Shown: positions 1-64,000 of the stretch, piece by piece
Layout of the letters: each line of letters opens with the position of its first letter
How positions within the stretch are numbered: position 1 is the first letter of the stretch
Notes under the pieces: generated by a model
Database searches by the model: none
What the model saw: the letters and a program-made list of their open reading frames with translations, nothing else
What the model was told of the DNA's origin: nothing
DNA from: Nemertoderma westbladi
Taxonomy: Eukaryota > Animalia > Xenacoelomorpha
NCBI GenBank assembly: GCA_032718475.1
Contig: JAUCBJ010000246.1
Span: forward strand, 1-64,000
Length of the DNA stretch: 64,000 nucleotides
Direction: 5' to 3'
Program-made: the position numbers and the translations under genes

Positions 1-13
1 GCAGGAGTTTTGG

Positions 14-2017
14 TTGCATGGACCTGATTTTCTAACGAGGACACAGGAACATTGGCCAGAGCGACTAAAGATAGTGACCAATCCGATGCCTGAAGATGCA
101 GAAGTCAAGGTGGAGAAAGTTTCTAAGTCAAAGTCTAAAGCCAAACTTAAGTCATTGGAGCGGCCTGAAGAGTCATTGGAGCGGCCTGAAGAGTCATTGG
201 AACGGCCCGGAGACCTGTCAGACCAACTGACTTACATGACTACTAGGTCCGGAAGGGTAAGTTATGACATAAAACCACCCTTACAGACTAAACCAGAGTC
301 ACAGTTGGTAAGTGACGGACAGAAAATGACCGACACAATGGAGCCTTTGGTTTCCAAACCTGCGGGTTTGGATTCGAAACTTCCATTAGTTAGCGGACAA
401 CCATCGCTGGCATTAGAGCCATGTAGTATTTATGACAAATTACTAATTTCGTCTGCCTCTTGGCTGACAATTTGTAAAAGAACTGCGTGGTTAAGCCGAT
501 ACATTTCGTACCTTTGTATAAAACATTCGGAACATTTGAGAGAACAATTGAGCACTAATAGTAATCGATTTCAGAAATTGAAACAACCTCTGACAGAGGA
601 TGAGATTGATCAAGCGGAATTAAAGCATTTGAAGCACTATCAAATGTGTGCCTTCCCAAAAGAATTCTATTCATTATCGGCTCAACGACCAGTTCTCTAT
701 AAACCCCTTAGAAAATGGAGTCCATTAATCCATAAGGGTTTGATTTGTCATAGATCGAGAATCCAGACTGTCGACATAAACTCACAGTTTAGGTTCCCAG
801 TGATAATCCCTAGTCACCCAATAGAATTGCAAAGAGCGATTCTATGGGATATATACAAGAGGTTGCATCACGCGGGAAAGTTACACTGTTTGTCGGCAGC
901 GAGACAGCGATTCATTCTATTTCAGCCAAGCAGGGCAGTCGGCACCATGTACGACGCCTGTCTGGTTTGCAAGAGAGTGAACGCCAGAGTATTGGAACAG
1001 GAGATGGCTGAACTCCCGGAAGCGAGAGTGCAGGCATACGACCCACCCTTTACAAACACAGGGGTGGACTGTTTTGGTCCGATTGAGGCAAAGAGTGGAC
1101 GGCTGACCCACAAGCGATGGGGCCTGCTACTGACATGTATGGCTAGTAGAGCCATACACATCGAGCGTGTGGCAGACATGTCGACCAAATCTCTGCTCCT
1201 GGCCTTAAAGAGATTTATGGCCAGGAGAGGACTAGTAAAGGCGTTCTACTCTGACAAGGGTACAAACTTTGTCGGAGGGAATAGCGAGTTGAACGCGGCT
1301 CATAAGCGGCACAGAATAAGGAAATTTCTGCAGCACTTTTGCCGCAAAGAGTAGAGTGGAGATTTAATACTCCAGAAAGTCCTTGGAGAGGAGGAAGTTG
1401 GGAGCGTTTAGTTCGCTCTGTAAAGCAGGCTATTGCCAAAACATTGCCTGTAAACAAACAACTTACCGACGACGAGCTGGTCACAGCTTTCATCGAAATC
1501 GAGCATACCCTAAACTCGAGGCCGATAGCTATGTTACCAGACGGTGTTGCATTAACGCCGAATCATTTGCTAATGCAGAGTCCAGCATTTCTTGTGCCGG
1601 CATCAGAACCCATTAGTGCCGACCTATATAGTCGTAAGAGCTGGAAAATGACACAGTTTATCGCGTACACATTCTGGGAATATTGGCGGGAATACTATCT
1701 TCCCACCATATCCACCAGAACAAAGTGGTACAAAACGGTTCGGAGTCTCCAAAGGGGAGATTACGTACTGATAACCGAAGCCAATTGTCAAGAGAAAGTA
1801 CTGGGAGTCGGGAGTTATCTTGCACATACACCCAGACGTGCAAAACATAGTGCGCACAGTCACTGTGAAAATTAGGTGCAAGTGTCCGCACCCAAAGAAG
1901 TGTAAAACTAATGGTTTACACACCTTGGACCGACCGGTCCAAGATATCGTGTTATTAGAGGAAACACGCATCGAGACGGGAGATTATAATTTGTCTCCTG
2001 CCTCAAAACAGAATTAG
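14..2017 (+). pseudogene. Bel/Pao LTR retrotransposon pol, 3' part (end of RNase H, integrase Zn-binding, DDE core, C-terminal DUF5641-like), frameshifted
   Basis: ORFs 14-1354, 1339-1875 and 1820-2017 chain together: W..GPDFL, HH..CLVC, PPFTNTGVDCFGP, FYSDKGTNFVG, SPWRGGSWERLVRSVK, LNSRP, FW..W..YLP, VRTVTV..RPVQDIVLLE. Collinear with the 53739-56561 ORF. Confidence 0.93.
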
Positions 2018-2040
2018 TGTTAGACGCAACTCACTTCGTA

Positions 2041-2088
2041 TGCATTCCTCGTATGCAAATACAAGGAAATGCATGGGAGCGGGGTTGT
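2041..2088 (+). other. Hairpin followed by PPT-like tract (GGGAGCGGGG) and TGT, just after the pol stop
   Basis: TGCATTCCT-CGTAT-GCAA-ATAC-AAGGAAATGCA stem-loop, then GGGAGCGGGG-T-TGT. Resembles the real PPT GGGAGCGG|TGT at 62503-62513. Confidence 0.55.
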
Positions 2089-2763
2089 GGTGATTTGCGT
2101 TGAGTTTTGTGTGGTGGGTATCAAAACAAAATTTTATTTTCAAAATTTTTGGAAAATTTAAAATTTTAAAAAATTAGAAGTGAACCCAAGACAATTCCAG
2201 ACGCTGTGTATAGACGCGTTTTAGAATTCGTCTATAGATATACAGTAATTTGAAAGTCGTGAAGCCTGGAAAATAGCATTTAGAAACCATGGTGATGGCT
2301 ATATTACGTAGGAGTGTAAATTGAGTTTAGCAACTTCCACAGATTGGTGCCAACAGTGCAACTAGGGTGCTAAAGGTTAGTAGCACCAGAGGCGTACACG
2401 GACCCCACTCAGTAGTTTGCAGTGAAGTGTGATGTTCGATTATCAAACCTGTGGGTTTGGTATAGTCGAGCATTGAGACTATGGTCCTTTCTAACTACTG
2501 TAGTTTAGTACGAGTAATGGGAGTAGTTTGGGCATCAAAAAGTGAGTTGGTCACGGCCAGTTTATCTCCAAAGTTTTTGCGCTATGCATGGGAATAGGTT
2601 AGAGGATAGTTAGGAAGAGACGGGATCTAGAGAGTCGAACCTGAACTGCTGGAAGGCAGCGGGGGGGTTCGGGAGGTCTGTCTTTCGATGACATCTAACT
2701 GATTTATCCACAGTGTAATTGGTTTGCGTAACGGACTATTGGGATATATGTATTTGCGGCACG

Positions 2764-3429
2764 ATGAACCGCTACCTGCCGTCCGAGATCAGTCCGACGG
2801 AATGCATCTGCACCGGAGGACTCGAGGCGAGGATTAAGAGACGCCAAAGGTCTTCAGAACAGTTATACAAGTTGTTCTATAAATGCGGTGAATGCATGAA
2901 TAAACAAGACGTGGCGATTCCCGATCGACTGAACAAGCAACATCCTGAACCGATATTAACGCGATGTCAAGCTCACCAGTTCCTTAGATACAACGAGGGA
3001 GGTTACCCGATGAGCAACCCGATAATCAGTATCGCCTTCAGCGGAAAGCGACCTCCAAGACCCATTACGCCGACCGTTACGACTTTAGATCCGTATACGG
3101 AGATTAAACCCTGTTCGACACCCAGTTTGATAGACACGGCGGCGGCCATTTCGCTATACCGAGCCTATAAAGACCTAGAGGCGCGGCGCGAAGCGGCACG
3201 GGACTCGAGTTCCTGGACCACGTTCACTTCGCTTCACCAGGAGAGGAAGCTCATGCCTGAGTATCCAGACGAGATTCGCGCCGTCCATCCGTCTACTAAC
3301 TATACCCACGATCCGCGGTTTATACGATATTTACTCCAAATTATTTCGGGAAGTTTCGACGCATGCACTATTAAGCCCGAATATGTCCAATCCTTTATAT
3401 ATCATCGTCGCTCTGATATATACGTCTAG
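2764..3429 (+). CDS. Accessory ORF3 of the first Bel/Pao element (N-terminal part, probably truncated by the 3431 insertion)
   Basis: Open frame 2719-3429, first ATG at 2764. Shares L[FW]YxCxxC..HP..RCxxHxFxRY with the 58179 ORF. CTAAC..TTTATCCACAG acceptor-like sequence lies upstream. Confidence 0.65.
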   Translation: MNRYLPSEISPTECICTGGLEARIKRRQRSSEQLYKLFYKCGECMNKQDVAIPDRLNKQHPEPILTRCQAHQFLRYNEGGYPMSNPIISIAFSGKRPPRPITPTVTTLDPYTEIKPCSTPSLIDTAAAISLYRAYKDLEARREAARDSSSWTTFTSLHQERKLMPEYPDEIRAVHPSTNYTHDPRFIRYLLQIISGSFDACTIKPEYVQSFIYHRRSDIYV

Positions 3430-3430
3430 A

Positions 3431-3900
3431 ATTATTACACGTAATAAATGATTTTTTACGCGTAATAAATGATTTTTTTACACGTAATAAATGATTTCTT
3501 TACGCGTAATATAATGATTTTTTTACGCGTAATAAATGTTTTTATTACACGTAACAAAATCAATTATTACGTGTAAAAAAAAACATTAATTACGCGTAAA
3601 AAAATCATTTATTACGTGTAAAAAAAAACATTTATTACGCGTAAAAAAATCATTTATTACGTGTAAAAAAAAACATTATTACGCGTAATTAATGATTTTT
3701 TTACGCGTAATAAATGTTTTTTTTTACACGTAATTAAATGATTTTTTTACGTGTAATAAATGATTTTTTTACGCGTAATAAATGATTTTTTTACGCGTAA
3801 TAAATGATTTTTTTACGCGTAATAAATGATTTTTTACGTGTAATAAATGATTTTTTTACGCGTAATAAATGATTTTTTTACGCGTAATAAATTATTTTTA
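3431..3900. repeat. ~22-bp tandem array (TTACGCGTAATAAATGATTTTT) with an internally inverted block
   Basis: Directly visible. Units at ~3560-3690 are reversed. Each unit contains the palindrome TTACGCGTAA or its variant TTACACGTAA. Confidence 0.95.
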
Positions 3901-4045
3901 ACTTAGTATTCTATTGGTTATATCTCCATTATTCTAGAAAGTAATTATTTCCCATGGGAGATTTAAAATTGAAACAGTTATCATGTTTGAAAAACTGTCC
4001 CCGAATTTAGATTAACTGCATCAGCCGACCAAGAAAAGTCTGAAT

Positions 4046-5472
4046 ATGGCTGATATTTTTCTTACCGAAATCGAGACTATTATACAAAAAAGCGAGGAAT
4101 TTATTTTGAACAGGTTGCAGAATACAAATATTCCTAGTCCGACCACTTCGAGACCACTTGATTCCGATTATAAGGAAATGTTATTAATGCGACTGGAGAT
4201 CCTCTCTGGGTGCTTATCATTAATCAATGATATAAACTATGTAAGTAATGAGGCTGGAACGCAGTGTCTTGATTATCTACAACAACTTCGCTGCTCAGTT
4301 TCCGCAACTACAGTTGAGGTCACTCCATGCTGTACTTTGCTGGCAAGTGTTCCAGCTCTAACCGCTTCAGTCCGCCATTTTAGATCTGAAAACACGTCAT
4401 CTGGGCCTGGACGACCCCTGTTTAACATTGAAAAATCAACTCTCGTGTTTTTACGAAATTCCGGGTTCACTTGGAAACAGATAGCTAAACTGCTTGGAGT
4501 AAGCAAGTCTACTGAAATGATTCGGGTTAGACAATTTGAGTTGCAAGGTCCAATGACAGACATTTCTGATGATAATCTTAATCAATTAATAGCGCAGTTA
4601 CACTCGCAATACCCGTCTGCTGGTTGCCGAATGATTAACTCATTCTTACGTTCCAGAAACGTCATTGTTAGCTTAACTCGTGTACTTAACTAATTTGTTA
4701 TGGCACTTAGATGGGCACCACAGCCTTATTCGATGGAATTTCGTAGTACATGGATGCATTGACGGTTTCTCACGATTTATCACCTATTTAGCTCTCTCTA
4801 CAAACAATAAAGCTACAACCATACTGAACTTGTTTGTAACTGCGGTATCTCAATTTGGATTACCTTCTCGGGTGAGAGGAGATAAGGGGGGAGAAAATCG
4901 TGATGTAGCAGAACTAATGATTGGAGAACGTGGTATCGGAAGAGGAAGTTACTTAGCGGGCAAAAGCACCCACAACCAGCGGATCGAGAGATTGTGGAGA
5001 GACGTTTTCAGGACCGTCTTGGTTCTGTACTATCACATATTTTACTGGCTTGAGGACAATGGACTTATTGATCCTTTAAAACCCCTAGACCTATTTGCGT
5101 TACATGTTACATATTTAAATCAAATCAATTTAGCACTTCAGGAGTTTGCTGATGCATGGAATAGACACGGTCTCAGAACGGAAAGGTACTGGTTGCCACA
5201 AAAAACGTTTGTTAATAGTATTCTATCATTAACTGGTGCACAAATTGATGAAGATATTGTAAATATTGACAGCTATGGTATCGATTGGGAAGGGCCCTAT
5301 GCCGAGGATAATGAGAGTGTCGTCGAGGTCAATGACTTAGCTTGTCATTAAGTGCAGTTCACGAGCAAGAATTATTGAACAAAGTAACTGAATATTGGCA
5401 AAGTGCGAACAATGATTACGGTATTAAATGTTTTCTGTATTGTAAAGACGTTGTGACCAGTCACACGTCTTA
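4046..5472 (+). pseudogene. IS3/IS481-type (rve) DDE transposase with N-terminal HTH; internal deletion/frameshift near 4685
   Basis: GFTWKQIAKLLGVSKST (HTH); [48 protein letters not shown] (D-D-E). The RVDP..RRxYxV segment expected for this family is missing at the ORF junction. Confidence 0.85.
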
Positions 5473-5874
5473 GTACTTGGTCAAACGTACAGTAGTTATT
5501 TACTCTTAACTACTGTATTTACTAATTTGTCTGTTATGTCGGTTGTTTCTATAAAATGTAGTTGATATCGCTGATAATACTAATTGTTTATTTAAAATTA
5601 ATGAAATATTTGGTTTTCAAATGAAATACATTTTCAAAAGTACTTAGGGGGGAGTGGGGTACTGGGTTCCATATCTTGTGTTGAAATTTCAAATGTTTGT
5701 TTTTCAATTTTGTTTTTCATTTATTTTATTAAGAATTTATTTATTAGTACACTTTATCTCTTCTCTACCTTTCACAGCAGTATGCATTTAATATGTTGAC
5801 ATCGAACTCAGTACCACCCCCCCCCCCCCCCCCCCCACTCCACACCTTAAATGAGAATGAACTAGAACAAGCAT

Positions 5875-5958
5875 TAGTTTATGGTTTACACAAATTAGTT
5901 TATGGTTTACACAAATTAGTTTAAGGTTTACACAAATTAGTTTATGGTTTACACAAAT
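5875..5958. repeat. 21-bp minisatellite (TTAGTTTATGGTTTACACAAA) x4
   Basis: Directly visible tandem copies. Confidence 0.9.
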
Positions 5959-5959
5959 G

Positions 5960-7235
5960 TTAACACCGGCCGAATGCAAGACCTGATTCATAGTAAGACT
6001 GAACCAACTGCGCCGTCATCTCAGCTTCTGAATTGATGTGCACTGGGAGGGTTAGTTGAAATGCACAGGTAGAGTATGTAAGGCGACATTTACAGTTTCC
6101 AAGACATTCCTTAAATACAACACTTAGTTTCACTTTTATAGTTGGGCGATGGGAACCAAGCAACCAAACTAACATATCTCTTTTATGAAGAATAAAACCT
6201 TCATGCTCGATCTGTCCTGCATCCAATAATAAAAATACGTTTCCTGCCCAGAATATGATATCATCCTGATGGTCAAATCCGTTTGATCCTCGCTCTAGAC
6301 GATTTAGAAATACTGCATTGTCCCAGATATAAGCTAGTTTGACTTCGGGTGTACAAGATAAGACCTTATAAAGAAGACTCCTGTCGAAGTAGGTTGGAAG
6401 TAATTCAATAAGGGCACATTTCAGTGAGATTAAGAACTGTACTACTAGAATTTAGAGCTGCTCTATCCCTTAAGACAACATTCAAAGGTACAGGAGCAGC
6501 ATCAGACTCAAAGACACATTCTGGATCACCGTCCGAATCTTGGTGATTTGAATCATCTGTTCGATTTTCCATTGTAGGAATTTGTACATAAATGTTTCTG
6601 GAACCTGGGTAAAGGCTACTTAAAACTTTCCCATCAAATTTAAAATCATTTTCTACGGATATCGGTTGAACAATCTTGCTAACGACCTTAACAAATTTGA
6701 AATTTGCATTACATGCTGGATACGCCTCTAAACAAGCGACGACCTTTGATTTGATGACTGCATCACTGTCGTGTTTTTCGAAAGACAGCACAGAATGTTT
6801 TATTGTGGAGTCTTTTCTTAGAGTCCGTAGTTCTCCAGGATTGAACTCTCGAATTATGATCAATGGCTTACTGTAGCTTATAATTTGAGGTCGACCCCTC
6901 GGCGATCTAAGACTCCTAATGACATTCCGATTCTGACTACGAACTGTAGGAATACTAGTACCCGCTATGCCAATAGATCGGCCACTCATACCTGACAAGG
7001 TTTGAAAGGGTCTATTTGCCGCTGGAGAATAAGGAGCAAATGCATTCTGAAGCTCACGCAACAACCCTCGCCTATTGATTGATGGTTCCGCTTCCACTGT
7101 CACAGAATCTCTCAGGTTGGTGTTGATGTTGGTGGTTGTTTGTCCACAAGAAGAACAATATCTATCCTGCGGCTTAAGGACAAAACCACATTCACAAATG
7201 AAGGTTTGGGTTGATTCACCTCATTCTCTTTCCAT
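5960..7235 (-). pseudogene. Second gene of the IS3EU-like element: N-terminal zinc ribbon and C-terminal HECT-C-lobe-like segment
   Basis: From ATG 7235: MERE*GESTQTFICECGFVLKPQDRYCSSCGQ, running into ORF 6405-7103. ORF 5960-6226 ends WLLGS..CKCRLTYSTCAFQLTLP..AFGRC, resembling the HECT F-TG..PxAxTC..LxLP..GFG pattern. Confidence 0.55.
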
Positions 7236-7675
7236 TTCATCATTTCTGTAGATTATGAGTAGGCCTACCAGGTTATTGCAGTTTGCAGTAGTATTTCTAT
7301 TATTATTAATTCCAGTATAGTTTATTTTGAGTCTAACTACCGGTTTCTGTTACTTTCAGTAGGCCTCCTACATTAAGTTCAGTAATCCTATTAGGGTACA
7401 GTTTTATTAAGGTTGATCTGAACTAACCAAGCAATACCAACTACCAGTACGACAGACAAAAATAGGACGTTCATTCGTTCACTCACGGGGATCAGTTCTT
7501 ATAACAACCAGACCACATCGGTACTCTACCTAGCCAGCACTGCAGTGTTGCAGTTGTCTTAAGTGTCGTTATTATATGCATTTTGGGGTTTAAACAAAAT
7601 AAACATTTATATTTAAATGTCCCTCGAGAAGAATTATATTCTAGAATAATGGCAAAATAACCAATAGAATACCAA

Positions 7676-7950
7676 GTAAAAAATATTTTATTACGCGTAA
7701 AAAAATCATTTATTACGCGTAAAAAAATCATTTATTACACATAAAAAAATATTTTATTATGCGTAAAAAAAATCATTTATTATGCGTAAAAAAATCATTT
7801 ATTACGCGTAAAAAAATCCTTTATTACACATAAAAAAATATTTTATTACGCGTAAAAAAACAATTTATTACGCATAAAAAAATCGTTTATTTAGACGTAA
7901 AAAAATATTTTTTTACACGTAAAAAATCATTTATTATGTGTAAAAAATTG
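7676..7950. repeat. Right-end ~22-bp tandem array, inverted relative to 3690-3900
   Basis: AAAAAAATCATTTATTACGCGT units, directly visible. Confidence 0.95.
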
Positions 7951-8615
7951 CTTTTTTGAGGTGAAAATATTAACGAATAAAAACACCAAATGTATGCCAT
8001 AGACCTGAAATTGATTTGTAATTCACAGTATACTCATCCGGAACGGCTGGGTAAGTGAAACCAATTTCCCCATGAAATGTGATATGTTTTCGCAGAAATC
8101 GCAAGGTGAAGTCCTGAGAATCTACTTTATCCTCTGCAGATACAATATTGCCAACACAATAGAATTTTCGGCCCTCCTCCGGCTGAAATTCGACCAAAGC
8201 AAATCTTCCTGGAACATTTTCCGGAACATCTCAGGACTCCAAATAACAGTTTCATCAAATTCGACCACAGTTTCATTACATTCATTATCATCAATATAGT
8301 TAACATCCACCTCACCATTAACTAAAATTGATTTGATGGCGATCGGTTTCTCATTATTACCACCAACAACAGAGCTGTTATAGTGGCTAAACTGATAAAA
8401 CTTAATCTCACTTGGTGCGAAAACAACCTGATGTACTTTCAATGTATTCTTAATTGGGCGACAAGACGAGAAATCGACCTTCTCCTGAAACTCCTGGACG
8501 GCTTCCTGATCAATATACTCTATTTCGATGTTCAGGCTCTCTAAGTTAGATGCAAAATTTGCAAAATTTTTGGCACTATCAATTACAACTAAATCACTGA
8601 CCACTCGACGGTAAA

Positions 8616-10602
8616 GGGCAATTCCACCATTGATGTAACACTTATGTCGAAAATAAAAAGTCATCTAATCAGCATAATTTTGGTATCAAAATGACAAGAA
8701 AGAATTAAATTTTTAATAAAAGTGACGGATTCTTAATTTTTCTGAGGGTAACAACTGGTTTTTCATTATTGAATATGAGAAATTTTTTTTACGTATTTAC
8801 AAATTTGCAGAAATTATTACATGTCATTTTTGACATAATCTTACTACCATTGAAATTGTCTGATTAAGACAGGTAAGTACACCAACCGAAAATTCAACAT
8901 TTATTAGAAGCTTATTGATGATAAAAATTTGAATATTGACAGAATAGCATTGTGTATTCAATGTTTCAAAAATTTTAGATTTGGCCTACAGAATTATGTG
9001 AGTCCATAACGAAAAGTACTTAAAGTTTTAATTTGGAGTACACCCCGCATGTGTATTGCACTGACAATCATTTTCCTTTGGGTTTACAACCAATCAAAAC
9101 CATCCATTAGGTCTCTATGGTCTGTATTGCAGCTGAACTGTTTAAGAATAGCGTTACGGACTCACAAATTTTCCGTTACGGACTTACCAGGCGGTAGGTT
9201 AGGTAAGAATCATTCTGCTTTGTATACATTATTCACTATGTAAACTGAAAGTATTCAGCTCCTTTTAGTCTGACAATTGTCCATCGACAGTACATTCGAA
9301 CGTATTCATTCATACATCATCCTAATGTACGACATTCTTCATTGCACCCGTTTAATCCTGTCTCTTACGTCTAATACTCACATTTCTGGGCCGAAAGGGC
9401 CAAACGGCATATATCACGGATGACAGAAGTTACTGACCAAGATGGTATAGTATGATACACTCGAAGTTCGCCAAGATTTCATGAAACGAGTGAGCGAATG
9501 ATGGATTGAGATACAAAACATATCGTCCGTTAGGCCAGGGATTACGTACAAAGTCTCAATAATTATTTCCAGTGCGGTCCCCTCCTATATTCCCCAGAGG
9601 AAACTCCAGTACTCATTTAGCTACCATTTACAGAAGGAAGAGATGCGCCCTGGCTATTAAGTCCCTTTATGGTCTTTAAAGTATTCGTGCCGAAACGAAA
9701 ACTACCCTAGCCCTCATGATGGGATCGAACCCACGACCCAAGGAGAAATGTGATTTAAATGTTACCGATTTAACCAACTACGCCAAGGTGGAATAAATTA
9801 AGTACTGTGATAGTAGTGATCGTAAAACATAAATACAACGAAATACTGTTCAAAATTTATTTTCCAGTATAAAAAATTTTCCGTGAACGTGGTATTTATG
9901 TTGTTAAAGAATTCGAAATTGGTCATTTTAACAAATTATGGTCATATGAACTTATAGGATATTAAATATACACTACTATACACACACCAAATATGCCTAC
10001 TCAATCTCATAGATATGATGTACCTTTATAACTTCATGAACACTACTAAAGATATATCTAAACTTAAGGTACATTGTGAAAGCGAAAGGTATATAAGCAA
10101 TAAATATATTTATTGAATAAATACCATAAACATTCATTGCTCGTTGCTCTTTTTTCTAAAATATATAACGAGTGCATAACGATTTCAAGTGTGAGTCCGT
10201 AACATTTTTTTCTGTGAGTCCGTAACGAACAATTTCTCTATAAATGAGGTTTACCACCATATTTCTGCTATTAACTTACAAATTTACAAAATTTGATGTA
10301 TTTACCTCGCATTGTGAAAGTTATTACATATGGCGTTAAACATTTCAAGAGAATTTGTCAAAATACAATTGGGTAATTTTTCTTTGTCCATTTGCATGTG
10401 AGTCCGTAACGGGCACTATATTTACAATATCCTATGAATCAAATGAGATACAACTCTTTTTTATAAGTCAAAGTAAAGATGTACCATTAATCCATCAGCC
10501 ACCATAGGTGAATGTTATTTATATTGTAAAGTTATTAATTAAATATGCCAATTAAATTCGAAAATTGCGTATTAATGTGAGTCCGTAATGATGGAATTGC
10601 CC
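8616..10602. mobile_element. Non-autonomous TIR element (GGGCAATTCCA termini, 4-bp TSD TAAA), Sola2-like ends
   Basis: TAAA|GGGCAATTCCAC...ATGGAATTGCCC|TAAA. Dispersed internal motif GTGAGTCCGTAAC in both orientations. Excision restores the flanking reading frame. Confidence 0.88.
9660..9791 (-). mobile_element. tRNA-derived SINE head (3' extent uncertain)
   Basis: Minus strand CCACCTTGGCGTAGTTGG (A box) ... GGGTTCGATCCC (B box), then AGGGTAGTTTTCGTTTCGG. Related copy at 17905-18008. Confidence 0.75.
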
Positions 10603-13546
10603 TAAACAGCTCGCTTCACTAGACCGCCCACACCATCATGCGGTCCCTTGAAGTGATGCGCTTCTCCGAAGTTCCAAAACTTCTCATCCGCCATTAAGTA
10701 GTTTGTTTCGAACAAATGAAAGGCATACTGTGATGTAAACTGCGCAGTACGAGTACAGCCATCACTCCAGAAATGAATTGTTCGAAATGGAATTACATGG
10801 TTACTATTTAACTTAGAAATGATAGCCTCATTACTAAGAACAGCTAAGAACTTGTCATGTTCTGTATAGTTGGATACTACAACATACGATTTAACTTTGA
10901 GTTTAATATTTTCCTCCATATCACTAGTCTCTTCGGTCTCGAAACTTCTCGCATAACAGACTGCGGTGAATATACAAAAGGACTCGTGACCAAAGTAGGC
11001 AGCCTGTGTCTCATGACGTTGTTTATTCTCGTAATTTCGAGAAAAGTCTACAGACATTATGAGCTCCAAATTACCCAAATTCTGTTTCAATATCTTCAGT
11101 TCTAAGTGATGCCTTCTGAACGCATAAATGTGTTCATGATATCTCACTATTTTTAGTTTTAATAGTTCAGCAAAGTCCTCGCCACTTAGACTAATTTGAA
11201 TTTTTTTTGTAGTCGCCTTTCACCCACCAATCTTCAGAAGCTCAGCTTCAATAGCGCGCAGACCTGGGCATTCAATGACACTGGTATCCCATAAGCATGG
11301 GTGAAGGAAATCTAGTAAATTCTCTCAGCGCTACCCGAACCAGGAAGTTTTGTGTGCTTGAGCATTAATTCGAGATTTTCGCACAGGTCGCATCTGCAAT
11401 CATCTTCCGGAAAATGTTTGTTTAAAAATAGGTCCTTTGATTCAAAAACAACTTTCTGAAAATCATAATAAGTAGCTTTCTCTGAGGGATTTTCAGATAA
11501 ATACATCGCTACAAGTGTCTTCAAATCATACTGTAAGTACCGTTTTGGAATAAATTGACTGGAACCATTTTTCTTACCAATGTAAATAGTGTCTTTCTGG
11601 CCAGGAGTACAATAAGAAATGTCTGGTTGATGAATAAATTCAAGAATACGTGCTCTTCTATCTAAGTTTATTGGCCTGCCTGGAATAATTCTATTAATAA
11701 CCTTTTTTTTTGCTGATTGGAGAAAGCGATTCTATCAAGTTGCCAATAACCGCATTTCGTTTGACTATATTGTAACTCAATGCTGTCCTCACTCGATTTA
11801 CTGAACGACTAAGAGATTGACGATTAACAAAAGGTTGATTGGGAGTCTCATTACAATTATTCTTTGAATTGGCCTTAGCAGACCGCTTTCTATCTCGGTC
11901 TTTTTGAAGATACTTTTTATACTCTACTGAAGACGATTCCTTAATCCTTTTTCTAACACAACGCATTCGGTCGGCATTTTTTTTTTGCGGTATTCATTTC
12001 CCAGTCCTTGAGAATTAATACGGTTTCTATAATCCTTTTGTTTCTCCGCATTACTTCTAGCCATATCTTAAAATAACCGGCTGACCGGTACAGTAATAAT
12101 ATATAATTAAATATCTGCTGATATAGGTCAGTAGGTAGGTCTGTAGGTTACCAGTACCAGCTGAGAGGCCAATGTGGAATTGCTTCACTAAAGTTGGTAG
12201 ATATATCGGGTAGGCCTACCGGTACTGTACAGAATGATTCCGCGGCGCAGCAGCGTATATTATTACACCGTGTAGCGTATATTATCATACGGGGTAATGT
12301 GCAATTTTTGGTACTAACACTTCAATGTTGTTAAACTCGCAGGTTACAAGAGTGGCGGCATCAACCCTTATTAAAACTGTCATGTAACCCTAACCCTATG
12401 TCATAATCTAACCCAACTCTGACCAACTAACCCTAACCAAAATAACAAACGAAATATCCCACAAAGTAAGTAGTAACCTACACACTGGCAGCTTGCTGGC
12501 AGGCAGTCAAGTTACAGTATAAATACTAGCGGTAGCTGAAACCTAAAGTTAAACCTTTAGTACCTAAAATTGCACTGTTACCTCACGTGGTGCAGCGTAC
12601 CTACCACTCTACCAGTACTTCATTACACAACTGAGAATGGTATATCAGTATATGGTAACTTGAATTTGAATACATAATACACTACAATAATTTAATACAT
12701 TAATGCATTATGGGGCATTAGCCTAATCTAATAGTACCAGCTGCCAGCAGACAAGTAGTCAATAATAGTCATACTCATAGTTCAGTAGTTACATTTTGTT
12801 TTTGTTGGCCTACTGTCAAGAAATATATGAAATAAATTCAAAAGAATATAAAAGGTCAGTTACCTAGAAAAATACAATCTTGCTTTCTTCACACAAAAAT
12901 GTCAATTCAGTTCCCACTGATGCGAAAATAGACCACCAAGGGATAAGATGCTCTGAGCTATAACTATACTGGAACCCCAAGAGAGTTTTTTACGACTACA
13001 ATCAATAAATAACATACAATCATACGGTAGGTAGACTTTACTTTAAGCGGCTTATTGAATAACCCCCACCAATAGTTAGATATGCCATGACAAATTATTT
13101 TCGCTTCATGGCATTTGAATTAATTTCTAGGAGATATTTAAAAGACAACATTTAGCCTTTCAACCTTAACAAGTTACCTAACTCTAAGATAGGCAAACTG
13201 ATTTTTTTGTATAAAAGGAAAACTTTGGATAGAGAGAAGAGGGTTTTTTATGATTAAGAGTTTTAGTTCATGGTCCTATTATTTTAGTCCAGGCCGGGGG
13301 TCTGGACTAGTGTATAGTTTGCATGTACAGTATATATTTTGAGAGGATCCAATTGATAATATTAAACTGAAGTAAATGATCGGCGTTATATTAAACTTTA
13401 TTGCGTTTTTATTTGCAACATCATTAATTCTCTCAGGAGGGAATACTCTCATTGAGGGCGAACTAGCGGTCGGCTCAACCCAAATTACCACTACACACCC
13501 ACAGCTCAGCGGGACCACGATAATAAACATTACTGAGCTCGTGACA

Positions 13547-13565
13547 TGGAGGTCCCACCGAGATT
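13547..13565 (+). other. Primer-binding site complementary to the tRNA-Gln 3' end
   Basis: TGGAGGTCCCACCGAGATT is the reverse complement of the metazoan tRNA-Gln 3' end AATCTCGGTGGGACCT-CCA. Confidence 0.88.
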
Positions 13566-13651
13566 TTGATGCTGTGAGGATCGGTTTAAAGATACTGATT
13601 ATAAGTTATAAATTTAACTGTGACAAATCTTAAAAAGAAACTACAGTATCA

Positions 13652-15300
13652 ATGGCTTCAAACAATAGGGAGAGGGGAGAAAGTGAATCGGACGTAGAAA
13701 ACGAATCACCGACAATTTCATTTCGAAGAAGTGGAGGAACAGAGTCACCTACAGCCCTATTCAGTCGTGATGGAAGAAGATTTGTTGAAACAACACCAGT
13801 AACTCAGCGAGGAGAAATCAATGAAGAAAATGTATACAGTAAGTACCCGAGCTATGTGCAAAGCAGAATTACAAATACAAATAAAGTAAATAATAATAGG
13901 CCTAGTACTGGTACTAGTGCCGTACAGTATTTGGATAGGTCTAATAATAGAACATATAGGCCTAATACGAGTGGGGGCGTCCAGTATTTCGATCAGTCGT
14001 ATAACGATCACGATCGTACATATCGCAATGATAATTGGAGAATACCATTACCTGAACACGAACATAATTATCTAAAATACGAGGGTAATATAGGTCTAGG
14101 ACCCACCTCCAATACTATTAAGCCCCCGATATTTACTGGACAAGATAATGATGGCGACATTGAAGTGTTTCTGAATAAATTTGAGAGAGTGGCAAATGCT
14201 AATAACTGGAATGAACAAAAGCGGAGTCGCATTCTTCCAGCATGCCTAGAAGGATAATTGCCTACGGAGAATTTCTAAACATAAAACAAGAAAAATCTGA
14301 AAGAGTAGATGAATTCATGGAACGGTTACTTAGAATAGCTAGACGTGCCCTTTCTGCACAAACGCCGGATGAATTTTATCACCAAGTCAGGGATAGATTT
14401 TTACATGGCCTTCAGCCGGTATTACGATCCCGAGTTATAGAAATAACAGGATCTTGCGATGAGATAGAAAGAGTATTATCAGAAGCCAAGAGAGTTGAGG
14501 CTACAATACGTAGTGAAAATCCAGATCTTGCGTTACCCCTTACTAGACAAGAGTTAACGACAGTATTGAAGGAGCACTTAGCAGAGGCAGATATTACCCG
14601 AAATCAGGTTCGAGATGTAGAGTTACGTAGGTTACAAAATGCCATTGAACAGTTGAATAGACGAGTACAAGGAGTATCTCTAGGCAGCGACAATAGGTTT
14701 GTAGATAGGGAGATGTCTCAGGCAAGGGAGTATCAAAATAGAAACCGTTACTCCCTACATAATAGTTATAATTATGCACGAGAGCCATTAAGGGATGCTT
14801 CCCAAGTACGATGTTATCGATGTGATGGCGTTGGTAATTTAGCTCGTGATTGTGTATCTACCTTCAAAATTACAAAGGAAAATCAGGTACCTAGATACAG
14901 AAATAACAATTATGAAAATCAAAGACAAGTTAGTCAAGATCAACAAGGAACAATTATATCGATAGAATCTAATAGAAATCCTCAAAATAAGGACCCGGTT
15001 CTTATAGTGAAAAGTAATTTGTTTGTAAGTGAGCTGACGATTACTGGGCAAGGCGAATTAATAGTTTCAGTACAAATTAACGAAACTGTGTCTAGGCAAC
15101 AGATACGGGCAGTAGAGTAAACATACTTACCAAACAAGCGGCAAATGAGATATTAGATTTGGAAGGCATGGAATATTGCGAAGATATGTTGGTAGGAGTA
15201 AATAATAATTTAATAGAAGTTTTAGGATAAGTAGAATTAGAGTTTGAATATAGAAAACAAAAGGTGTCTCTAAATGTTTACATAGTAGATACTTTACCTA
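13652..15300 (+). pseudogene. Gypsy-type gag and aspartic protease remnant
   Basis: KPPIFTG..FLNKFERVANANNW, KQEKSERVDEF, RDRFLHGL, degenerate knuckle CYRCDGVGNLARDC. Shifted frame near 15095 reads ATDTGSRVNIL (DTG). Confidence 0.82.
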
Positions 15301-15894
15301 TTGAGGTGGGGGGGGGGGGGGGGGGGGAATTATTAGTGGTAATGTGGCTGGGGGCTACAACATTTAGATGGAGCCTTCTTATACTGTATTTAGCCAAGTT
15401 AACTTTTCTTTGGCTACCCTGTCTTTCTCTGGCTATGCCTGGGCAGGGCAGGGGCAATGTGAATCTGGTCGGGCTGCTAATGTAACTAACATATTATATT
15501 ATATATTATTATTATACCTATTATTATTATTATTATATATTATTACCGGTACCGTACAATATTTCAATTTTACCCTGCGTGGGGGTGTATATTATAATAT
15601 TATATTATTATTATATACTATATTTTACAGATATTACAGTATTTAAAGAAATTTCTCCGGCCCTTTCAACATTTTTTCAACACTTTCTACATTTTTCCCT
15701 AAATCCTCCACTGATCATTAGTTATGATTATTAGTTATTGATCATTAGTTAGGCCTATGATTACTCACATTTAGTGTTTTCTTTATGGAATAGCTAGTGA
15801 GTTTCCAGGTCTCTGCATTTCTTTTCATACAAATATATTTTATTCATTTCATACAAATTCTCCGAATCCAAAATGGCCATGAAAATGTGCCATA

Positions 15895-16503
15895 TTGGAA
15901 TCGGACAGTGAGCCAGAAGAAGATGCAATAATTGTGGATAATATTGTAGAACCATCTTATTGCTATAAAGAAGGTACTACAAAGGGGAATCTACAGAGGG
16001 AGGGGTACTATCAAAGGTTCAGTGTGGATAGTTCCACTGAACTCTTACGATGGAAATCATCTTTAGAGCAGCAGTTGAAGACATCAAAAAAATGTATAGT
16101 AGATCAGTTGTATAAGGTCTCAAGAATGGCCTATCAAATACAAAGGCCCAAAATAACGTTGAAATGGGTTTCGAGTGATTCCATTCAAATTCGACAAATC
16201 TCGGTGGCATTCATTTCATACTTCGAGTTTCAGCTTATGGAGACAGGATCCAATCGGACATCTTTACTGCAGTCTGATAGTTTTAATCACACCCTGAAGG
16301 CCATCAGGAGATACCGCTCCAAGGTAGTCCATGTATGGGAAGCTACAGAATCCCAAGCGAGGGAGATAGACTTCCTTCAGAAATTTCATGATATAAAACC
16401 TGCGGATGCCGTAGAAGTGATGAATAATAATGACATTCGAGATGCAGTACTTAAGGCACAGAAGCATTGCTTGAGAGTAGTAGGGTCTTCCTCTTCTCTG
16501 TGA
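15895..16503 (+). CDS. Unknown ~200-aa ORF, likely a fragment cut by the 16496 inverted-repeat element
   Basis: Open frame with protein-like composition in AT-rich surroundings. No motif recognised. Confidence 0.3.
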   Translation: MESDSEPEEDAIIVDNIVEPSYCYKEGTTKGNLQREGYYQRFSVDSSTELLRWKSSLEQQLKTSKKCIVDQLYKVSRMAYQIQRPKITLKWVSSDSIQIRQISVAFISYFEFQLMETGSNRTSLLQSDSFNHTLKAIRRYRSKVVHVWEATESQAREIDFLQKFHDIKPADAVEVMNNNDIRDAVLKAQKHCLRVVGSSSSL

Positions 16504-16781
16504 CACTTGGACCACACTGACACCCATTGGGTGTCATATGACACCCAATTATCACCCTATGGGTGTCATTGGGTGTCATTGGGGCCAGACTGTCTGGGTG
16601 ACACCTCCCAATTAGGCTAATTAGACCCTAATTGAAAGGTGTCATCAATTAATTAGTACAATTAAACCCTAACAGGTGTCATATGACTCCTAATTAGGGT
16701 TTAATTGATTATCCTAATTAATCAGACTGATTAGCGCCATGACACACAATGGGTCATCATTGTTGTCCAAGTGTCACAGAG
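16496..16781. mobile_element. MITE-like element with 17-bp perfect inverted repeats
   Basis: CTCTGTGACACTTGGAC (16496-16512) / GTCCAAGTGTCACAGAG (16765-16781). Internal GGGTGTCATATGACACCC palindrome. No clear TSD. Confidence 0.6.
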
Positions 16782-17179
16782 CCGGAGCAAGAGGGTGTCA
16801 TAAGTGACACCGCAGCTCTTTTATTTATTAATACTTATTTATTTGTACTTTATTTTAAATTAATTAATTGTATTTATTTTTACTTTATTTATTTGTACTT
16901 AATTTTAGATTTACCAATAATTAGTTTTATATATTGGTTTCTAAATGACCTCATTGACTTTCATCTCGTTATCCTTCGCCATAGGGTACACAGCTCCCTT
17001 ACTGGTAACTAATTACTCTTATCTATTTCCAGACAGCTTTATCGTTGACCTTTGACCTTTGACCCCCAATTAGCTTTAACCAAGCAACAGCATATTAATA
17101 ATAGTTGTATCCAAGCGCCCCCGCCCCCCACCCCGTGACAGCTCTGATTACTAATTACTCTTACCTATATCCAACCGTC

Positions 17180-17830
17180 TGCAGTTCCATAGTCTGCCGC
17201 TAGAGGGCGTATTATTTGAAAATTATCATCTTCTCTAGCTTTGTTATTTTCATTCCGAATGGGTTTAAACTCGGTAGGCATCTACTACGGCATAGGCCAT
17301 ATCTTTTGCGGAGCCATAGAGTAGTATGAAGTTCCCCTGTCTACCGCTAGAGGGCATATTATTTAAAAATTAACATCTTCACTAGCTTTGTTATTTACAA
17401 TCCGCAAAACTATGAAGTTATATTGCTTAAGGGTTCTAAGGGGCGAGCCATGAGGCAAGATGTTTGAGGCTTATTTAGATATATTATTACTTAATTTGAC
17501 CCCCCAATCGGCATCTACTACGGCATAGGCTATATATTTTGCGGAGACATAGAGTAGTCTGAAGTTCCCCTGTCTGCCGCTAGAGGGTGTATTATTTGAA
17601 AATTAACATCTTCTCTAGCTTTGTTATTTACAATCCGCAAAACTATGAAGTTATATTGCTTAAGAGTTCTAAGGGGCTAGCCATGAGGCAAGATGTTTGA
17701 GACTTATTTAGATATATTATTACTATACTTAATTTGACCCCCCCAATCGGCATCTACTATGGCATAGGCTATATCTTTTGCAGAGTCACAGAGTAGTATG
17801 AAGTTCCCCAGTCTGCCGCTAGAGGGTGAA
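17180..17830. repeat. ~235-bp tandem repeat (about 2.7 copies)
   Basis: GGCATCTACTACGGCATAGG...CCGCTAGAGGG recurs with periods of 233 and 239 bp. Confidence 0.9.
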
Positions 17831-17904
17831 ATGTCTCAAAGTGAAAACCATACGGTAGCCATGAATTGGTTTACTAGGTAATAATACTGCATTTTGCAAA
17901 GTTA

Positions 17905-18008
17905 GGGCTATTGCTGACCGAACGAAAATTGCCCTGGTTCATGCAGGGATCGAACCCATGACATACGGGAGATGTGAATTCACCGCAACCACTACACCAA
18001 GGTGGAAC
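17905..18008 (-). mobile_element. tRNA-derived SINE head, same family as 9660-9791
   Basis: CCACCTTGGTGTAGTGG ... GGGTTCGATCCC ... AGGGCAATTTTCGTTCGG on the minus strand. Confidence 0.72.
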
Positions 18009-21000
18009 AGTAACCTTCGAATTTGTTCGTTGACGTTCGAATTTGTAAGACTCTCATTTAAGACCTGACACAGACTATGCCTCAGTAGGGGCAGCGATTT
18101 TCTCGCGATAAATATAACCAACCCACCCAACTCTCACTACTATCTCAGTCCTTACATCCATATCGAGAACAAACCAACAGAAATTATATTCACCAATACG
18201 AAAAATACCAACACTATCACCCTATCCAACAACTTTACCATCGCGCGCCTTTTCGAATTACTAAAACGTTCTCTCAGAGAAGGCATCTTTCTCCCGCAGC
18301 AAACACACCTTAATCTATTTCACCCCCCAAAAAAAGGTTATCTCAACAATCTATTAAAGAGAAAATTATCGCAGCCATTAATAGTAACGGACCCTAAAAG
18401 GGTTAAACCAAACGTTACTCTCGGAGACCAGCAACCCTATTAATATAAACAGTCTATTTATTAAAAACTGTTCTGACTATATCTTTTGTTAATGTTGATG
18501 TTCTTATATTATTTATTATTAATGTTGTTGGTAAATTATTTATCCGTTGTTGTTATATTATTTAATATTGATGTTGTCAGTAAATTATTTATTCTTGTTT
18601 CCTCATAATGTTTAAAAAATATAAGATGCTTAACCGGCTATTTTTCATTTTTCTCTACTAGTTAATCTATTCTATGAGACCGAGCCATGAAGTAAGTGAG
18701 TCTCAGCATACCATTAATGACCTTATTGCTCGTTCATAATCATTTTGAATGTTAACCCCTAAATAAACAGCCAATCCCGATGAATTCTTTACAAACTCGA
18801 TATGCAAGTTGTTTATCAGAGTTGATTTTAGTTAAAATATATTATTTAGCGATTTTCGTGATTAATGCTATAAATTATATTCACCAAAATGAAAATATCC
18901 ACGCTATTACTCTTTCCATCAGGCGATGCTTTATAAGTATTGATGGCGAGCAAAGTTTTCAGGGCGACCACCTCTAAGCTGTAAGTACGCTGTTCTGCCC
19001 TATCATAGACACTCTGTCTTTTAGATGCTTCACTATTGATATTAAGCCGTTAGCCATGGCGCCGCTGATAAGACGCGAGGATATTCAGTCCTATATTCAA
19101 AGGCTTTGGTTTGATTGTTCATACTATGGATAGTTCAATGAAATCGTGAAAGGGAGGGCCGCATGGGTTGAAAGTGATCGTCCTTATTTTCCCGAGAAAT
19201 TCTTAAAGGCGACTATGAATAGAACAATGAAACATTAAAGGGAGGACCGCATATGTTGGGAATGATAGCCCTTCAACTGCCTTTTACCCAGATTTGCGTA
19301 AGATCGAGGGAGGATGTAGAGGAAAATACACTCATAGCTTTAATGCCCCATTTGATTAAAGTAGAGCAAATTTAGCTTTCACCTAAGGGTTATCACTCCA
19401 TGCGACTGCAAAATTTAAAATTCCTGAAAATTTCGCGAACGAAGATTGCACCTGGGGGGGGGGGGGGGGGGGGAGGTTGTAGGTGAACGAAGGTTGCACC
19501 CAGCCATCCTGTAATTATACATATAGTATTTCACTCGTTTTACTTTTTTACTATACAACGAGTTCAATCCCACTCTCCAATGAATTTTTTAGTAGTATGA
19601 TTGATAGTAAGCAATTCAAGGAGACAGTTAATGCGTTAGTAGACTGGTGACGCGGACCTACGCGATTTCGTCCATTGTTTAAATTATGCTTTGTATACAA
19701 ATGATGAACTAATGGTGGACTCCATGTACATCCTACTGTAGGTTTGCTTTCTATCCGCTGTAAACAATTAATCAGTTAAATCTATTGTAAAATTTATCCA
19801 AATTAACATTTCCGCCTGCCTACTCTGATATTCCCAGGTCTACCCAACTTAAAAATCCTGGCTACAAACCTGATTCCACACTCGAGGTGTAAATACATTG
19901 TATCCACTTCACCAAGGTGGAACATTTGTAATTTATTTAAGATTTATTTTCATGAGTCACATAATAACCTTTTTATTATTGCGTTCAAAATAAAAAATTA
20001 CAGATAAAACCATACTAATTTAAAACTCTATCTATGATGTATTCGCTATATTTCGTTTGCTGACATTATTTCATCGCGAAATTAAAAGCATCTGCTTTCA
20101 CTATTATTATAGTATATTATCTAAAGTAGTGACACTGAGTTGGAACAGATAGGATAATTGCACTTTGTTATGTTTTAGTTTAGTAGCTTTAATCATAATA
20201 CTACCGGGCTATAAAATGTTGTACAAACACCGGGGAGGGTCATAATGACCCTGGTCGGGGGTAGGGAATCGAATCTATGACAATCTGTATATCCTATTTT
20301 GTGTTTACTTTTTATTTTTTCCGCGAAGCGACGGCAAAAATTTAAAATTCCTGAAAATTTCGCGGATAGAGAATTATAAATATATTTGGTGAGCATAATG
20401 CTACGCGAAGGCTCCATGACATATGTATTTTAGCTATGGACTCGTATATCCATTCTACTCTACTATAGCCAGACTGTCTTCGAGATGCCCCGTTAGCCTT
20501 GGCGCCGCTAAATTTGCATGAGGGCCGGCCAGCAAGCGAGATATCTCTATTGCTGATAAGCTTGAGGGCCCAAATAAGGCTAACATTCATATGCTATATC
20601 CCCTAGTTATTACCGTCATATAATTACTACTGGCTCCTAACAACTTATCACTGGGAACCCTTTAATTAAAGCCGCCTCTCATTGAATCTGTTGCGTTGTT
20701 CCCTCTGCGTTGATGCTATATAAACCGAGATGGGACCTTCATTCCTCATCAGTTTTGAGCTCGAATAATTTTACATGATTTATTTTATAAGACGCTAATT
20801 TTAAACTTCACATTTTATTTTAAACTTTTGCGTTTACAATTTGTCAATTTGAGTATTCATCATCATGGATTCCACCACCAGCACCCAGCTAGCCGCCTCC
20901 GTAACACCGGTCTCCATCACAGCTACACCCGTCACCACCATGTCCAACGCTACCAACACAACCACAACCAGAAGCGTCGGTACATACAGACCACGGAGAG

Positions 21001-21269
21001 CAGGCCGGAAGCGGTCACTCCCTACGTCCGTTATATGAGGGACCAGGAAGAGGAGATGGCGTGGGAGGAAGATTTGGCTGATCGAGAGCTCGAGATCCGA
21101 GCATTGGAGGAAGCGCGAGTGGAATGCCTTCGGACCTCCTCCAACTGGTACGATCAATATTTGTCAACCCGGAAGGACTCGGAAAGTCGTTCGGTGCCAG
21201 TCCGGCGGTAGAGGAGCTATTCGATATACCCCCCATCGATAGGAATGTCCCATGATCCCGGCTAGAATC

Positions 21270-21659
21270 GAACTCAATTCACTCCACCCTAATATCAAAT
21301 TTACTGTAGAACAACAAGACTCACTTGGAAAACTCCCCTTTCTTGATGTACTTATAACCCCGAGCCATTGCACTTACAGCACTACTGTATATCAGAAACC
21401 GACATATTCCAATAGATATTTAAATTTTGCCTCAAACTACCACCCACGTATTATACAAGGTGTCTGTTCCGGTCTTTTCTACCGTTCCAACCGTATTTGT
21501 TCAACACCACAAGCAAGAAACGAAACCCAAACTACATTAGCTAACACTCTACGTAATAACGGTTACCCGCCCCATATTATATACAGTACACAAAGATCTA
21601 TCAAAATCTATCCAGCATACAATCACGTCCGGGAGCCAAAAATAGGTGTTACCCATTAG
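21270..21659 (+). pseudogene. Penelope-like element RT C-terminal (thumb) fragment
   Basis: LNSLHPNIKFTVE..LPFLDVLI..TTVYQKPT..RYLNFAS.HP..LRNNGYP, typical of PLE RT. Confidence 0.88.
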
Positions 21660-23852
21660 GAATAAATTCCCAGGATTATCAGGCATCTGAAGGGTTTATG
21701 TTTACGGTTGGGAGGTAGCAGGACAATGCCTGAACATAGTGACGCTGCCCATGTCAGGCATATGACTGATTGCCTTAAGGAATGGCAAACGGTTGTTGCG
21801 TCATCTCCTCCCTGCATGCCCGAACTGACAATGGACATACCGAGTGGGATAGGGGGTTGTGAATTCTCTTCGCAATTTACCAACATTGGGGAAATTGGCC
21901 GGCGGCGCCTTAAGGAAACTTTAAAAACGTTTCTAACTAAAGGAGAATGTTATGCCCGTGTTCCAAAATTCAACTCTGTCCCTATTACCCGCGATGAACA
22001 ATTTATACAATCCCGGCTTATAAACTGGACTAATTCGGACATACTAAGAAAATTTAAGAACTAATTGAGAAATTATTTGATATGGATGAAGAACAAATAA
22101 AGAACAATATACTCTTCAATTAATTAAATAAGCTAAAACGAAAGACAAATTAATATTATTGTGCAAGAAACTACTGGCATTATAATTCAATTGATAAACA
22201 ATATTAAAGTACTTATTATATAATAACTATGGCTTATTTTATAATTATGTTATCTACGTACTGCTACCAGTAACACGAACTTTAATGGATTATGCAATAA
22301 GTGCAAATAAATCGATTACAAAAAATAATCGATTAAAATAAAAAAAAATAGAACTTTTTCCCCAGGCAACAAAAAAAAGTACCAATTTAAAAATAAGATT
22401 ACGTATTACAATATGGGTATACGTATAAGGTTTAACGTCGAGATTCGGTTGTCTTTCTTGGTCGTTGCCCAGGCAGCCAGGATGTTTGATGCAATCAATG
22501 CGTCATGTGGTAGGGAAGATTGGCATTTGGTCGTATTGTGAAACTGGCGCTGCTAGATTAGCTGAAAACTGAAAATGCTGAAAACAGTTGTGTAATTATA
22601 TACCATATTATAAATTTCTTGGGCCTTATCTAAGATGACTAGATATAAATACATGAGTTAAAACTCTACAGATTACAGATACATTTCTCCCCTTCATATG
22701 TGACAACATATTCACCGCCATTAATCTTCGGTTCACTCTCATCATAATCATCGACCTCATTAAGCAGTGAGGCTGAAATTAAATAAGAAAATTAAATGAA
22801 AAAATAATAAAAGTAAAGAAGAGTGTAATGGTGCTGGTGGCAAACCAAACCTCAACACTAATCTGTAGCGCTGGCTTATACGTAAAACCAATTGTAAACG
22901 CCATACAAAGAGATTGACTGCATCTCGTCTTTGTAAGTCATTTTATTTTATTGTAACGTTAATAATGTAGTTAACAAAGTAGTACTCAGCCCTAAGGCCA
23001 TCAAAAAACGACACAAATAATAAAAACAAAAACGACATATACAAATATATTGAAACATGCTCAACATACAGGTATGTATCGTACCCTAACCCTGACCTAA
23101 CTGCCATACACTAAATGATACCAGTAGTATACTGCACAAAAGCTAACCCTATATTCTATAGAAAAATATATGACATTTTGTCGCTGTAAAGGGGTAGAAC
23201 TCGGGAATAAATAATTAATTGTATCAAAAATATGGTTGCGTTTCGGTGTCTGAGAACCAGTACGCGGTATTCTCGACACCTCATCAGCTGGACAAAGGAT
23301 TATCCAAAACATATCTATATTGCACCAATGGCCTAAATAATCGCACCATGAACTCCTCAAACAGACATCAGAATCAGTAAATCAGTGATACCAATGGAAA
23401 AACTGGTAGGTTGCTGGGGCAAACACACACAGTATAAAAAAAATATATTAGATTTTACAATTTGTATTTATTATTATTTATTTAAACTTTATAACTTAAA
23501 AATTGAAATTTAAAAAACAGTTTTAAATTTCAACTCGGTTGAAATTTGAAATTGGAAATAAATGTCAACCCATTGATATACATATCTTTACCTTCAAAAA
23601 ACACGCCGATGAAAAGATAAGAAGGATTTAAGTTCTCCAAGTGGATCAAGGCATGGTTCCGGTTCAGGTGGAACCTCCACAATAACATCTTTAAGATTGA
23701 GAACTTCTGATGACCCCCCTTCATTATATTGGTTATTATTACTACTAGTTATACTACTTTTTAATTTTTAGTTTTAATATGCCTGCCCAATGAATAAAAT
23801 CTATAAAAAATCAAGGGTGCATTCATTTTACCGACTGATTAACTTATCTGTA

Positions 23853-24250
23853 TACTACTACTACTACTAGGTCGAGCGAACTCGGACAGTGGAAATTAGA
23901 TCCTTCCAGGCTTCCCGATTCTCCATAGTTGTCGCAATTTCGTTTCTCCCAAGTTCAGTATCCCTTTCAAGTTGATCTATATATGTTATGGCCGGTCGTC
24001 CACGACTATGCTTTCCATGAGTTGTTTGCCAGAGAAGTAGATCTGGTATGACCTCGTCTTTACTTCGCCAGCAGTGCCCACTGAATCTTAATCTGCGTTC
24101 ACGAAGGGTGGTTGATACAGGTGGTATTGTATGATAAAGCTCGGCGTTTGTCATGTGTTGTCTCCAGCTGATGTTTAGGGCTGCCCTTAGTAGTATGTGT
24201 AGCAACCATCAATTCGTTGTTCAAGTGATTTAGTCAGTGTCCAGTGTTCT
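23853..24250 (-). mobile_element. RTE-clade LINE 3' end with (TAG)n tail
   Basis: LLRAALNISWRQHMTNAELY..LRERRLRFSGHCWR..GRPAITYIDQL..MENREAW, followed by TAG repeats. Confidence 0.88.
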
Positions 24251-27200
24251 AACGATGTGAATGAGAACATTGCTGTAAAAGATTTCGAAAAAAGTGTTAC
24301 TTTTTCTTGCACTCCCTTGCTCTATGTCCACTCATTACAAAACGCGAGCAGATATTATTGCTCAACGCATAATCTATCTGATCTTGCCTAGGTAGCGCCT
24401 GCCAGTACCTGCAGTTCATGGTTTGATGAAGCGCATTTGCGTGTAGCTGGCATTTGCTCTTTGGGTCGTAGCCCTCTTTATACAGTGCATTGCGTATCGC
24501 AGTTGCGTTCGTACCAAAGTCCCTACTATTCTTATTGTTTGGATTCAGCCTACTGGACGTACTGGGGTTATGTTTATTCGTGCTGTTATTGTTCCCCTGT
24601 CCGTTCCATGGTGTTGTCTCATCTTCGGCTAGCTGTGGACTTGCAGTCCCCTGCGTCGCTGCATATGGCAATGATTGCCTGAGTCTTGGTAATGCGTTTG
24701 ATGTATTGTGCTCTGGTTTCGGTCTATGGTAATCCGTCTTCGGTCCCTTTCCCAGGCTATCTTCGCTGTAGACTGGGTCAGTTATTAGCTCAGCCTCGTA
24801 GTTTAAGAAGTTTGACATTTCTTCTAAACCCGGTTCCGCACCCTTCTTGTCTCGAGTGGAGAAAGCAATTTTCCTCCACTTGTTGCGCATCCAACTCGGT
24901 AGTGCCTGCGCTATCGTGGTGATGTTATTGGACGCATTGAGCTCGTATGGCGCGTCTAGCGTCTTCAGCACGATCAGTGCCTTTTCGACTTTGTTAGCGA
25001 ACGTCTTAATGCTAACGGGATTATCCTGTAGGCCAACCGATGTTATGCCCCTCAGCGTCTGCCTGATGATCTTGGCCGGGTGCCCGTATTCCCTATCCAG
25101 TGCCCGCCATGCTGTCGTGAAGCCGCCCTCTATTCCTTGATATTGCCTCACGATATCGTATGCTGGGCCTCCCGTATATACTTGCAGATACTTTAGGCAC
25201 TCCGCCTGCGTCAAGTTTTTTGTTAGTATTTCGTTACTATACATGCGCCGAAACTGTAGATATTCTTCCGGCCTACTCCCATCGAATTTGAATGGTTCCA
25301 CGGGTGGTAGCTCGATCCTCGTTTTCAACGCATCGATCAACGTGGCCATCCCCATCGCCTGCGCTTCCAATGGATTCGACGGGTGCTGTATAGTTTCTCC
25401 TGTCTGGTGCGGTTCGTCCGTCCTACTTCTTGATCTTCTCTGACTTGGGTATGTCATCGGGGGTAGCGGCCCCCTCCATATTTCTGTGTCACACGACCTG
25501 TTTTCATCTAAGGGTCTCGTTGTTCTTGCTCCTATCGGGGTATATTGTTGATATTGTGATGGGGGAATGTCACCCTGTCCCCCCCCCCCGCCGGTATGTT
25601 TGGTACTGGAGTTGATGTTAATATATTGGGGCCCATACACCTATCCGCAATAATTCCCCCCTCCCCTGGGTATATGTTATGTCCCTGCATGCTGTAGTCA
25701 TACTGCTGTACTGGTACTGGTATAGGCCTATCAGCTTCTGGCCTACTCGCCGGTATGTATTCCGCGACTTCCGGGTTTAATCCCGTTGTCCACGCTATCC
25801 TATCGCCTACATTGCCTCTCTCAGTATGGCCTATGGTATGTGCAGTAAGGCCTATAGTATGTCCTACAGTCTGCATGTGTCGCTCGGGATCGAAGTTTAT
25901 TCTTCTCGAGTAGTCCTCCCCGCGGCTACCGTATTCTCGATCGGTAGGTATATTCCGTCGGAAAGTTTCTCTTCGACCCCCCTCTCTACTGTTCTCATCT
26001 TCGTACCGGTACATCGCGTACCCCTCTCTCGGCGCGTAGTGCACCTCACCGGGTCTCATCTCTCCAGGGCGACGGCAATCTCCCGGAGTCCAACCCCACT
26101 GACTCTCCGTTCTCATCTCGACTACCGACGGCTCGCTATCCGTCCTCGCTCCTCTACCGTTCGCGGCGATACCTCTACTACTGTCTTCTCTTCTTCTCCT
26201 TTCAGTGGAATATTCCCGTTCGTGAGATCTCTCGTCGACCTCCCGGTTAAACCCCACTGTTCTTCTTCCCTCTTCTGATCGGGCTCGACGCTTCGTCCGC
26301 CCTCTTACGACGTCAACCTGTCTCTCTCTGCTCGGTCGCACGCCGCTGGGGATACTCGCAATCCCCCTATTACTTTCCGTCGCCGGTTGTTGCGGTTTAC
26401 CTATTTCGGCCCTCGCATTATCCGCTGATGGCTGTGGGACACTCTCTGCCCCCCCCCCCCCTTTCGCCGCTAACTCGCTGTTGTGGGGCTCTCGTAGCCC
26501 CCCCCCCCCCCCCCCCCACTCGCCACATCTAACTTCGCTATCCCTCACCCCGCTACTATATCCCTCTCTAGTCGACACATCAACCCTACCGCGGTCGGGT
26601 CTATTTACCCCCGCCTCTCCCTCTGCTATTGCGTGGCCTACCAGGCCCTCTGCACCCTGCCTACCAACTATGTGGCCTACCAGGCCCTCGCTGGGTCTAT
26701 TCAACCCAGCCACCCCCTGCCTACCAACTACGTGGCCTACCAGGCCCTCGCTCGGTCTACCTAACCCAGCTACTCCCTGCCTACCAACTACATGGCCTAC
26801 CAGGCCCTCGTCTGTCTGGCCATACACGCCCGACGTGTTTACGTTAATAGCACCCATATCGGAAACGGAACCAATTTGTTCGTTCGAAACAAACTCATTT
26901 GAATTACTTTGCGCGACTACACCATCTGAATTATTTTGTAAATTCGGGCTCGGATCATTATTTAAGTTATTTGGAATATTTTGTGTAATTGCGTTACTTA
27001 AATTATTTTGTAAGTTCGAATTTGGGTTATTACTTTGATTATTTGGATTATTTTGCGTAGCTACATTAATATTAGAATTATTTTCTACATTAATATTAGG
27101 ATTGTTCTGATTTAAATTTAAATTACTACCACTAGGTAAATTATTTCCTGCAATAAAGGTTTGATTAGAATTATCCCATACGGTACTATTAATATTAACC

Positions 27201-28011
27201 ACGTCTACTGTACCATTATCATTATTACCCCCCCCCCCCCCCGCCCGTACGGTCACACCAGTTTTGGGTCTGTCGTGCGGTCCCTGTGAGTGGGGTATTA
27301 ATAAATGTATCCACGGCCCCTGGCTCCCCTAGAATACTCGAGCCAGTCCCGCTCTCAGACGCCCCCGCCCGCACCCTTTGCAACTCGTGCGCGCGTCTAA
27401 TCCTATGTTCCGAAAGCTCACTTTGGCGTCTCTCTAATTCCTTCTGCTCTCGCTCAGCTTCTGCCATTCTCCTCTCACACTCCCGCGCGTCCTGGCCAGC
27501 CAACTCTGCTACTCTCCTAGCGCTCTCCCTTCGTCTCGCTTCACGCTCTCTGCGTTCACTTTCCTCCCTCGCCTCACGTTTCTCGCGTTCCGCCTCATGT
27601 TCCTTTCGTTCACTTTCCTCCCTCGCCTCACGTTTCTCGCGTTCCGCCTCACGTTCCTTTCGTTCACTTTCCCACTTCGCCTCACGCTCCTTGCGTTCAC
27701 TTTTCTCTCTCACCTCACGTTTCTCGCGTTCACTTTTCTCTCTCACCACACGCTCCTCTTGTTCCTTCAACTCTATTTCATCATACTCCCTAAGGCTTCT
27801 CAAAGCCCTTTCGGCCTTCTCTCCGGTTTCTCTAATCAATGGCGCTTCCCTCTCTAGCCGCATTCTCCCCTCCTCTAGCCGTTTATCCATTTCCCTCTGA
27901 CCTTGCTCTATCAGCTCGAGACGGTACGCGGCACCTGCCTCTCTCACCAGTCTTTCTTTCGCGGAGGATGTAGCAGACTTATCGGTCACGACGGACTCCC
28001 TTCGCCTCCCC

Positions 28012-28550
28012 TGTGACGGGATCCGAGAGTATCCCGGTTTATCCGGTGTTGTTTCGTACGCGTCCCCGCCGTGTGAATGAAAGAAAAGAGTTTGTCGTTC
28101 TTCCAGTGTTATTGATAATATGTATATGAGATAGACGGAGTAATGCAGTAATGATAGCACAGTATACCGGTAGTGATATGGTAGTATATATTGGTGACGG
28201 CGGTGATGGTCTTAACTGTCACCGTTCTGCCTGACTGTACTGAGATGACTGAATGGGTATTGCATCGACCGGTAATATATATTGCACGGTGGCCTTATAA
28301 CTCTACCTAGCCGATGCCTTCCCCCCATTGGCTAATATCCCTGTTGGCACCCTTTGGAGTGTTTCCCTTCACTCCTTGTGTTCTCTCTCGGTTAGGGGTT
28401 TGGCCCCTGACCCTCCATTGTGTGTTTCTCCTTCCCTTCCCACTTTATTGGGGTGACACGAGGTTGATATTGGTAATCAACCTCGTGCTCCCAATATTGC
28501 TTAATGGCTCACTCTATGGGTTTGTGTTAGCGGAATTGGATAAGCTAACA
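28012..28550 (-). repeat. 3' LTR of the inner element
   Basis: Matches 35114-35652, with one mismatch seen (28030 T vs 35132 G). Confidence 0.97.
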
Positions 28551-28590
28551 CTCCCCCCCATGCTATCTTCCCGGTAAGAAGATAGCATCC
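28551..28590 (-). other. Polypurine tract preceded by a perfect hairpin
   Basis: Minus strand ATGCTATCTTC-TTACCGG-GAAGATAGCAT-GGGGGGGAG|TGTTAGC. Confidence 0.88.
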
Positions 28591-29164
28591 AACTAAAGTG
28601 CGCTACAATTCCGCTGGAACTCGATCTATTATCGGGTGTGGGGTGGGGTTATTTTCTTGGAGTCGGCTTTCCAGGCCGCTCCCTATGGGTATGATGTCAC
28701 TACCCTCTGGCGTCTCGTGTCGGGCCGATCGTGCGCTTCTCTCACACAATTTTTGTTTCCCCAACACTCTCGCCACTCTAACTTCGCTCTCTAACTCAAC
28801 TCGCTCTCTCCCCACTCTTACACTCTCCCCACACCTGAATCGCACTCTAACTTCTCGCCAACAGCTCTTCTCACTATCTCCTCTCTACTCTCTGCCACTC
28901 CCTAAGGCCCTAATCTCTAATGCTACCCCTGTGCTATCATACTATCTACCTTATCTAAGGTCTAACTTGCTAACTATCTAACTCTCTAACTCTACTAACT
29001 CTAACTCTACTACTCTACTCTACTCTCTGCTAACTCTTACTACTTCTAGCTCTAACTAAAAGCCTCTAACTTTCTACTAACTCTAACTAGAACTCTCTAA
29101 CTTTCTGCTAAGTCTACTAACTCTTTTCTAACTCTGACTAAAATCCTCCAACTAACTCTATCTC

Positions 29165-29790
29165 TATCTACGTGGCGCTAATGGTGCCCACAACCACAAC
29201 CGGTACTACGTACCCTCTTACTAACTCTACCTCCATCTACGTGGCGCTAACGGTGCCCACAACCACAACCGGTACTACGTACCCTCTTACTAACTCTACC
29301 TCCATCTACGTGGCGCTAACGGTGCCCACAACCACTCTGCTACTGCTTCTACTCTGCTACTATCTTTCTAACTCTACTAACTCTCTACTATCTCTAACTC
29401 TACTAGCTGGCACCCTATGTGCCCTCTCTACTACTCTACTCTCTGGCACCCTATGTGCCCTCTCTACTACTCTACTCTATCTACATCTCCACCTCAACTA
29501 ATACCTCTATCTACGTGGCGCTTCCGGTGCCCACAACCACTCTCTGCTACTACTTTCTACGTGGCGCTTCCGGTGCCCACAACCACTCTCTTACTACTTT
29601 CTACGTGGCGCTTCCGGTGCCCACAACCTCTCTCTTACTACTACTTTCTACGTGGCGCTTCCGGTGCCCACAACCCCTCTCTTACTACTTCTACGTGGCG
29701 CTTCCGGTGCCCACAACCACTCTCTACTACTACTTTCTACGTGGCGCTTCCGGTGCCCACAACCCCTCTCTTACTACTACTTTCTACTAA
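29165..29790. repeat. Tandem array in the 3' non-coding region (core ACGTGGCGC-N5-GTGCCCACAA; 59-bp and ~42-46-bp units)
   Basis: About 9 copies, directly visible. Confidence 0.92.
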
Positions 29791-30396
29791 CTATTATTTT
29801 TAATTATTTAATTATTTATTATTGTTTATTTAAATTAAATAATTATTTTTGTGGGAAGGGCGTCTCGCCCTCATTCCCACCCCCCTCAGTCCAAAATATT
29901 GGACGACTAAACCTCTTAACTAGGGCGATTCTTCCAACAGGCACTCTCCCACTGCTGCTCTTGTAGGTCCTGTAGGATTCGCCGCACTCTCTTCGCCAAT
30001 TCCATCTCACCAGGAATTGGTTCTCCCTCTTCTGCCACCCTGAAATCGGGTCTCTCCGCCGCCTTCTTAACTAGCTCGTCTCCTGGCATCAAAATGCCAC
30101 CTCCCTCCTTGTTGTCTCCCGCCGGCAGAATGAATAGAAAGTGAAAGAACAGGCAAAACAGGAGGTACAACACCAGTCCTACCCCTCTCCATCCTGCCTT
30201 CCTTCTCGACTTCCCCCTTGTCGGTATGCCTCTAAACCGGACCGGCATCTCTTCCGGACACTCCTCTAGACACTCCTCCAGACACTCCTCTGGAGTGTTG
30301 TCCTCCGGACACCTCGCCGTCCGCTCCGCTCCATCTCCATACCGATGCTTGCTGGGAAACCTACTCTCCTCTGCCCACTTTCTTACTGTCACCTCC

Positions 30397-33300
30397 CTAT
30401 CTGGCTCTACTATCTCCTGTTTCTCCTCTTCGTCCTCTGCGTCTGCGGTGCCTGGTATCATGCACCCAGATGTCTCTGTCACACTGCATGGGATGTTGAG
30501 TTTTAACTGGGCCGCTAAGCGTCCATCCGAACGGCGTGAGGATCGCCGTCGGGTCCCGCTGCCTGTCTTCGCCGAAGACCGTCTTCGTTCTCTCGTGGGC
30601 CGTCGGGCAGTCCATCCCTACTATAATGGACACCTTCCTAACGTCCACCTTTGGTATTGAGAAATCGATACCGTCCAGGAATCTATATTGCTCGACCTCA
30701 ATGTTGGTTGGTCGCCTGGCGTTGATGTTTATCGATTCTATGACGTGGATGGGGTCGATCGTCGCCCCATAGTCATATCCCGGTGCAATCGCTGCTATCC
30801 TGCACCGCCCCGCCCTCGTCTCCAGGACCTCATCTTTACTCGAGACGGTAGTCACCGCCATTCTATTCGGCCTTGTCTTTAGCCCTATCTCTTCGGCCAC
30901 CCAGTTCTCCACCAGCGTGAAGGCTGCTCCGCTGTCGACCAGCATTAATGTCGTTACTGATCGACCGCCCTCTCCTGATATCTTTACTGGTACTACCCCG
31001 AGTAGTACTTTTCTCTTCTTCTCCTCTTCTGTCGTGCTTGTGGCCATTGCCTGGCCTCCAGTCTCGGACTCTCTAACTGCTGTTTCTCTACACTCTCCGG
31101 ATCTGTGTCCTTCTACCACACATCGATGACATAGTCCGTTTGCGTCTGTGTAGGCTATACGATCTTGTTTGGGCAACGCTTGCCAGTGCTTACAACTCCT
31201 GGTCTTATGTGTTCCATCCCGATGTAATTGACATTCGAATCCTGGATTATAGCGTTCCCTGTATAGTCCCTCACGTATCGCGCCTAGGTTTATATGTACC
31301 GATTTAGTGTTTTGGTTGTCTGTATTCGGCCTACTGGGTACATTGGGATTATGTTTATTTATGGTGTTATTTTCTTTCTGTCCCTGCCACGGTGTGGCCC
31401 TGCTACCAGCTAACTGTGGACTAGCAGTCCCCTGTGTGGCCGCATGTGGTAGTGATTGTCCTACTCTCGGGAATGGATCTGCAGGATCGTGTTCGGGTTC
31501 ATGGCTTGTCCCCAAACTATCCTCGCTATAGACTGGGTCTGTTATTAATTCGGCTTCATAGTTGAGGAAGCTCGACATCTCTTCTAAGCCCGGTTCCGCA
31601 CCCTTCTTCTCCCGTGTGGAGAAGGCTATCTTCCTCCACTTCCTTCGTAACCAGATCGGCAGTGCCTGCGCTATCGTGGTGATGTTGTTAGACGCGTTGA
31701 GTTCGTATGGTGCGTCTAGCGTCTTTAACACGATTAACGCCTTCTCGACCTTGTTTGCAAAGGTCCTTATGCTAACGGGATTGTCCTGTAGGCCACCCGA
31801 TGTTATGCCTCTCAGGGTTTGCCGGATGATCTTGGCCGGGTGCCCGTATTCCCTATCTAGCGCCCGCCATGCTGTCGTGAAGCCGCCCTCGATGCCCTGG
31901 TATTGCCTCACGATGTCGTATGCTGGGCCTCCTGTATATACTTGCAGATATTTTAGGCACTCCGCCTGCGTCAAGTTCTTACTTAATATTTCGTTACTAT
32001 ACATGCGCCGAAACTGTAGATATTCTTCCGGCCTACTCCCATCGAATTTAAATGGTTCCACAGGTGGTAACTCGATCCTAGTTTTTAACGCATCGATCAA
32101 TGTGGCCATTCCCATCGCTTGCGCTTCTAATGGGTTCGATGGATGTTGTATAGTTTCTCCTGTTGGGTGCGGTCCGTCCGTCCTATCTGTTGTTGTCCTT
32201 GTTGCGTCGGATATATCATTGGGGGTAACGGCCCCCTCCATATTTCCGTGTCGCATGATCTGTTCTCGTCCAAGGGGTTCGATGTTCTCGCTCCTATTGG
32301 GGTATATTGTTGATATTGTGATGGGGGAATGTCACCCTGTCCCCCTCCCACCGGTATGTTTGGTACTGGGGTTGATGTTAATATATTGGGGCCCATACAT
32401 CTATCTGCAATAATTCCCCCCTCCCCTGGATATATGTTGTGTCCCTGGAAATTATAGTCATGCTGCTGTACCGGTACCGATATAGGCCTATTCACTTCTT
32501 GCCTACCTACCGGTATGTACTCCGCGACTTCCGGGTTTAATCCCGTCGTCCGCGCTACCCTATCGCCTACTCTATCTCTCCCAGCATGGCCTATAATAGT
32601 ATGTGCAGTAAGGCCTACAGTATGTCCTGCAGTCTGCATGTGCCCTTCCGAACCGAAGTTTATTCTTCGCGAATCTCGAATCTCCCCGCGACTACCGTAC
32701 TCTCGATCGGCAGCTATATCACGTCGGGAAGTTTCCCTTCGATCCCCTATCCTGCTCTCGTCTTCGTATCGGTACGTCCTGTACCCCTCTCTTGGTGTGC
32801 GGTGCGTTTCTCCGGGGCGACGGCAATCTCCCGAAGTTCGACCCCACTGACTCCCTACCTCCATCTCTACTATCGACGGCTCGCTATCCGTCCTCGCTCT
32901 CCGGTTGCTCCTAGCAACGACTCTTCTACTATCTTCCTTTCTTCTCTCTTCGACCTCTCGGTTAAACTCTGCTAATCTTCTTCTATCTTCGACCTCTCTA
33001 TTAAACTCTACTAATCTTCTCTCTTCTGACTGGGCTCGACGTTCCGTCGCCCGCCCTCTCGCGACGTCAACCTGTCTCTCTCTGCTCGATCGCACGCCGC
33101 TGGGGATACTCGCAATCCCCCTATTACTCTCCGTCGCCGGGTGTTGCGGTTTACCTAATTCGGCCCGCGCATTATCCGCCGACGCCTGTGGGACACTCTC
33201 TGCCCCCCCCTCTCTCGCTACTAATCTCTCGCGGTGGGGTGCCCGTAGCCCCCCCCCACCCGCCACTTCTAACTTCACTATCTCTTACTACACTTCTGCG

Positions 33301-35051
33301 TCCCTCTTGTCGGACACTCTCTACCCCCTTTCTCTCGCCACTAATCTTCTGTGGTGGGGCGCCCGTAGCCCCCCCCCACCCGCCACTTCTAACTTCACTA
33401 CCTCTTACTACACTTCTACACCCCTCTTGTGGGGCATTCTCTGCCCCCCCTCTCTCGCCGCTAATCTCATGTGGTGGGGCGCCCGTAGCCCCCCCCCCCC
33501 ACCCGCCACATCTAACTTCAATATCTCTTACTTCGTCTCTACACCCCTCTCTAGTCGACACACTGTCTCTACTACGGCTGGGTCTATTCACCCCCGCCTC
33601 TCTCCCTACTACTGCGAGGCCTACCAGGCCCACCCCGGGTTGGCTCAACCCCGCTACCTCCTGCCTACCAACTACGTGGCCTACCAGGCCGCCGTCGGGT
33701 TGGCTCAACCCCGCCACTTCCTGCCTACTAACTACGTGGCCTACCAGGCCGCCGTCTGCCGGGCTATACACGTCTGGCGCGTTCACATTAATAGCACCAT
33801 TCCCAATATTATTTGTTAATCAATTAAATTATTAGAATTTGAAACGGGATTATTATTTAAATTATTTAAGTTAGAATTATTATTATTTTCAAAATTTAAA
33901 TTGCTATTCGAATTATTTGAATTATTTTGATTATTCTGAATATTTGAATTAATATTATTATTTGAATTTAAACTTAAATTACTACTACCGGGTAAAATAT
34001 TTCCTGTAATAAAGGGATTAGGGTTATTTACTACGGTACTATTAATACCAATATTTCCTAACGCACTACTACTACCCCCCTCACCCGTACGGTTGCTGTA
34101 CGTACTGTACGTGTACCGCACGCTCTGTTCTCTTGCCTCACGCTCTTCGCGTTCACTCTCTTGCTCCTTCCTTCTCCCCATTATCCACTCTAATTCTTCC
34201 ATTTTTAATTTATATGCCATGCGTTCACTCTCTCGCACCCGTCTTTCTTTTGCGGAGGATGTAGCAGACTTATAGGTTGCGACGGACTCCCGCCGCCCCT
34301 CCGTCCTACTAACTTTCCCCCGCTCTCCGGGGTTCTCGCTGACCAACGAGACCGAATCCTCGGAGCTAACCTCGGATTCGCCCTCGTGCGGTCCCGCCCA
34401 ACCCACTAACTTAACTTCCCTGGCATCGACTAAGTATGGCCCTATGTACACTACACCAGGCCCCATACCCCTACGTTCCCATAGCCCAAACAGTTCGAAG
34501 GCAACCCCTCTCGCTCTCTCCTCGGCCAGTTCTCCCTGCCCAGAACGCACTAGGTAATCAAAGTATCTGTTCGACTCACCTAGTCGTCTCCTCAACTTCA
34601 CCTGGTCTATCTCAGCCCCTCCTCTAGCTTCCTTCAGTTGTTCCCGGGTCGCGGCGTAGGCTCGTCGAAGTCGATCAGAAACCCCGACATCCTCGTCGCC
34701 GACCTCTCCTCTCTCCCTCCGGGTTCGGCGTCGTACCGTCGGCTCCACCGTTGCCGTTCCGGTGGGCCGTTCGTCGCCCTCGGTCTGTGGCTGACCGGCG
34801 ACATCGGCATATCGACCGCCGCCCTGTGTCGACTCGTCTCTCTCCTCCCCCGTCTCGCTCTCTCCTCTACTCGACTCGCTCTCTCGCTGTAGACGACCCC
34901 CCACATCTTGGTTCGCCGGGTTGCTCGTTATCGACGTGGTCGACGTAGCATCGACCGGCGTCGTGGGTCCGTATCGTCTCGCCGTGGCCTCGCGGATCGT
35001 TAGATCGTCGTCCGGGGTCCGCGGCGGTGTCGCTTCTCCTCCTCTACTCAT
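30397..35051 (-). CDS. Bel/Pao Gag-protease polyprotein, broken into ORFs 33816-35051, 33172-33786, 32127-33278 and 30397-32256
   Basis: DUF1759-like capsid, CQLH..HKTRSC and CHRC..GH..C knuckles, protease LMLVDSGAAFTLV..IIVGMD..TPFGWTLSGP. Several breaks coincide with poly-C runs. Confidence 0.88.
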
Positions 35052-35113
35052 CTTCGTCTTCTGTGTTCTGTCTGTGTCTGGCAGTTACAGTTCGGCAGGC
35101 CTAGAGTTAAGAC

Positions 35114-35652
35114 TGTGACGGGATCCGAGAGGATCCCGGTTTATCCGGTGTTGTTTCGTACGCGTCCCCGCCGTGTGAATGAAAGAAAAGAGTTTGTCGT
35201 TCTTCCAGTGTTATTGATAATATGTATATGAGATAGACGGAGTAATGCAGTAATGATAGCACAGTATACCGGTAGTGATATGGTAGTATATATTGGTGAC
35301 GGCGGTGATGGTCTTAACTGTCACCGTTCTGCCTGACTGTACTGAGATGACTGAATGGGTATTGCATCGACCGGTAATATATATTGCACGGTGGCCTTAT
35401 AACTCTACCTAGCCGATGCCTTCCCCCCATTGGCTAATATCCCTGTTGGCACCCTTTGGAGTGTTTCCCTTCACTCCTTGTGTTCTCTCTCGGTTAGGGG
35501 TTTGGCCCCTGACCCTCCATTGTGTGTTTCTCCTTCCCTTCCCACTTTATTGGGGTGACACGAGGTTGATATTGGTAATCAACCTCGTGCTCCCAATATT
35601 GCTTAATGGCTCACTCTATGGGTTTGTGTTAGCGGAATTGGATAAGCTAACA
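35114..35652 (-). repeat. 5' LTR of the inner element
   Basis: TG..CA ends. On the minus strand: CCAAT, TATA-like (35376-35383) and TCAGT initiator (~35352) at canonical spacing. U5 terminal hairpin CGGGATCC-N4-GGATCCCG. Confidence 0.97.
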
Positions 35653-36433
35653 TCCCCGTCCTACTAACTTTCCCCCGCTTCCCGGAACTTCCTCCGACCG
35701 ACGAGGCCGAATCCTCGGGGTTAACCTCGGATTCGCCCCCTTCAGGTCTGTTCCAACCCACTAATTTTATACCCCGGGCATCGACCAAGTATGGCCCTAT
35801 GTACACTGACGCTACGCTAGGTTCCATACTCCCACATTCCCATAGTTCGAACAGTTCACTGGCAACCCCTTTCGCTCTCTCCTCGGCTAGTTCTCTCTGC
35901 CCGAAGCGCATCAGATAATATAAATGTCTGTCCGACTTACCTAGTCCTGACTTTAGTTTTACCTCGTCTATCGTCTTCCCCTTTCTGGCCTCGTCTAGTA
36001 GTCTCCGGGTCGCGTTGTAGGCCCGTCGAAGTCGCTCAGAAACCCCGACGTCCTCGTCGCCGACCTCTCGTCCGTCTCTCCGGGTTTGACGTCGTACCGG
36101 CGGACCCACCGTCGCCGTTTCGGTGGCCCGTTCGTCGCCCTCGGCCTGTGGCTGGCCGGCGACACCAGTGCGTCGACCCCCGTCCCGTGTCGACTCGTCT
36201 CCGTTCCAGGCCCCCCTCGTCCTGAACTGCCGGATGACCCGTTACCGATGGGTCCGGCGTTGTGGGCCTGTATCGCCTGGTTGTGGCCTCGCGGATCGTT
36301 AGCTCTTCGTCCGGGGTCCGCGTCGGTGTTATCTCTCCCGACTGACTCATCTCGGTTGGTGATCGGTGGAGTTCAGCTAGCTAGGGCAGCAGTTGTTGCA
36401 GTTTAACTAGGGCAGCAGCTCGGTTTTAGTTAC

Positions 36434-36972
36434 TGTGACGGGATCCAAGAGGGATCCCGGTTTATCCGTTGTTAGTTTACGCGTCCCCGCCGTGTATAAA
36501 GAGTGAATGAGTTTGTACTGTCCGTCGTATATAATATTTAGGTATACAGATATAGATATAGATGTGAGATAATATTGTTGTATATGGAAGGCGGGATACG
36601 GTAACTAAAGTCCCGGTCCTTCCCTAGCTAAACTATGTAACCTAAACTAGCACCAGTATTGCACTGAGATAACTGAATTGATATGATTACTGCCAAGTGG
36701 CTATATTGCACGGTTGGCCTTGTTACTCTACCTAATCGATGCCTTTCCCCCCTCTGATTGGTTGATACCCTTGTTGGCGCCCTTTGGAGTGTTCCCGTTC
36801 ACTCCACCTGTTCTCTCTGGGTTAGGGGTTTGGCCCCTGACCCTCATTGTGTGCTTCTCCTTCCCATTCTTATTGGGATGGCACGAGTTGGTTAATTACC
36901 CAATCTCGTGGCTCCCAATATTGCTTATCGGCTTAACTTTATGGGGTGTTAGCGGGATTGAATAAGCTAACA
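36434..36972 (-). repeat. 5' LTR of the outer element (diverged homologue of the inner LTR)
   Basis: Same termini (TGTGACGGGATCC...TAAGCTAACA) and same 539-bp length, diverged middle. Confidence 0.95.
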
Positions 36973-37227
36973 CACTGTCTAAGTCGCCGAGCACAACTTT
37001 GCGATCATACGCGCCCTCCCGGCGAATAGTCTTTGAAGCAGGGCCCGAAAACCCACTGCCACTACCCCCGGTACGCGACCAACTCGGATGAAGTTCACGG
37101 CTTTCTCTACCATGGCAACCATGAGTATGATGCCAATGATAACCGTATCGGTTGGGTCAATATTCCGATCCGATCCGGAAAGTACCAACTCCTGGAGAGT
37201 GATGCGGCATCCTCTCAATCGCGCTGC

Positions 37228-37360
37228 AGGAGCTGGTGCTTGGTCCCGTACTGGTCCTGGGTTCTGTACTGGTGCTGGGTCCCGTACTGGTCCTGGGTTC
37301 CATACTGGTGCTGGATCCCATAATGGTCCTGGGTTCCGTACTGGTGCTGGTACTGGTGCT
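37228..37360. repeat. 36-bp (2 x 18-bp) minisatellite TACTGGTGCTGGGTCCCG/TACTGGTCCTGGGTTC
   Basis: Directly visible. Confidence 0.85.
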
Positions 37361-37379
37361 GTAAACGTACCTAATTTAC

Positions 37380-38040
37380 ATACGCACTATTGTGGGCACT
37401 GAGGGCGCCACGTGAGGAGTTGAGGGAGGGTATGCACGCATACCGTGGTGGAAGGGTACACAGTACCGAAAGTACGTAACAACGTACTATTGTGGGGCCT
37501 GAGGGCGCCACGTGAGGAGTTGAAGGGGAGCTATGTACACATACCGTAGTAGAATGGTACATAGTACCATAAGTATATAATACGTACTATTGTTTGGCAC
37601 TGAGGGCGCCATGTGAGGAGTTGAGGGGAGGTATGTACGCATAGCGTAGTAGAAGGGTACACAGTACCGTAAGCACATAATAGGTACTATTGTGGGCACT
37701 GAGGGCGCCATTTGAGGAGTTGAGGGGAGGTATGTATGCATACTGTAGTAGAAGGGTACATAGTCCCATAAATACATAATATGTACTAAAGTGGGCACTG
37801 AAGGCGGAACGTGATGACTTGAGCACTAGAGCACTTGATGTACGCATACTGTAGTAGAAGGGTACACAGTACCATAGTGAGGATTAGGAGGGATATATAT
37901 TGCGTACGTCTGATGGGCACAATGTGCCAACGTACGTAATAAATACCAACACAAGCCGGGTCAATGGGACCAATAATTATACGTAATCCGTACGTACAAT
38001 AGTGGGCATTGAGGGCGCCACATGAGGAGTTGAGGGGGAT
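37380..38040. repeat. ~100-bp tandem array (core TTGTGGGCAC-TGAGG-GCGCCACGT)
   Basis: Units near 37388, 37488, 37588, 37688, 37787 and 37997. Confidence 0.92.
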
Positions 38041-38570
38041 ATGTAGGCGTGGTAGGATAGACCGCACGAACTAGACTACTGTAGCGCATAGCCCGTAGTG
38101 CAGAGTTAGAACATTGCTACAGAGCCAGAAAGTTGTCTGGTAGGAAGCTAGTACAAGAGTAAGTTACAAAGTATTGTAGCTAGTCTTATCTGTAGACAAG
38201 TAGTGATGAATTACTTACATAGTAATTGAGTAGTAGATAATGTAATAGCATGTCAGTTGAGGTTGGGGAGTGAACACAGCACTGAAGAATCAGTTTACGC
38301 CCCATTTTTTATGATTTTGTCACGTTTGATGCTGACCGATTACTTCAATTTCTATAACAGGACGCAATTTTTTTGAGTCTATGGTTGTGTTGTCTGTATG
38401 AAACCGAAAAGGTCGAACCTTACCGTGCCACTTGGTACATAATTATTACATAGATTTAAATTTAAAACAAAAGATAAATGCTAATTAGGTACCTATAAAT
38501 ATTTATTTGCAGTAATGACACTCGTTGAAACCCTGTGGCCAATACAACACATGCTGCAATTCAATGTGTA

Positions 38571-39196
38571 GTGAAAGTAAAGTAAAAAGTTCGAATAAAT
38601 TTCACCTTTAACAAATTATGTTATTTAAATGAAAATAACCTGTTAAAAACCTAAAATCTTTTTGCTAATGATAGGAACCTAATTCGAGTCTAATAGGGTT
38701 AGTGAATTTTTTCATCTCATTTTTGAATAGGTTTAATTATTGTTTTAAACTATAAATTAAAAAACTTACTTTTTGTTGCTCTCCTGTGAAGAAGAGCGAT
38801 GTAGAAGAGCGAATTTCAGACCACCTTTACGAAAAGCAGGCAATGCATGAACAAGTTGCGATCGACCTAGACAACAGTAAAAAGTGAAAGTAAAGTAAAA
38901 AGTTCGAATAAATTTCACCTTTAACAAATTATGTTATTTAAATCAAAATAACCTGTTAAAAACCTAAAATCTTTTTGCTAATGATAGGAACCTAATTCGA
39001 GTCTAATAGGGTTAGTGAATTTTTTCATCTCATTTTTGAATAGGTTTAATTATTGTTTTAAACTATAAATTAAAAAACTTACTTTTTGTTGCTCTCCTGT
39101 GAAGAAGAGCGATGTAGAAGAGCGAATTTCAGACCACCTTTACGAAAAGCAGGCAATGCATGAACAAGTTGCGATCGACCTAGACAACAGTAAAAA
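38571..39196. repeat. 313-bp direct tandem duplication
   Basis: 38571-38883 is almost identical to 38884-39196 and includes the start of the transposase fragment. Confidence 0.93.
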
Positions 39197-40124
39197 ACTA
39201 GCCTCTGGTATAGAGTTAATGACGTTTGACCTGCAGAAAGTCTTGTCTACTCCAATGGGTGACAATATGTTGCTTGGCTATTCGCGCAAATTGGCAGTCT
39301 ACAATCTGACATCATTTCTAAGTTCTAATAAAGCTGGGTACTGCTATATTTGGAATGAAACGATAGCTAAGCGTGGATCAATCGAAATAGCGTCTTTTAT
39401 ATACGACCAACTCCTTCGACTTGATGATATGGGAGTTCAGAATATCATTGCTCATTGTGATTCATGTGGTGGCCAGATCCGGAATCGTATGGTAATCGCG
39501 GCTGTGCTAACCTTCATGTACATAGCCAAACAAGTGACTAGTACCATCATCAAGTTTTTAATCCCTCGCCATACCTATCTTCAAGCAGATAGTATCCATG
39601 CCACTATAGAAAGGGCTTATAGTAAGCAGATTGTCTATGCTCCATCTGAATGGCCTGGTATTGTGGTGCGTGCTAGGCAATGCCCATGTCCCTATGAGGT
39701 GGTTAAAGTCACTAAAGACCACGTTCTGGATTGGAAGAAAAGTAGTCTCCTCTACCCTCTTCTACATTGCGACACGGGCAAACCGAAACCTAAGAAGATT
39801 CCGTGGGCAAATATTCGCGCACTTAAGTATGAGAAGGGTATAGATGGACACATAGCTGTGTCATTCACTACGACATTTTGCAACAATGCGACATGGAAAA
39901 CTATGAAATCAAGAAAGAATGAGAGGGCTAATCCACCTATTCCACCGAAAGCATATTCAAAGCAATTGCCCATATCTGCTGTGAAGAAGAAAGATCTCAT
40001 GGATCTTTGCAGTAATGGGTTTATACCGCAAATCTTCCATAACGAATATGAAGCCATAACAACCAGCATGGATGTTCCTGATGAACTGGATGAGACGGAT
40101 GTGGAGGATGTGACTGACGATTGA
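39099..40124 (+). pseudogene. Sola1-like DDD transposase, C-terminal part (5'-truncated)
   Basis: FDLQKVLSTP..YSRKLAVYNLT..WNETIAKRGSIEIAS..CDSCGGQ.RN..HTYLQADSIHATIE..PISAVKKKDL..C. Probable right end near 40757, with repeated AAGGGCATT motifs. Confidence 0.82.
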
Positions 40125-43100
40125 AAGCTGAATATACAAACTAACTTGTGTTTATATTGGTTGTTACGTTAATAATTGGAGTGGGTATAGAATCTAAGAG
40201 TATAGAAGCTAAGTTGTGTGTGTTAGTTATACTAATATACCTTAGTGTTATATTAATAGAAACGGTTATATTTTGGATAAACTAAACAACCTTAGAAAAA
40301 TCAGCTTGCCTAATTTATATACATTTCAGTGACCCCAAAAGGCATGTTACCAAATAAGAATAAAAATGAACTAAATAAGATAAATAAATTAATAACAACT
40401 TCCAATAATAATACATAAATAAATAAATACGTCATTCCGACTGAAATGATTCAAGTATCGTAAACGTGGGCAGATCGGTAATGATTCTAACACAGTAATA
40501 TATACTGCCAAAAGGGCATTCACAGTTAAATTGTGGAAACTCCATTCAGGACAAAAGGGCATTTGACCATGCCATGTCTTCTGAAATGTAAAAAATGTAT
40601 TTTTGATACAAAAATCCGAAATACGACAAAGCAAATACACTATGTTGACATAAAAAATGTAAGGATGGTCATTCTTTTCAATTTAAGACGGTTATTTGGC
40701 TCTCCTGAAAAGTGGCATTTTGGCTGAATGCCCTTCTTCCCGCTCACCGACGATGTATTTTATCAATCCCCTCTCCCCCTGTCAAAAACTATAACACCGG
40801 GGACAGACACAGAAACTATAACTAAAACACGGGGGGGGGGGGAGGGGTCGAGCTTGCTTGACACTTTGTGGCAGAGGGGGGGGGGGGGGGGGGGAGGTCA
40901 AACAACTGGAAAATTTGCGTGACATACTTTATGAACGCCCCCATAACTAGTAAACTTATGTTTTATCATTTTAGATGGAGAAATACTGTGTTATACATGG
41001 TCGATACGCTCGGCGGGCGTCACTCGCAGACGTCATCGACAACCCGCCGGTCATGGAGGGCCACCATATGGCGGCAATGGTCATAAGTGAAACTTGCGCC
41101 GTAAAGAAAAATAAACCGGCACTAACTTCTCAGCCGCCAGCAAAGAAGGCCAGGGCGTCTTCATACCATACGCTGGCCTTCCTACTGTAAGTAAAAATTA
41201 TTACTATTACTGATACTAATGATAATATTTTTTTCAATATTCGCAATATGTGACATTACTACCAAAAATAACACGAATTAAAAAACAATAATCAATTGAA
41301 ATTATGTATATTAATACATGAAGTTACTAATTTGGTGTTGTTCAAACTAAATCCTATTAAAAATACAAATATTGATTACCTGCTAAAATTAAATTTACAC
41401 TAACTACATTATAATATTATATTTTAATAATTATTTTTAGCGATAATAATGCCTTCTAATGAGACGTTCTCGAAGCTCTTCCCACTCCACGCTGATTCCG
41501 AAAAGTTTTTCGAGAATGGGATAGGGGTGGGGACGTTTATCGTCATCCTAGAGCCGGGGTACCGTGGGGGGTCGACGACACATCTTCCCGCCATAGTATC
41601 CCGGCTCAGTCCGGTGCACCTTAGGGCAGCCCCCATATACCCTGAGCATCCCTCTAGATTGGATGAAATCAGTAAATCGGCAGAACTGGCGGGTTTCTGC
41701 CTTGAAATCCCGAGACTGACTTTATCCACGGTTTGTGTTGTTGTTAATATTATTTCTCATTTGTAAATAAATATTAATAATAATTATTATTTTTCTAGAT
41801 AAGTTTGTCAATTTCTACTACATATATTTTTAGCACCAAATTAAGCAGAATTGCTTTTATTACAAAAAAAATAATGACTTTCCTAAACAATAAGCAATAT
41901 ACATAATCAAAATAAATAATGAATAATAATAAATCTCATTTATAAATATTGTATTTTTTAGATTATATTGAAGAAGGTGTGTGGGGGCAACTTGTGCCGA
42001 GGATTAAAGGGGGCGGCCTGCCCTTGCTACCGGAGGGGGTTGAAGGAGACATGGGTCATCGAAGGGGACATCCGCCTGCCAGCGATTTGGGATGCGGAAA
42101 AATAAGAAGGTGGAGCCCTACCCATTTTCATCGCGGTATTTTACCGCGATGTTTCTGAATAGACATCAACAAGGGGTAGGCATTTTAATATTCAAATTGA
42201 TAATAAAATTTGCTAATTAAAAAATATAGAAAACCTTAACTAATCATTTACATACAGAACTTACACTATTGCACTTTTTAATTAATTGATAGTAGCAATA
42301 ATAAATTGAAGAACACCACGTTTGTAAGATATAAAAAATAGGCTACAATAAAGTCATACCAAAAACAATTATTCAACACCAAAATAAATAAATGCTTTTT
42401 GGTGAGAAATATTCAAAATTGGGGGATGTAAATTGGTGCTCCAAAAAAATATATTTTGTGCTAAATAATTTTTTTGGTGTGAAATCATCTAATTTGGGGT
42501 TACAGTCAATTAGTTGCTTAAAAATATGACATTCCCGTGAAAATATTGTTAAAAATAATATAATTATTGACATTTTATTACATTTCGCAATATGCAAAAA
42601 CGTAATACTCTAATGGCTATTATTATATTATTAAAACGTAATATTTGGATAATTTAGATTACAAATTTAGTTTCAATATTTATATTTCAAATATTATTTA
42701 CATTTTCAGTCGATTAGGGATTTGTCGACAGCGCAAACGTTCGCAGTTAGTCGGTCGGTCATGCCCTATCGAAATTATTTAGTAAAACATGACATGTATA
42801 ATTTTAATAAATAATGATCCTTCAATCCTTCCCTTTCCAGAATCCAATAGTCCCTGTGCGCCCACCTTCGGGAGCCAGCTTTCCGGGGCGACAAGTCTCG
42901 GGGGTTCATCCCCATTATAGAAGTTCAGCATCCCACAATCGCAATACCCGGACCAACGGCGGTAATGTTTCTGCGATACATTGTGGTCTACTCAGAGGAG
43001 TTATCCGGCTTCAGTATTAATGTTCCTCAAGCCTGTCATACAGCAGTGAAGTGCATTATTAGTGTAGGATCAGCCAGTTTGCAGTTCTGATTAACGATCT

Positions 43101-43459
43101 TCCATGGGTGACCAGGAAGAACTCCTTGAGCCTGAGCTAACAGCGTTCGACGAAGATTGCAATTTGCACTGCTGAAATCCAGTTCTCTTTGCGTCCGTGG
43201 TGGTCGCAGATCTTGGCGTGGACTTGGGTTTGGCGATGGGGCCGGTCTTCGTGGACGAGACATAACGACACAATACTAGCCCATGGTCGAGCTGTTGAAA
43301 TCCACATAAACTAATGCATTACACATAATACTGAAATACTCTATTGATCAACTCTTTCTATATATTTAATTTGGTTGTGTTAATTTTGGTTATTAATATT
43401 TGTTCATATTATATTATATTATATTATTAAATAAATATAAATTATCAGATAGTGATAGG

Positions 43460-43545
43460 TGTTATATACGACAACACATCGAGTCTTTTCCATCATTTCC
43501 ATCACACTATGCTCGCAAAGGTACAAACAGGCTATATTGTACTCC
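43460..43545 (+). pseudogene. Short Sola1-like transposase fragment
   Basis: IRQHIESFPSFPSHYARKGTNRLY matches the HIxSFPxxxSHYxR..YL motif of this family. Confidence 0.6.
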
Positions 43546-44281
43546 CTCCTCGCAGACCAGTATAGTTCTTTGTCGGAATCGGAACGATTTCGTTTCGACA
43601 TTAAGGTCAGAAGGTTGTCCTTACTTGTCTTACATTCATCGTCGTACCATTGCTGGTGGTGGTTCTGATTGTTTGATGGCTTGTGCTTTGCCGCAGTTGA
43701 TATTACTTCGTTAAGAATTGCTGTACCTGTATGCTAAGGTCGCTTACTTTCGTCGCTCGCCCCACAATGGTTAGTAAATGTTTAATTTACTATCAAAGAT
43801 CTTAAAAAAGTAGATTTTTTTAGCTTTACAACAACAGACCGTACCAACAAATAAAAGATATTTTTAATAAGAGTAATAAAATAATAAGTAAAAATTAACA
43901 AAATAGTTGTGAACACGTTCCTTTCTGTTCTTTTTTTACGAATCTATTACTTAATTTACTTCATATTTAATAATAATGTTTAAACTTTATCGCGAAGAAG
44001 AACCGGCTATTCCTATCGCGCTGGGGATACTACCATTGGTAGGCTCCCATGGTTGCAAATTAGAGATCTTACAGTTTTTCGTAAACATGCAGTTCTTAAC
44101 TTAAGTAGCGACGGGAGGTTTTGGGTCAAACCCATAAGCGAGAACGCTACTTTTTTTCAAAAAAAATGGGGAAGAAGCCTTCCACGTCTTGGAGAGAAAC
44201 TGTTGGAAAGAACTCAAGAATAAAGATAAAATATCTTTATTACCACCACCACCCCATACCTTTACAATTTTACGTACTGAT

Positions 44282-44505
44282 ATGGAGAGTGACGAGGATA
44301 TTTTCTTTTATTCCATCAACAGTGATGAGAGGGATGAGACTTTGTTCTGGATGAACAGGAGGCGTTGGTTGAGAATCGATCTGAATCCGAAGAAGTGGTG
44401 GATAACTGTTCAGAATCAGGCGACGTGGACAACCGTCCTGAGTGCATGTATGGCACTTGATGTATGTCTTTTAGTATGGAACATATGAAAAACTTTTAAA
44501 CATAC
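44282..44505 (+). pseudogene. Small acidic protein remnant ending in a PBZ-like zinc finger
   Basis: MESDEDIFF..(frameshift)..SEEVVDNCSESGDVDN-RPECMYGT*CMSFSMEHMKNF-KH fits RxxCxYGxxCx6Hx3FxH, with one stop and one frameshift. Confidence 0.5.
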
Positions 44506-45141
44506 TCAGCCTCCACCCCCTCCGCCGATGAGTATTTAGTACTGTTGCTACGTTTGTATAATATTGTAGCTATTGTAGTATATGTTTTGTAGTACATATA
44601 CATTGAATATATGTGGTGGTTTAATTACAATTAATAATTGTATAATATATTTATTTTGAGTACCTTGCGCTCCTACTGCCCCCCTTCCAACACTGTGATT
44701 AACTTTATAGCAATATGTTAATTAAGCAATGTCAAACAATAAAATAAATTACAATAGTGTCATTGACAGTGGCACTTTATCATCTATTGTTTTGAGGTTA
44801 TTGAAATGTTAAGTTATTAATTAAAGTTTAAGTTACCAATCGTAACCAGGTTGTAGGAAACTCTAATCTGTTAACTTTTAACAGAAGTAGCGAATATAAT
44901 TACAATTTATTCAAATCCGATTTATTATTTTTAGTGCTACAAGTATTAATACTTGTATGAGAAAACATTACGTATAATTAATTTATTTATTTTTAATCAG
45001 TTAAATTATAATAAAATTGTTATTAAAAATGTACTATATATTATAAAATATATTGCAAAATAAACACCGGTTTACAAATATTACATAAAGATCAGTTTAC
45101 ACTTTTTGTGATTATATAATTTATTTTGTTATAGGAATAAT

Positions 45142-46386
45142 TGTAAAAGCTTTTGTGGGATAACTGATACGTTTGCCTTTGCTGGCCAGTTCCCCCCAGG
45201 CGCTGGAATACTCTAAAAAGGTTTTCTAACTGTATATAGATTCCCCTCGCCCGCAAGGTACCTTTACAGGTGTTTTAACGGACATAAAAATCATTCTGCT
45301 ATATACGTGTTTTGGCGGACATGGTAAGGCAAAAAACCTGTAATGCACCAACTACCTTTCACAGCTTAGCCGTGATAATTCATATTACGACATCTAACAG
45401 CTGGTTGCTGACATGGAAACAGCCATTGGATGTATGGTTCTTTGTTTGGCTTGAGCCAATCAGAGCGATTTTTCCTGTCGACGTGTAGCTTTTAGTCGAT
45501 CATAAGGAGAGTGTTCAGTCTTAAAGTTTCTTACTTGATACTTTGTTGTTATTGCTGTCTAAGCCAGAAACACCGGCCTTTCGGTAAGAACTCTAGTAAA
45601 CTGCTTGAATTATCGAGAGTATAAACTGTTACCTTAACGAATCGAACCTTAACGCATCTTAACATACTTACTTAATTTAATTGCATTAATCATATTGTTT
45701 GTACTGTTATTTTACCGTCAGTTATTAATTGTACCTATTTGTTGATGGAAATATTGCTCTTTGGATAATACGGATAAATCACCCAAATTCCCAATTTTCT
45801 TGATACACTACAGGTTAGAGAGACCGGTTATACATAACAATTGCGATTTATATTAATGTGGTGTGTATTGAATCCAATGTTATTTAGCAGACCCTACGTG
45901 AGTCAATTACTGCTCTCTTTATGTGTGATCAAATATACTGACTGTCGGCAGAATAGTGTGTATGATCGTGATTGGTAACAAAGTATTTCCTAAAGAATAC
46001 GCTTTATACTTTAATCATAAGCAGTATCGTTGCGTTTTAGTATAAGTCTTAGTTCTGTTTAAATAGATAAAGTGCCACGTCCTAAAGGAACTGTTAATAT
46101 TTCCCGAAAGCCAATAATATCTGTCAGAGATTAATTTATTAACGATCTATCGAATGGTATAGTAGGTATACACTGCAACCTTACACTGCAATAATAAAAT
46201 TCAAGCATCCGAATTCAGCCTCCCGGGTGTAGATCCATCGGGTGAATGATCGCGCATGGGCTGCCTTCGGCTAATGTTTTGCGTATTAGCATAAAATATT
46301 GTCGTATGCTAAAGTGGTTTTAATTAACTAAAAGACATATAAATTTTGGCAGGTTAAACTGCTAAAGGTCTTCAAAAGCGCGAACA
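45142..46386 (+). repeat. 5' LTR
   Basis: Matches 62511-63755, two substitutions noticed. CCAAT box near 45456 and TCAGT initiator-like motif at 45515-45519. Confidence 0.97.
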
Positions 46387-46399
46387 GTAACAGTTTATA
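46387..46399 (+). other. Non-tRNA PBS-position sequence complementary to own LTR 45620-45632
   Basis: GTAACAGTTTATA vs TATAAACTGTTAC, 13/13 complementary. No TGG after the LTR. Confidence 0.8.
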
Positions 46400-46683
46400 A
46401 TCTTATTGCAGTAAGCAATAAGGTTGCAAAATACCGTAGTGACCGGTAAACCTGAACCGGTACTTCTGTAAGTCAGTAGGCCTAACTGTCATCACCGGTA
46501 CCGGTACTGCTGTACAAGTACATTAGTATTATTCGATTTTGATTGTTGTATACCGGTAGGTCTTGGTACTTAATCAGGGAACGGCCGCCCTGATTTTTTA
46601 TTTGAGATTCTACTTATTTCTGTCGGTTTTATTTACTAGTAGGCTAATATTGAGCAGAAGGCGTGTGACCCTGCTCAGATTGT

Positions 46684-47257
46684 TCAGATAATTGTAGGCT
46701 GAGCTGCTGTCTGACTGTTGTTGAGTTTGGAGAGATTGCGGTGTGTGTAGAGTTTGTCTGATAAAGTGCCGTTAGTAAGTTGGGGCAGCCATAAGCGGTA
46801 AGGTCAATCCCCTCTTAAAGAATAAGTCGTACTACCGTGTTAGAACGCATACTAACTAACAGTTTCAGAGTCTGCATATACCGTAGTTTATTTAGGCTTG
46901 ATCGTAGTCTGCCAGTGTTTCAGCCTGTGTTTGTTTGTGTGGTCTGTTCAGGTACCGTAATAGTTATTATTCAAATATTTGTAGGCTGGATTGTTGTCTG
47001 GCTATTTTTGGGTCTGAAGGGATTGCTGCGTGTGTAGAGTTGGTCTGATCAAGTGCCGTTAGTAAGTTGGGGCAGCCATAAGCGGTAAGGTCAATCCCCT
47101 CTTAAAGAGTAAGTCGTACTACCGTGTTAGAACGCATACTAACTAACAGTTTCAGAATCTGCACATACAGTAGTTTGTTTAGGCTTAATAGTAGTCTGCC
47201 AGCGTTTGGTTTGTATTTGTTTGAGTATTCTGTACGGGTAGCGTAATATTTATTATT
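46684..47257 (+). repeat. 287-bp direct repeat in the 5' leader with a near-identical ~90-bp core
   Basis: 46771-46860 vs 47058-47147 differ at about one position, while the flanks are more diverged. Confidence 0.9.
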
Positions 47258-48567
47258 CAGAGTTTATGCGATTATTCGCAACATTCATGTCCCCAAGTTT
47301 ATTCCTACAGTAATTGTGCTTGTTATACATACCGTTATAGTTAAACTAACCCCGGTACTACATCAGGGCTGCTTGGCGTAGGTAAAGACTGACGACTTTG
47401 TGCTTCGGTCACTCCAGCAGATGCCGTGGTTCTTTTAACTGTTCAAGTATATTTAACTACTGATTATTTGTTATACCGGTACTTGTACCTAATTTAGGGT
47501 TTAGTGTACAGTGCTTTCCGAAGTAATTAGTGTAGGCAGTATATTTGTATTGTAAAGTGGTTGATAGGCACATTCGTTAGCTCTATTAGCTTCTGGGTAG
47601 GAACAATCCGTGATACATAACGTAGTACCTATAGCGATACGGTTATAGGTCGTCAGGCGGTGGTATTTTCCTATCTGGACAACGCAGTATATTTACTACT
47701 ACTTATTATTTAAATACCGTAGTACCCTGTCCTTTGTAATAACCAGAAATCTAACCCTTTGTTGGACTGGTTTGTAGACTTCCTGTAAAATTACCCTAAA
47801 AATTTCGTACGTAATATTTTGTTGTGTTTAATTAGAGAATTAATCTCACCCGTATCGTAAGTAATTTGTAGTATTAAGTAACTTAGGTAAATTAGAATTA
47901 TCAGTTTTAGTGTCAAATAAATAGCACTTCACTTAGAGGCGTTCAGCTTCTGTGTAGTGACTCCCCCAGAAATAATAACATTTATTTCAAATATTGACAA
48001 AACCCATTTAAACGGGTATATAAATATTATAAATCAACTCAAACGATTTATAAATAGTAGGCCTGCCATACAACAACTAGGTCTTACTATCAGTTGGACT
48101 ACTGCTTAAATAACGGTAATAAAGTAAGTTAAAGTAACTAAGTAACCCTAAAATATTCAGGAATTCAATTATTATAAAAATAATTGACATACCGGTACTT
48201 ACCATAGGCTTATTATATTTATTTCTATAAATTTGAGCTGAAATCATACCGGTACTCTGTAATTAATTCTAGTTCATAATTATACTTACATGCTGTAAGT
48301 GTAAGCTGTATACCGGTATTCATTATAGGCCTACTATATATATATATATATTTGTGCTAAAATTATATACCGGTACTCTGTGACACATCTAGTCTGTAAT
48401 AATACTTATATATTATAAGCATACCGGTATTCTAATATATTGTGTATATATCACGTTACACCGAGTAACGGTACCGGTAATAAATCGCTAGGCTTGCGGT
48501 CATACTGAATTACTAGACTTGCTTTAACTGAAAATATAGTAGTAGACATTCAACTGTATAACTAAAC

Positions 48568-51500
48568 ATGTCTGACACTCAGCAAAACCTGTCGGACAGT
48601 CTGATCGATACAACTATCTGTGATTCAGATAGGAGTGTGGAGCGAATAAGAAAGGAGTTCGGCTCACCTCCTACTGTAAAAAAGGTCATCCCTCCAGTAG
48701 TATCAGACCCTAGGCTAGTCCACCATAGGTCCATCATAGGCACTAGGGCACAGGTAAAACGGGACCAAGAGGCAGTTGTCTTATCGCAGCAACATCTTGG
48801 TCAAGAACCTACTTCCCAGCGACCCGATAGCTCCAGCAGTTCGGATACTGTAGAGCTGACTCCCGAACATGGAGTGCAGATGTCTGATACAGTCTACTCG
48901 GACCCCCTTCTTACTCTTCCTGCTGCAGTGCTAACTACTATATTCATTGCGGTGGAGGAACATCAAGCCGACTGGGCGAAGAATAAGCGAGCGACCCAAG
49001 ATAATTACGCGGGATACGCCAGGGAAGAATTGATATCTATTGTTGAATCACAATGGAACTTTCCCGGACTCGGACTTCCGTTGGATATGTCCGAGGCTAC
49101 TTGGGAAGAGCTACACAGGATGGGAGTGGCTAAAGATACAATGGATCCAGCTGTTTGGAAGAGGTCGGCAGCAGGATATGTGCAGGGATTCTTCGGATCC
49201 TTAGAGCGATTGGAAGAACAACTGTTTCGACAACCTCACGGACCTCAAGAGCAGGAAGAGCTGCTATACCAAGTACGCGAAAGAACCCTACGCATTCGAC
49301 TAATCCTCTCAGCCTTTGAGGAAACTTCCAAAAGAAGACAGGACACTTCGCTGCAGGTTGCTGTCAAAACTTGGCTACATCGGGTAGATCTCAAAGTACA
49401 GGAAACAGCCCCGTGGAAATCCCAGCTGGCTGAGAGATCAACCTATGAAGAACCAACTGATGTCACCGAACCAACTGATGTCACCCGTGCTCAAGAGGAA
49501 AGCGAAGAGGCCGCCGAGAAACCGCGAACTAGAGACGCTATCGACATTTATTTGTCCGACTATCAGCGATTCCTAGGAGACGAAGAGTTGAGGAGACGGC
49601 TGTCTGGACTTTCCCCTAATAGTGAAGGAACCAAGCTTGTGTTGGACTCAATCGATGCCGAAATGTTAGCTGCAAACCAAGCTGAATGTGATGAAAAACT
49701 CCGCCTCACTAGAGTCCGAGAAGAACAAATAAAGAAAAGAAGGATAGAGGAACAAAAAACGGCGGCTATGGCGGCGGCTATAGCAGATGCAGAAGCAGAA
49801 AGTAAAGCAGCAAAGGCGGTGGCAAAGGCAGATGCAGAAGCAGAAAGGAAGGCAGCGGCTGCAGATGCAGAAGCAGAAAGAAAGGCAGCGGCTGCAGATG
49901 CAGAAGCGGAAGAAAAAGCAGCAAAGGCGGTGGCAAAGGCAGAAGCAGAAGCAGAAATGAGAGCATTTGAGCAGACTGCTCAACTGGAGTTGGAGAATCT
50001 GCAAGAGACACAAGACAGTATAACTAAACAGTTTACTGCTAATCAAATGCAGATGATGAGAAAATCTACTCCCAAGCGCCAGGGGTACACATCCTCGGAG
50101 GAAGGCGATACTACCGACCCTGAAGGCGGAGGAAATAGATCCCATCTAAGTAGACGTAGAAAAACATATTACCGTCGCAAATTGCCTGATTTGCCCCCAG
50201 CTGTTAAAAGACAGCTAACTAGCACAGATTTAGGTAGTGCAGAACCCATGGAACAATTTATCCAGGTCAAAAGACTCCCTACTATAGTCGATGAACCTGA
50301 AATAATTAGGCCTGTAGTTCCCAAAGTCACTTCTGTGCTAGAGACCCCTACACTTCCAGAGCTTAACTCTAAATTCCCTTTACATAGCACTACACTGCCT
50401 GTACCCGGTGGAACAGTCCATGCAAATACCCCTGTCCAGATAGCAGAGAGAGAAATCAATAATTTGTCTCCCGTCGTCCCGCGTCAGCCCGCTACTATGT
50501 TGGCGACTCCCGCTTCGGCGGTTGAGTGGGTGGAAGAGGGACGGCGGGGGATGAATCTTCTGCTAGGACAGATGCAGGAGACTGTCCACCAACTTAAGGG
50601 AACAGTGAGGGAAGGTAGAGCAGAGTTGCAAGAAGTGCAGCAAAGTATCGCGCTAGAACGCGACAAATTAGTCAATATACAAAAAGGCATACCAATGCCT
50701 CCTGTAACATTGTGTCAACCCGTTAGGTCTGAAGTATTACATGCGCAAGGTGTGGAGCCTACACGCATCTATACTGCTAGTGAAGTTGAAACTCCTATAG
50801 CAAACCCTATTAAGGGTGATTATAGACCTGTTATTAATGATATTCCCTATAAACCTGATAATGATCCGAGAAATTTATATACCGATAATTCGATATTAAA
50901 TAACACGATGGCCCAAGAAAGCTTTACGCGTCAGATGGCTAGAACAGAAGCCCGCCAAGCGGTCAAAGTGGGAGAGATCGTCAAATTCAATGGAGATGAG
51001 ATGAAATGGTTACCTTTCAACGAATATTACAAAGATAGCATACAGAACTCTGTACTATCTAACGGAGAGAAACTTAGATTCCTCATCAAGTGCTTGGAAG
51101 GACCTCCCAAGTTAATGGCGTTAAAGTTTATTGGACATCCAGAAGGATTAAGACAAGTTTGGGATACATTAAACATCAGGTATGGTAACAAAGATAACAT
51201 AGCTAAGTATTTGTATACAAAGTTAGTAGCCCCCCGACACTTCCTTAGTAGTGGGATTATAGAGTTTTCCGATGAAATACAAGAGATCTGTAGACAACTG
51301 GACTGGTTAGGTAAGTCGCACGAATACCAGAGTTCCATGGTTATTGGAGCCGTAGTCTCTACTTTACCAAAGGGTGGAGTATGTACACGCTGGGACAAGA
51401 AAGTGTTGTACATGAATGAACAACAACGACGAAGTCCTACCATGGCTGATCTCATGTCTTTCTTAGATGGTTAAGTCAAATTACAACTCATCAAGCAGTC

Positions 51501-54500
51501 CAGAGAGAAAACATCGGAAAATAAGGTAAGTGAGAAACCTACTTCTAGGAGAAGAGTAACACCGGTGTGTTACACTGACGACGGCGAAAGCCAAGCTTCC
51601 CAAGAAGAGGACAGCGGGAAAGATACAGACAGATCGTATTATGTTGACAAAACCTCCAAGGACGTAAGTAAATACAAAGCTCGAACCAATAATAGGAGAG
51701 AACAAGTTACTAAGACCCCTCCTCAGTCTCCTAACAGAATGCGCGGAAGAAAGCCCGAAGAAAGAACGAGAGTGCATCAGACTACCCAGGGTAAAGTAAG
51801 TAACATAAAACCTAACTGTGCGCTGTGTGACGGGACCCACCGTTTGAGTGCGTGTGCGGAATTTCTAAAGAAATCCCTTGTAGACAGACGTACAGTTGTG
51901 TGGGACAAGCGGTTATGTTATAATTGCCTCAGACCAGGACACCAACGGCGAACCTGTTACTCCGACATAAAGTGTGAAAAGTGTGGTGCGAAACATCACA
52001 TCTTGTTACATAGTGAGTTCGAACGAGACAAGCCGAGTCAGGTAAGTGAGTCCGAACTACATGTCCAATTCAGTGATGTAAACGACACTGATCAGGAGTC
52101 TGAGATGGAGGGATTTTATACTGACGAATTCTCCGACGTCAATGAATCCTGTTATCTAATAAACACCACGGTGTATCGAGCACTTACTTACGAAAAGGAT
52201 ATCAGCGAGGAGTTTCCCCCTACTACTTTTACCAAACAATCATCTTGGAAAGCTCCTACTTCCAATGTAGGAATCAGAGAATTTCCTGTAGTTCAGGTAA
52301 GAGTTCATGGTATTAACAAAAGCTACATAGTGAACGCCCTACTTGACTCAGGCAGCACAGGAACATTCATAGATCAAGAGCTAGCCGAAGATATCTTTGC
52401 TGGACAACCCAAGTTCCGGACTAAATTGAATATGTCAGGAATTATGCAGGTTTGGAAATCTACCCTGACGGCAGATTACTATGTAGGTGAGTTGTCCACC
52501 CCCCAGGATAAGTTAGGAACACAAGGTGTAAGGTCAGTAAAAATGGTGGCTATAAAGAACTTTGCTACTACTCAAGCAGACCTTTATAATTGGGACGAAG
52601 ATGAGAGCGTCCAACATCTTAAGATACCTCGATTCCAGACAGATTATCCTGGAGTGCAAATACTTATCGGCCAAAACGCGCACGAGGCGCTCGAAACATT
52701 AGAGAAACGGCCTGCTCAACCACAGCCACTGCAAACTTATGCGGTAAGAACTAGAGTAGGTTGGTACTTTACTGGCCCTTCCCGTAGAACTTTAGAAGAA
52801 AGAATGCCACACGAACAAATAGATCAGGTAAGTGATTGGGAAGAGGAAAACAGCGAAGTGGACGAACCAACTGAGGGAACCCCATACTCCTCAGATAATG
52901 ACGACATCTACCAACTCTTCGAAGAAGAGAAGACAATTGACCTACTTACCGAAAACCAAACTTGGAAAAACCAAACGAACCTATGTCAATTGATTCGCCC
53001 AACGGAACCCACTATTTATAATGACGAACTTAATGACGAGGTAGAGCGCTACAACGCTAGAACTCGGGACGAACTCGCCGTACGATTCTTTACCCAAGAA
53101 TTGGTAGAACCCAATTCATACGACAAAGCCCTGTCGATAGAAGAAGAAAGAGCCAAGCAAATCCAGGAAACAACCACACGTTTTTTAAAAGATCAAGGTA
53201 GATATGAAATCGGACTACCCTTCCGAAAACGTGAACCCAGATTTATAAATAACAGACCCTTGGCTGAGAAAAGAATCAATCAATTACATCGACGTCTGAC
53301 GGCAAACGCTTCAGCTAAGGAAATGTACCAGACTCAGTTGAAGAAATTTATCACAAAGGGATATGCGGAGCGAGTACCGGAAGGAACTCCCATAACTGAA
53401 AGGACTTATTATCTAACACATCATTATGTTCCCAAACCCGGTAAACCCCATGAAGTACGGGTTGTATTTGATGGCTCCGCCCTATATATGGGCCAATCCC
53501 TTAATTCCGAGTTGTTACCAGGACCCAACTTGCTCCAATCTTTGTTGGGGATACTGTTGAGATTAAGACAATATTCCATCGCGTTCGCCTCCGATATAGA
53601 AGGAATGTTCCTACAAGTCAAGGCGTTGGATCGTGATAGAGACAGCCTAAGATTCCTGTGGTGGCCTGAAGGAGATCTCAACCAGACAATTTAAAGTCCC
53701 TTCCATCAGTAAAGGAAGCCATTGATGTCGCGAAAGGGATGGTTGAGTGTTTGAAAAGAGGTGGATTTCGGTTGACGAAGTTCACCAGCAACTCCCGTGA
53801 GTTTCTGGAAGCAATATCTGTAGAAGACCGGGGGTCAAAAGATCTCGACTTAATACATGATGATCTTCCGGAAACCAAGACACTTGGCTTGAAGTGGGAC
53901 ACAGAAAGAGACATCCTGTTTTTTCAGTTAAAACAGCGAGATAATCCAGTTCGGACCAAACGGATTTGTTTAAGTATTCTGAGCACTTATTTCGATCCCT
54001 TGGGATTTATTAGCCCAGTTATATTGATTGCTCGGAGTTTAGTACAACAAATGTGGCTGGAAAACCACTCGTGGGACGATCCACTCAAGGGAGAACTATT
54101 AAAGAAATGGATGAAATGGGAGGATTCGCTACCTGCCATCGAGAACTTTATAATTTCCTGTTCATATTTTGGTCATGTTCTCCCTACGTATTCCTATCAA
54201 CTCCATGTATTTGGAGATGCCAGCGATATGGGGATCGGTATCGTAGCATATCTGCGAGTCGAAACTCCGGATGGAATCAAAGTTGCCTTGGTTACCTCTA
54301 AGGCATTGATTAACAACAAGCTTAAGGTTCCTCGAGCGGAGTTAAAAGCAGCATTATACGCTACCGCTATCGGACGGAATGTAACAGAACAGATCGATTA
54401 TCCACTGGAGAAAACCGTTTATTGGACCGACGCTTTACTTGTATTGGAATATATAACGAATGAAGTCTGTCAGTTCAGCGTCTTTGTTACTAACAGAGTG

Positions 54501-56561
54501 GCCATTATTCTTAGTCGCACAACGATAGATCAATGGAGACATTGCCCTGGTACGATTAACCCAGCTGACATCGCCTCCAGAGGAGCAACTCCACAGGAAC
54601 TGATAGATACCCCTGACTGGTTGGGTGGACCCGACTTCTTGAGCAAGGAAGAGGATGAATGGCCTCCTCACCTTACTACGGCTGAGATTAGACAAGCCAA
54701 GGGAGCGGAGAAAGTCAAACCCAAAATTCGGACAAGTAAATCGAAGTTATTTAAACCTACAATCGACCTATCTGTACTACATACTGCCGAGAACGATACT
54801 TCGGATCCACAATCCCTCACCACAAACAAATCTGTTGTGGAAATTAGAGATAGAAATTGGAAATCTGAGATACCAGACGTCTCGCAAGGAATCTCACCCC
54901 TGCTGCAGAGAGCACTGCATCATTACAGTTCCTGGAATCGTCTCTGTAAAGCTATCACATACTTAAAGAGATGTTTTCACCATCATTACTCCAGGAAGAA
55001 AACCACTAGTGATCCTGCTCCGGTAACATCTGCGCAAGTTCATGTTATTAAAGATCTACCTAAGTACAAGATATCAGACCGGTTTCTAAAGGAGAAGATC
55101 AGCTACCAGGAGCATGAAGAAACTAATAAGCAGATACTGAGACTATTGCAATGCTATGAGGATTCCGATAGGTATTTTCTGCTATTAAGAAATCCGCAGA
55201 TGCGCTTAAGGGATCGCTTCTCTAGCACAATGATAGATGGGTTAATACGCGTTGGAGGAAGACTTACCAACGCTCCATTATCTTTTGATACTAAATTCCC
55301 TATACTCATTAGTAATCTTGAAGTACAAATCAAGATGATTGTAGATGTTCACAGTAAACTGTATCATGCTGGTAGAGAACGAGTTCTTAGCGAGATTCGA
55401 ACCCGCTATTATTTTCATAAACCACGTAGAGCTCTGAATCAAGTTCTTAGGAACTGCATACCTTGTAGGAAAGTATTCAGTAGGCCTTTAACACAGCGAG
55501 AGGCAGAATTACCTAGGGAACGAGTAAGCTTTTATGAACCACCCTTTACTAATACTGGTGTGGATTTATTTGGCCCTATTGAAGTATATCGTGCTAGAAC
55601 TATAATCAAGAGATGGTGTGTAATCTTTGTCTGCATGACTTGTAGAGCTATCCATCTCGATATGGTGAACGATCTATCTACTAACAGCTTCGTCTTATGT
55701 CTACGACGACAGATCGCTCGTTTCGGCACTAGCAATACGATGAGATCCGATAAGGGAACGAACTTCATTGGTGCCAACAACGAAATCCAGGCTTACGTAA
55801 AGGACTGGAATCAAAGACAGGTGGATGACCAGCTACGGATAACGGCGTCTAGCTGGACCTTTAACGCCGCCGACGCCCCTTGGTGGGGAGGAAGTTGGGA
55901 GAGATTGATTCGAAGTGTCAAGACCGCATTTCACTTTATAGTGCCGTGCCGCGCATATCTCACCGACGAACTTCTACGGACGTTAATGGAAGAAATCGCT
56001 GCCTATCTTAACGAGAGACCGCTTATGCCAGTCTCATCGAGTGTCGACTCCCTGGAAGCGCTAACACCCTCGCATTTCCTACTTAAGAAACCTGTAGCCA
56101 TGCTCCCAAAATCCGAGATTGCCGACGGAGATGAATACTGTCGTCGAACTTGGCAGCTTATGCAGTTGCTATCCCGTCGTTTCGCTGACCATTTTGAGAA
56201 ACATTATCTGCCCACGCTACAACTTCGAACTAAGTGGTTTGCGCAGCAGGAAAATGTCAGCGCCGGAGACATGGTCCTTATTGTAGATCCGGACCTCCCA
56301 CGTAGACGGTGGCAGATCGGTCGTATCATCGAGACGCACATCTCGGAGGATGGTCTAGTGCGCTCAGTAGAACTCGTCGTAATGCGGCGTAACTTCAAGA
56401 AACCCGGAATAATCTTTGAGACGCAACAACTCAATCGCCCAGTTGGTCGTTTATGTTTGCTGGAAAGAGACAGAGAACTCTCCGGAAACTATGGAAGACA
56501 AGACACTCTTCCCACGACCACCTCCCTAATACCTCAAACATCTAGGGACTCCCAAACGTGA
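48568..56561 (+). pseudogene. Bel/Pao gag-pol polyprotein with an in-frame stop (51472-51474) and a deleted RT catalytic core (~53690)
   Basis: KFNGD..F..LRFLIKCLEG..YG capsid. Three knuckles CALC..H..C, CYNC..GH..C, CEKC..HH..LH. LLDSGS protease. YYLTHH..VRVVFDGS..SLNSELLPGP..DIEGMF..LRFLW. No YVDD. KTLGLKW, FDPLG, HVFGDAS, PRAEL, WTDA, NPADIASRG. Integrase GVDLFGP, SDKGTNF, GGSWERL. Confidence 0.95.
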
Positions 56562-57106
56562 TACGTCTGGAGTGGGTGTATGACTATATTATTTTATCTA
56601 TTTTATTACATTTTATATGCGAACTTTATTATGTACTTTATTATAATCGTTTTTATTTAATTTTAATTAGTAAAATGTTATTTTAGAATGTTAGTAGATT
56701 AGTGCAATATATTAATGTTTATTACGTACATAATTACTTATAATATATATTTAGTGCGACGGCAAGAAGTAATTATTTTCTCTTTCCTTACTGTCCGTAT
56801 TATATTATAAATGCGAGACTATAGTAAGATGACATGTCAGTACTTCTTAAAGTACAATAAAAGCCACTACTATATTTAAGTATTATTGGTAGGCAGAGTA
56901 TTAGGAATGCAAAGTTCAGATCCTCGTGTCTCGGCTAAACCAAGCTCTGGGTAGACCTTGGAAACGACTTGCCTCTTCACACTGACATTGCTTCGTGCGA
57001 TATTGCTCTTCTACCTTATAACAAATAATACATATAGTAGCGTGATGTCCCTCTAACAGTAGCGTCAATCGCAAATAAATCTGTTAAACTTTTGACCATC
57101 TGTAAT

Positions 57107-57370
57107 TCTAGTCGATTAAGATATCGTGGCACCCACCGATATACTTGAAAGACAAATTCTAGAATCAGTGGTTAACGTCCCCAGACAAGTTCTGGAATAA
57201 ATTGGTGCCCATCCTAAATATTAATTTAATATTTGTTAAAATCTGTAAAATCCCGATCCTTTAAAATTTCTAGTCAATTAAGATATCGCAGTATTTACCG
57301 ATATTCTTAGAAGGACTACTTTACAGAATTAAGGATCCTGAGTCCCCAGATATGCTCTGGAATAAAATTT
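57107..57370 (+). repeat. Diverged ~100-bp direct repeat with hairpins in the pol-ORF3 spacer
   Basis: TCTAGTC.ATTAAGATATCG...CGATAT...CCCCAGA-N5-TCTGGAATAAA occurs at ~57107 and ~57269. Confidence 0.7.
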
Positions 57371-58178
57371 ATGTCAATTTAATATCAAATAATAAAATTC
57401 ACGGGAATAAATTTAAATTCATATTCAAATGAATTTCATAAATTGTCATTTTGTGCAATTTACAACATTCCCAAAATTCCAGTAATTAATAGATCATGGG
57501 AGCGGAGATTCATATTGAGTGTACTAGAGTGTGAGAATCTCCAACATATAGTCAATAGCCAATAAAATTTATAAAATCATGCATAAAGAAGATATTGACA
57601 ATTAAAGAATTACTATTAAATAACATCCCAGATCTGTATACATGAGAATTGCCCTAATTCTACCGCTAGTTTTCCATAATGTCACCATGGCAACACCCAC
57701 GCTAGAATTAGAAGCAAATTAAAGGAACAATAAAAGCTTGCCCCATTGCGTAGCATAAGAGTATACATAGCGCTATTAGTATCCAAGGATACATAGTAAT
57801 AACGTGACATTCTGGAAGACACTGACTAACGGACAAATGGCATGCGTGTGTGCAGTAAGTAATGATTGTATGGAATTTGTGCGTTTGTAGGTGAATGTTA
57901 CTACTAAAGTGTGTTTACCGTAGCTAATCGCAATTGTAAAATAGCCCTAACTCTACCGAGATAACCTCAAGTGGATTCAAGCCTTTGGGACGGACAGTGG
58001 TGGGACTTGTGCCGGTTATCGTTGTCGTGCTGTTGCTACATGTTGGCGTAAACACTGCGACAGCGGTACATCGGCGCTGAGAAACCCACTGTCCAGGGGC
58101 AAAAAGCCTAATAGGCAGCGACGCCCGCTTGCCTAAAATATTAATTTATATTGATATTAACAAACTCAGATAGCAGAT

Positions 58179-61100
58179 ATGATGGAATTGATAGAAGATG
58201 ACCTTGGTATTAGAGAGCGATATACTCTACCTTTACAAGCGTTTGTGGATAGCTTGATACGCGGTGAAGCCGATCCGACTATTACGGAGGACGATGGTCG
58301 TTATATCGAACCGCCGATGTCCCAGGAACAACTTACGCGTGAAGTGGACTATAGAAAATTCACCGCTCGCTATACGAATCGCAATGGTACGTATATGGAC
58401 TTCTTAACTACCGGCCATCCCACCGATTTACATGATACCGATGATGTAGACACCGAAAGGGAAATGGTTTTATTTAAATATCATACCCAGCGGAATCGTA
58501 ATGACAAACCGAGAATAGAACACGAGAACTCTATTCGCAACCTACTCGACAGAGAAAACGTTGAAGAACCCGATAAGCGTATCAACTTCAACGACTACGT
58601 GGAATTTTTGCGGGAAACCTATCTCAATATTGCCAGTCAACAGAACCTAGAGACTCGATATCCTCAAGGTATACATCACGATCCCATGGTAGAACTCAAA
58701 CGACTCTATTTCACCATGATGTATCTTACTGCAGATCGTCCACTGCCTGTTGTCCCGGACAGTTTTGAACAAATGGAAGAGTATTGCAAAACTGGTGAAC
58801 GATCACCCGCGTTTCCTCTGCAGGACGTACGTCTTTGGTATTATTGTGACTCATGTCCTAGACCTAACCAGCAAACGGAAAGACATAAACATCCGCGGAG
58901 ACGTTGTGCTAAACACAGTTTTACGCGTTATACTTACGGGAGTTTCGAGCGAAACCTGTTCGACGTATCACCTACGATCGCCCGTCTAAAACGATCGCTA
59001 AATAAACCCATGATCAGAGTTCCGGAATACTCGGTCAGACCTCCCCATTTCCCCGTGAGACCTCAAACTCTTGATCCTAACAGTCTCACTGATCCTCCCG
59101 AGTTATACTCACTGTTCAAGGATTTGGTGTTGCCCGAGCAGTTAATCGGTGGTGTTCCTGAGGTAGGTTCGTTGGATATTCGACCATCCTATTTGACCGG
59201 ATTGGGACGCGGACATCTAACATCGCCATTTAATCCTTACAACCGGCCAGGATTAACTCCGATACAACCTGCCACGGAAGTCGAGGAGAGTGTCATCAGA
59301 AACGCTCTAGACGCCATCCGACAGAAAATCGGAAAGGGAACCCAGGATTTTCTAGAGAAACGTAAATTACAGCAGCAGGTCCAATCGGTGAAAGAGCTAG
59401 CCTTGCCGCAGTTTGATAGAGAAATCCAAAACCTCGAAGAGGACATCGAGCTTGGACGTACGTATTCTCTACAGGAGTTTCTGGAAGAACGCTTACAGAA
59501 ACAGGCGGAGGAGAATCAAATGGAGGAGAGACATACGGAAATGGATGAGAGAGAAGAAGCCGCTTTAGCCCAACCCGAAACTCAGATACTCATAACAGAT
59601 CTCTACTCTAAAACCGTCCGTCATCCCTCGATGGTTCCGCATTTCGGAGACAAACTTTTCGCAAAGATACAACCCCAACCGGTTGATATCAGCATAAGAT
59701 CGCAAAATCTTATCGCTGACGCTCCTATGTTACAGCATCCGCCAATCGAGGCCGCTCGAGTTGACGGTATACTCGTTGAACCTCCGGACAATCGAGCGGA
59801 TCTTGTCCGTCGTATGGTACATGATGTCAACATACGCGCTAGACCTTTACAGAACTCTTTTTATGGAATTAAAGATCACCCTTATTACGTTAATCTGACT
59901 CAATATTATATGGTAAAACCAGAAGATCCGACGCATGATTTAAAGTTTCTACCGCTAATAAATCCTCTAGACATTGTCGAACTCGAACAATTGCAAAAAC
60001 ATCTGGATCAATTAGTAAAGGCAAACTCATTTCGAAAACCATACAATGTTTCTCGAATAGAGAAGGATACAGAACCTCCTTATAACCTCGATGGATTTAT
60101 TAAAACTCGATTAGTCCATTGGAATCTAGACGTATTATTTGAGGAGGAGAAAATCCAAAGATATGGAAATGTGGAGACGTATACCACTCGATATATGAAG
60201 TATAGTGATCTCCCTGACGCTAATCAATGCGCCACCTTGTGGCATCCGGTAGGGATGACCCTCGAGAACGCCACCAAAGAGTGGAATGAAACTCTTAATA
60301 TCATTGAGATGTATGGAGTTGTTACTTATGATAACGAAGGTAGCGTTCCAATCGGAGAATTAGGAACTACGCGCATGATACACATACGTGGATTAGCTGG
60401 CTCCACTCACGTGTTTACGCGAGCGTGTTCCGACGTGATCGATTATTCCTTCGAAACTCTCACCGAAACGCAAAAGAATCTCCGACATGGACAATTCGAA
60501 CTCGCGCAGCGTTACGTCATTGACACCGAACGCAAACCGGCCATGGGTATCGATGGATCGATGTTACCCCAGCCCGTTCTCGAGATGTTATTCAACGAAA
60601 GAATCGTTAAAATCGGCTCAGCTGTTTACGGAGATCTCCAAAACGACTTTCGGAATATGGAGAATATCCCCTATCCTTTCGTGGATACTCAGCTGATAGC
60701 TCCTTGGGCCGAAGGCCGAGGTTTCTTTCGCACCATGTATGCTAATGTGTCTAGCAACATTACAAAGGTGCAACGAACTTCCATCGGACATCTTGCCTTT
60801 CAGGAATACGGGTGGAATTTCAAGGTCGGAAATCCCATCAACTATCAACAAGTATACGGAGACCATTATTCTCGATTATACTTTGACGGACCGTTGACCG
60901 CACCTGGCGCCGTGTATAGCTTCATGAGTGTTCCACTCCGTCCCTCCTTAGCTATCTACACGATCTTCGAAAACACCGCACTTTCCGGTTGGCTATCCGA
61001 TGTGTGCAGTCGTACTATACGCGCCCATCCATTAATCCTTGGGACCAAACTCGCTAAGCTAGATGAACATAATAAATTCATCCGCTTTGAATGTTTCCGA

Positions 61101-62432
61101 CGGTTTTTAACCCCGTTTCGCAACGTGGATAGCCAATTCAAAGACCGCGCTTTGACCAAGCTCAGCTTAAGAGACTCGGGTGCAGAGAAGTTAGATAGCG
61201 CTGGATTCGCTATTTTCAGAGACATTTGTATAATAAACCTGCACTCCTCGGTTATTCAAAGACCTCGGATCCCCACCGGTTATTCTGTCGTGGAAATTCA
61301 GACGGTAGGTCCACTAGAGGAGACGGCCATACCTACCTCAACTATACAAGGGGAAGACGAACCCATATGTTTAGAATCTGAAGAGATTCAGCCCCCCACG
61401 TCTCGGAGTAGCGATAGCGACTACATATTGGAATGGTATCAAGGTCCCCAGTGTCTTACTGCGTATGATTATCGCCATGCCAATTATGTTTCTAGACAAC
61501 GTTGTCGGCTGTGCGCATCGAGAGATCATATTACGTCTATGGACACCAACGATCTTTGTTCCTATTTCCACGAGCAACCGTCGATGGAAATCTATTGTGC
61601 ATATTGTCGGCTTAATAATTTGCACATTTTTGCTGTCTGCCCCCAATTTATGACTCAATGCCATCATTGTCAATTAAAGGGACACGCCAGCTTTGATTGC
61701 CCCTTCAACCATGATTTAGAGAGCGTAGATGAAATGATTGTACTACGTTATATCAGAGCTTGGGAAGCGAACGCTGATTTACATTGTGATTCACGCCATC
61801 GCTATTATCCTGGACGCGCCTACGAAGGAGTTTATGCGTTCCATCCATATTTGTTTGCCTCCGTCGAGCAGAAATCGCGCCTATCAAGTTATGAACTATT
61901 GAAGCGCGTTGGAGAATGTATTTCAACCAAATATGTACGCAAATTCCTCAGGAGCATTAATCCGAGTGACATCCATTCTTACAACTTAATAAACTTTATC
62001 TGTCAAGACCCTGCATATGGAGACTTATTCGTCAACTCACACCCTGAGTTACAAGAAGTATATCGACGGCCTTACGAGTACCGAGCCCGCGAACGCGAGT
62101 TGGAAAGAACCATTAAACCAAGGAAGTTTCTAACTACCTATGGTCCACCCACGGCCCTCGTGCAGACCACTCGTACAGGACCCGTAAGAGCGGCTGTCTT
62201 GAAACGAGCTCTCAAAGCCGCTAGACCCCTCTCCCCGGACGTTGAGGTCAATCAACCCGGTACTTCGACCGGCGGATATACCGATCGCAATCCCATACCT
62301 TCTGATGCAATCATATTGCACCCTTCACCCAGGAGTTATAGCCCTCCTCGTAAAGTGGCTCGCCCCAAAGAGAAAAGGACTCTTGCTAGCTTTAAAAAGC
62401 TGCGTAAACGCCGTCCGCGCAAGAAAGACTAA
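58179..62432 (+). CDS. Intact 1417-aa accessory ORF3: CxxC..CxxH finger, coiled coil, DEDDy 3'-5' exonuclease-like domain, three C-terminal Cys/His fingers, basic tail
   Basis: VVTYDNEG (ExoI), LPQPVLEMLFNERIVKIGSAVYGD (ExoII), FVDTQLIA, SIGHLA..YGWNFK, PL..LAIYTIFE (ExoIII-like). CRLC..H..C, CAYC..H..C, CHHCQLKGHASFDC. KKLRKRRPRKK. The ORF is certain; the domain call is by motif recognition. Confidence 0.85.
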   Translation: MMELIEDDLGIRERYTLPLQAFVDSLIRGEADPTITEDDGRYIEPPMSQEQLTREVDYRKFTARYTNRNGTYMDFLTTGHPTDLHDTDDVDTEREMVLFKYHTQRNRNDKPRIEHENSIRNLLDRENVEEPDKRINFNDYVEFLRETYLNIASQQNLETRYPQGIHHDPMVELKRLYFTMMYLTADRPLPVVPDSFEQMEEYCKTGERSPAFPLQDVRLWYYCDSCPRPNQQTERHKHPRRRCAKHSFTRYTYGSFERNLFDVSPTIARLKRSLNKPMIRVPEYSVRPPHFPVRPQTLDPNSLTDPPELYSLFKDLVLPEQLIGGVPEVGSLDIRPSYLTGLGRGHLTSPFNPYNRPGLTPIQPATEVEESVIRNALDAIRQKIGKGTQDFLEKRKLQQQVQSVKELALPQFDREIQNLEEDIELGRTYSLQEFLEERLQKQAEENQMEERHTEMDEREEAALAQPETQILITDLYSKTVRHPSMVPHFGDKLFAKIQPQPVDISIRSQNLIADAPMLQHPPIEAARVDGILVEPPDNRADLVRRMVHDVNIRARPLQNSFYGIKDHPYYVNLTQYYMVKPEDPTHDLKFLPLINPLDIVELEQLQKHLDQLVKANSFRKPYNVSRIEKDTEPPYNLDGFIKTRLVHWNLDVLFEEEKIQRYGNVETYTTRYMKYSDLPDANQCATLWHPVGMTLENATKEWNETLNIIEMYGVVTYDNEGSVPIGELGTTRMIHIRGLAGSTHVFTRACSDVIDYSFETLTETQKNLRHGQFELAQRYVIDTERKPAMGIDGSMLPQPVLEMLFNERIVKIGSAVYGDLQNDFRNMENIPYPFVDTQLIAPWAEGRGFFRTMYANVSSNITKVQRTSIGHLAFQEYGWNFKVGNPINYQQVYGDHYSRLYFDGPLTAPGAVYSFMSVPLRPSLAIYTIFENTALSGWLSDVCSRTIRAHPLILGTKLAKLDEHNKFIRFECFRRFLTPFRNVDSQFKDRALTKLSLRDSGAEKLDSAGFAIFRDICIINLHSSVIQRPRIPTGYSVVEIQTVGPLEETAIPTSTIQGEDEPICLESEEIQPPTSRSSDSDYILEWYQGPQCLTAYDYRHANYVSRQRCRLCASRDHITSMDTNDLCSYFHEQPSMEIYCAYCRLNNLHIFAVCPQFMTQCHHCQLKGHASFDCPFNHDLESVDEMIVLRYIRAWEANADLHCDSRHRYYPGRAYEGVYAFHPYLFASVEQKSRLSSYELLKRVGECISTKYVRKFLRSINPSDIHSYNLINFICQDPAYGDLFVNSHPELQEVYRRPYEYRARERELERTIKPRKFLTTYGPPTALVQTTRTGPVRAAVLKRALKAARPLSPDVEVNQPGTSTGGYTDRNPIPSDAIILHPSPRSYSPPRKVARPKEKRTLASFKKLRKRRPRKKD

Positions 62433-62502
62433 CTGTTTAGAGTATTTTTATATTTTAGAAACTGTGATTTTGTATATTTTATAGACTTAAATCCCATTTT
62501 CT

Positions 62503-62510
62503 GGGAGCGG
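62503..62510 (+). other. Polypurine tract
   Basis: GGGAGCGG directly before the TGT of the 3' LTR, overlapping a small TCCCA-N5-TGGGA hairpin. Confidence 0.85.
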
Positions 62511-63755
62511 TGTAAAAGCTTTTGTGGGATAACTGATACGTTTGCCTTTGCTGGCCAGTTCCCCCCAGGCGCTGGAATACTCTAAAAAGGTTTTCTAACT
62601 GTATATAGATTCCCCTCGCCCGCAAGGTACCTTTACAGGTGTTTTAACGGACATAAAAATCATTCTGCTATATACGTGTTTTGGCGGACATGGTAAGGCA
62701 AAAAACCTGTAATGCACCAACTACCTTTCACAGCTTAGCCGTGATAATTCATATTACGACATCTAACAGCTGGTTGCTGACATGGAAACAGCCATTGGAT
62801 GTATGGTTCTTTGTTTGGCTTGAGCCAATCAGAGCGATTTTTCCTGTCGACGTGTAGCTTTTAGTCGATCATAAGGAGAGTGTTCAGTCTTACAGTTTCT
62901 TACTTGATACTTTGTTGTTATTGCTGTCTAAGCCAGAAACACCGGCCTTTCGGTAAGAACTCTAGTAAACTGCTTGAATTATCGAGAGTATAAACTGTTA
63001 CCTTAACGAATCGAACCTTAACGCATCTTAACATACTTACTTAATTTAATTGCATTAATCATATTGTTTGTACTGTTATTTTACCGTCAGTTATTAATTG
63101 TACCTATTTGTTGATGGAAATATTGCTCTTTGGATAATACGGATAAATCACCCAAATTCCCAATTTTCTTGATACACTACAGGTTAGAGAGACCGGTTAT
63201 ACATAACAATTGCGATTTATATTAATGTGGTGTGTATTGAATCCAATGTTATTTAGCAGACCCTACGTGAGTCAATTACTGCTCTCTTTATGTGTGATCA
63301 AATATACTGACTGTCGGCAGAATAGTGTGTATGATCGTGATTGGTAACAAAGTATTTCCTAAAGAATACGCTTTATACTTTAATCATAAGCAGTATCGTT
63401 GCGTTTTAGTATAAGTCTTAGTTCTGTTTAAATAGATAAAGCGCCACGTCCTAAAGGAACTGTTAATATTTCCCGAAAGCCAATAATATCTGTCAGAGAT
63501 TAATTTATTAACGATCTATCGAATGGTATAGTAGGTATACACTGCAACCTTACACTGCAATAATAAAATTCAAGCATCCGAATTCAGCCTCCCGGGTGTA
63601 GATCCATCGGGTGAATGATCGCGCATGGGCTGCCTTCGGCTAATGTTTTGCGTATTAGCATAAAATATTGTCGTATGCTAAAGTGGTTTTAATTAACTAA
63701 AAGACATATAAATTTTGGCAGGTTAAACTGCTAAAGGTCTTCAAAAGCGCGAACA
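62511..63755 (+). repeat. 3' LTR
   Basis: Copy of 45142-46386, followed by TSD ATAAT. Confidence 0.97.
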
Positions 63756-64000
63756 ATAATAGAGTAGATGGTGGAGAATTGCACTGAATCGGGGGAAGAA
63801 GACGTGCTCAACCGCCCTGAACGCATATACTGTATGTAATGTGGTGTTTCTGTTTAAATATAGAGAACCAAGCAAGTTGAATAAAAGGTAGCCAACAACT
63901 AGGCAGTAACAACTTGGCGCGGTTCGCTGCTGCGCCCGATGGACCGTGATCTCCATCTCTTCCATATCTCGTATCGCCTCTAGATTGACGTCGTTACACT

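Follow-up and report, generated by a model that had tools for sequence, protein, structure and literature searches.

Complementarity between LTRs and primer-binding sites suggests self-primed reverse transcription in BEL/Pao retrotransposons of Nemertoderma westbladi

In the 2021 ICTV description, members of the Belpaoviridae have an 18-nt primer-binding site (PBS) for tRNA-Arg or tRNA-Gly and prime reverse transcription with a host tRNA (PMC8742986). Self-priming has been described for the gypsy groups Tf1/sushi and Tcn1 (PMC6317226, PMC4600332 and PMC5341516, in the parts of these papers that were available), and for the TAR lineage (Houba, Osr-1) of plant Ty1/copia elements it has been predicted from LTR/PBS complementarity (PMC6317226, available part). 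The elements described here lie in a stretch of 64 kb (positions 1 to 64,000 of contig JAUCBJ010000246.1; hereafter the window), and share with the Belpaoviridae their LTRs, the 5-bp target duplication, the polypurine tract, a DUF1759 gag, Peptidase_A17, DUF5641 and the order PR-RT-RH-IN, but are without the tRNA-type PBS that ICTV describes (PMC8742986). They resemble Tf1, Tf2 and Tj1, the Tf1/sushi group and Tcn1, as presented in the available parts of the sources above, in having no tRNA site, in that the bases after the LTR complement the element's own R region, and in that a cut must free the 3′ end of the primer. However, Tf1/sushi and Tcn1 belong to another superfamily, Ty3/gypsy, and the window's elements are known from sequence alone. 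The likeness to the TAR lineage lies in a prediction made purely from sequence, through LTR/PBS complementarity, but the TAR elements are copia elements of plants, and no intron-split primer is mentioned for them in the available part of the paper (PMC6317226). In fungal GalEa copia elements a self-pairing sequence beside the 5′ LTR, the Conserved Hairpin Site, likewise replaces the PBS; there the sequence is a conserved palindrome whose partner lies outside the LTR (PMC5445492, available part), whereas in the window's elements it is variable and tracks the LTR. We found no report of self-priming in BEL/Pao elements in the full-text literature searched, a body that takes in few subscription journals. 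The main texts of the Sinbad paper (PMC554778), a metazoan BEL/Pao survey (PMC3118150) and a mollusc survey (PMC6238403) mention neither PBS nor tRNA, and BEL/Pao self-priming is absent from the available parts of PMC3601003, PMC8220671, PMC3286476 and PMC5445492.

The minus strand of the window carries two nested BEL/Pao elements, the inner one inserted in the gag region of the outer one (Table 1). A single difference in 539 positions separates the paired LTRs of the inner element, which lies between the two copies of a 5-bp target duplication (28007-28011 and 35653-35657). Searches with tblastn, for which four full-length homologues and both pol frames of a third element (described below) served as queries, found no RT, RNase H or integrase in the inner element. 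The space before its 3′ LTR (28550-30400, minus strand) is filled with tandem repeats, in which it resembles non-autonomous Culex elements (PMC3286476, available part). By its sequence the inner element looks like a recently moved non-autonomous element, one that moved without an RT of its own, as the single LTR difference and the target duplication indicate, and kept its LTR/PBS match. For the outer element there is no 3′ LTR in the 64-kb window; the element breaks off inside gag at about 24297 (minus strand), without pol. The two elements share 77% identity over 370 aa in gag and 82% identity in the U3 parts of their LTRs. The family to which both belong has many copies, and sequence depth is much greater over U3 and the U5 end than over R, a pattern that fits many subfamilies differing in R. 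Two further elements lie elsewhere in the window. Positions 11 to about 2100 (plus strand) are the 3′ part of a fourth BEL/Pao element, in which tblastn shows RNase H-integrase followed by a purine tract; its PBS falls outside the window. At 3432-7957 a DNA-transposon-like element, with helix-turn-helix and rva_4 integrase frames at 4016-5351, lies between long inverted arrays of about 22-nt units.

Table 1 Features of the three BEL/Pao elements (positions are those of the window)
Element	Feature	Position	Strand	Remarks
Inner	5′ LTR	35114..35652	-	539 bp, TG..CA ends
Inner	3′ LTR	28012..28550	-	paired with inner 5′ LTR
Inner	gag-protease frame	30397..32331	-	DUF1759, aspartyl protease
Inner	PBS position	35105..35113	-	9 nt, GTCTTAACT, offset 0 from 5′ LTR
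Inner	candidate self-primer core	35311..35319	-	AGTTAAGAC, exact complement of inner PBS; ends AC before C
Inner	initiator-like TCAGT pair	35343..35352	-	A at 35352 and 35343, predicted start; conserved in outer LTR
Inner	hairpin of the earlier note	35303..35326	-	alternative fold, not above chance
Inner	segment 5′ of core	35329..35344	-	predicted pairing with leader 35098-35082; begins at second TCAGT
Inner	leader arm of extended helix	35082..35098	-	from folding and shuffles
Inner	U5 motif	35161..35176	-	identical in inner and outer LTR; putative pairing just 3′ of core, weak
Inner	8-bp U5 hairpin	35119..35138	-	ends 5 nt before PBS; common to inner and outer LTR
Outer	5′ LTR	36434..36972	-	539 bp
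Outer	gag frame	24297..25640	-	DUF1759
Outer	PBS position	36425..36433	-	9 nt, GTAACTAAA, offset 0 from 5′ LTR
Outer	candidate self-primer core	36601..36609	-	TTTAGTTAC, exact complement of outer PBS; ends AC before C
Outer	segment 5′ of core	36622..36634	-	13 nt, complement (one G-U) to leader 36412-36400
Outer	leader arm of extended helix	36400..36412	-	from folding and shuffles
Third	5′ LTR	45142..46386	+	1245 bp
Third	3′ LTR	62511..63755	+	2 differences in 1245 from 5′ LTR; 5-bp target duplication
Third	candidate self-primer core	45620..45632	+	13 nt, ends AC before C
Third	PBS position	46387..46399	+	13 nt, offset 0
Third	pol region	51475..56561	+	two frames: protease, part of RT, Peptidase_A17, integrase, DUF5641

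An earlier note on this DNA had pointed to a 9-nt complementarity between each PBS position and a segment of the same element's LTR, and the letters and coordinates of both pairs are as it gave them. TGG is absent from the 40 nt after either LTR, which confirms that neither element has a TGG-type tRNA PBS. The perfect complement of each 9-mer occurs a single time in its own LTR, and cross-tests against the neighbour's LTR reach just 3 and 4 nt, so that each 9-mer does fit its own LTR only; the two 9-mers differ at 6 of 9 positions, not at 5 as had been counted. The proposal that the partners had changed together holds in that each fits its own partner, but no count of paired compensatory changes is possible because R cannot be aligned column by column between the two LTRs. 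With dinucleotide shuffles we obtained a match in 9 of 5000 (inner) and 5 of 5000 (outer); inside the elements a 9-nt complement is reached at 17 of 6541 and 13 of 3680 positions, respectively. Across the window, 47 of 7325 CA positions have a 9-nt complement within the 539 nt upstream, and 2 of these 47 also start with GT and end before C, which is the count expected from the inner and outer sites alone. Both cores end in AC followed by C and have the right polarity for minus-strand priming, as the note had observed, and the same is true of the third element. At the outer PBS no alternative letter reaches 3% among contigs aligned to the outer leader (with 36536-36628 skipped as repeats), and the 64-kb window contains no tRNA genes or Rfam matches.

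The third element, a distant one on the plus strand, extends these observations. Its LTR/PBS match of 13 nt is equalled in 0 of 200 shuffles, and there is no TGG within 40 nt of its LTR. All three complete 5′ LTRs of the window thus show a match at offset 0, to their own LTR and with the AC|C end. Profile matches in this element comprise DUF1759, Peptidase_A17 (2e-35), an integrase zinc finger and DUF5641; its best homologues are 33-34% identical, the named ones among the matches listed coming from coral and molluscs, and PF05380 is present in all but one of the 60 homologues listed, 53 of the 60 being judged by the precomputed Pfam column alone. At about 53690 (plus strand) the middle of RT is missing, including the catalytic motif present in homologues, and there is a stop in gag-pol, although the two LTRs are identical apart from 2 of 1245 positions. 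An extra open frame of 1423 aa (58161-62432, plus strand) separates pol from the 3′ LTR and as a whole has no Pfam match; a piece of it weakly resembles the zinc knuckle PF13917 (E 0.0012, below the cut-off), and by eye its middle part may resemble a 3′-5′ exonuclease.

To place these matches we turned to public contigs, in which 102 BEL/Pao loci were collected (78 in metagenomes, 24 in prokaryote genome records). The final test comprised 14 families of the 102 loci, with LTR ends fixed by comparing the 5′ and 3′ LTRs of one locus or those of sibling loci, the rest being loci without a comparison-fixed LTR end or copies of a tested family. In 11 of the 12 families on the window's side of the tree described below, a perfect complement of 10-15 nt exists only across a GT..AG intron of the LTR (at most 2 of 200 shuffles in each), and the PBS site of these families thus matches the exon-exon junction of that intron. 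Because four of the 11 positive families share one primer, they represent 8 distinct primers. L029 gives 7 nt only (30 of 200 shuffles), and a 13th family, the LTR of which ends in TA, gives an 11-nt match as read from the printed sites. Match offsets in the relatives are 2-5, with L029 and L096 at 0. When the window's three elements are included, 15 of 15 segments have an A-pyrimidine end, and the next base is C in 14 of 15. No self-match is seen in the two families with a TGG-type PBS, L079 and L082 with its five siblings (85 and 160 of 200 shuffles). L030 and L096 have TGG at offset 1 in addition to their self-match, and so a tRNA may still serve as primer in these two.

Contiguous matches of 11 nt are found in L044, L047 and L061, with LTR ends picked by the match scan itself; the sisters L047 and L061 have 2 differing positions on both sides of the match. 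These three loci cluster with L063, in which the primer is intron-split, and the clade therefore mixes the two arrangements. The scan of 45 loci without fixed ends, which also yields chance matches of 9-12 nt in coding sequence, is to be taken as a lead only, and L062, with no match at a misplaced end and 11 nt at a scan-picked end, was dropped. In the third element a GTAAG splice donor is located at 45584 (plus strand), 36 nt ahead of the primer core. If this donor were joined to a later acceptor the primer would be spliced out, which could act as an off-switch; alternatively, the donor may be a relic of the relatives' intron. A spliced primer was rejected for the inner element, where a 10-nt match needs a donor far upstream of the predicted start, and for the third element, where a 16-nt match needs a GAG acceptor and shrinks to 8 nt under stricter sites. 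Priming by an RNA 3′ end was likewise set aside, the AATAAA of the third LTR lying 560 nt past the primer. We note that LTRs of the L082 family and of L064, L066 and L067 end in TA, not CA, and that the loci from prokaryote genome records (L079-L102) are animal-type BEL/Pao elements, several of them complete with LTRs and on contigs of up to 2.6 Mb, which are likely host contamination of metagenome-assembled genomes. Scans of viral contigs gave no relatives.

We compared the loci in a midpoint-rooted tree built on RNase H-integrase, with 27 rows (16 of the 102 loci, 10 of the 60 proteins and the third element). The third element groups with all 11 included self-matching loci on one side of a branch with SH-aLRT support of 99-100, and the two TGG-type families group with insect proteins on the other side. 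A 55-row FastTree agrees with this tree, and an RNase H-only tree of 118 rows does not resolve the third element. A single origin of the trait is at most possible, since the third element forms a long branch, the root is a midpoint root only, and the inner and outer elements have no pol by which to place them. As a lead only, the branch with coral and mollusc proteins fits the hosts of the Sinbad/Sailor lineage (PMC6238403).

With respect to classification, the inner and third elements have the TG..CA LTRs, target duplication and polypurine tract of BEL/Pao, and the outer element shows its 5′ LTR only. The gag and pol domains of BEL/Pao, in the order PR-RT-RH-IN, are found in the third element; the inner and outer elements have DUF1759 only, the inner one also a protease. 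None of the three has the 18-nt PBS for tRNA-Arg or tRNA-Gly of the ICTV description. By their proteins the three elements are BEL/Pao, and in priming they appear to depart from the family description. A pol of Ty3/gypsy type (chromovirus-related) is not present, the domains and homologues being those of BEL/Pao, and thus the elements would work in the manner of Tf1 self-priming but are no members of the Tf1/sushi group. A trait of that group, a PBS complementary to the element's own LTR, is found over 9, 9 and 13 nt; only the third element reaches the 10-nt self-priming rule of Neumann 2019, both 9-nt cores being one base short (PMC6317226, available part).

TCAGT motifs predict RNA starts at the A of 35352 or 35343 in the inner element, of 36674 or 36665 in the outer element and of 45517 in the third, and hence distances to the primer end of 33-42, 65-74 and about 116 nt; the 42 and 74 nt measured from the first TCAGT in the earlier note are correct. 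A TATA-like motif and the double TCAGT, both conserved, lie at the border between conserved U3 and divergent R, well upstream of the core, and with the start predicted here the primer would not lie at the extreme 5′ end of the RNA. It had also been proposed that the primer is presented in the loop of a hairpin with co-varying arms (CGGTGA/TCACCG in the inner and CGGGA/TCCCG in the outer element). The arms exist, but hairpins as good arise in 394 of 2000 shuffles for the inner and 52 of 2000 for the outer element, no such hairpin surrounds the core of the third element (1280 of 2000 shuffles as good), and in folding the hairpin competes with the primer:PBS helix, so that we find presentation in a loop unsupported. 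Modelling points instead to an extended helix as the better-supported structure, in which a segment 5′ of the core is paired to leader sequence 3′ of the PBS (4, 6 and 50 of 2000 shuffles for the inner, outer and third elements, in windows picked after the folds were seen). The helix 5′ of the core differs between the elements; that of the inner element starts at the second TCAGT, so that almost all of the first 33 nt of such an RNA would be paired. Of the 17 relatives scored, only 3 have an extended helix that is equalled in at most 1 of 300 shuffles, and the helix is thus not general. Pairing of the U5 motif with the bases 3′ of the core is matched by 147 and 45 of 2000 shuffles and has no counterpart in the third element. 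The bare 9-nt duplexes are weak (-9.5 and -7.3 kcal/mol). In the predicted ensemble the primer:PBS pairs have probabilities of 0.44 (inner), 0.84 (outer) and 0.96 (third); the outer value stays at 0.81 in 9 of 12 folding settings, and the inner value depends on the folded window, ranging from 0.00 to 0.93 over 12 settings, in 3 of which the competing hairpin wins.

Taken together, our analyses suggest that these elements prime reverse transcription with a segment of their own RNA and not with a tRNA, a reading to which we give a probability of about 0.78. Self-priming without a tRNA, as first put forward in the earlier note, is the best-supported reading in view of the third element, 11 of 12 related families and the two negative TGG-type controls. 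The further suggestion of an independent system is upheld relative to Tf1, which belongs to another superfamily, but the system is not private to the two nested elements. Self-priming would be a trait of a broad BEL/Pao branch in which the primer usually spans a splice junction, and the window's elements would be the intron-less form of that branch.

We envisage that the RNA would start at the TCAGT motifs and fold back so that the core pairs with the PBS, assisted in the inner and outer elements by the second helix with the leader. A cut after AC, made by the RNase H of RT by analogy with Tf1 and predicted to fall between 35311 and 35310 (inner), 36601 and 36600 (outer) and 45632 and 45633 (third), would place the 3′ end of the primer opposite the base that directly follows the LTR, and from there RT would copy U5 and the rest of R. 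Because only R downstream of the cut would be copied, R upstream of it would have to come from the 3′ LTR copy. Given a start at TCAGT, priming would be from a capped fragment of 33-116 nt, of which only the 3′ portion lies in the core duplex, and the inner element, having no RT, would depend on a helper enzyme acting in trans for both cutting and copying. The correct polarity, the exact register and the common end motif at the point where the cut must fall all fit the logic of self-priming known from other elements. In retroviruses, plus-strand synthesis copies the tRNA primer. The Tf1 self-primer is said, in the title of Atwood-Moore 2006, not to be removed. If plus-strand synthesis copies the primer here too, the PBS would be rewritten in each cycle; primer and PBS would then change together without two separate mutations, and the fact that the PBS of relatives reads as a copy of an exon-exon junction would be explained. 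The degenerate second helix could be an old, longer copy of the primer. The account in its full form, which we hold tentatively and at somewhat less than even odds, is that an animal branch of BEL/Pao dropped tRNA priming; that RT cuts at an internal AY|C, the long capped 5′ fragment primes and the PBS is rewritten as its cDNA; and that in most members the primer arises by splicing of an LTR intron, so that host splicing acts as a switch on replication, from which the three intron-less elements of the window have escaped.

One version of self-priming, which takes up about a third of the probability given above, is the plain geometry of Tf1, with the RNA starting at, or trimmed to, the 5′ end of the core and a primer of 9-13 nt. 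The start site used above is a prediction, Tf1 primes with its first 11 bases (PMC7175516, available part), Tf2 has alternative starts (PMC5341516, available part), and a start at 35319 gives an inner pairing probability of 0.92-0.93 in 2 of 3 settings. We nevertheless doubt this version. The core is well downstream of the conserved TATA-like motif and double TCAGT, the sequence 5′ of it forms a helix with the leader that is different in each element, and a start at 36609 lowers the outer pairing to 0.08-0.27. An unlikely alternative to self-priming is that the helix is a leader structure, involved in packaging, dimerisation or a translation switch, and that a host RNA such as a tRNA half acts as the primer. 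Half-tRNA priming without TGG does occur in copia lineages (PMC6317226, available part), fungal GalEa elements carry, where a PBS would be, a hairpin with a role that is unknown (PMC5445492, available part), and competing folds exist here. Yet the three PBS sequences differ and each has a match in its own LTR, so each element would need its own host RNA together with an accidental match; a leader structure, moreover, requires neither the exact register with the LTR edge nor the common AY|C end, and it leaves unexplained a match that exists only after splicing.

Less probable still is a primer supplied in trans by element RNA, in the form of a short fragment derived from a different copy, from a solo LTR or from the second of the packaged RNAs. 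Copies of the family are numerous, and cis and trans would look the same in sequence, but a fold in cis is feasible, and linkage in cis is favoured because each PBS fits its own LTR and not that of its 82%-identical neighbour. Chance or an assembly artefact we consider very improbable. A 9-mer complement by itself is no rarity, as the CA sites of the window show, but all three elements have the match, one of them over 13 nt, as do 11 of 12 relatives. With regard to assembly, a contig of sequencing run X4, from a different study, spans the joint of outer LTR and PBS, differing in 3 letters of 160, and another contig covers the inner primer with 1 other letter in 233; the match is therefore no assembly slip. 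Self-priming from the element's own RNA accordingly remains the reading that we prefer.

Within the literature searched, self-priming in BEL/Pao would be new, having been described only for other groups of retrotransposons. If our reading is true, annotation tools that demand a tRNA PBS undercount such elements. There is a silencing pathway in which tRNA fragments target the PBS, and self-primed elements should ignore silencing of this kind. An internal cut site and a spliced primer would represent new chemistry and a new form of control for an RT of the retroviral type. A third LTR superfamily, the one confined to animals, would then join those with self-primed elements, against the ICTV description of these elements as tRNA-primed.

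Follow-up and report, generated by a model that had tools for sequence, protein, structure and literature searches.

The window analysed here, a stretch of 64,000 nucleotides from Nemertoderma westbladi (contig JAUCBJ010000246.1), contains an 18.6-kb LTR retrotransposon on the forward strand (45142-63755). Its LTRs are 1245 bp long (5' LTR 45142-46386, 3' LTR 62511-63755), run from TG to CA and differ at 2 of 1245 positions. A 5-bp target site duplication (ATAAT, left copy 45137-45141, right copy 63756-63760) flanks the element, which is young. A polypurine tract (62503-62510) abuts the start of the 3' LTR. The gag frame (48562-51474, ATG at 48568) encodes DUF1759 and ends in an in-frame stop (51472-51474). 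A second frame (51475-53694) encodes zinc knuckles, the protease and the first part of the reverse transcriptase (RT), and a third (53670-56561) the rest of the RT, the RNase H (Peptidase_A17), the integrase and DUF5641. The stop after gag and the frame change inside the RT, near 53670-53694, mean that this copy may be non-autonomous. The frames match the Pfam families DUF1759, Peptidase_A17, Integrase_H2C2 and DUF5641, the RT motifs align, and 60 of 60 homologues, from animals or unnamed sources, carry Bel/Pao Pfam families. The gag/PR-RT-RH-IN order, the TG...CA LTRs, the polypurine tract and the target site duplication identify the element as a member of Bel/Pao (Belpaoviridae). Its RT forms a long branch apart from three insect proteins in a quick tree, and many variants of the family occur in public contigs of one organism (organism A). 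The leader is very long (2.2 kb, 46387-48568) and holds a 287-bp tandem duplication (46679-47259). A 1.6-kb spacer (56561-58161) separates pol from a further frame, ORF3 (58161-62432, 1423 aa). No good splice acceptor was found upstream of the gag start codon (46387-48568) or the ORF3 start codon (56561-58161).

Several other mobile elements lie in the window. A 22-nt repeat forms two arrays in inverted orientation (3431-3967 and 7612-7970), between which lie frames encoding an HTH and an rva_4 integrase core (PF24764, E 4.6e-74), and the interval 3431-7970 is likely a DNA transposon with terminal inverted repeats built from these repeats. A 351-aa frame at 39069-40124 has no Pfam match and carries motifs resembling those of a Sola-type DDE transposase. 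A 313-bp tandem duplication (38570-39196) adjoins this frame. A further Bel/Pao pol, which is broken, is represented at 1-1875 by its 3' part with integrase and DUF5641; its identity to the 18.6-kb element is about 30%.

The primer binding site (PBS) of the 18.6-kb element (46387-46399, forward strand) lies immediately 3' of the CA of the 5' LTR. There is no TGG start of the tRNA type after the 5' LTR, no tRNA gene was found in the window, and an Rfam search of the window gave no meaningful match. The PBS is instead the perfect 13-bp complement of an LTR segment at 45620-45632, which ends in AC followed by C, and of its second copy in the 3' LTR at 62989-63001. All coordinates in the initial annotation, which had proposed this pairing, proved exact. 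So did its extension of the pairing by four base pairs past one mismatch: an A.G mismatch (46400/45619) is followed by three Watson-Crick pairs and one G-U pair. A match of 13 bp recurs in 1 of 20,000 dinucleotide shuffles of the LTR, and among 16,123 internal positions the only one to reach 13 is the PBS itself. Markov estimates run from 7e-5 to 2.7e-4, higher than the figure of 2e-5 in the initial annotation.

The same arrangement is seen in two related Bel/Pao-like elements on the minus strand, one nested in the other (24300-36972), with 539-bp LTRs. The inner element has its 5' LTR at 35114-35652, the PBS at 35105-35113 and the putative primer at 35311-35319, with the 3' LTR at 28012-28550. 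The outer element has its 5' LTR at 36434-36972, the PBS at 36425-36433 and the putative primer at 36601-36609. Each shows a 9-bp self-match (45 and 38 of 20,000 shuffles), and both matches have the GT start and AC|C end that had been described as common to all three elements. Six of the 9 core positions are different between the two PBSs, each of which pairs with its own LTR; the region of the primer sites has diverged, and the sites are offset by 30 nt and cannot be aligned. Gag and protease were found for these elements, with no RT match in the window. The LTRs of the inner element differ at 1 of 539 positions and its target site duplication is GGGGA, both of which point to a recent move. 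The inner element probably moved in trans and retained its self-primer. An unrelated gag-bearing element serves, as proposed, as an internal control. Its PBS (13547-13565, forward strand), presumably of the tRNA-Gln type, starts with TGG, and the best upstream self-match is 6 nt. A second LTR of this element was not found in the window.

We searched for relatives with an RT alignment. Eighty of 417 confirmed metagenome-contig loci and 2 genome-contig loci gave a set of 82 loci in 43 clusters. After 17 clusters without usable LTR or leader were dropped (5 of them by eye), 26 families were counted. A family-specific self-complement occurs in 22 of these 26, split by a GT-AG intron in the LTR in 20 families, where only splicing would join its parts, and contiguous in 2. 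Independent cases are fewer than 22, since some clusters are close sisters. In nine clusters the 5' LTR end was set by comparing the 5' and 3' LTRs, and none of the nine starts with TGG. All nine carry a self-complement of 11-15 nt (null 0-3 of 2000 each), in eight across a GTAAG...YAG intron whose removal takes out 76-360 nt, and in one as a contiguous match (L082, 11 nt). In 13 more clusters the LTR end was taken from the CA before the match. Twelve of these are split, with 10-16 nt (L063, L026, L032, L033, L034, L041, L043, L047, L051, L065, L066 and L076; the weakest case is L041, with a null of 36 of 1000), and the thirteenth, L078, has a contiguous match. Contiguous self-matches in relatives are mostly short but lie directly 3' of a pyrimidine tract and AG. 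Four of the 26 families fail the test: L014 has one internal mismatch, L021 and L019 have one mismatch and no visible donor, and the LTR end of L027 is unclear. Because LTR ends taken from the match are partly circular, we also ran a free scan in which any CA was allowed as the end. The families' own LTRs reached at least 10 nt across the junction in 16 of 18 cases, against 2 of 290 pairs with foreign LTRs.

Together with the three elements of the window, 25 cores comprise 21 distinct 9-mers, which start with GT (22 cores) or AT (3 cores) and have a fixed AY end. The base after the primer is mostly C, and the helix ends at a distance of 0-5 nt from the LTR end. All three window elements and 9 of 21 families (p<=0.05) show further pairing on the 5' side of the core, which a primer consisting of a longer 5' fragment would predict. 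The initial annotation had suggested an element-encoded internal primer common to a broad Bel/Pao clade; the 22 of 26 readable families, all drawn from contigs of the search set and mostly metagenomic, support both parts of this suggestion. They also bear on the view that the pairing is a product of chance or of a local inverted duplication without function. Such a view might appeal to the AT-rich DNA, in which single 10-mers are expected (mean 0.78). For the 13-mer it is refuted by the cross-family test, as a match found in 1 of 20,000 shuffles is repeated in two more window elements and in 22 related families with different sequences. The 13-mer pairing is real, and we give the chance explanation almost no credence.

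In a quick RT tree the split families sit in a 46-row group with the 18.6-kb element outside it (support 83-88), and as far as these sequences go shared ancestry of the trait between the element and the split families is plausible. The split L051 and the contiguous L082 are neighbors in the tree (support 84) and their primer flanks are identical at 47 of 75 positions (12 of 1000 shuffles), which may be a modest hint of intron loss or gain. In L051, the exon-2 part of the predicted primer (83-88) consists of an AATAAA hexamer. L082 is a complete element with identical 320-bp LTRs. Both L081 and L082 are Bel/Pao elements in bacterial MAG contigs, almost certainly as eukaryotic contamination. The 20-mers spanning 16 spliced junctions are all absent from the 82 loci, which are mostly DNA-like, and a search of viral contigs gave 34 pattern matches and no relative. 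A PBS abutting the LTR tends to accompany a polypurine tract abutting the other LTR (L063, L047, L076), and a PBS spacer of 2-4 nt goes with 2-3 extra bases after the polypurine tract (L005, L007, L024, L056; L034 is an exception). This match in spacing may reflect symmetric end processing.

The region 45517-46450 was also considered as a folded RNA. Perfect inverted matches of at least 10 bp number five there, while 1000 nulls had 0.78 on average and never more than 4. One of the five is the primer helix, two are the halves of a single U5-leader helix, and the remaining two are at chance level, since at least two such matches arise in 180 of 1000 nulls. The U5-leader helix pairs an LTR arm (46174-46194) with 46403-46428. 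At -31.7 kcal/mol it is matched by 0 of 100 shuffles, and it is real in the 18.6-kb element. The three further 10-mers listed in the initial annotation are all present, and the competition of the last two with a local hairpin at 46402-46422, within the leader segment 46402-46428, is upheld. The pairing of 45602 with 46198 is one of the two chance-level matches and has a probability of about 7e-5 in the pseudoknot-free ensemble, so that we treat it as chance, which remains its likely explanation. The primer helix reaches a mean probability of 0.56 in that ensemble and the U5-leader helix 0.38. Folding the region, as had been proposed, yields the primer helix, spanning 754 nt, in both the MFE and the centroid structure, yet shuffled sequences fold equally well (z -0.23). 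Because the three long-range helices cross, no single nested structure can hold them all, and the idea of one folded R-U5-PBS domain with every listed helix is not supported. A duplex between the post-primer segment and U5 is absent from the 18.6-kb element (99 of 200 shuffles are as good). A general pretzel in the relatives is unsupported as well, with side duplexes significant in 1 of 20 families and, for the U5-leader helix, in 2 of 21.

The U5-leader arm overlaps the start of the only AATAAA of the LTR (46193-46198, in which 46197 is C in about half of the depth of run X1), so masking of poly(A) signals is a second possible use of this helix. This overlap and the competing local hairpin might suggest that the pairing is a conserved RNA switch for packaging, dimerisation, poly(A) masking or translation control, while a host RNA such as a tRNA half does the priming. 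The TTCGAA palindrome in the PBS of several relatives, which is reminiscent of a tRNA T-loop, could be read in the same way. So could the tRNA priming that ICTV gives for the family (PMC8742986). A switch would however leave 21 different 9-nt cores, each matching its own LTR, in need of as many host primers, and the helix always ends 0-5 nt from the LTR end, with its fixed AY end, where synthesis must begin. We consider the switch improbable.

An initiator-like TCAGT (45515-45519) upstream of the primer core is a candidate start site, with +1 at 45517, and a similar motif lies upstream of the primer in both nested elements. A second TCAGT (45718-45722), downstream of the primer, overlaps a candidate splice acceptor; the two motifs thus flank the core. 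If the second motif were used, the primer would fall outside the 5' RNA, which would count against our preferred model. Among copies, substitutions at a threshold of at least 1% over 45500-45790 gave 24 rows, of which 2 lie before 45594, 16 in 45638-45665 and 6 after 45733, with none in 45594-45637 or 45666-45733. The core itself has no substitution at this threshold. A hypervariable G-poor stretch (45638-45680) starts 6 nt past the primer end, and the constraint reaches 5 nt beyond the predicted cut. It covers most of 45533-45637 and is hence not specific to the primer. Depth in run X1, which is not equal to copy number, falls from about 340,000 to about 1,900 immediately behind the primer, a drop of about 180-fold. 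For indels over 45500-45790 the best 12 of 16 rows were considered. A contig of a divergent subfamily (run X5, 45670 region) keeps the primer core with one A fewer. Around the PBS, the 40 of 261 rows listed include no variant in 46297-46470, which is a weak observation. The only run guessed to be RNA (X4) has no cover at 45600-45679 and proves nothing.

A PBS complement across a canonical LTR intron, as in most relatives, is not found in the 18.6-kb element, in which the core is contiguous. Joining 45432 to 45619 by splicing would lengthen the pairing to 16 bp; this was rejected, with a donor score of 1.9, an acceptor score of -4.5 and the donor GT read as GC in about 96% of the depth. A possible, uncertain GT-AG intron (45584-45721) contains the primer, and its use would remove the primer from the spliced RNA, again contrary to our preferred model. 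Splicing could then act as an off switch, in which either unspliced RNA self-primes or the excised and trimmed intron primes in trans. Such a switch would fit a GTAAG donor situated 67 nt downstream of the candidate start, the absence of AG over 87 nt behind the primer and an acceptor region that does not vary. The scores of donor (5.1) and acceptor (4.5) nevertheless fall at the low end of 16 relatives' introns while other LTR sites score higher, and the nested elements share the AG-free, G-poor stretch after the primer without an intron. No start site, RNA cut or splice joint at the LTR was seen in the run contigs searched. An off switch of this kind is very unlikely.

ORF3 raises a further possibility. 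Among 1.84 billion representatives it has one homologue, P0063 (E 2.9e-6), for which no further relatives were found. P0063 matches PF01612 weakly (E 0.2) and has zinc knuckles; the Atlas clusters closest to it are RNase D-like exonucleases with DNA_pol_A_exo1 and zf-CCHC domains, which at a score of 0.86 is no more than a lead. In an alignment made by eye, acidic motifs coincide at ORF3 aa 724/726, 825 and 933-937. ORF3 has no direct match in Pfam or PDB, and a PDB sequence search with P0063 returned knuckle matches only. A single-sequence structure model of the ORF3 region reached a pLDDT of 30. By way of this one homologue, ORF3 appears to resemble a DEDDy/RNase D-like exonuclease (about aa 720-940) with CCHC-like knuckles. 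DEDDy ORF3s have been described for bdelloid LTR elements in the available part of PMC5408684. Such an enzyme could trim the 3' end of the RNA. The 3' LTR copy of the primer would then be cut or trimmed to 63001, possibly by ORF3, and anneal to the PBS, with strand transfer via a second RNA copy. The complement at 62989-63001 does lie upstream of the 3' AATAAA, most families have a PAS-like hexamer after the primer, and the downstream initiator-like motif at 45718 fits. However, this route requires the removal of about 580 nt together with the poly(A) tail, and R for the transfer would be lost. TATA-like and initiator-like motifs 24-99 nt upstream of the primers of both nested elements argue for a start before the primer. 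No ORF3 relative is encoded in the 82 related loci, many of them truncated, which implies that the primer system does not need ORF3. Priming from the 3' copy is unlikely in our view, if less so than an RNA switch.

We suggest, with a reasonable degree of confidence, that the 18.6-kb element uses the 5' end of its own RNA as primer for reverse transcription, independently of tRNA and in the manner of Tf1. That it self-primes in some form is highly probable. The pairing of PBS and LTR is family-specific across 25 elements, and the core of the 18.6-kb element is conserved among copies. Transcription would start upstream of the core, probably near 45517, and a capped 5' fragment of about 116 nt would fold onto the PBS and the leader behind it. 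By analogy with Tf1, the element's RNase H would cut after the terminal AC, and the 3'-OH so produced would face the first base of the PBS. Minus-strand strong-stop DNA would then extend over U5 and R as far as the cut; the 3' LTR would be the template for rebuilding all sequence upstream of that point, primer included.

The split families can be accommodated by the same scheme. The intron is visible as sequence; the primer would result when the 5' copy is spliced, and the unspliced 3' copy would transmit the intron. If only the 5' copy is spliced, an LTR intron could survive since the upstream sequence is copied from the 3' LTR, and intron-free forms could originate likewise. We lean, by a narrow measure, towards a broad animal Bel/Pao group that has dropped tRNA priming, in which the spliceosome builds the primer from an LTR intron, the 5' copy is spliced and cut, and the unspliced 3' copy hands on the intron. 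The 18.6-kb element, the nested pair, L082 and L078 would represent the intron-free form, which arises when the 3' copy is spliced too. Judged by its contiguous core, the 18.6-kb element carries the predicted ready-made form of the primer.

The start of reverse transcription in Bel/Pao has so far been assumed rather than studied, with ICTV naming a host tRNA. If true, self-priming reaches a third LTR superfamily, with a long internal primer rather than the first 11 nt. A primer made at a splice junction would tie replication to splicing and explain why an intron is kept through reverse transcription. Such elements would also be blind to defences based on tRNA fragments, and annotation tools that seek tRNA sites would miss or misplace them.

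Primers encoded by the element itself have been claimed within Bel/Pao before. Cer7-type elements of C. elegans are said to encode their own primer RNA, a tRNA-like internal RNA; we found no supporting paper for this. The likeness to the 18.6-kb element lies in the element-encoded primer, but in the Cer7 type it is tRNA-like and not an LTR segment, and the window holds no tRNA gene. In the full-text literature, with Repbase Reports and subscription journals outside its scope, we found no paper on Bel/Pao self-priming or an intron-split primer. The words PBS, tRNA and priming are absent from the main text of the Sinbad paper (PMC554778) and the BEL/Pao survey (PMC3118150). The ICTV profile of Belpaoviridae gives an 18-nt PBS for tRNA-Arg/Gly, a genome of 4.2-10 kb and an env-like third gene, and describes replication as poorly understood (PMC8742986). 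The 18.6-kb element has gag-PR-RT-RH-IN, DUF1759, Peptidase_A17, DUF5641, TG...CA LTRs, the polypurine tract and the 5-bp target site duplication in common with this family. It departs from the profile in its larger size (18.6 kb), the lack of a TGG site and an exonuclease-like ORF3. On the evidence of sequence, non-tRNA priming appears to be a widespread design in Bel/Pao, to which the 18.6-kb element belongs. The bdelloid elements Juno and Vesta also carry an RNase D-like exonuclease ORF downstream of pol, likened here to ORF3 by description. They are not Bel/Pao, and the available part of their description (PMC5408684) proposes no role in primer formation.

Self-priming has been described for Tf1/sushi and Tcn1 and predicted for the TAR and Houba Copia elements (PMC6317226, PMC3601003, as far as their accessible text goes). 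The Ty1/Copia elements TAR, Houba and Osr-1 of plants likewise show an LTR-PBS complementarity of at least 10 bp located 0-5 bp after the LTR. They have the Copia domain order, and the accessible text mentions no intron-split primer (PMC6317226). Tf1 and Tf2 of Schizosaccharomyces pombe, Tf1/sushi and Tcn1 (Ty3/Gypsy), in the sources at hand, are like the 18.6-kb element in lacking a tRNA site, and an 11-nt LTR segment pairs with the PBS where the present element has 13 bp. In Tf1 the PBS is paired with the first 11 nt, and the RNase H cut falls at the end of this duplex, between nt 11 and 12, whereas the core of the 18.6-kb element is internal, at a predicted distance of about 104-116 nt from the cap (PMC7175516, available part). 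Side duplexes give the Tf1 RNA the form of a pretzel, and the U5-leader helix of the 18.6-kb element has the topology of one of the two (PMC10085805, available part). What sets these elements apart from Tf1 is the frequent extension of pairing 5' of the core, the limited occurrence of side duplexes and, in most relatives, a core split by an intron. Tf1/sushi elements belong to another superfamily, whereas the 18.6-kb element has Bel/Pao domains and no chromodomain match. The 18.6-kb element is thus probably Tf1-like in its working and not a member of Tf1/sushi.

Follow-up and report, generated by a model that had tools for sequence, protein, structure and literature searches.

We found an uninterrupted third reading frame (ORF3; 58179–62432) after the integrase gene of an 18.6-kb Bel/Pao LTR retrotransposon of Nemertoderma westbladi. 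Its 1417-aa product is a predicted RNase D/EXD-type exoribonuclease that may act on the element's own RNA, possibly trimming it to a self-primer; we give this reading as a whole a probability of about 0.35. A DEDDy fold of the ORF3 domain is highly probable, and nuclease activity is predicted with somewhat better than even odds. Own RNA as the main target of the enzyme is a tentative assignment, and primer maturation as its specific role is rather unlikely. The window analyzed comprised positions 1 to 64,000 of contig JAUCBJ010000246.1 (assembly GCA_032718475.1; 64,000 nucleotides), and all features described here were located on its forward strand.

The whole element (45142–63755) was 18,614 bp in length and was bordered on both sides by ATAAT, a 5-bp target duplication. 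Its 5′ LTR (45142–46386; 1245 bp, TG...CA) and 3′ LTR (62511–63755) differed at 2 of 1245 positions; the element is a very young copy. Pfam domains of the Bel/Pao type were encoded: PF03564 (E 2e-12), PF05380 (E 2e-35), PF17921 (E 1e-7), and PF18701 (E 4e-20), with the scores of PF03564, PF05380, and PF18701 exceeding their own cut-offs. The gag and pol domains followed the Bel/Pao order PR-RT-RH-IN, and the TG..CA ends of the LTRs and the target-site duplication were also as in Bel/Pao. Gag-pol was broken, in agreement with the original prediction, and this at two places: the N-terminal part of gag (DUF1759; 48568–51474) terminated at an in-frame TAA (51472–51474), and the stretch encoding the zinc knuckles of gag, the aspartic protease, and an N-terminal portion of RT (51475–53694) at a frame break near position 53680. 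The remaining pol (53670–56561) contained the PF05380 region, integrase, and DUF5641, as identified by Pfam. No YxDD-type RT motif was found in the three frames of 52900–54300, and the RT core is missing from the present copy. An AT-rich non-coding spacer of 1617 bp (56562–58178) ended with two AG acceptor-like sites directly before the ORF3 ATG; these may serve in splicing, and the ORF3 protein would be made from a spliced subgenomic RNA. Putative signals of the 5′ LTR were an Inr-like TCAGT (45515), a GGTAAG donor-like site (45583), and a single AATAAA (46193).

The 1417 codons of ORF3 contained no stop, which at the local base composition would occur by chance with a probability of ~1e-37. 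ORF3 occupies the place at which an envelope gene is sometimes found in related elements, but, as originally predicted, the product is not an env. By hydropathy it lacks both a signal peptide and a TM anchor of the env type, with a highest 19-residue Kyte–Doolittle mean of 1.34 and an acidic N-terminus, and no env family of Pfam was matched. The intactness of ORF3 beside a broken gag-pol, pointed out in the original prediction, does not indicate selection, because two random lesions would both miss ORF3 with p~0.43. The same value would suit a captured gene fragment retained merely through the youth of the copy, as would the LTR divergence of 2/1245, which leaves little time for decay, and the occurrence of derivatives with deletions of 1.9–2.8 kb of ORF3. 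Such a passenger origin is nevertheless very improbable: a homologous N-terminal part occurs in another Bel/Pao family, with no more than 30–38% integrase identity, family pieces that are 12–15% diverged align in ORF3 gap-free, and the codon-position GC of ORF3 resembles that of gag and pol. Indels of the family also fall mostly in non-coding DNA (10 of the 12 listed, of 59, within its 12.5% share), a tally that rests on 12 of 59 rows and in which AT-rich spacers favour indels. Contigs from all four sequencing runs (4 studies) covered ORF3. Among the first 40 of ~2100 SNP rows, 8 lay in ORF3; 5 of these were nonsynonymous and 3 synonymous, which is uninformative on selection.

The homologous part was found in a frameshifted ORF3-like remnant (2715–3429; sum E 2.8e-4) of a second, distant Bel/Pao element, whose integrase lies upstream (2–1875); each of the two pieces of the remnant was equalled by 0 of 500 shuffles. 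It matches the N-terminal part of ORF3 and shares with it a Cys/His cluster region (aa ~170–316; 58686–59126; C223, C226, H236, C243, H246). Neither this remnant nor the self-complementary primer site had been part of the original prediction. The sole ORF3 relative among 1.84 billion proteins was P0002 (E=3.6e-6), which retains D-x-E, D, Y-x3-E with Glu at Exo III, a set of three knuckles, and the basic tail; its first Atlas match, a PF01612+PF00098 cluster from Euglenozoa (0.86), is no more than a lead. Three Cys/His fingers, predicted at ~61500–61700, were present in ORF3 as CCHC-type zinc knuckles (61503–61700) with the spacings CX2CX4HX9C, CX2CX5HX4C, and CX2CX4HX4C, only the last being canonical and the other two altered. 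The knuckle fragment matched Pfam zf-CCHC_3 at E=0.006, under the curated cut-off. In profile comparisons the knuckles resembled retroviral nucleocapsid (E~0.001), with a weak match to Air2 as well. The predicted basic C-terminal tail was also found (62376–62429; KKLRKRRPRKKD) and may function as an NLS, as had been suggested, or in RNA binding.

The predicted DEDDy-fold 3′-5′ exonuclease domain occupied aa ~699–946 (60273–61016), with insertions. It contained, in the order originally given, YDNE (aa 717; 60327), LPQPVLEMLFNERIVKIG (aa 796), VDTQLIA (aa 835), SIGHLA (aa 868), and Y927-x3-E931, with D819 preceding VDTQLIA; the signature residues are D718 (60330), E720 (60336), D819 (60633), Y927 (60957), and E931 (60969). 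NCBIfam RNase D (TIGR01388) was matched at E=0.0058 with the whole of ORF3 and at 0.00082 with the domain alone, and PF01612 clusters of the ESM Atlas, at 0.92, made up 25 of 30 matches. A two-sequence profile gave 14 matches at E≤1 in 61 bacterial genomes, ten of them on the Exo II region; the eight of these ten that were checked were PF01612/RNase D genes. With a custom DEDDy HMM, ORF3 reached 7.0 bits, compared with ≤4.8 across 1000 shuffles. Support for an RNase D/EXD-type domain, including the structural model described next, is weak but convergent, and the domain is divergent.

The AF2 model guided by alignment A4 (pTM 0.60) had a DnaQ-like alpha/beta fold, with pLDDT values of 79–89 at aa ~802–851, 75–78 at aa ~702–721, and 69–76 in the Exo III helix; the single-sequence model had a pLDDT of 30 and no usable fold. 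VIA comparisons of the guided model gave Z 11–13.3 with RNase D, Nibbler, WRN, Exd1, TbRND, Rrp6, and Egl (RNase D: Z 13.1 at rmsd 3.3 across 176 residues); in Foldseek, no match was better than E 1.5e-3. As the guiding alignment was made up of DEDDy sequences, this structural evidence is in part circular; the alignment-independent evidence (ESM Atlas, TIGR01388, genome profile, custom HMM) agrees with the DEDDy fold. The predicted domain stood as regards its fold, but WRN, EXD, and Mut-7 could not be told apart as its closest subfamily: among HMMs, RNase D scored highest, and the leading structural matches were tied. At aa 928–1107, the place of the HRDC domain in RNase D/Rrp6, no Pfam match was obtained at E≤1.

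Among the catalytic motifs, Exo II was represented by K811 and D819 (K-x7-D), which fell in invariant columns of alignments A3 and A4, as a direct alignment with RNase D also supports. Y927 occupied the invariant Tyr column of A4. The Glu predicted in place of the Exo III Asp was confirmed as E931; P0002 also has Glu, and all 19 bacterial references of A4 have Asp. By its sequence, the domain is classed as a DEDE variant of the DEDDy fold and not as a canonical member; a report of an active Exo III Glu variant in the DEDDy family was not found in the literature covered, in part, here. Exo I was placed on D718/E720 in 7 of 14 alignments, including all five containing EXD-like sequences, and otherwise near D755/S757. 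Pairwise and block scores for the D718/E720 register were no better than those of shuffles; YDNE as Exo I is therefore favoured but not proven.

The non-canonical Glu and the uncertain Exo I register would also fit an adaptor in which the fold and knuckles bind RNA without catalysis, as in Egalitarian and Exd1, for transport, packaging, or as a decoy, with the N-terminal half as a scaffold. Catalytically dead DEDDy derivatives usually lose signature residues, as Exd1 and Exu did, and ORF3 and P0002 both retain an acid or Tyr at all five positions at ~25–30% identity, which argues against this explanation. Egalitarian had the top Foldseek query TM-scores (0.47–0.48), but the VIA rows were tied and Egl ranked 16; its DEDDy residues are kept, yet dispensable both for binding RNA and for its function in vivo (10.1101/2025.08.03.668247, in part). 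A charged, heptad-like segment, recognized by eye at aa ~366–470, could belong to the scaffold. On balance, a non-catalytic adaptor is unlikely.

What is new in this element is the absence of a tRNA primer site and the perfect pairing of the 13 nt after the LTR with the LTR itself. No TGG of a tRNA-type site was found within 60 nt of the 5′ LTR end. The primer-binding-site position directly 3′ of the 5′ LTR (46387–46399) was the perfect complement of the LTR segment 45620–45632 (13/13 nt at offset 0), a match length that none of 5000 dinucleotide shuffles attained, nor any of 3776 control positions; leader folds gave pair probabilities of 0.86–1.0 for the duplex. Judged from these data, the 13-nt duplex likely primes reverse transcription, with the LTR segment as the candidate self-primer. 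From the Inr-like motif to this segment, which follows downstream, the distance is ~100 nt. Self-priming of Tf1/sushi elements is similar: there, too, a primer site adjoining the LTR is complementary to sequence within that LTR. Tf1, however, belongs to Ty3/gypsy and primes with its first 11 nt, the 5′ end of the transcript. The Tf1 self-primer is produced by the RNase H of the RT, so the exonuclease ORF3 and the self-complementary site may be unlinked.

If they are linked, the lack of a tRNA site and the pairing with own RNA point to a possible role of the ORF3 enzyme in trimming this RNA to a primer. The knuckles would hold single-stranded RNA and pass its 3′ end, in a TbRND-like manner, to a two-metal site formed by D718/E720/D819/E931 with Y927; the enzyme would halt at the duplex edge, possibly leaving RNA trimmed back to the 13-nt duplex as the primer for reverse transcription. 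Since the 13-mer is also present in the 3′ LTR (62989–63001), inward trimming from the natural 3′ end of the transcript could suffice without an endonuclease, and its product would be a 3′-OH paired beside the LTR end. The full scenario, a Bel/Pao element that dropped tRNA priming and makes its primer exonucleolytically with its own knuckle-guided 3′-5′ exoribonuclease, is improbable as stated.

An active exoribonuclease could instead trim or degrade small silencing RNAs of the host (piRNA, siRNA, or precursors of either) and thereby protect the family in trans. The small-RNA factors Nibbler and Exd1 are among the structural neighbours, the family is multi-copy and very abundant (88,740 contigs in one run), the basic tail could send the protein to the nucleus, and arenaviruses suppress host immune signalling with an exonuclease (PMC7968707, in part). 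Such counter-defence leaves the self-complementary primer site unexplained, and rotifer elements with a DEDDy ORF3 show no clear copy-number correlation and remain covered by small RNAs (PMC5408684, in part); we regard it as possible but doubtful. Another target would be DNA, if the domain edited the reverse-transcription products of a long genome or trimmed their 3′ ends for integration. The length of 18.6 kb, compared with 4.2–10 kb in the ICTV profile (PMC8742986), the proofreading ExoN that enabled large nidovirus genomes, the Pol I, WRN, and diDNase folds within the tied top VIA rows, and the DEDDy domains of Dada DNA transposons, proposed as DNA-end trimmers (PMC3706591, in part), are in favour of such editing. 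It is still quite unlikely, given that the domain is separate from RT without fusion, that the family is highly polymorphic, that RNase D is the best HMM match, and that Sinbad-group Bel/Pao elements reach 21,008 bp (PMC3118150 and its supplement file 9, in part). With a Sinbad median of 7,253 bp, 18.6 kb is in the far tail of lengths.

Rotifer elements with exonuclease ORF3s have been published, and the part of PMC5408684 covered demonstrates no function for these ORFs. With the present element, such ORFs extend to the Bel/Pao superfamily in a form of their own: a 1417-aa protein has a DEDE motif and three knuckles, and distant Bel/Pao families in one genome share the N-terminal part of ORF3. 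The 13-nt primer duplex of the element is a concrete candidate substrate for the question of what such nucleases do. A nematode Bel/Pao precedent, part of the original prediction, was not found, nor was any report of a DEDDy ORF3 in Bel/Pao, in a literature search that left Repbase and GyDB outside; the covered part of PMC5408684 contained no “nematode” and one word beginning with “Pao”, in no DEDDy-ORF passage.

The element resembles Bel/Pao (Belpaoviridae, PMC8742986; PMC3118150, in part) in DUF1759, PF05380, integrase, DUF5641, domain order, LTR ends, and the 5-bp duplication, but its third gene is a non-env and it lacks the tRNA-complementary primer site typical of the group, a trait that is descriptive and not a basis of classification (PMC8742986). 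The rotifer precedent was confirmed: Juno and Vesta of bdelloids, like Terminons, carry after pol a separate RNase D-like DEDDy ORF3 without TM segments, with one Asp→Glu exchange and predicted activity (PMC5408684 and PMC6431247, both in part). There, Glu is at the third acid (DEED), whereas here it is at the fourth, the host is a Bel/Pao element, and the 1417-aa protein has three knuckles and an N-terminal ~690 aa without an assigned role. Dada transposons are also mobile elements with a DEDDy domain, but there it is canonical (DEDD), lies inside the DDE transposase, and is proposed to act on DNA (PMC3706591, in part). Egalitarian, Exd1, Nibbler/Mut-7, and WRN have the same fold (Z 11.0–12.3) but 8–17% identity, none being distinguishable as a donor. 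The mitochondrial RNase D of Trypanosoma brucei (TbRND, PDB 7c42; VIA Z 11.7 over 186 residues) likewise combines a DEDDy exonuclease with subsequent tandem CCHC knuckles, which increase RNA binding and cleavage (PMC7797062, in part); it is a cellular protein of 390 aa that prefers U-tails, and its knuckles, four in number, follow a linker of 28 aa, compared with three knuckles after ~160 aa in ORF3; the shared architecture is probably convergent.

The LTR retrotransposon carrying ORF3 was complete with both LTRs and occupied positions 45142–63755 of the forward strand (18,614 bp). Its LTRs, 1245 bp each, started with TG, ended with CA, and differed at 2 positions in a pairwise comparison; an ATAAT duplication was present on both sides of the element. 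These two features indicate a very recent insertion. DUF1759, PF05380 (Pao), an integrase zinc finger, and DUF5641 scored above the Pfam cut-offs within the element, which assigns it to Bel/Pao. Compared with Bel/Pao elements generally (4.2–10 kb in the ICTV profile, PMC8742986), it was unusually long but not a record: in the supplement to PMC3118150, the Sinbad group has a median of 7,253 and a maximum of 21,008 bp, so that the claim "larger than any Bel/Pao" was dropped. The leader ahead of gag (46387–48567) was 2.2 kb long and contained a direct duplication of about 242 nt (46679–46920 and 46966–47207).

The gag-pol region contained an in-frame TAA (51472–51474) and a frame break near 53680, where no YxDD-type motif was found in any frame. 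Because gag-pol is broken and this motif is missing, the copy was likely moved in trans, or else the lesions are very recent or are assembly errors. Among the data sets (runs) whose contigs, representing other copies of the family, were aligned to the window, one run contained a high-depth contig whose alignment stopped at 53679 and continued with 44 letters not fitting at that place; other copies thus differ at the pol break. Run contigs also included copies with internal deletions in pol (52904–54526 and 54713–56426, several runs) and in ORF3 (58541–61351, 59919–62273, and 60136–62015, one run each).

ORF3 (58179–62432, forward strand) followed an AT-rich spacer of 1617 bp and, as originally predicted, was uninterrupted over 1417 codons and did not resemble an env, its top hydrophobic segment reaching 1.34 in the hydropathy analysis. 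The original prediction also pointed to the contrast between an intact ORF3 and a broken gag-pol; this is true as observed, but uninformative on maintenance (p~0.43). Better evidence that ORF3 is a maintained gene came from run coverage, indel distribution, and gap-free diverged pieces. Contigs from 4/4 runs (4 studies) covered ORF3, the best run possibly being the source of the window itself. The non-coding share (12.5%) held 10 of the 12 indels listed out of 59, and the sole ORF3 frameshift among those listed matched in depth a contig from which 2.8 kb of ORF3 was also missing. Within ORF3, diverged pieces of 730, 561, and 341 nt were free of gaps despite carrying 94, 67, and 50 differences, respectively. 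The ORF3 substitutions among those listed (5 nonsynonymous and 3 synonymous) were too few, at 8, to interpret, and none of the 15 splice joints listed out of 86 led into ORF3. The reading of ORF3 as a passenger is very improbable.

A second, broken Bel/Pao element (2–3429, forward strand), whose integrase was 30–38% identical to that of the ORF3 element, encoded behind this integrase, in the position that corresponds to ORF3, a frameshifted remnant resembling aa 170–316 of ORF3; the score of each piece was reached by 0/500 shuffles. Judging from these similarities, ORF3 is old and common to different Bel/Pao families, at least in its N-terminal part. The remnant was cut off at ~3430 by a 22-nt tandem array. 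Two mutually inverted arrays of this kind (3442–7970) lay on both sides of an integrase-core ORF (PF24764, E 5e-74, 4677–5351), so that this region likely represents a DNA transposon whose ends are repetitive. A GC-rich region at ~24300–36250 of the reverse strand, with gag-like frames (DUF1759 and aspartic protease) duplicated in tandem, duplications of 6.8–7.1 kb, and several short tandem arrays, is likely a further, rearranged element related to Bel/Pao.

Among 1.84 billion protein representatives, the only relative of ORF3 was P0002, a 648-aa protein (E=3.6e-6) encoded on a 9,449-bp contig. It shared with ORF3 a Y-x3-E motif, three knuckles, and a basic tail, with the nuclease, knuckles, and tail in the same order, but lacked the long N-terminus. 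Word-seeded searches of 5.8 billion proteins, leaving out fused and split lengths, yielded no ORF3 relatives (0/812 and 0/1595 candidates), and a word-seeded search of the same number with P0002 returned only itself among 1122 candidates. We failed to find ORF3-related loci in viral contigs (4 locus scans, two with ORF3-based queries) or in genome contigs. The one match of 264 in the metagenome locus scan was a short generic EXD-like piece and no true relative; tblastn against plasmids and phages gave nothing better than E≥3.

ORF3 had no exonuclease match when searched by sequence against Pfam and PDB. Five weaker lines agree on a predicted nuclease domain. The NCBIfam RNase D model matched aa 798–848 (E=0.0058). 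In the ESM Atlas, 25/30 matches fell to PF01612 clusters at 0.92, with a shared-feature count of 157, below the level typical of close members. A two-sequence profile of ORF3 and P0002, run over 61 bacterial genomes, gave 14 matches at E<=1 and none in 47/61 genomes, the top-scoring match running across stop codons; 10/14 fell on the Exo II region, and the 8 of those 10 that were checked were PF01612/RNase D genes. Our own DEDDy HMM scored ORF3 at 7.0 bits versus at most 4.8 in 1000 shuffles. Finally, an AF2 model guided by an alignment with DEDDy-type sequences had a confident core, with Z values of 11–13.3 to RNase D, diDNase, Pol I, Nibbler, WRN, Exd1, TbRND, Rrp6, and Egalitarian and a best Foldseek E of 1.5e-3; this line is partly circular, and the single-sequence model made without the alignment was unusable. 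Of the predicted WRN/EXD/Mut-7-like DEDDy domain, the DEDDy-type fold is supported; the narrower affiliation is no better supported than an RNase D-like one, because ORF3 scored poorly (E 0.03) against an HMM made with EXD-like genes of bacteria.

The signature residues were D718, E720, D819, Y927, and E931. The Exo II and Exo III Tyr assignments are secure. For Exo I, D718/E720 is favoured by the strand pattern and by 5/5 alignments with EXD-like sequences; 7/14 alignments put Exo I near D755/S757, and Exo I scores were not above shuffles. VIDTE (aa 778–782) was rejected as Exo I, being too near Exo II and aligning with the P0002 segment after strand 3. The predicted Glu at the usual Exo III Asp position was found at E931. 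Since P0002 also has Y-x3-E, this Glu characterises the family and did not arise as damage to the present copy, and, the fourth acid being Glu, the putative nuclease is a DEDE variant and not a canonical DEDDy member. An unlikely reading is that ORF3 binds RNA but does not cut it; the parallel would be Egalitarian, which can do without its DEDDy residues (bioRxiv 10.1101/2025.08.03.668247).

The three predicted Cys/His fingers proved to be CCHC-type motifs ~160 aa C-terminal of the nuclease. Their two-sequence profile matched retroviral nucleocapsid knuckles (E~0.001) and, weakly, Air2. We infer all steps beyond sequence and fold. ORF3 would be an active 3'-5' exoribonuclease, assisted by its knuckles and acting on the element's own RNA, a reading to which we give a probability of roughly 35%. 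An RNA substrate is suggested mainly by analogy with TbRND, which has the same layout and acts on RNA. Destruction of host small RNAs by the same activity is possible but doubtful. DNA editing, for which the analogy would be nidovirus ExoN (PMC7968707) and Dada transposons (PMC3706591), is quite improbable.

There was no TGG (tRNA-type site) up to 60 nt from the 5' LTR. ARAGORN found no tRNA. The first 13 nt past the 5' LTR (46387–46399) were the exact reverse complement of LTR positions 45620–45632, a 13-mer recurring in the 3' LTR (62989–63001); such complementarity was reached by 0/5000 dinucleotide shuffles and 0/3776 control positions. Leader folds gave the 13-bp helix pair probabilities of 0.86–1.0, and the base adjoining the LTR end is paired with the last (3') nucleotide of the 13-mer, the geometry required for the start of minus-strand DNA. 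A self-complementary candidate primer site, not part of the original prediction, therefore stands where a tRNA site is expected, recalling Tf1, which self-primes reverse transcription. The 5' LTR also carried a putative start-site motif (Inr-like TCAGT, 45515), a donor-like GGTAAG (45583), TATAAA as the first letters of the 13-mer, and a single AATAAA (46193). In the most specific job for the proposed exoribonuclease, the transcript 3' end would be trimmed back to the 13-bp duplex, freeing the primer, for which the 13-mer of the 3' LTR is a candidate; this is rather improbable, and the link is weakened because Tf1 uses RNase H in self-priming. The co-occurrence of an exonuclease ORF3 and a self-complementary primer site in one element offers a direct test of function.

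Self-primed Bel/Pao elements are not mentioned in the accessible parts of PMC554778 or PMC5603734, nor is a Bel/Pao exonuclease in those of PMC11662393, PMC6338049, and PMC5718144. Searches of the literature outside subscription journals, Repbase, and GyDB found no report of a Bel/Pao element with an exonuclease ORF3. Of the precedents originally named, the rotifer LTR elements were found, whereas a nematode Bel/Pao DEDDy ORF was not, in literature outside subscription journals and repeat databases. We consider the exonuclease-like feature of ORF3 real. The ORF3s described for the elements Juno and Vesta of rotifers and for Terminons (PMC5408684 and PMC6431247) are of DEDDy type and carry DEED, in contrast to DEDE here; their activity has yet to be demonstrated. 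TbRND, a cellular enzyme (PMC7797062), trims single-stranded U-tails off structured guide RNAs, and its four knuckles strongly boost RNA binding and cleavage; ORF3 has the same order of parts, exonuclease then knuckles, with three knuckles instead of four. ORF3 is set apart by its Bel/Pao host, its DEDE signature, and its TbRND-like layout.
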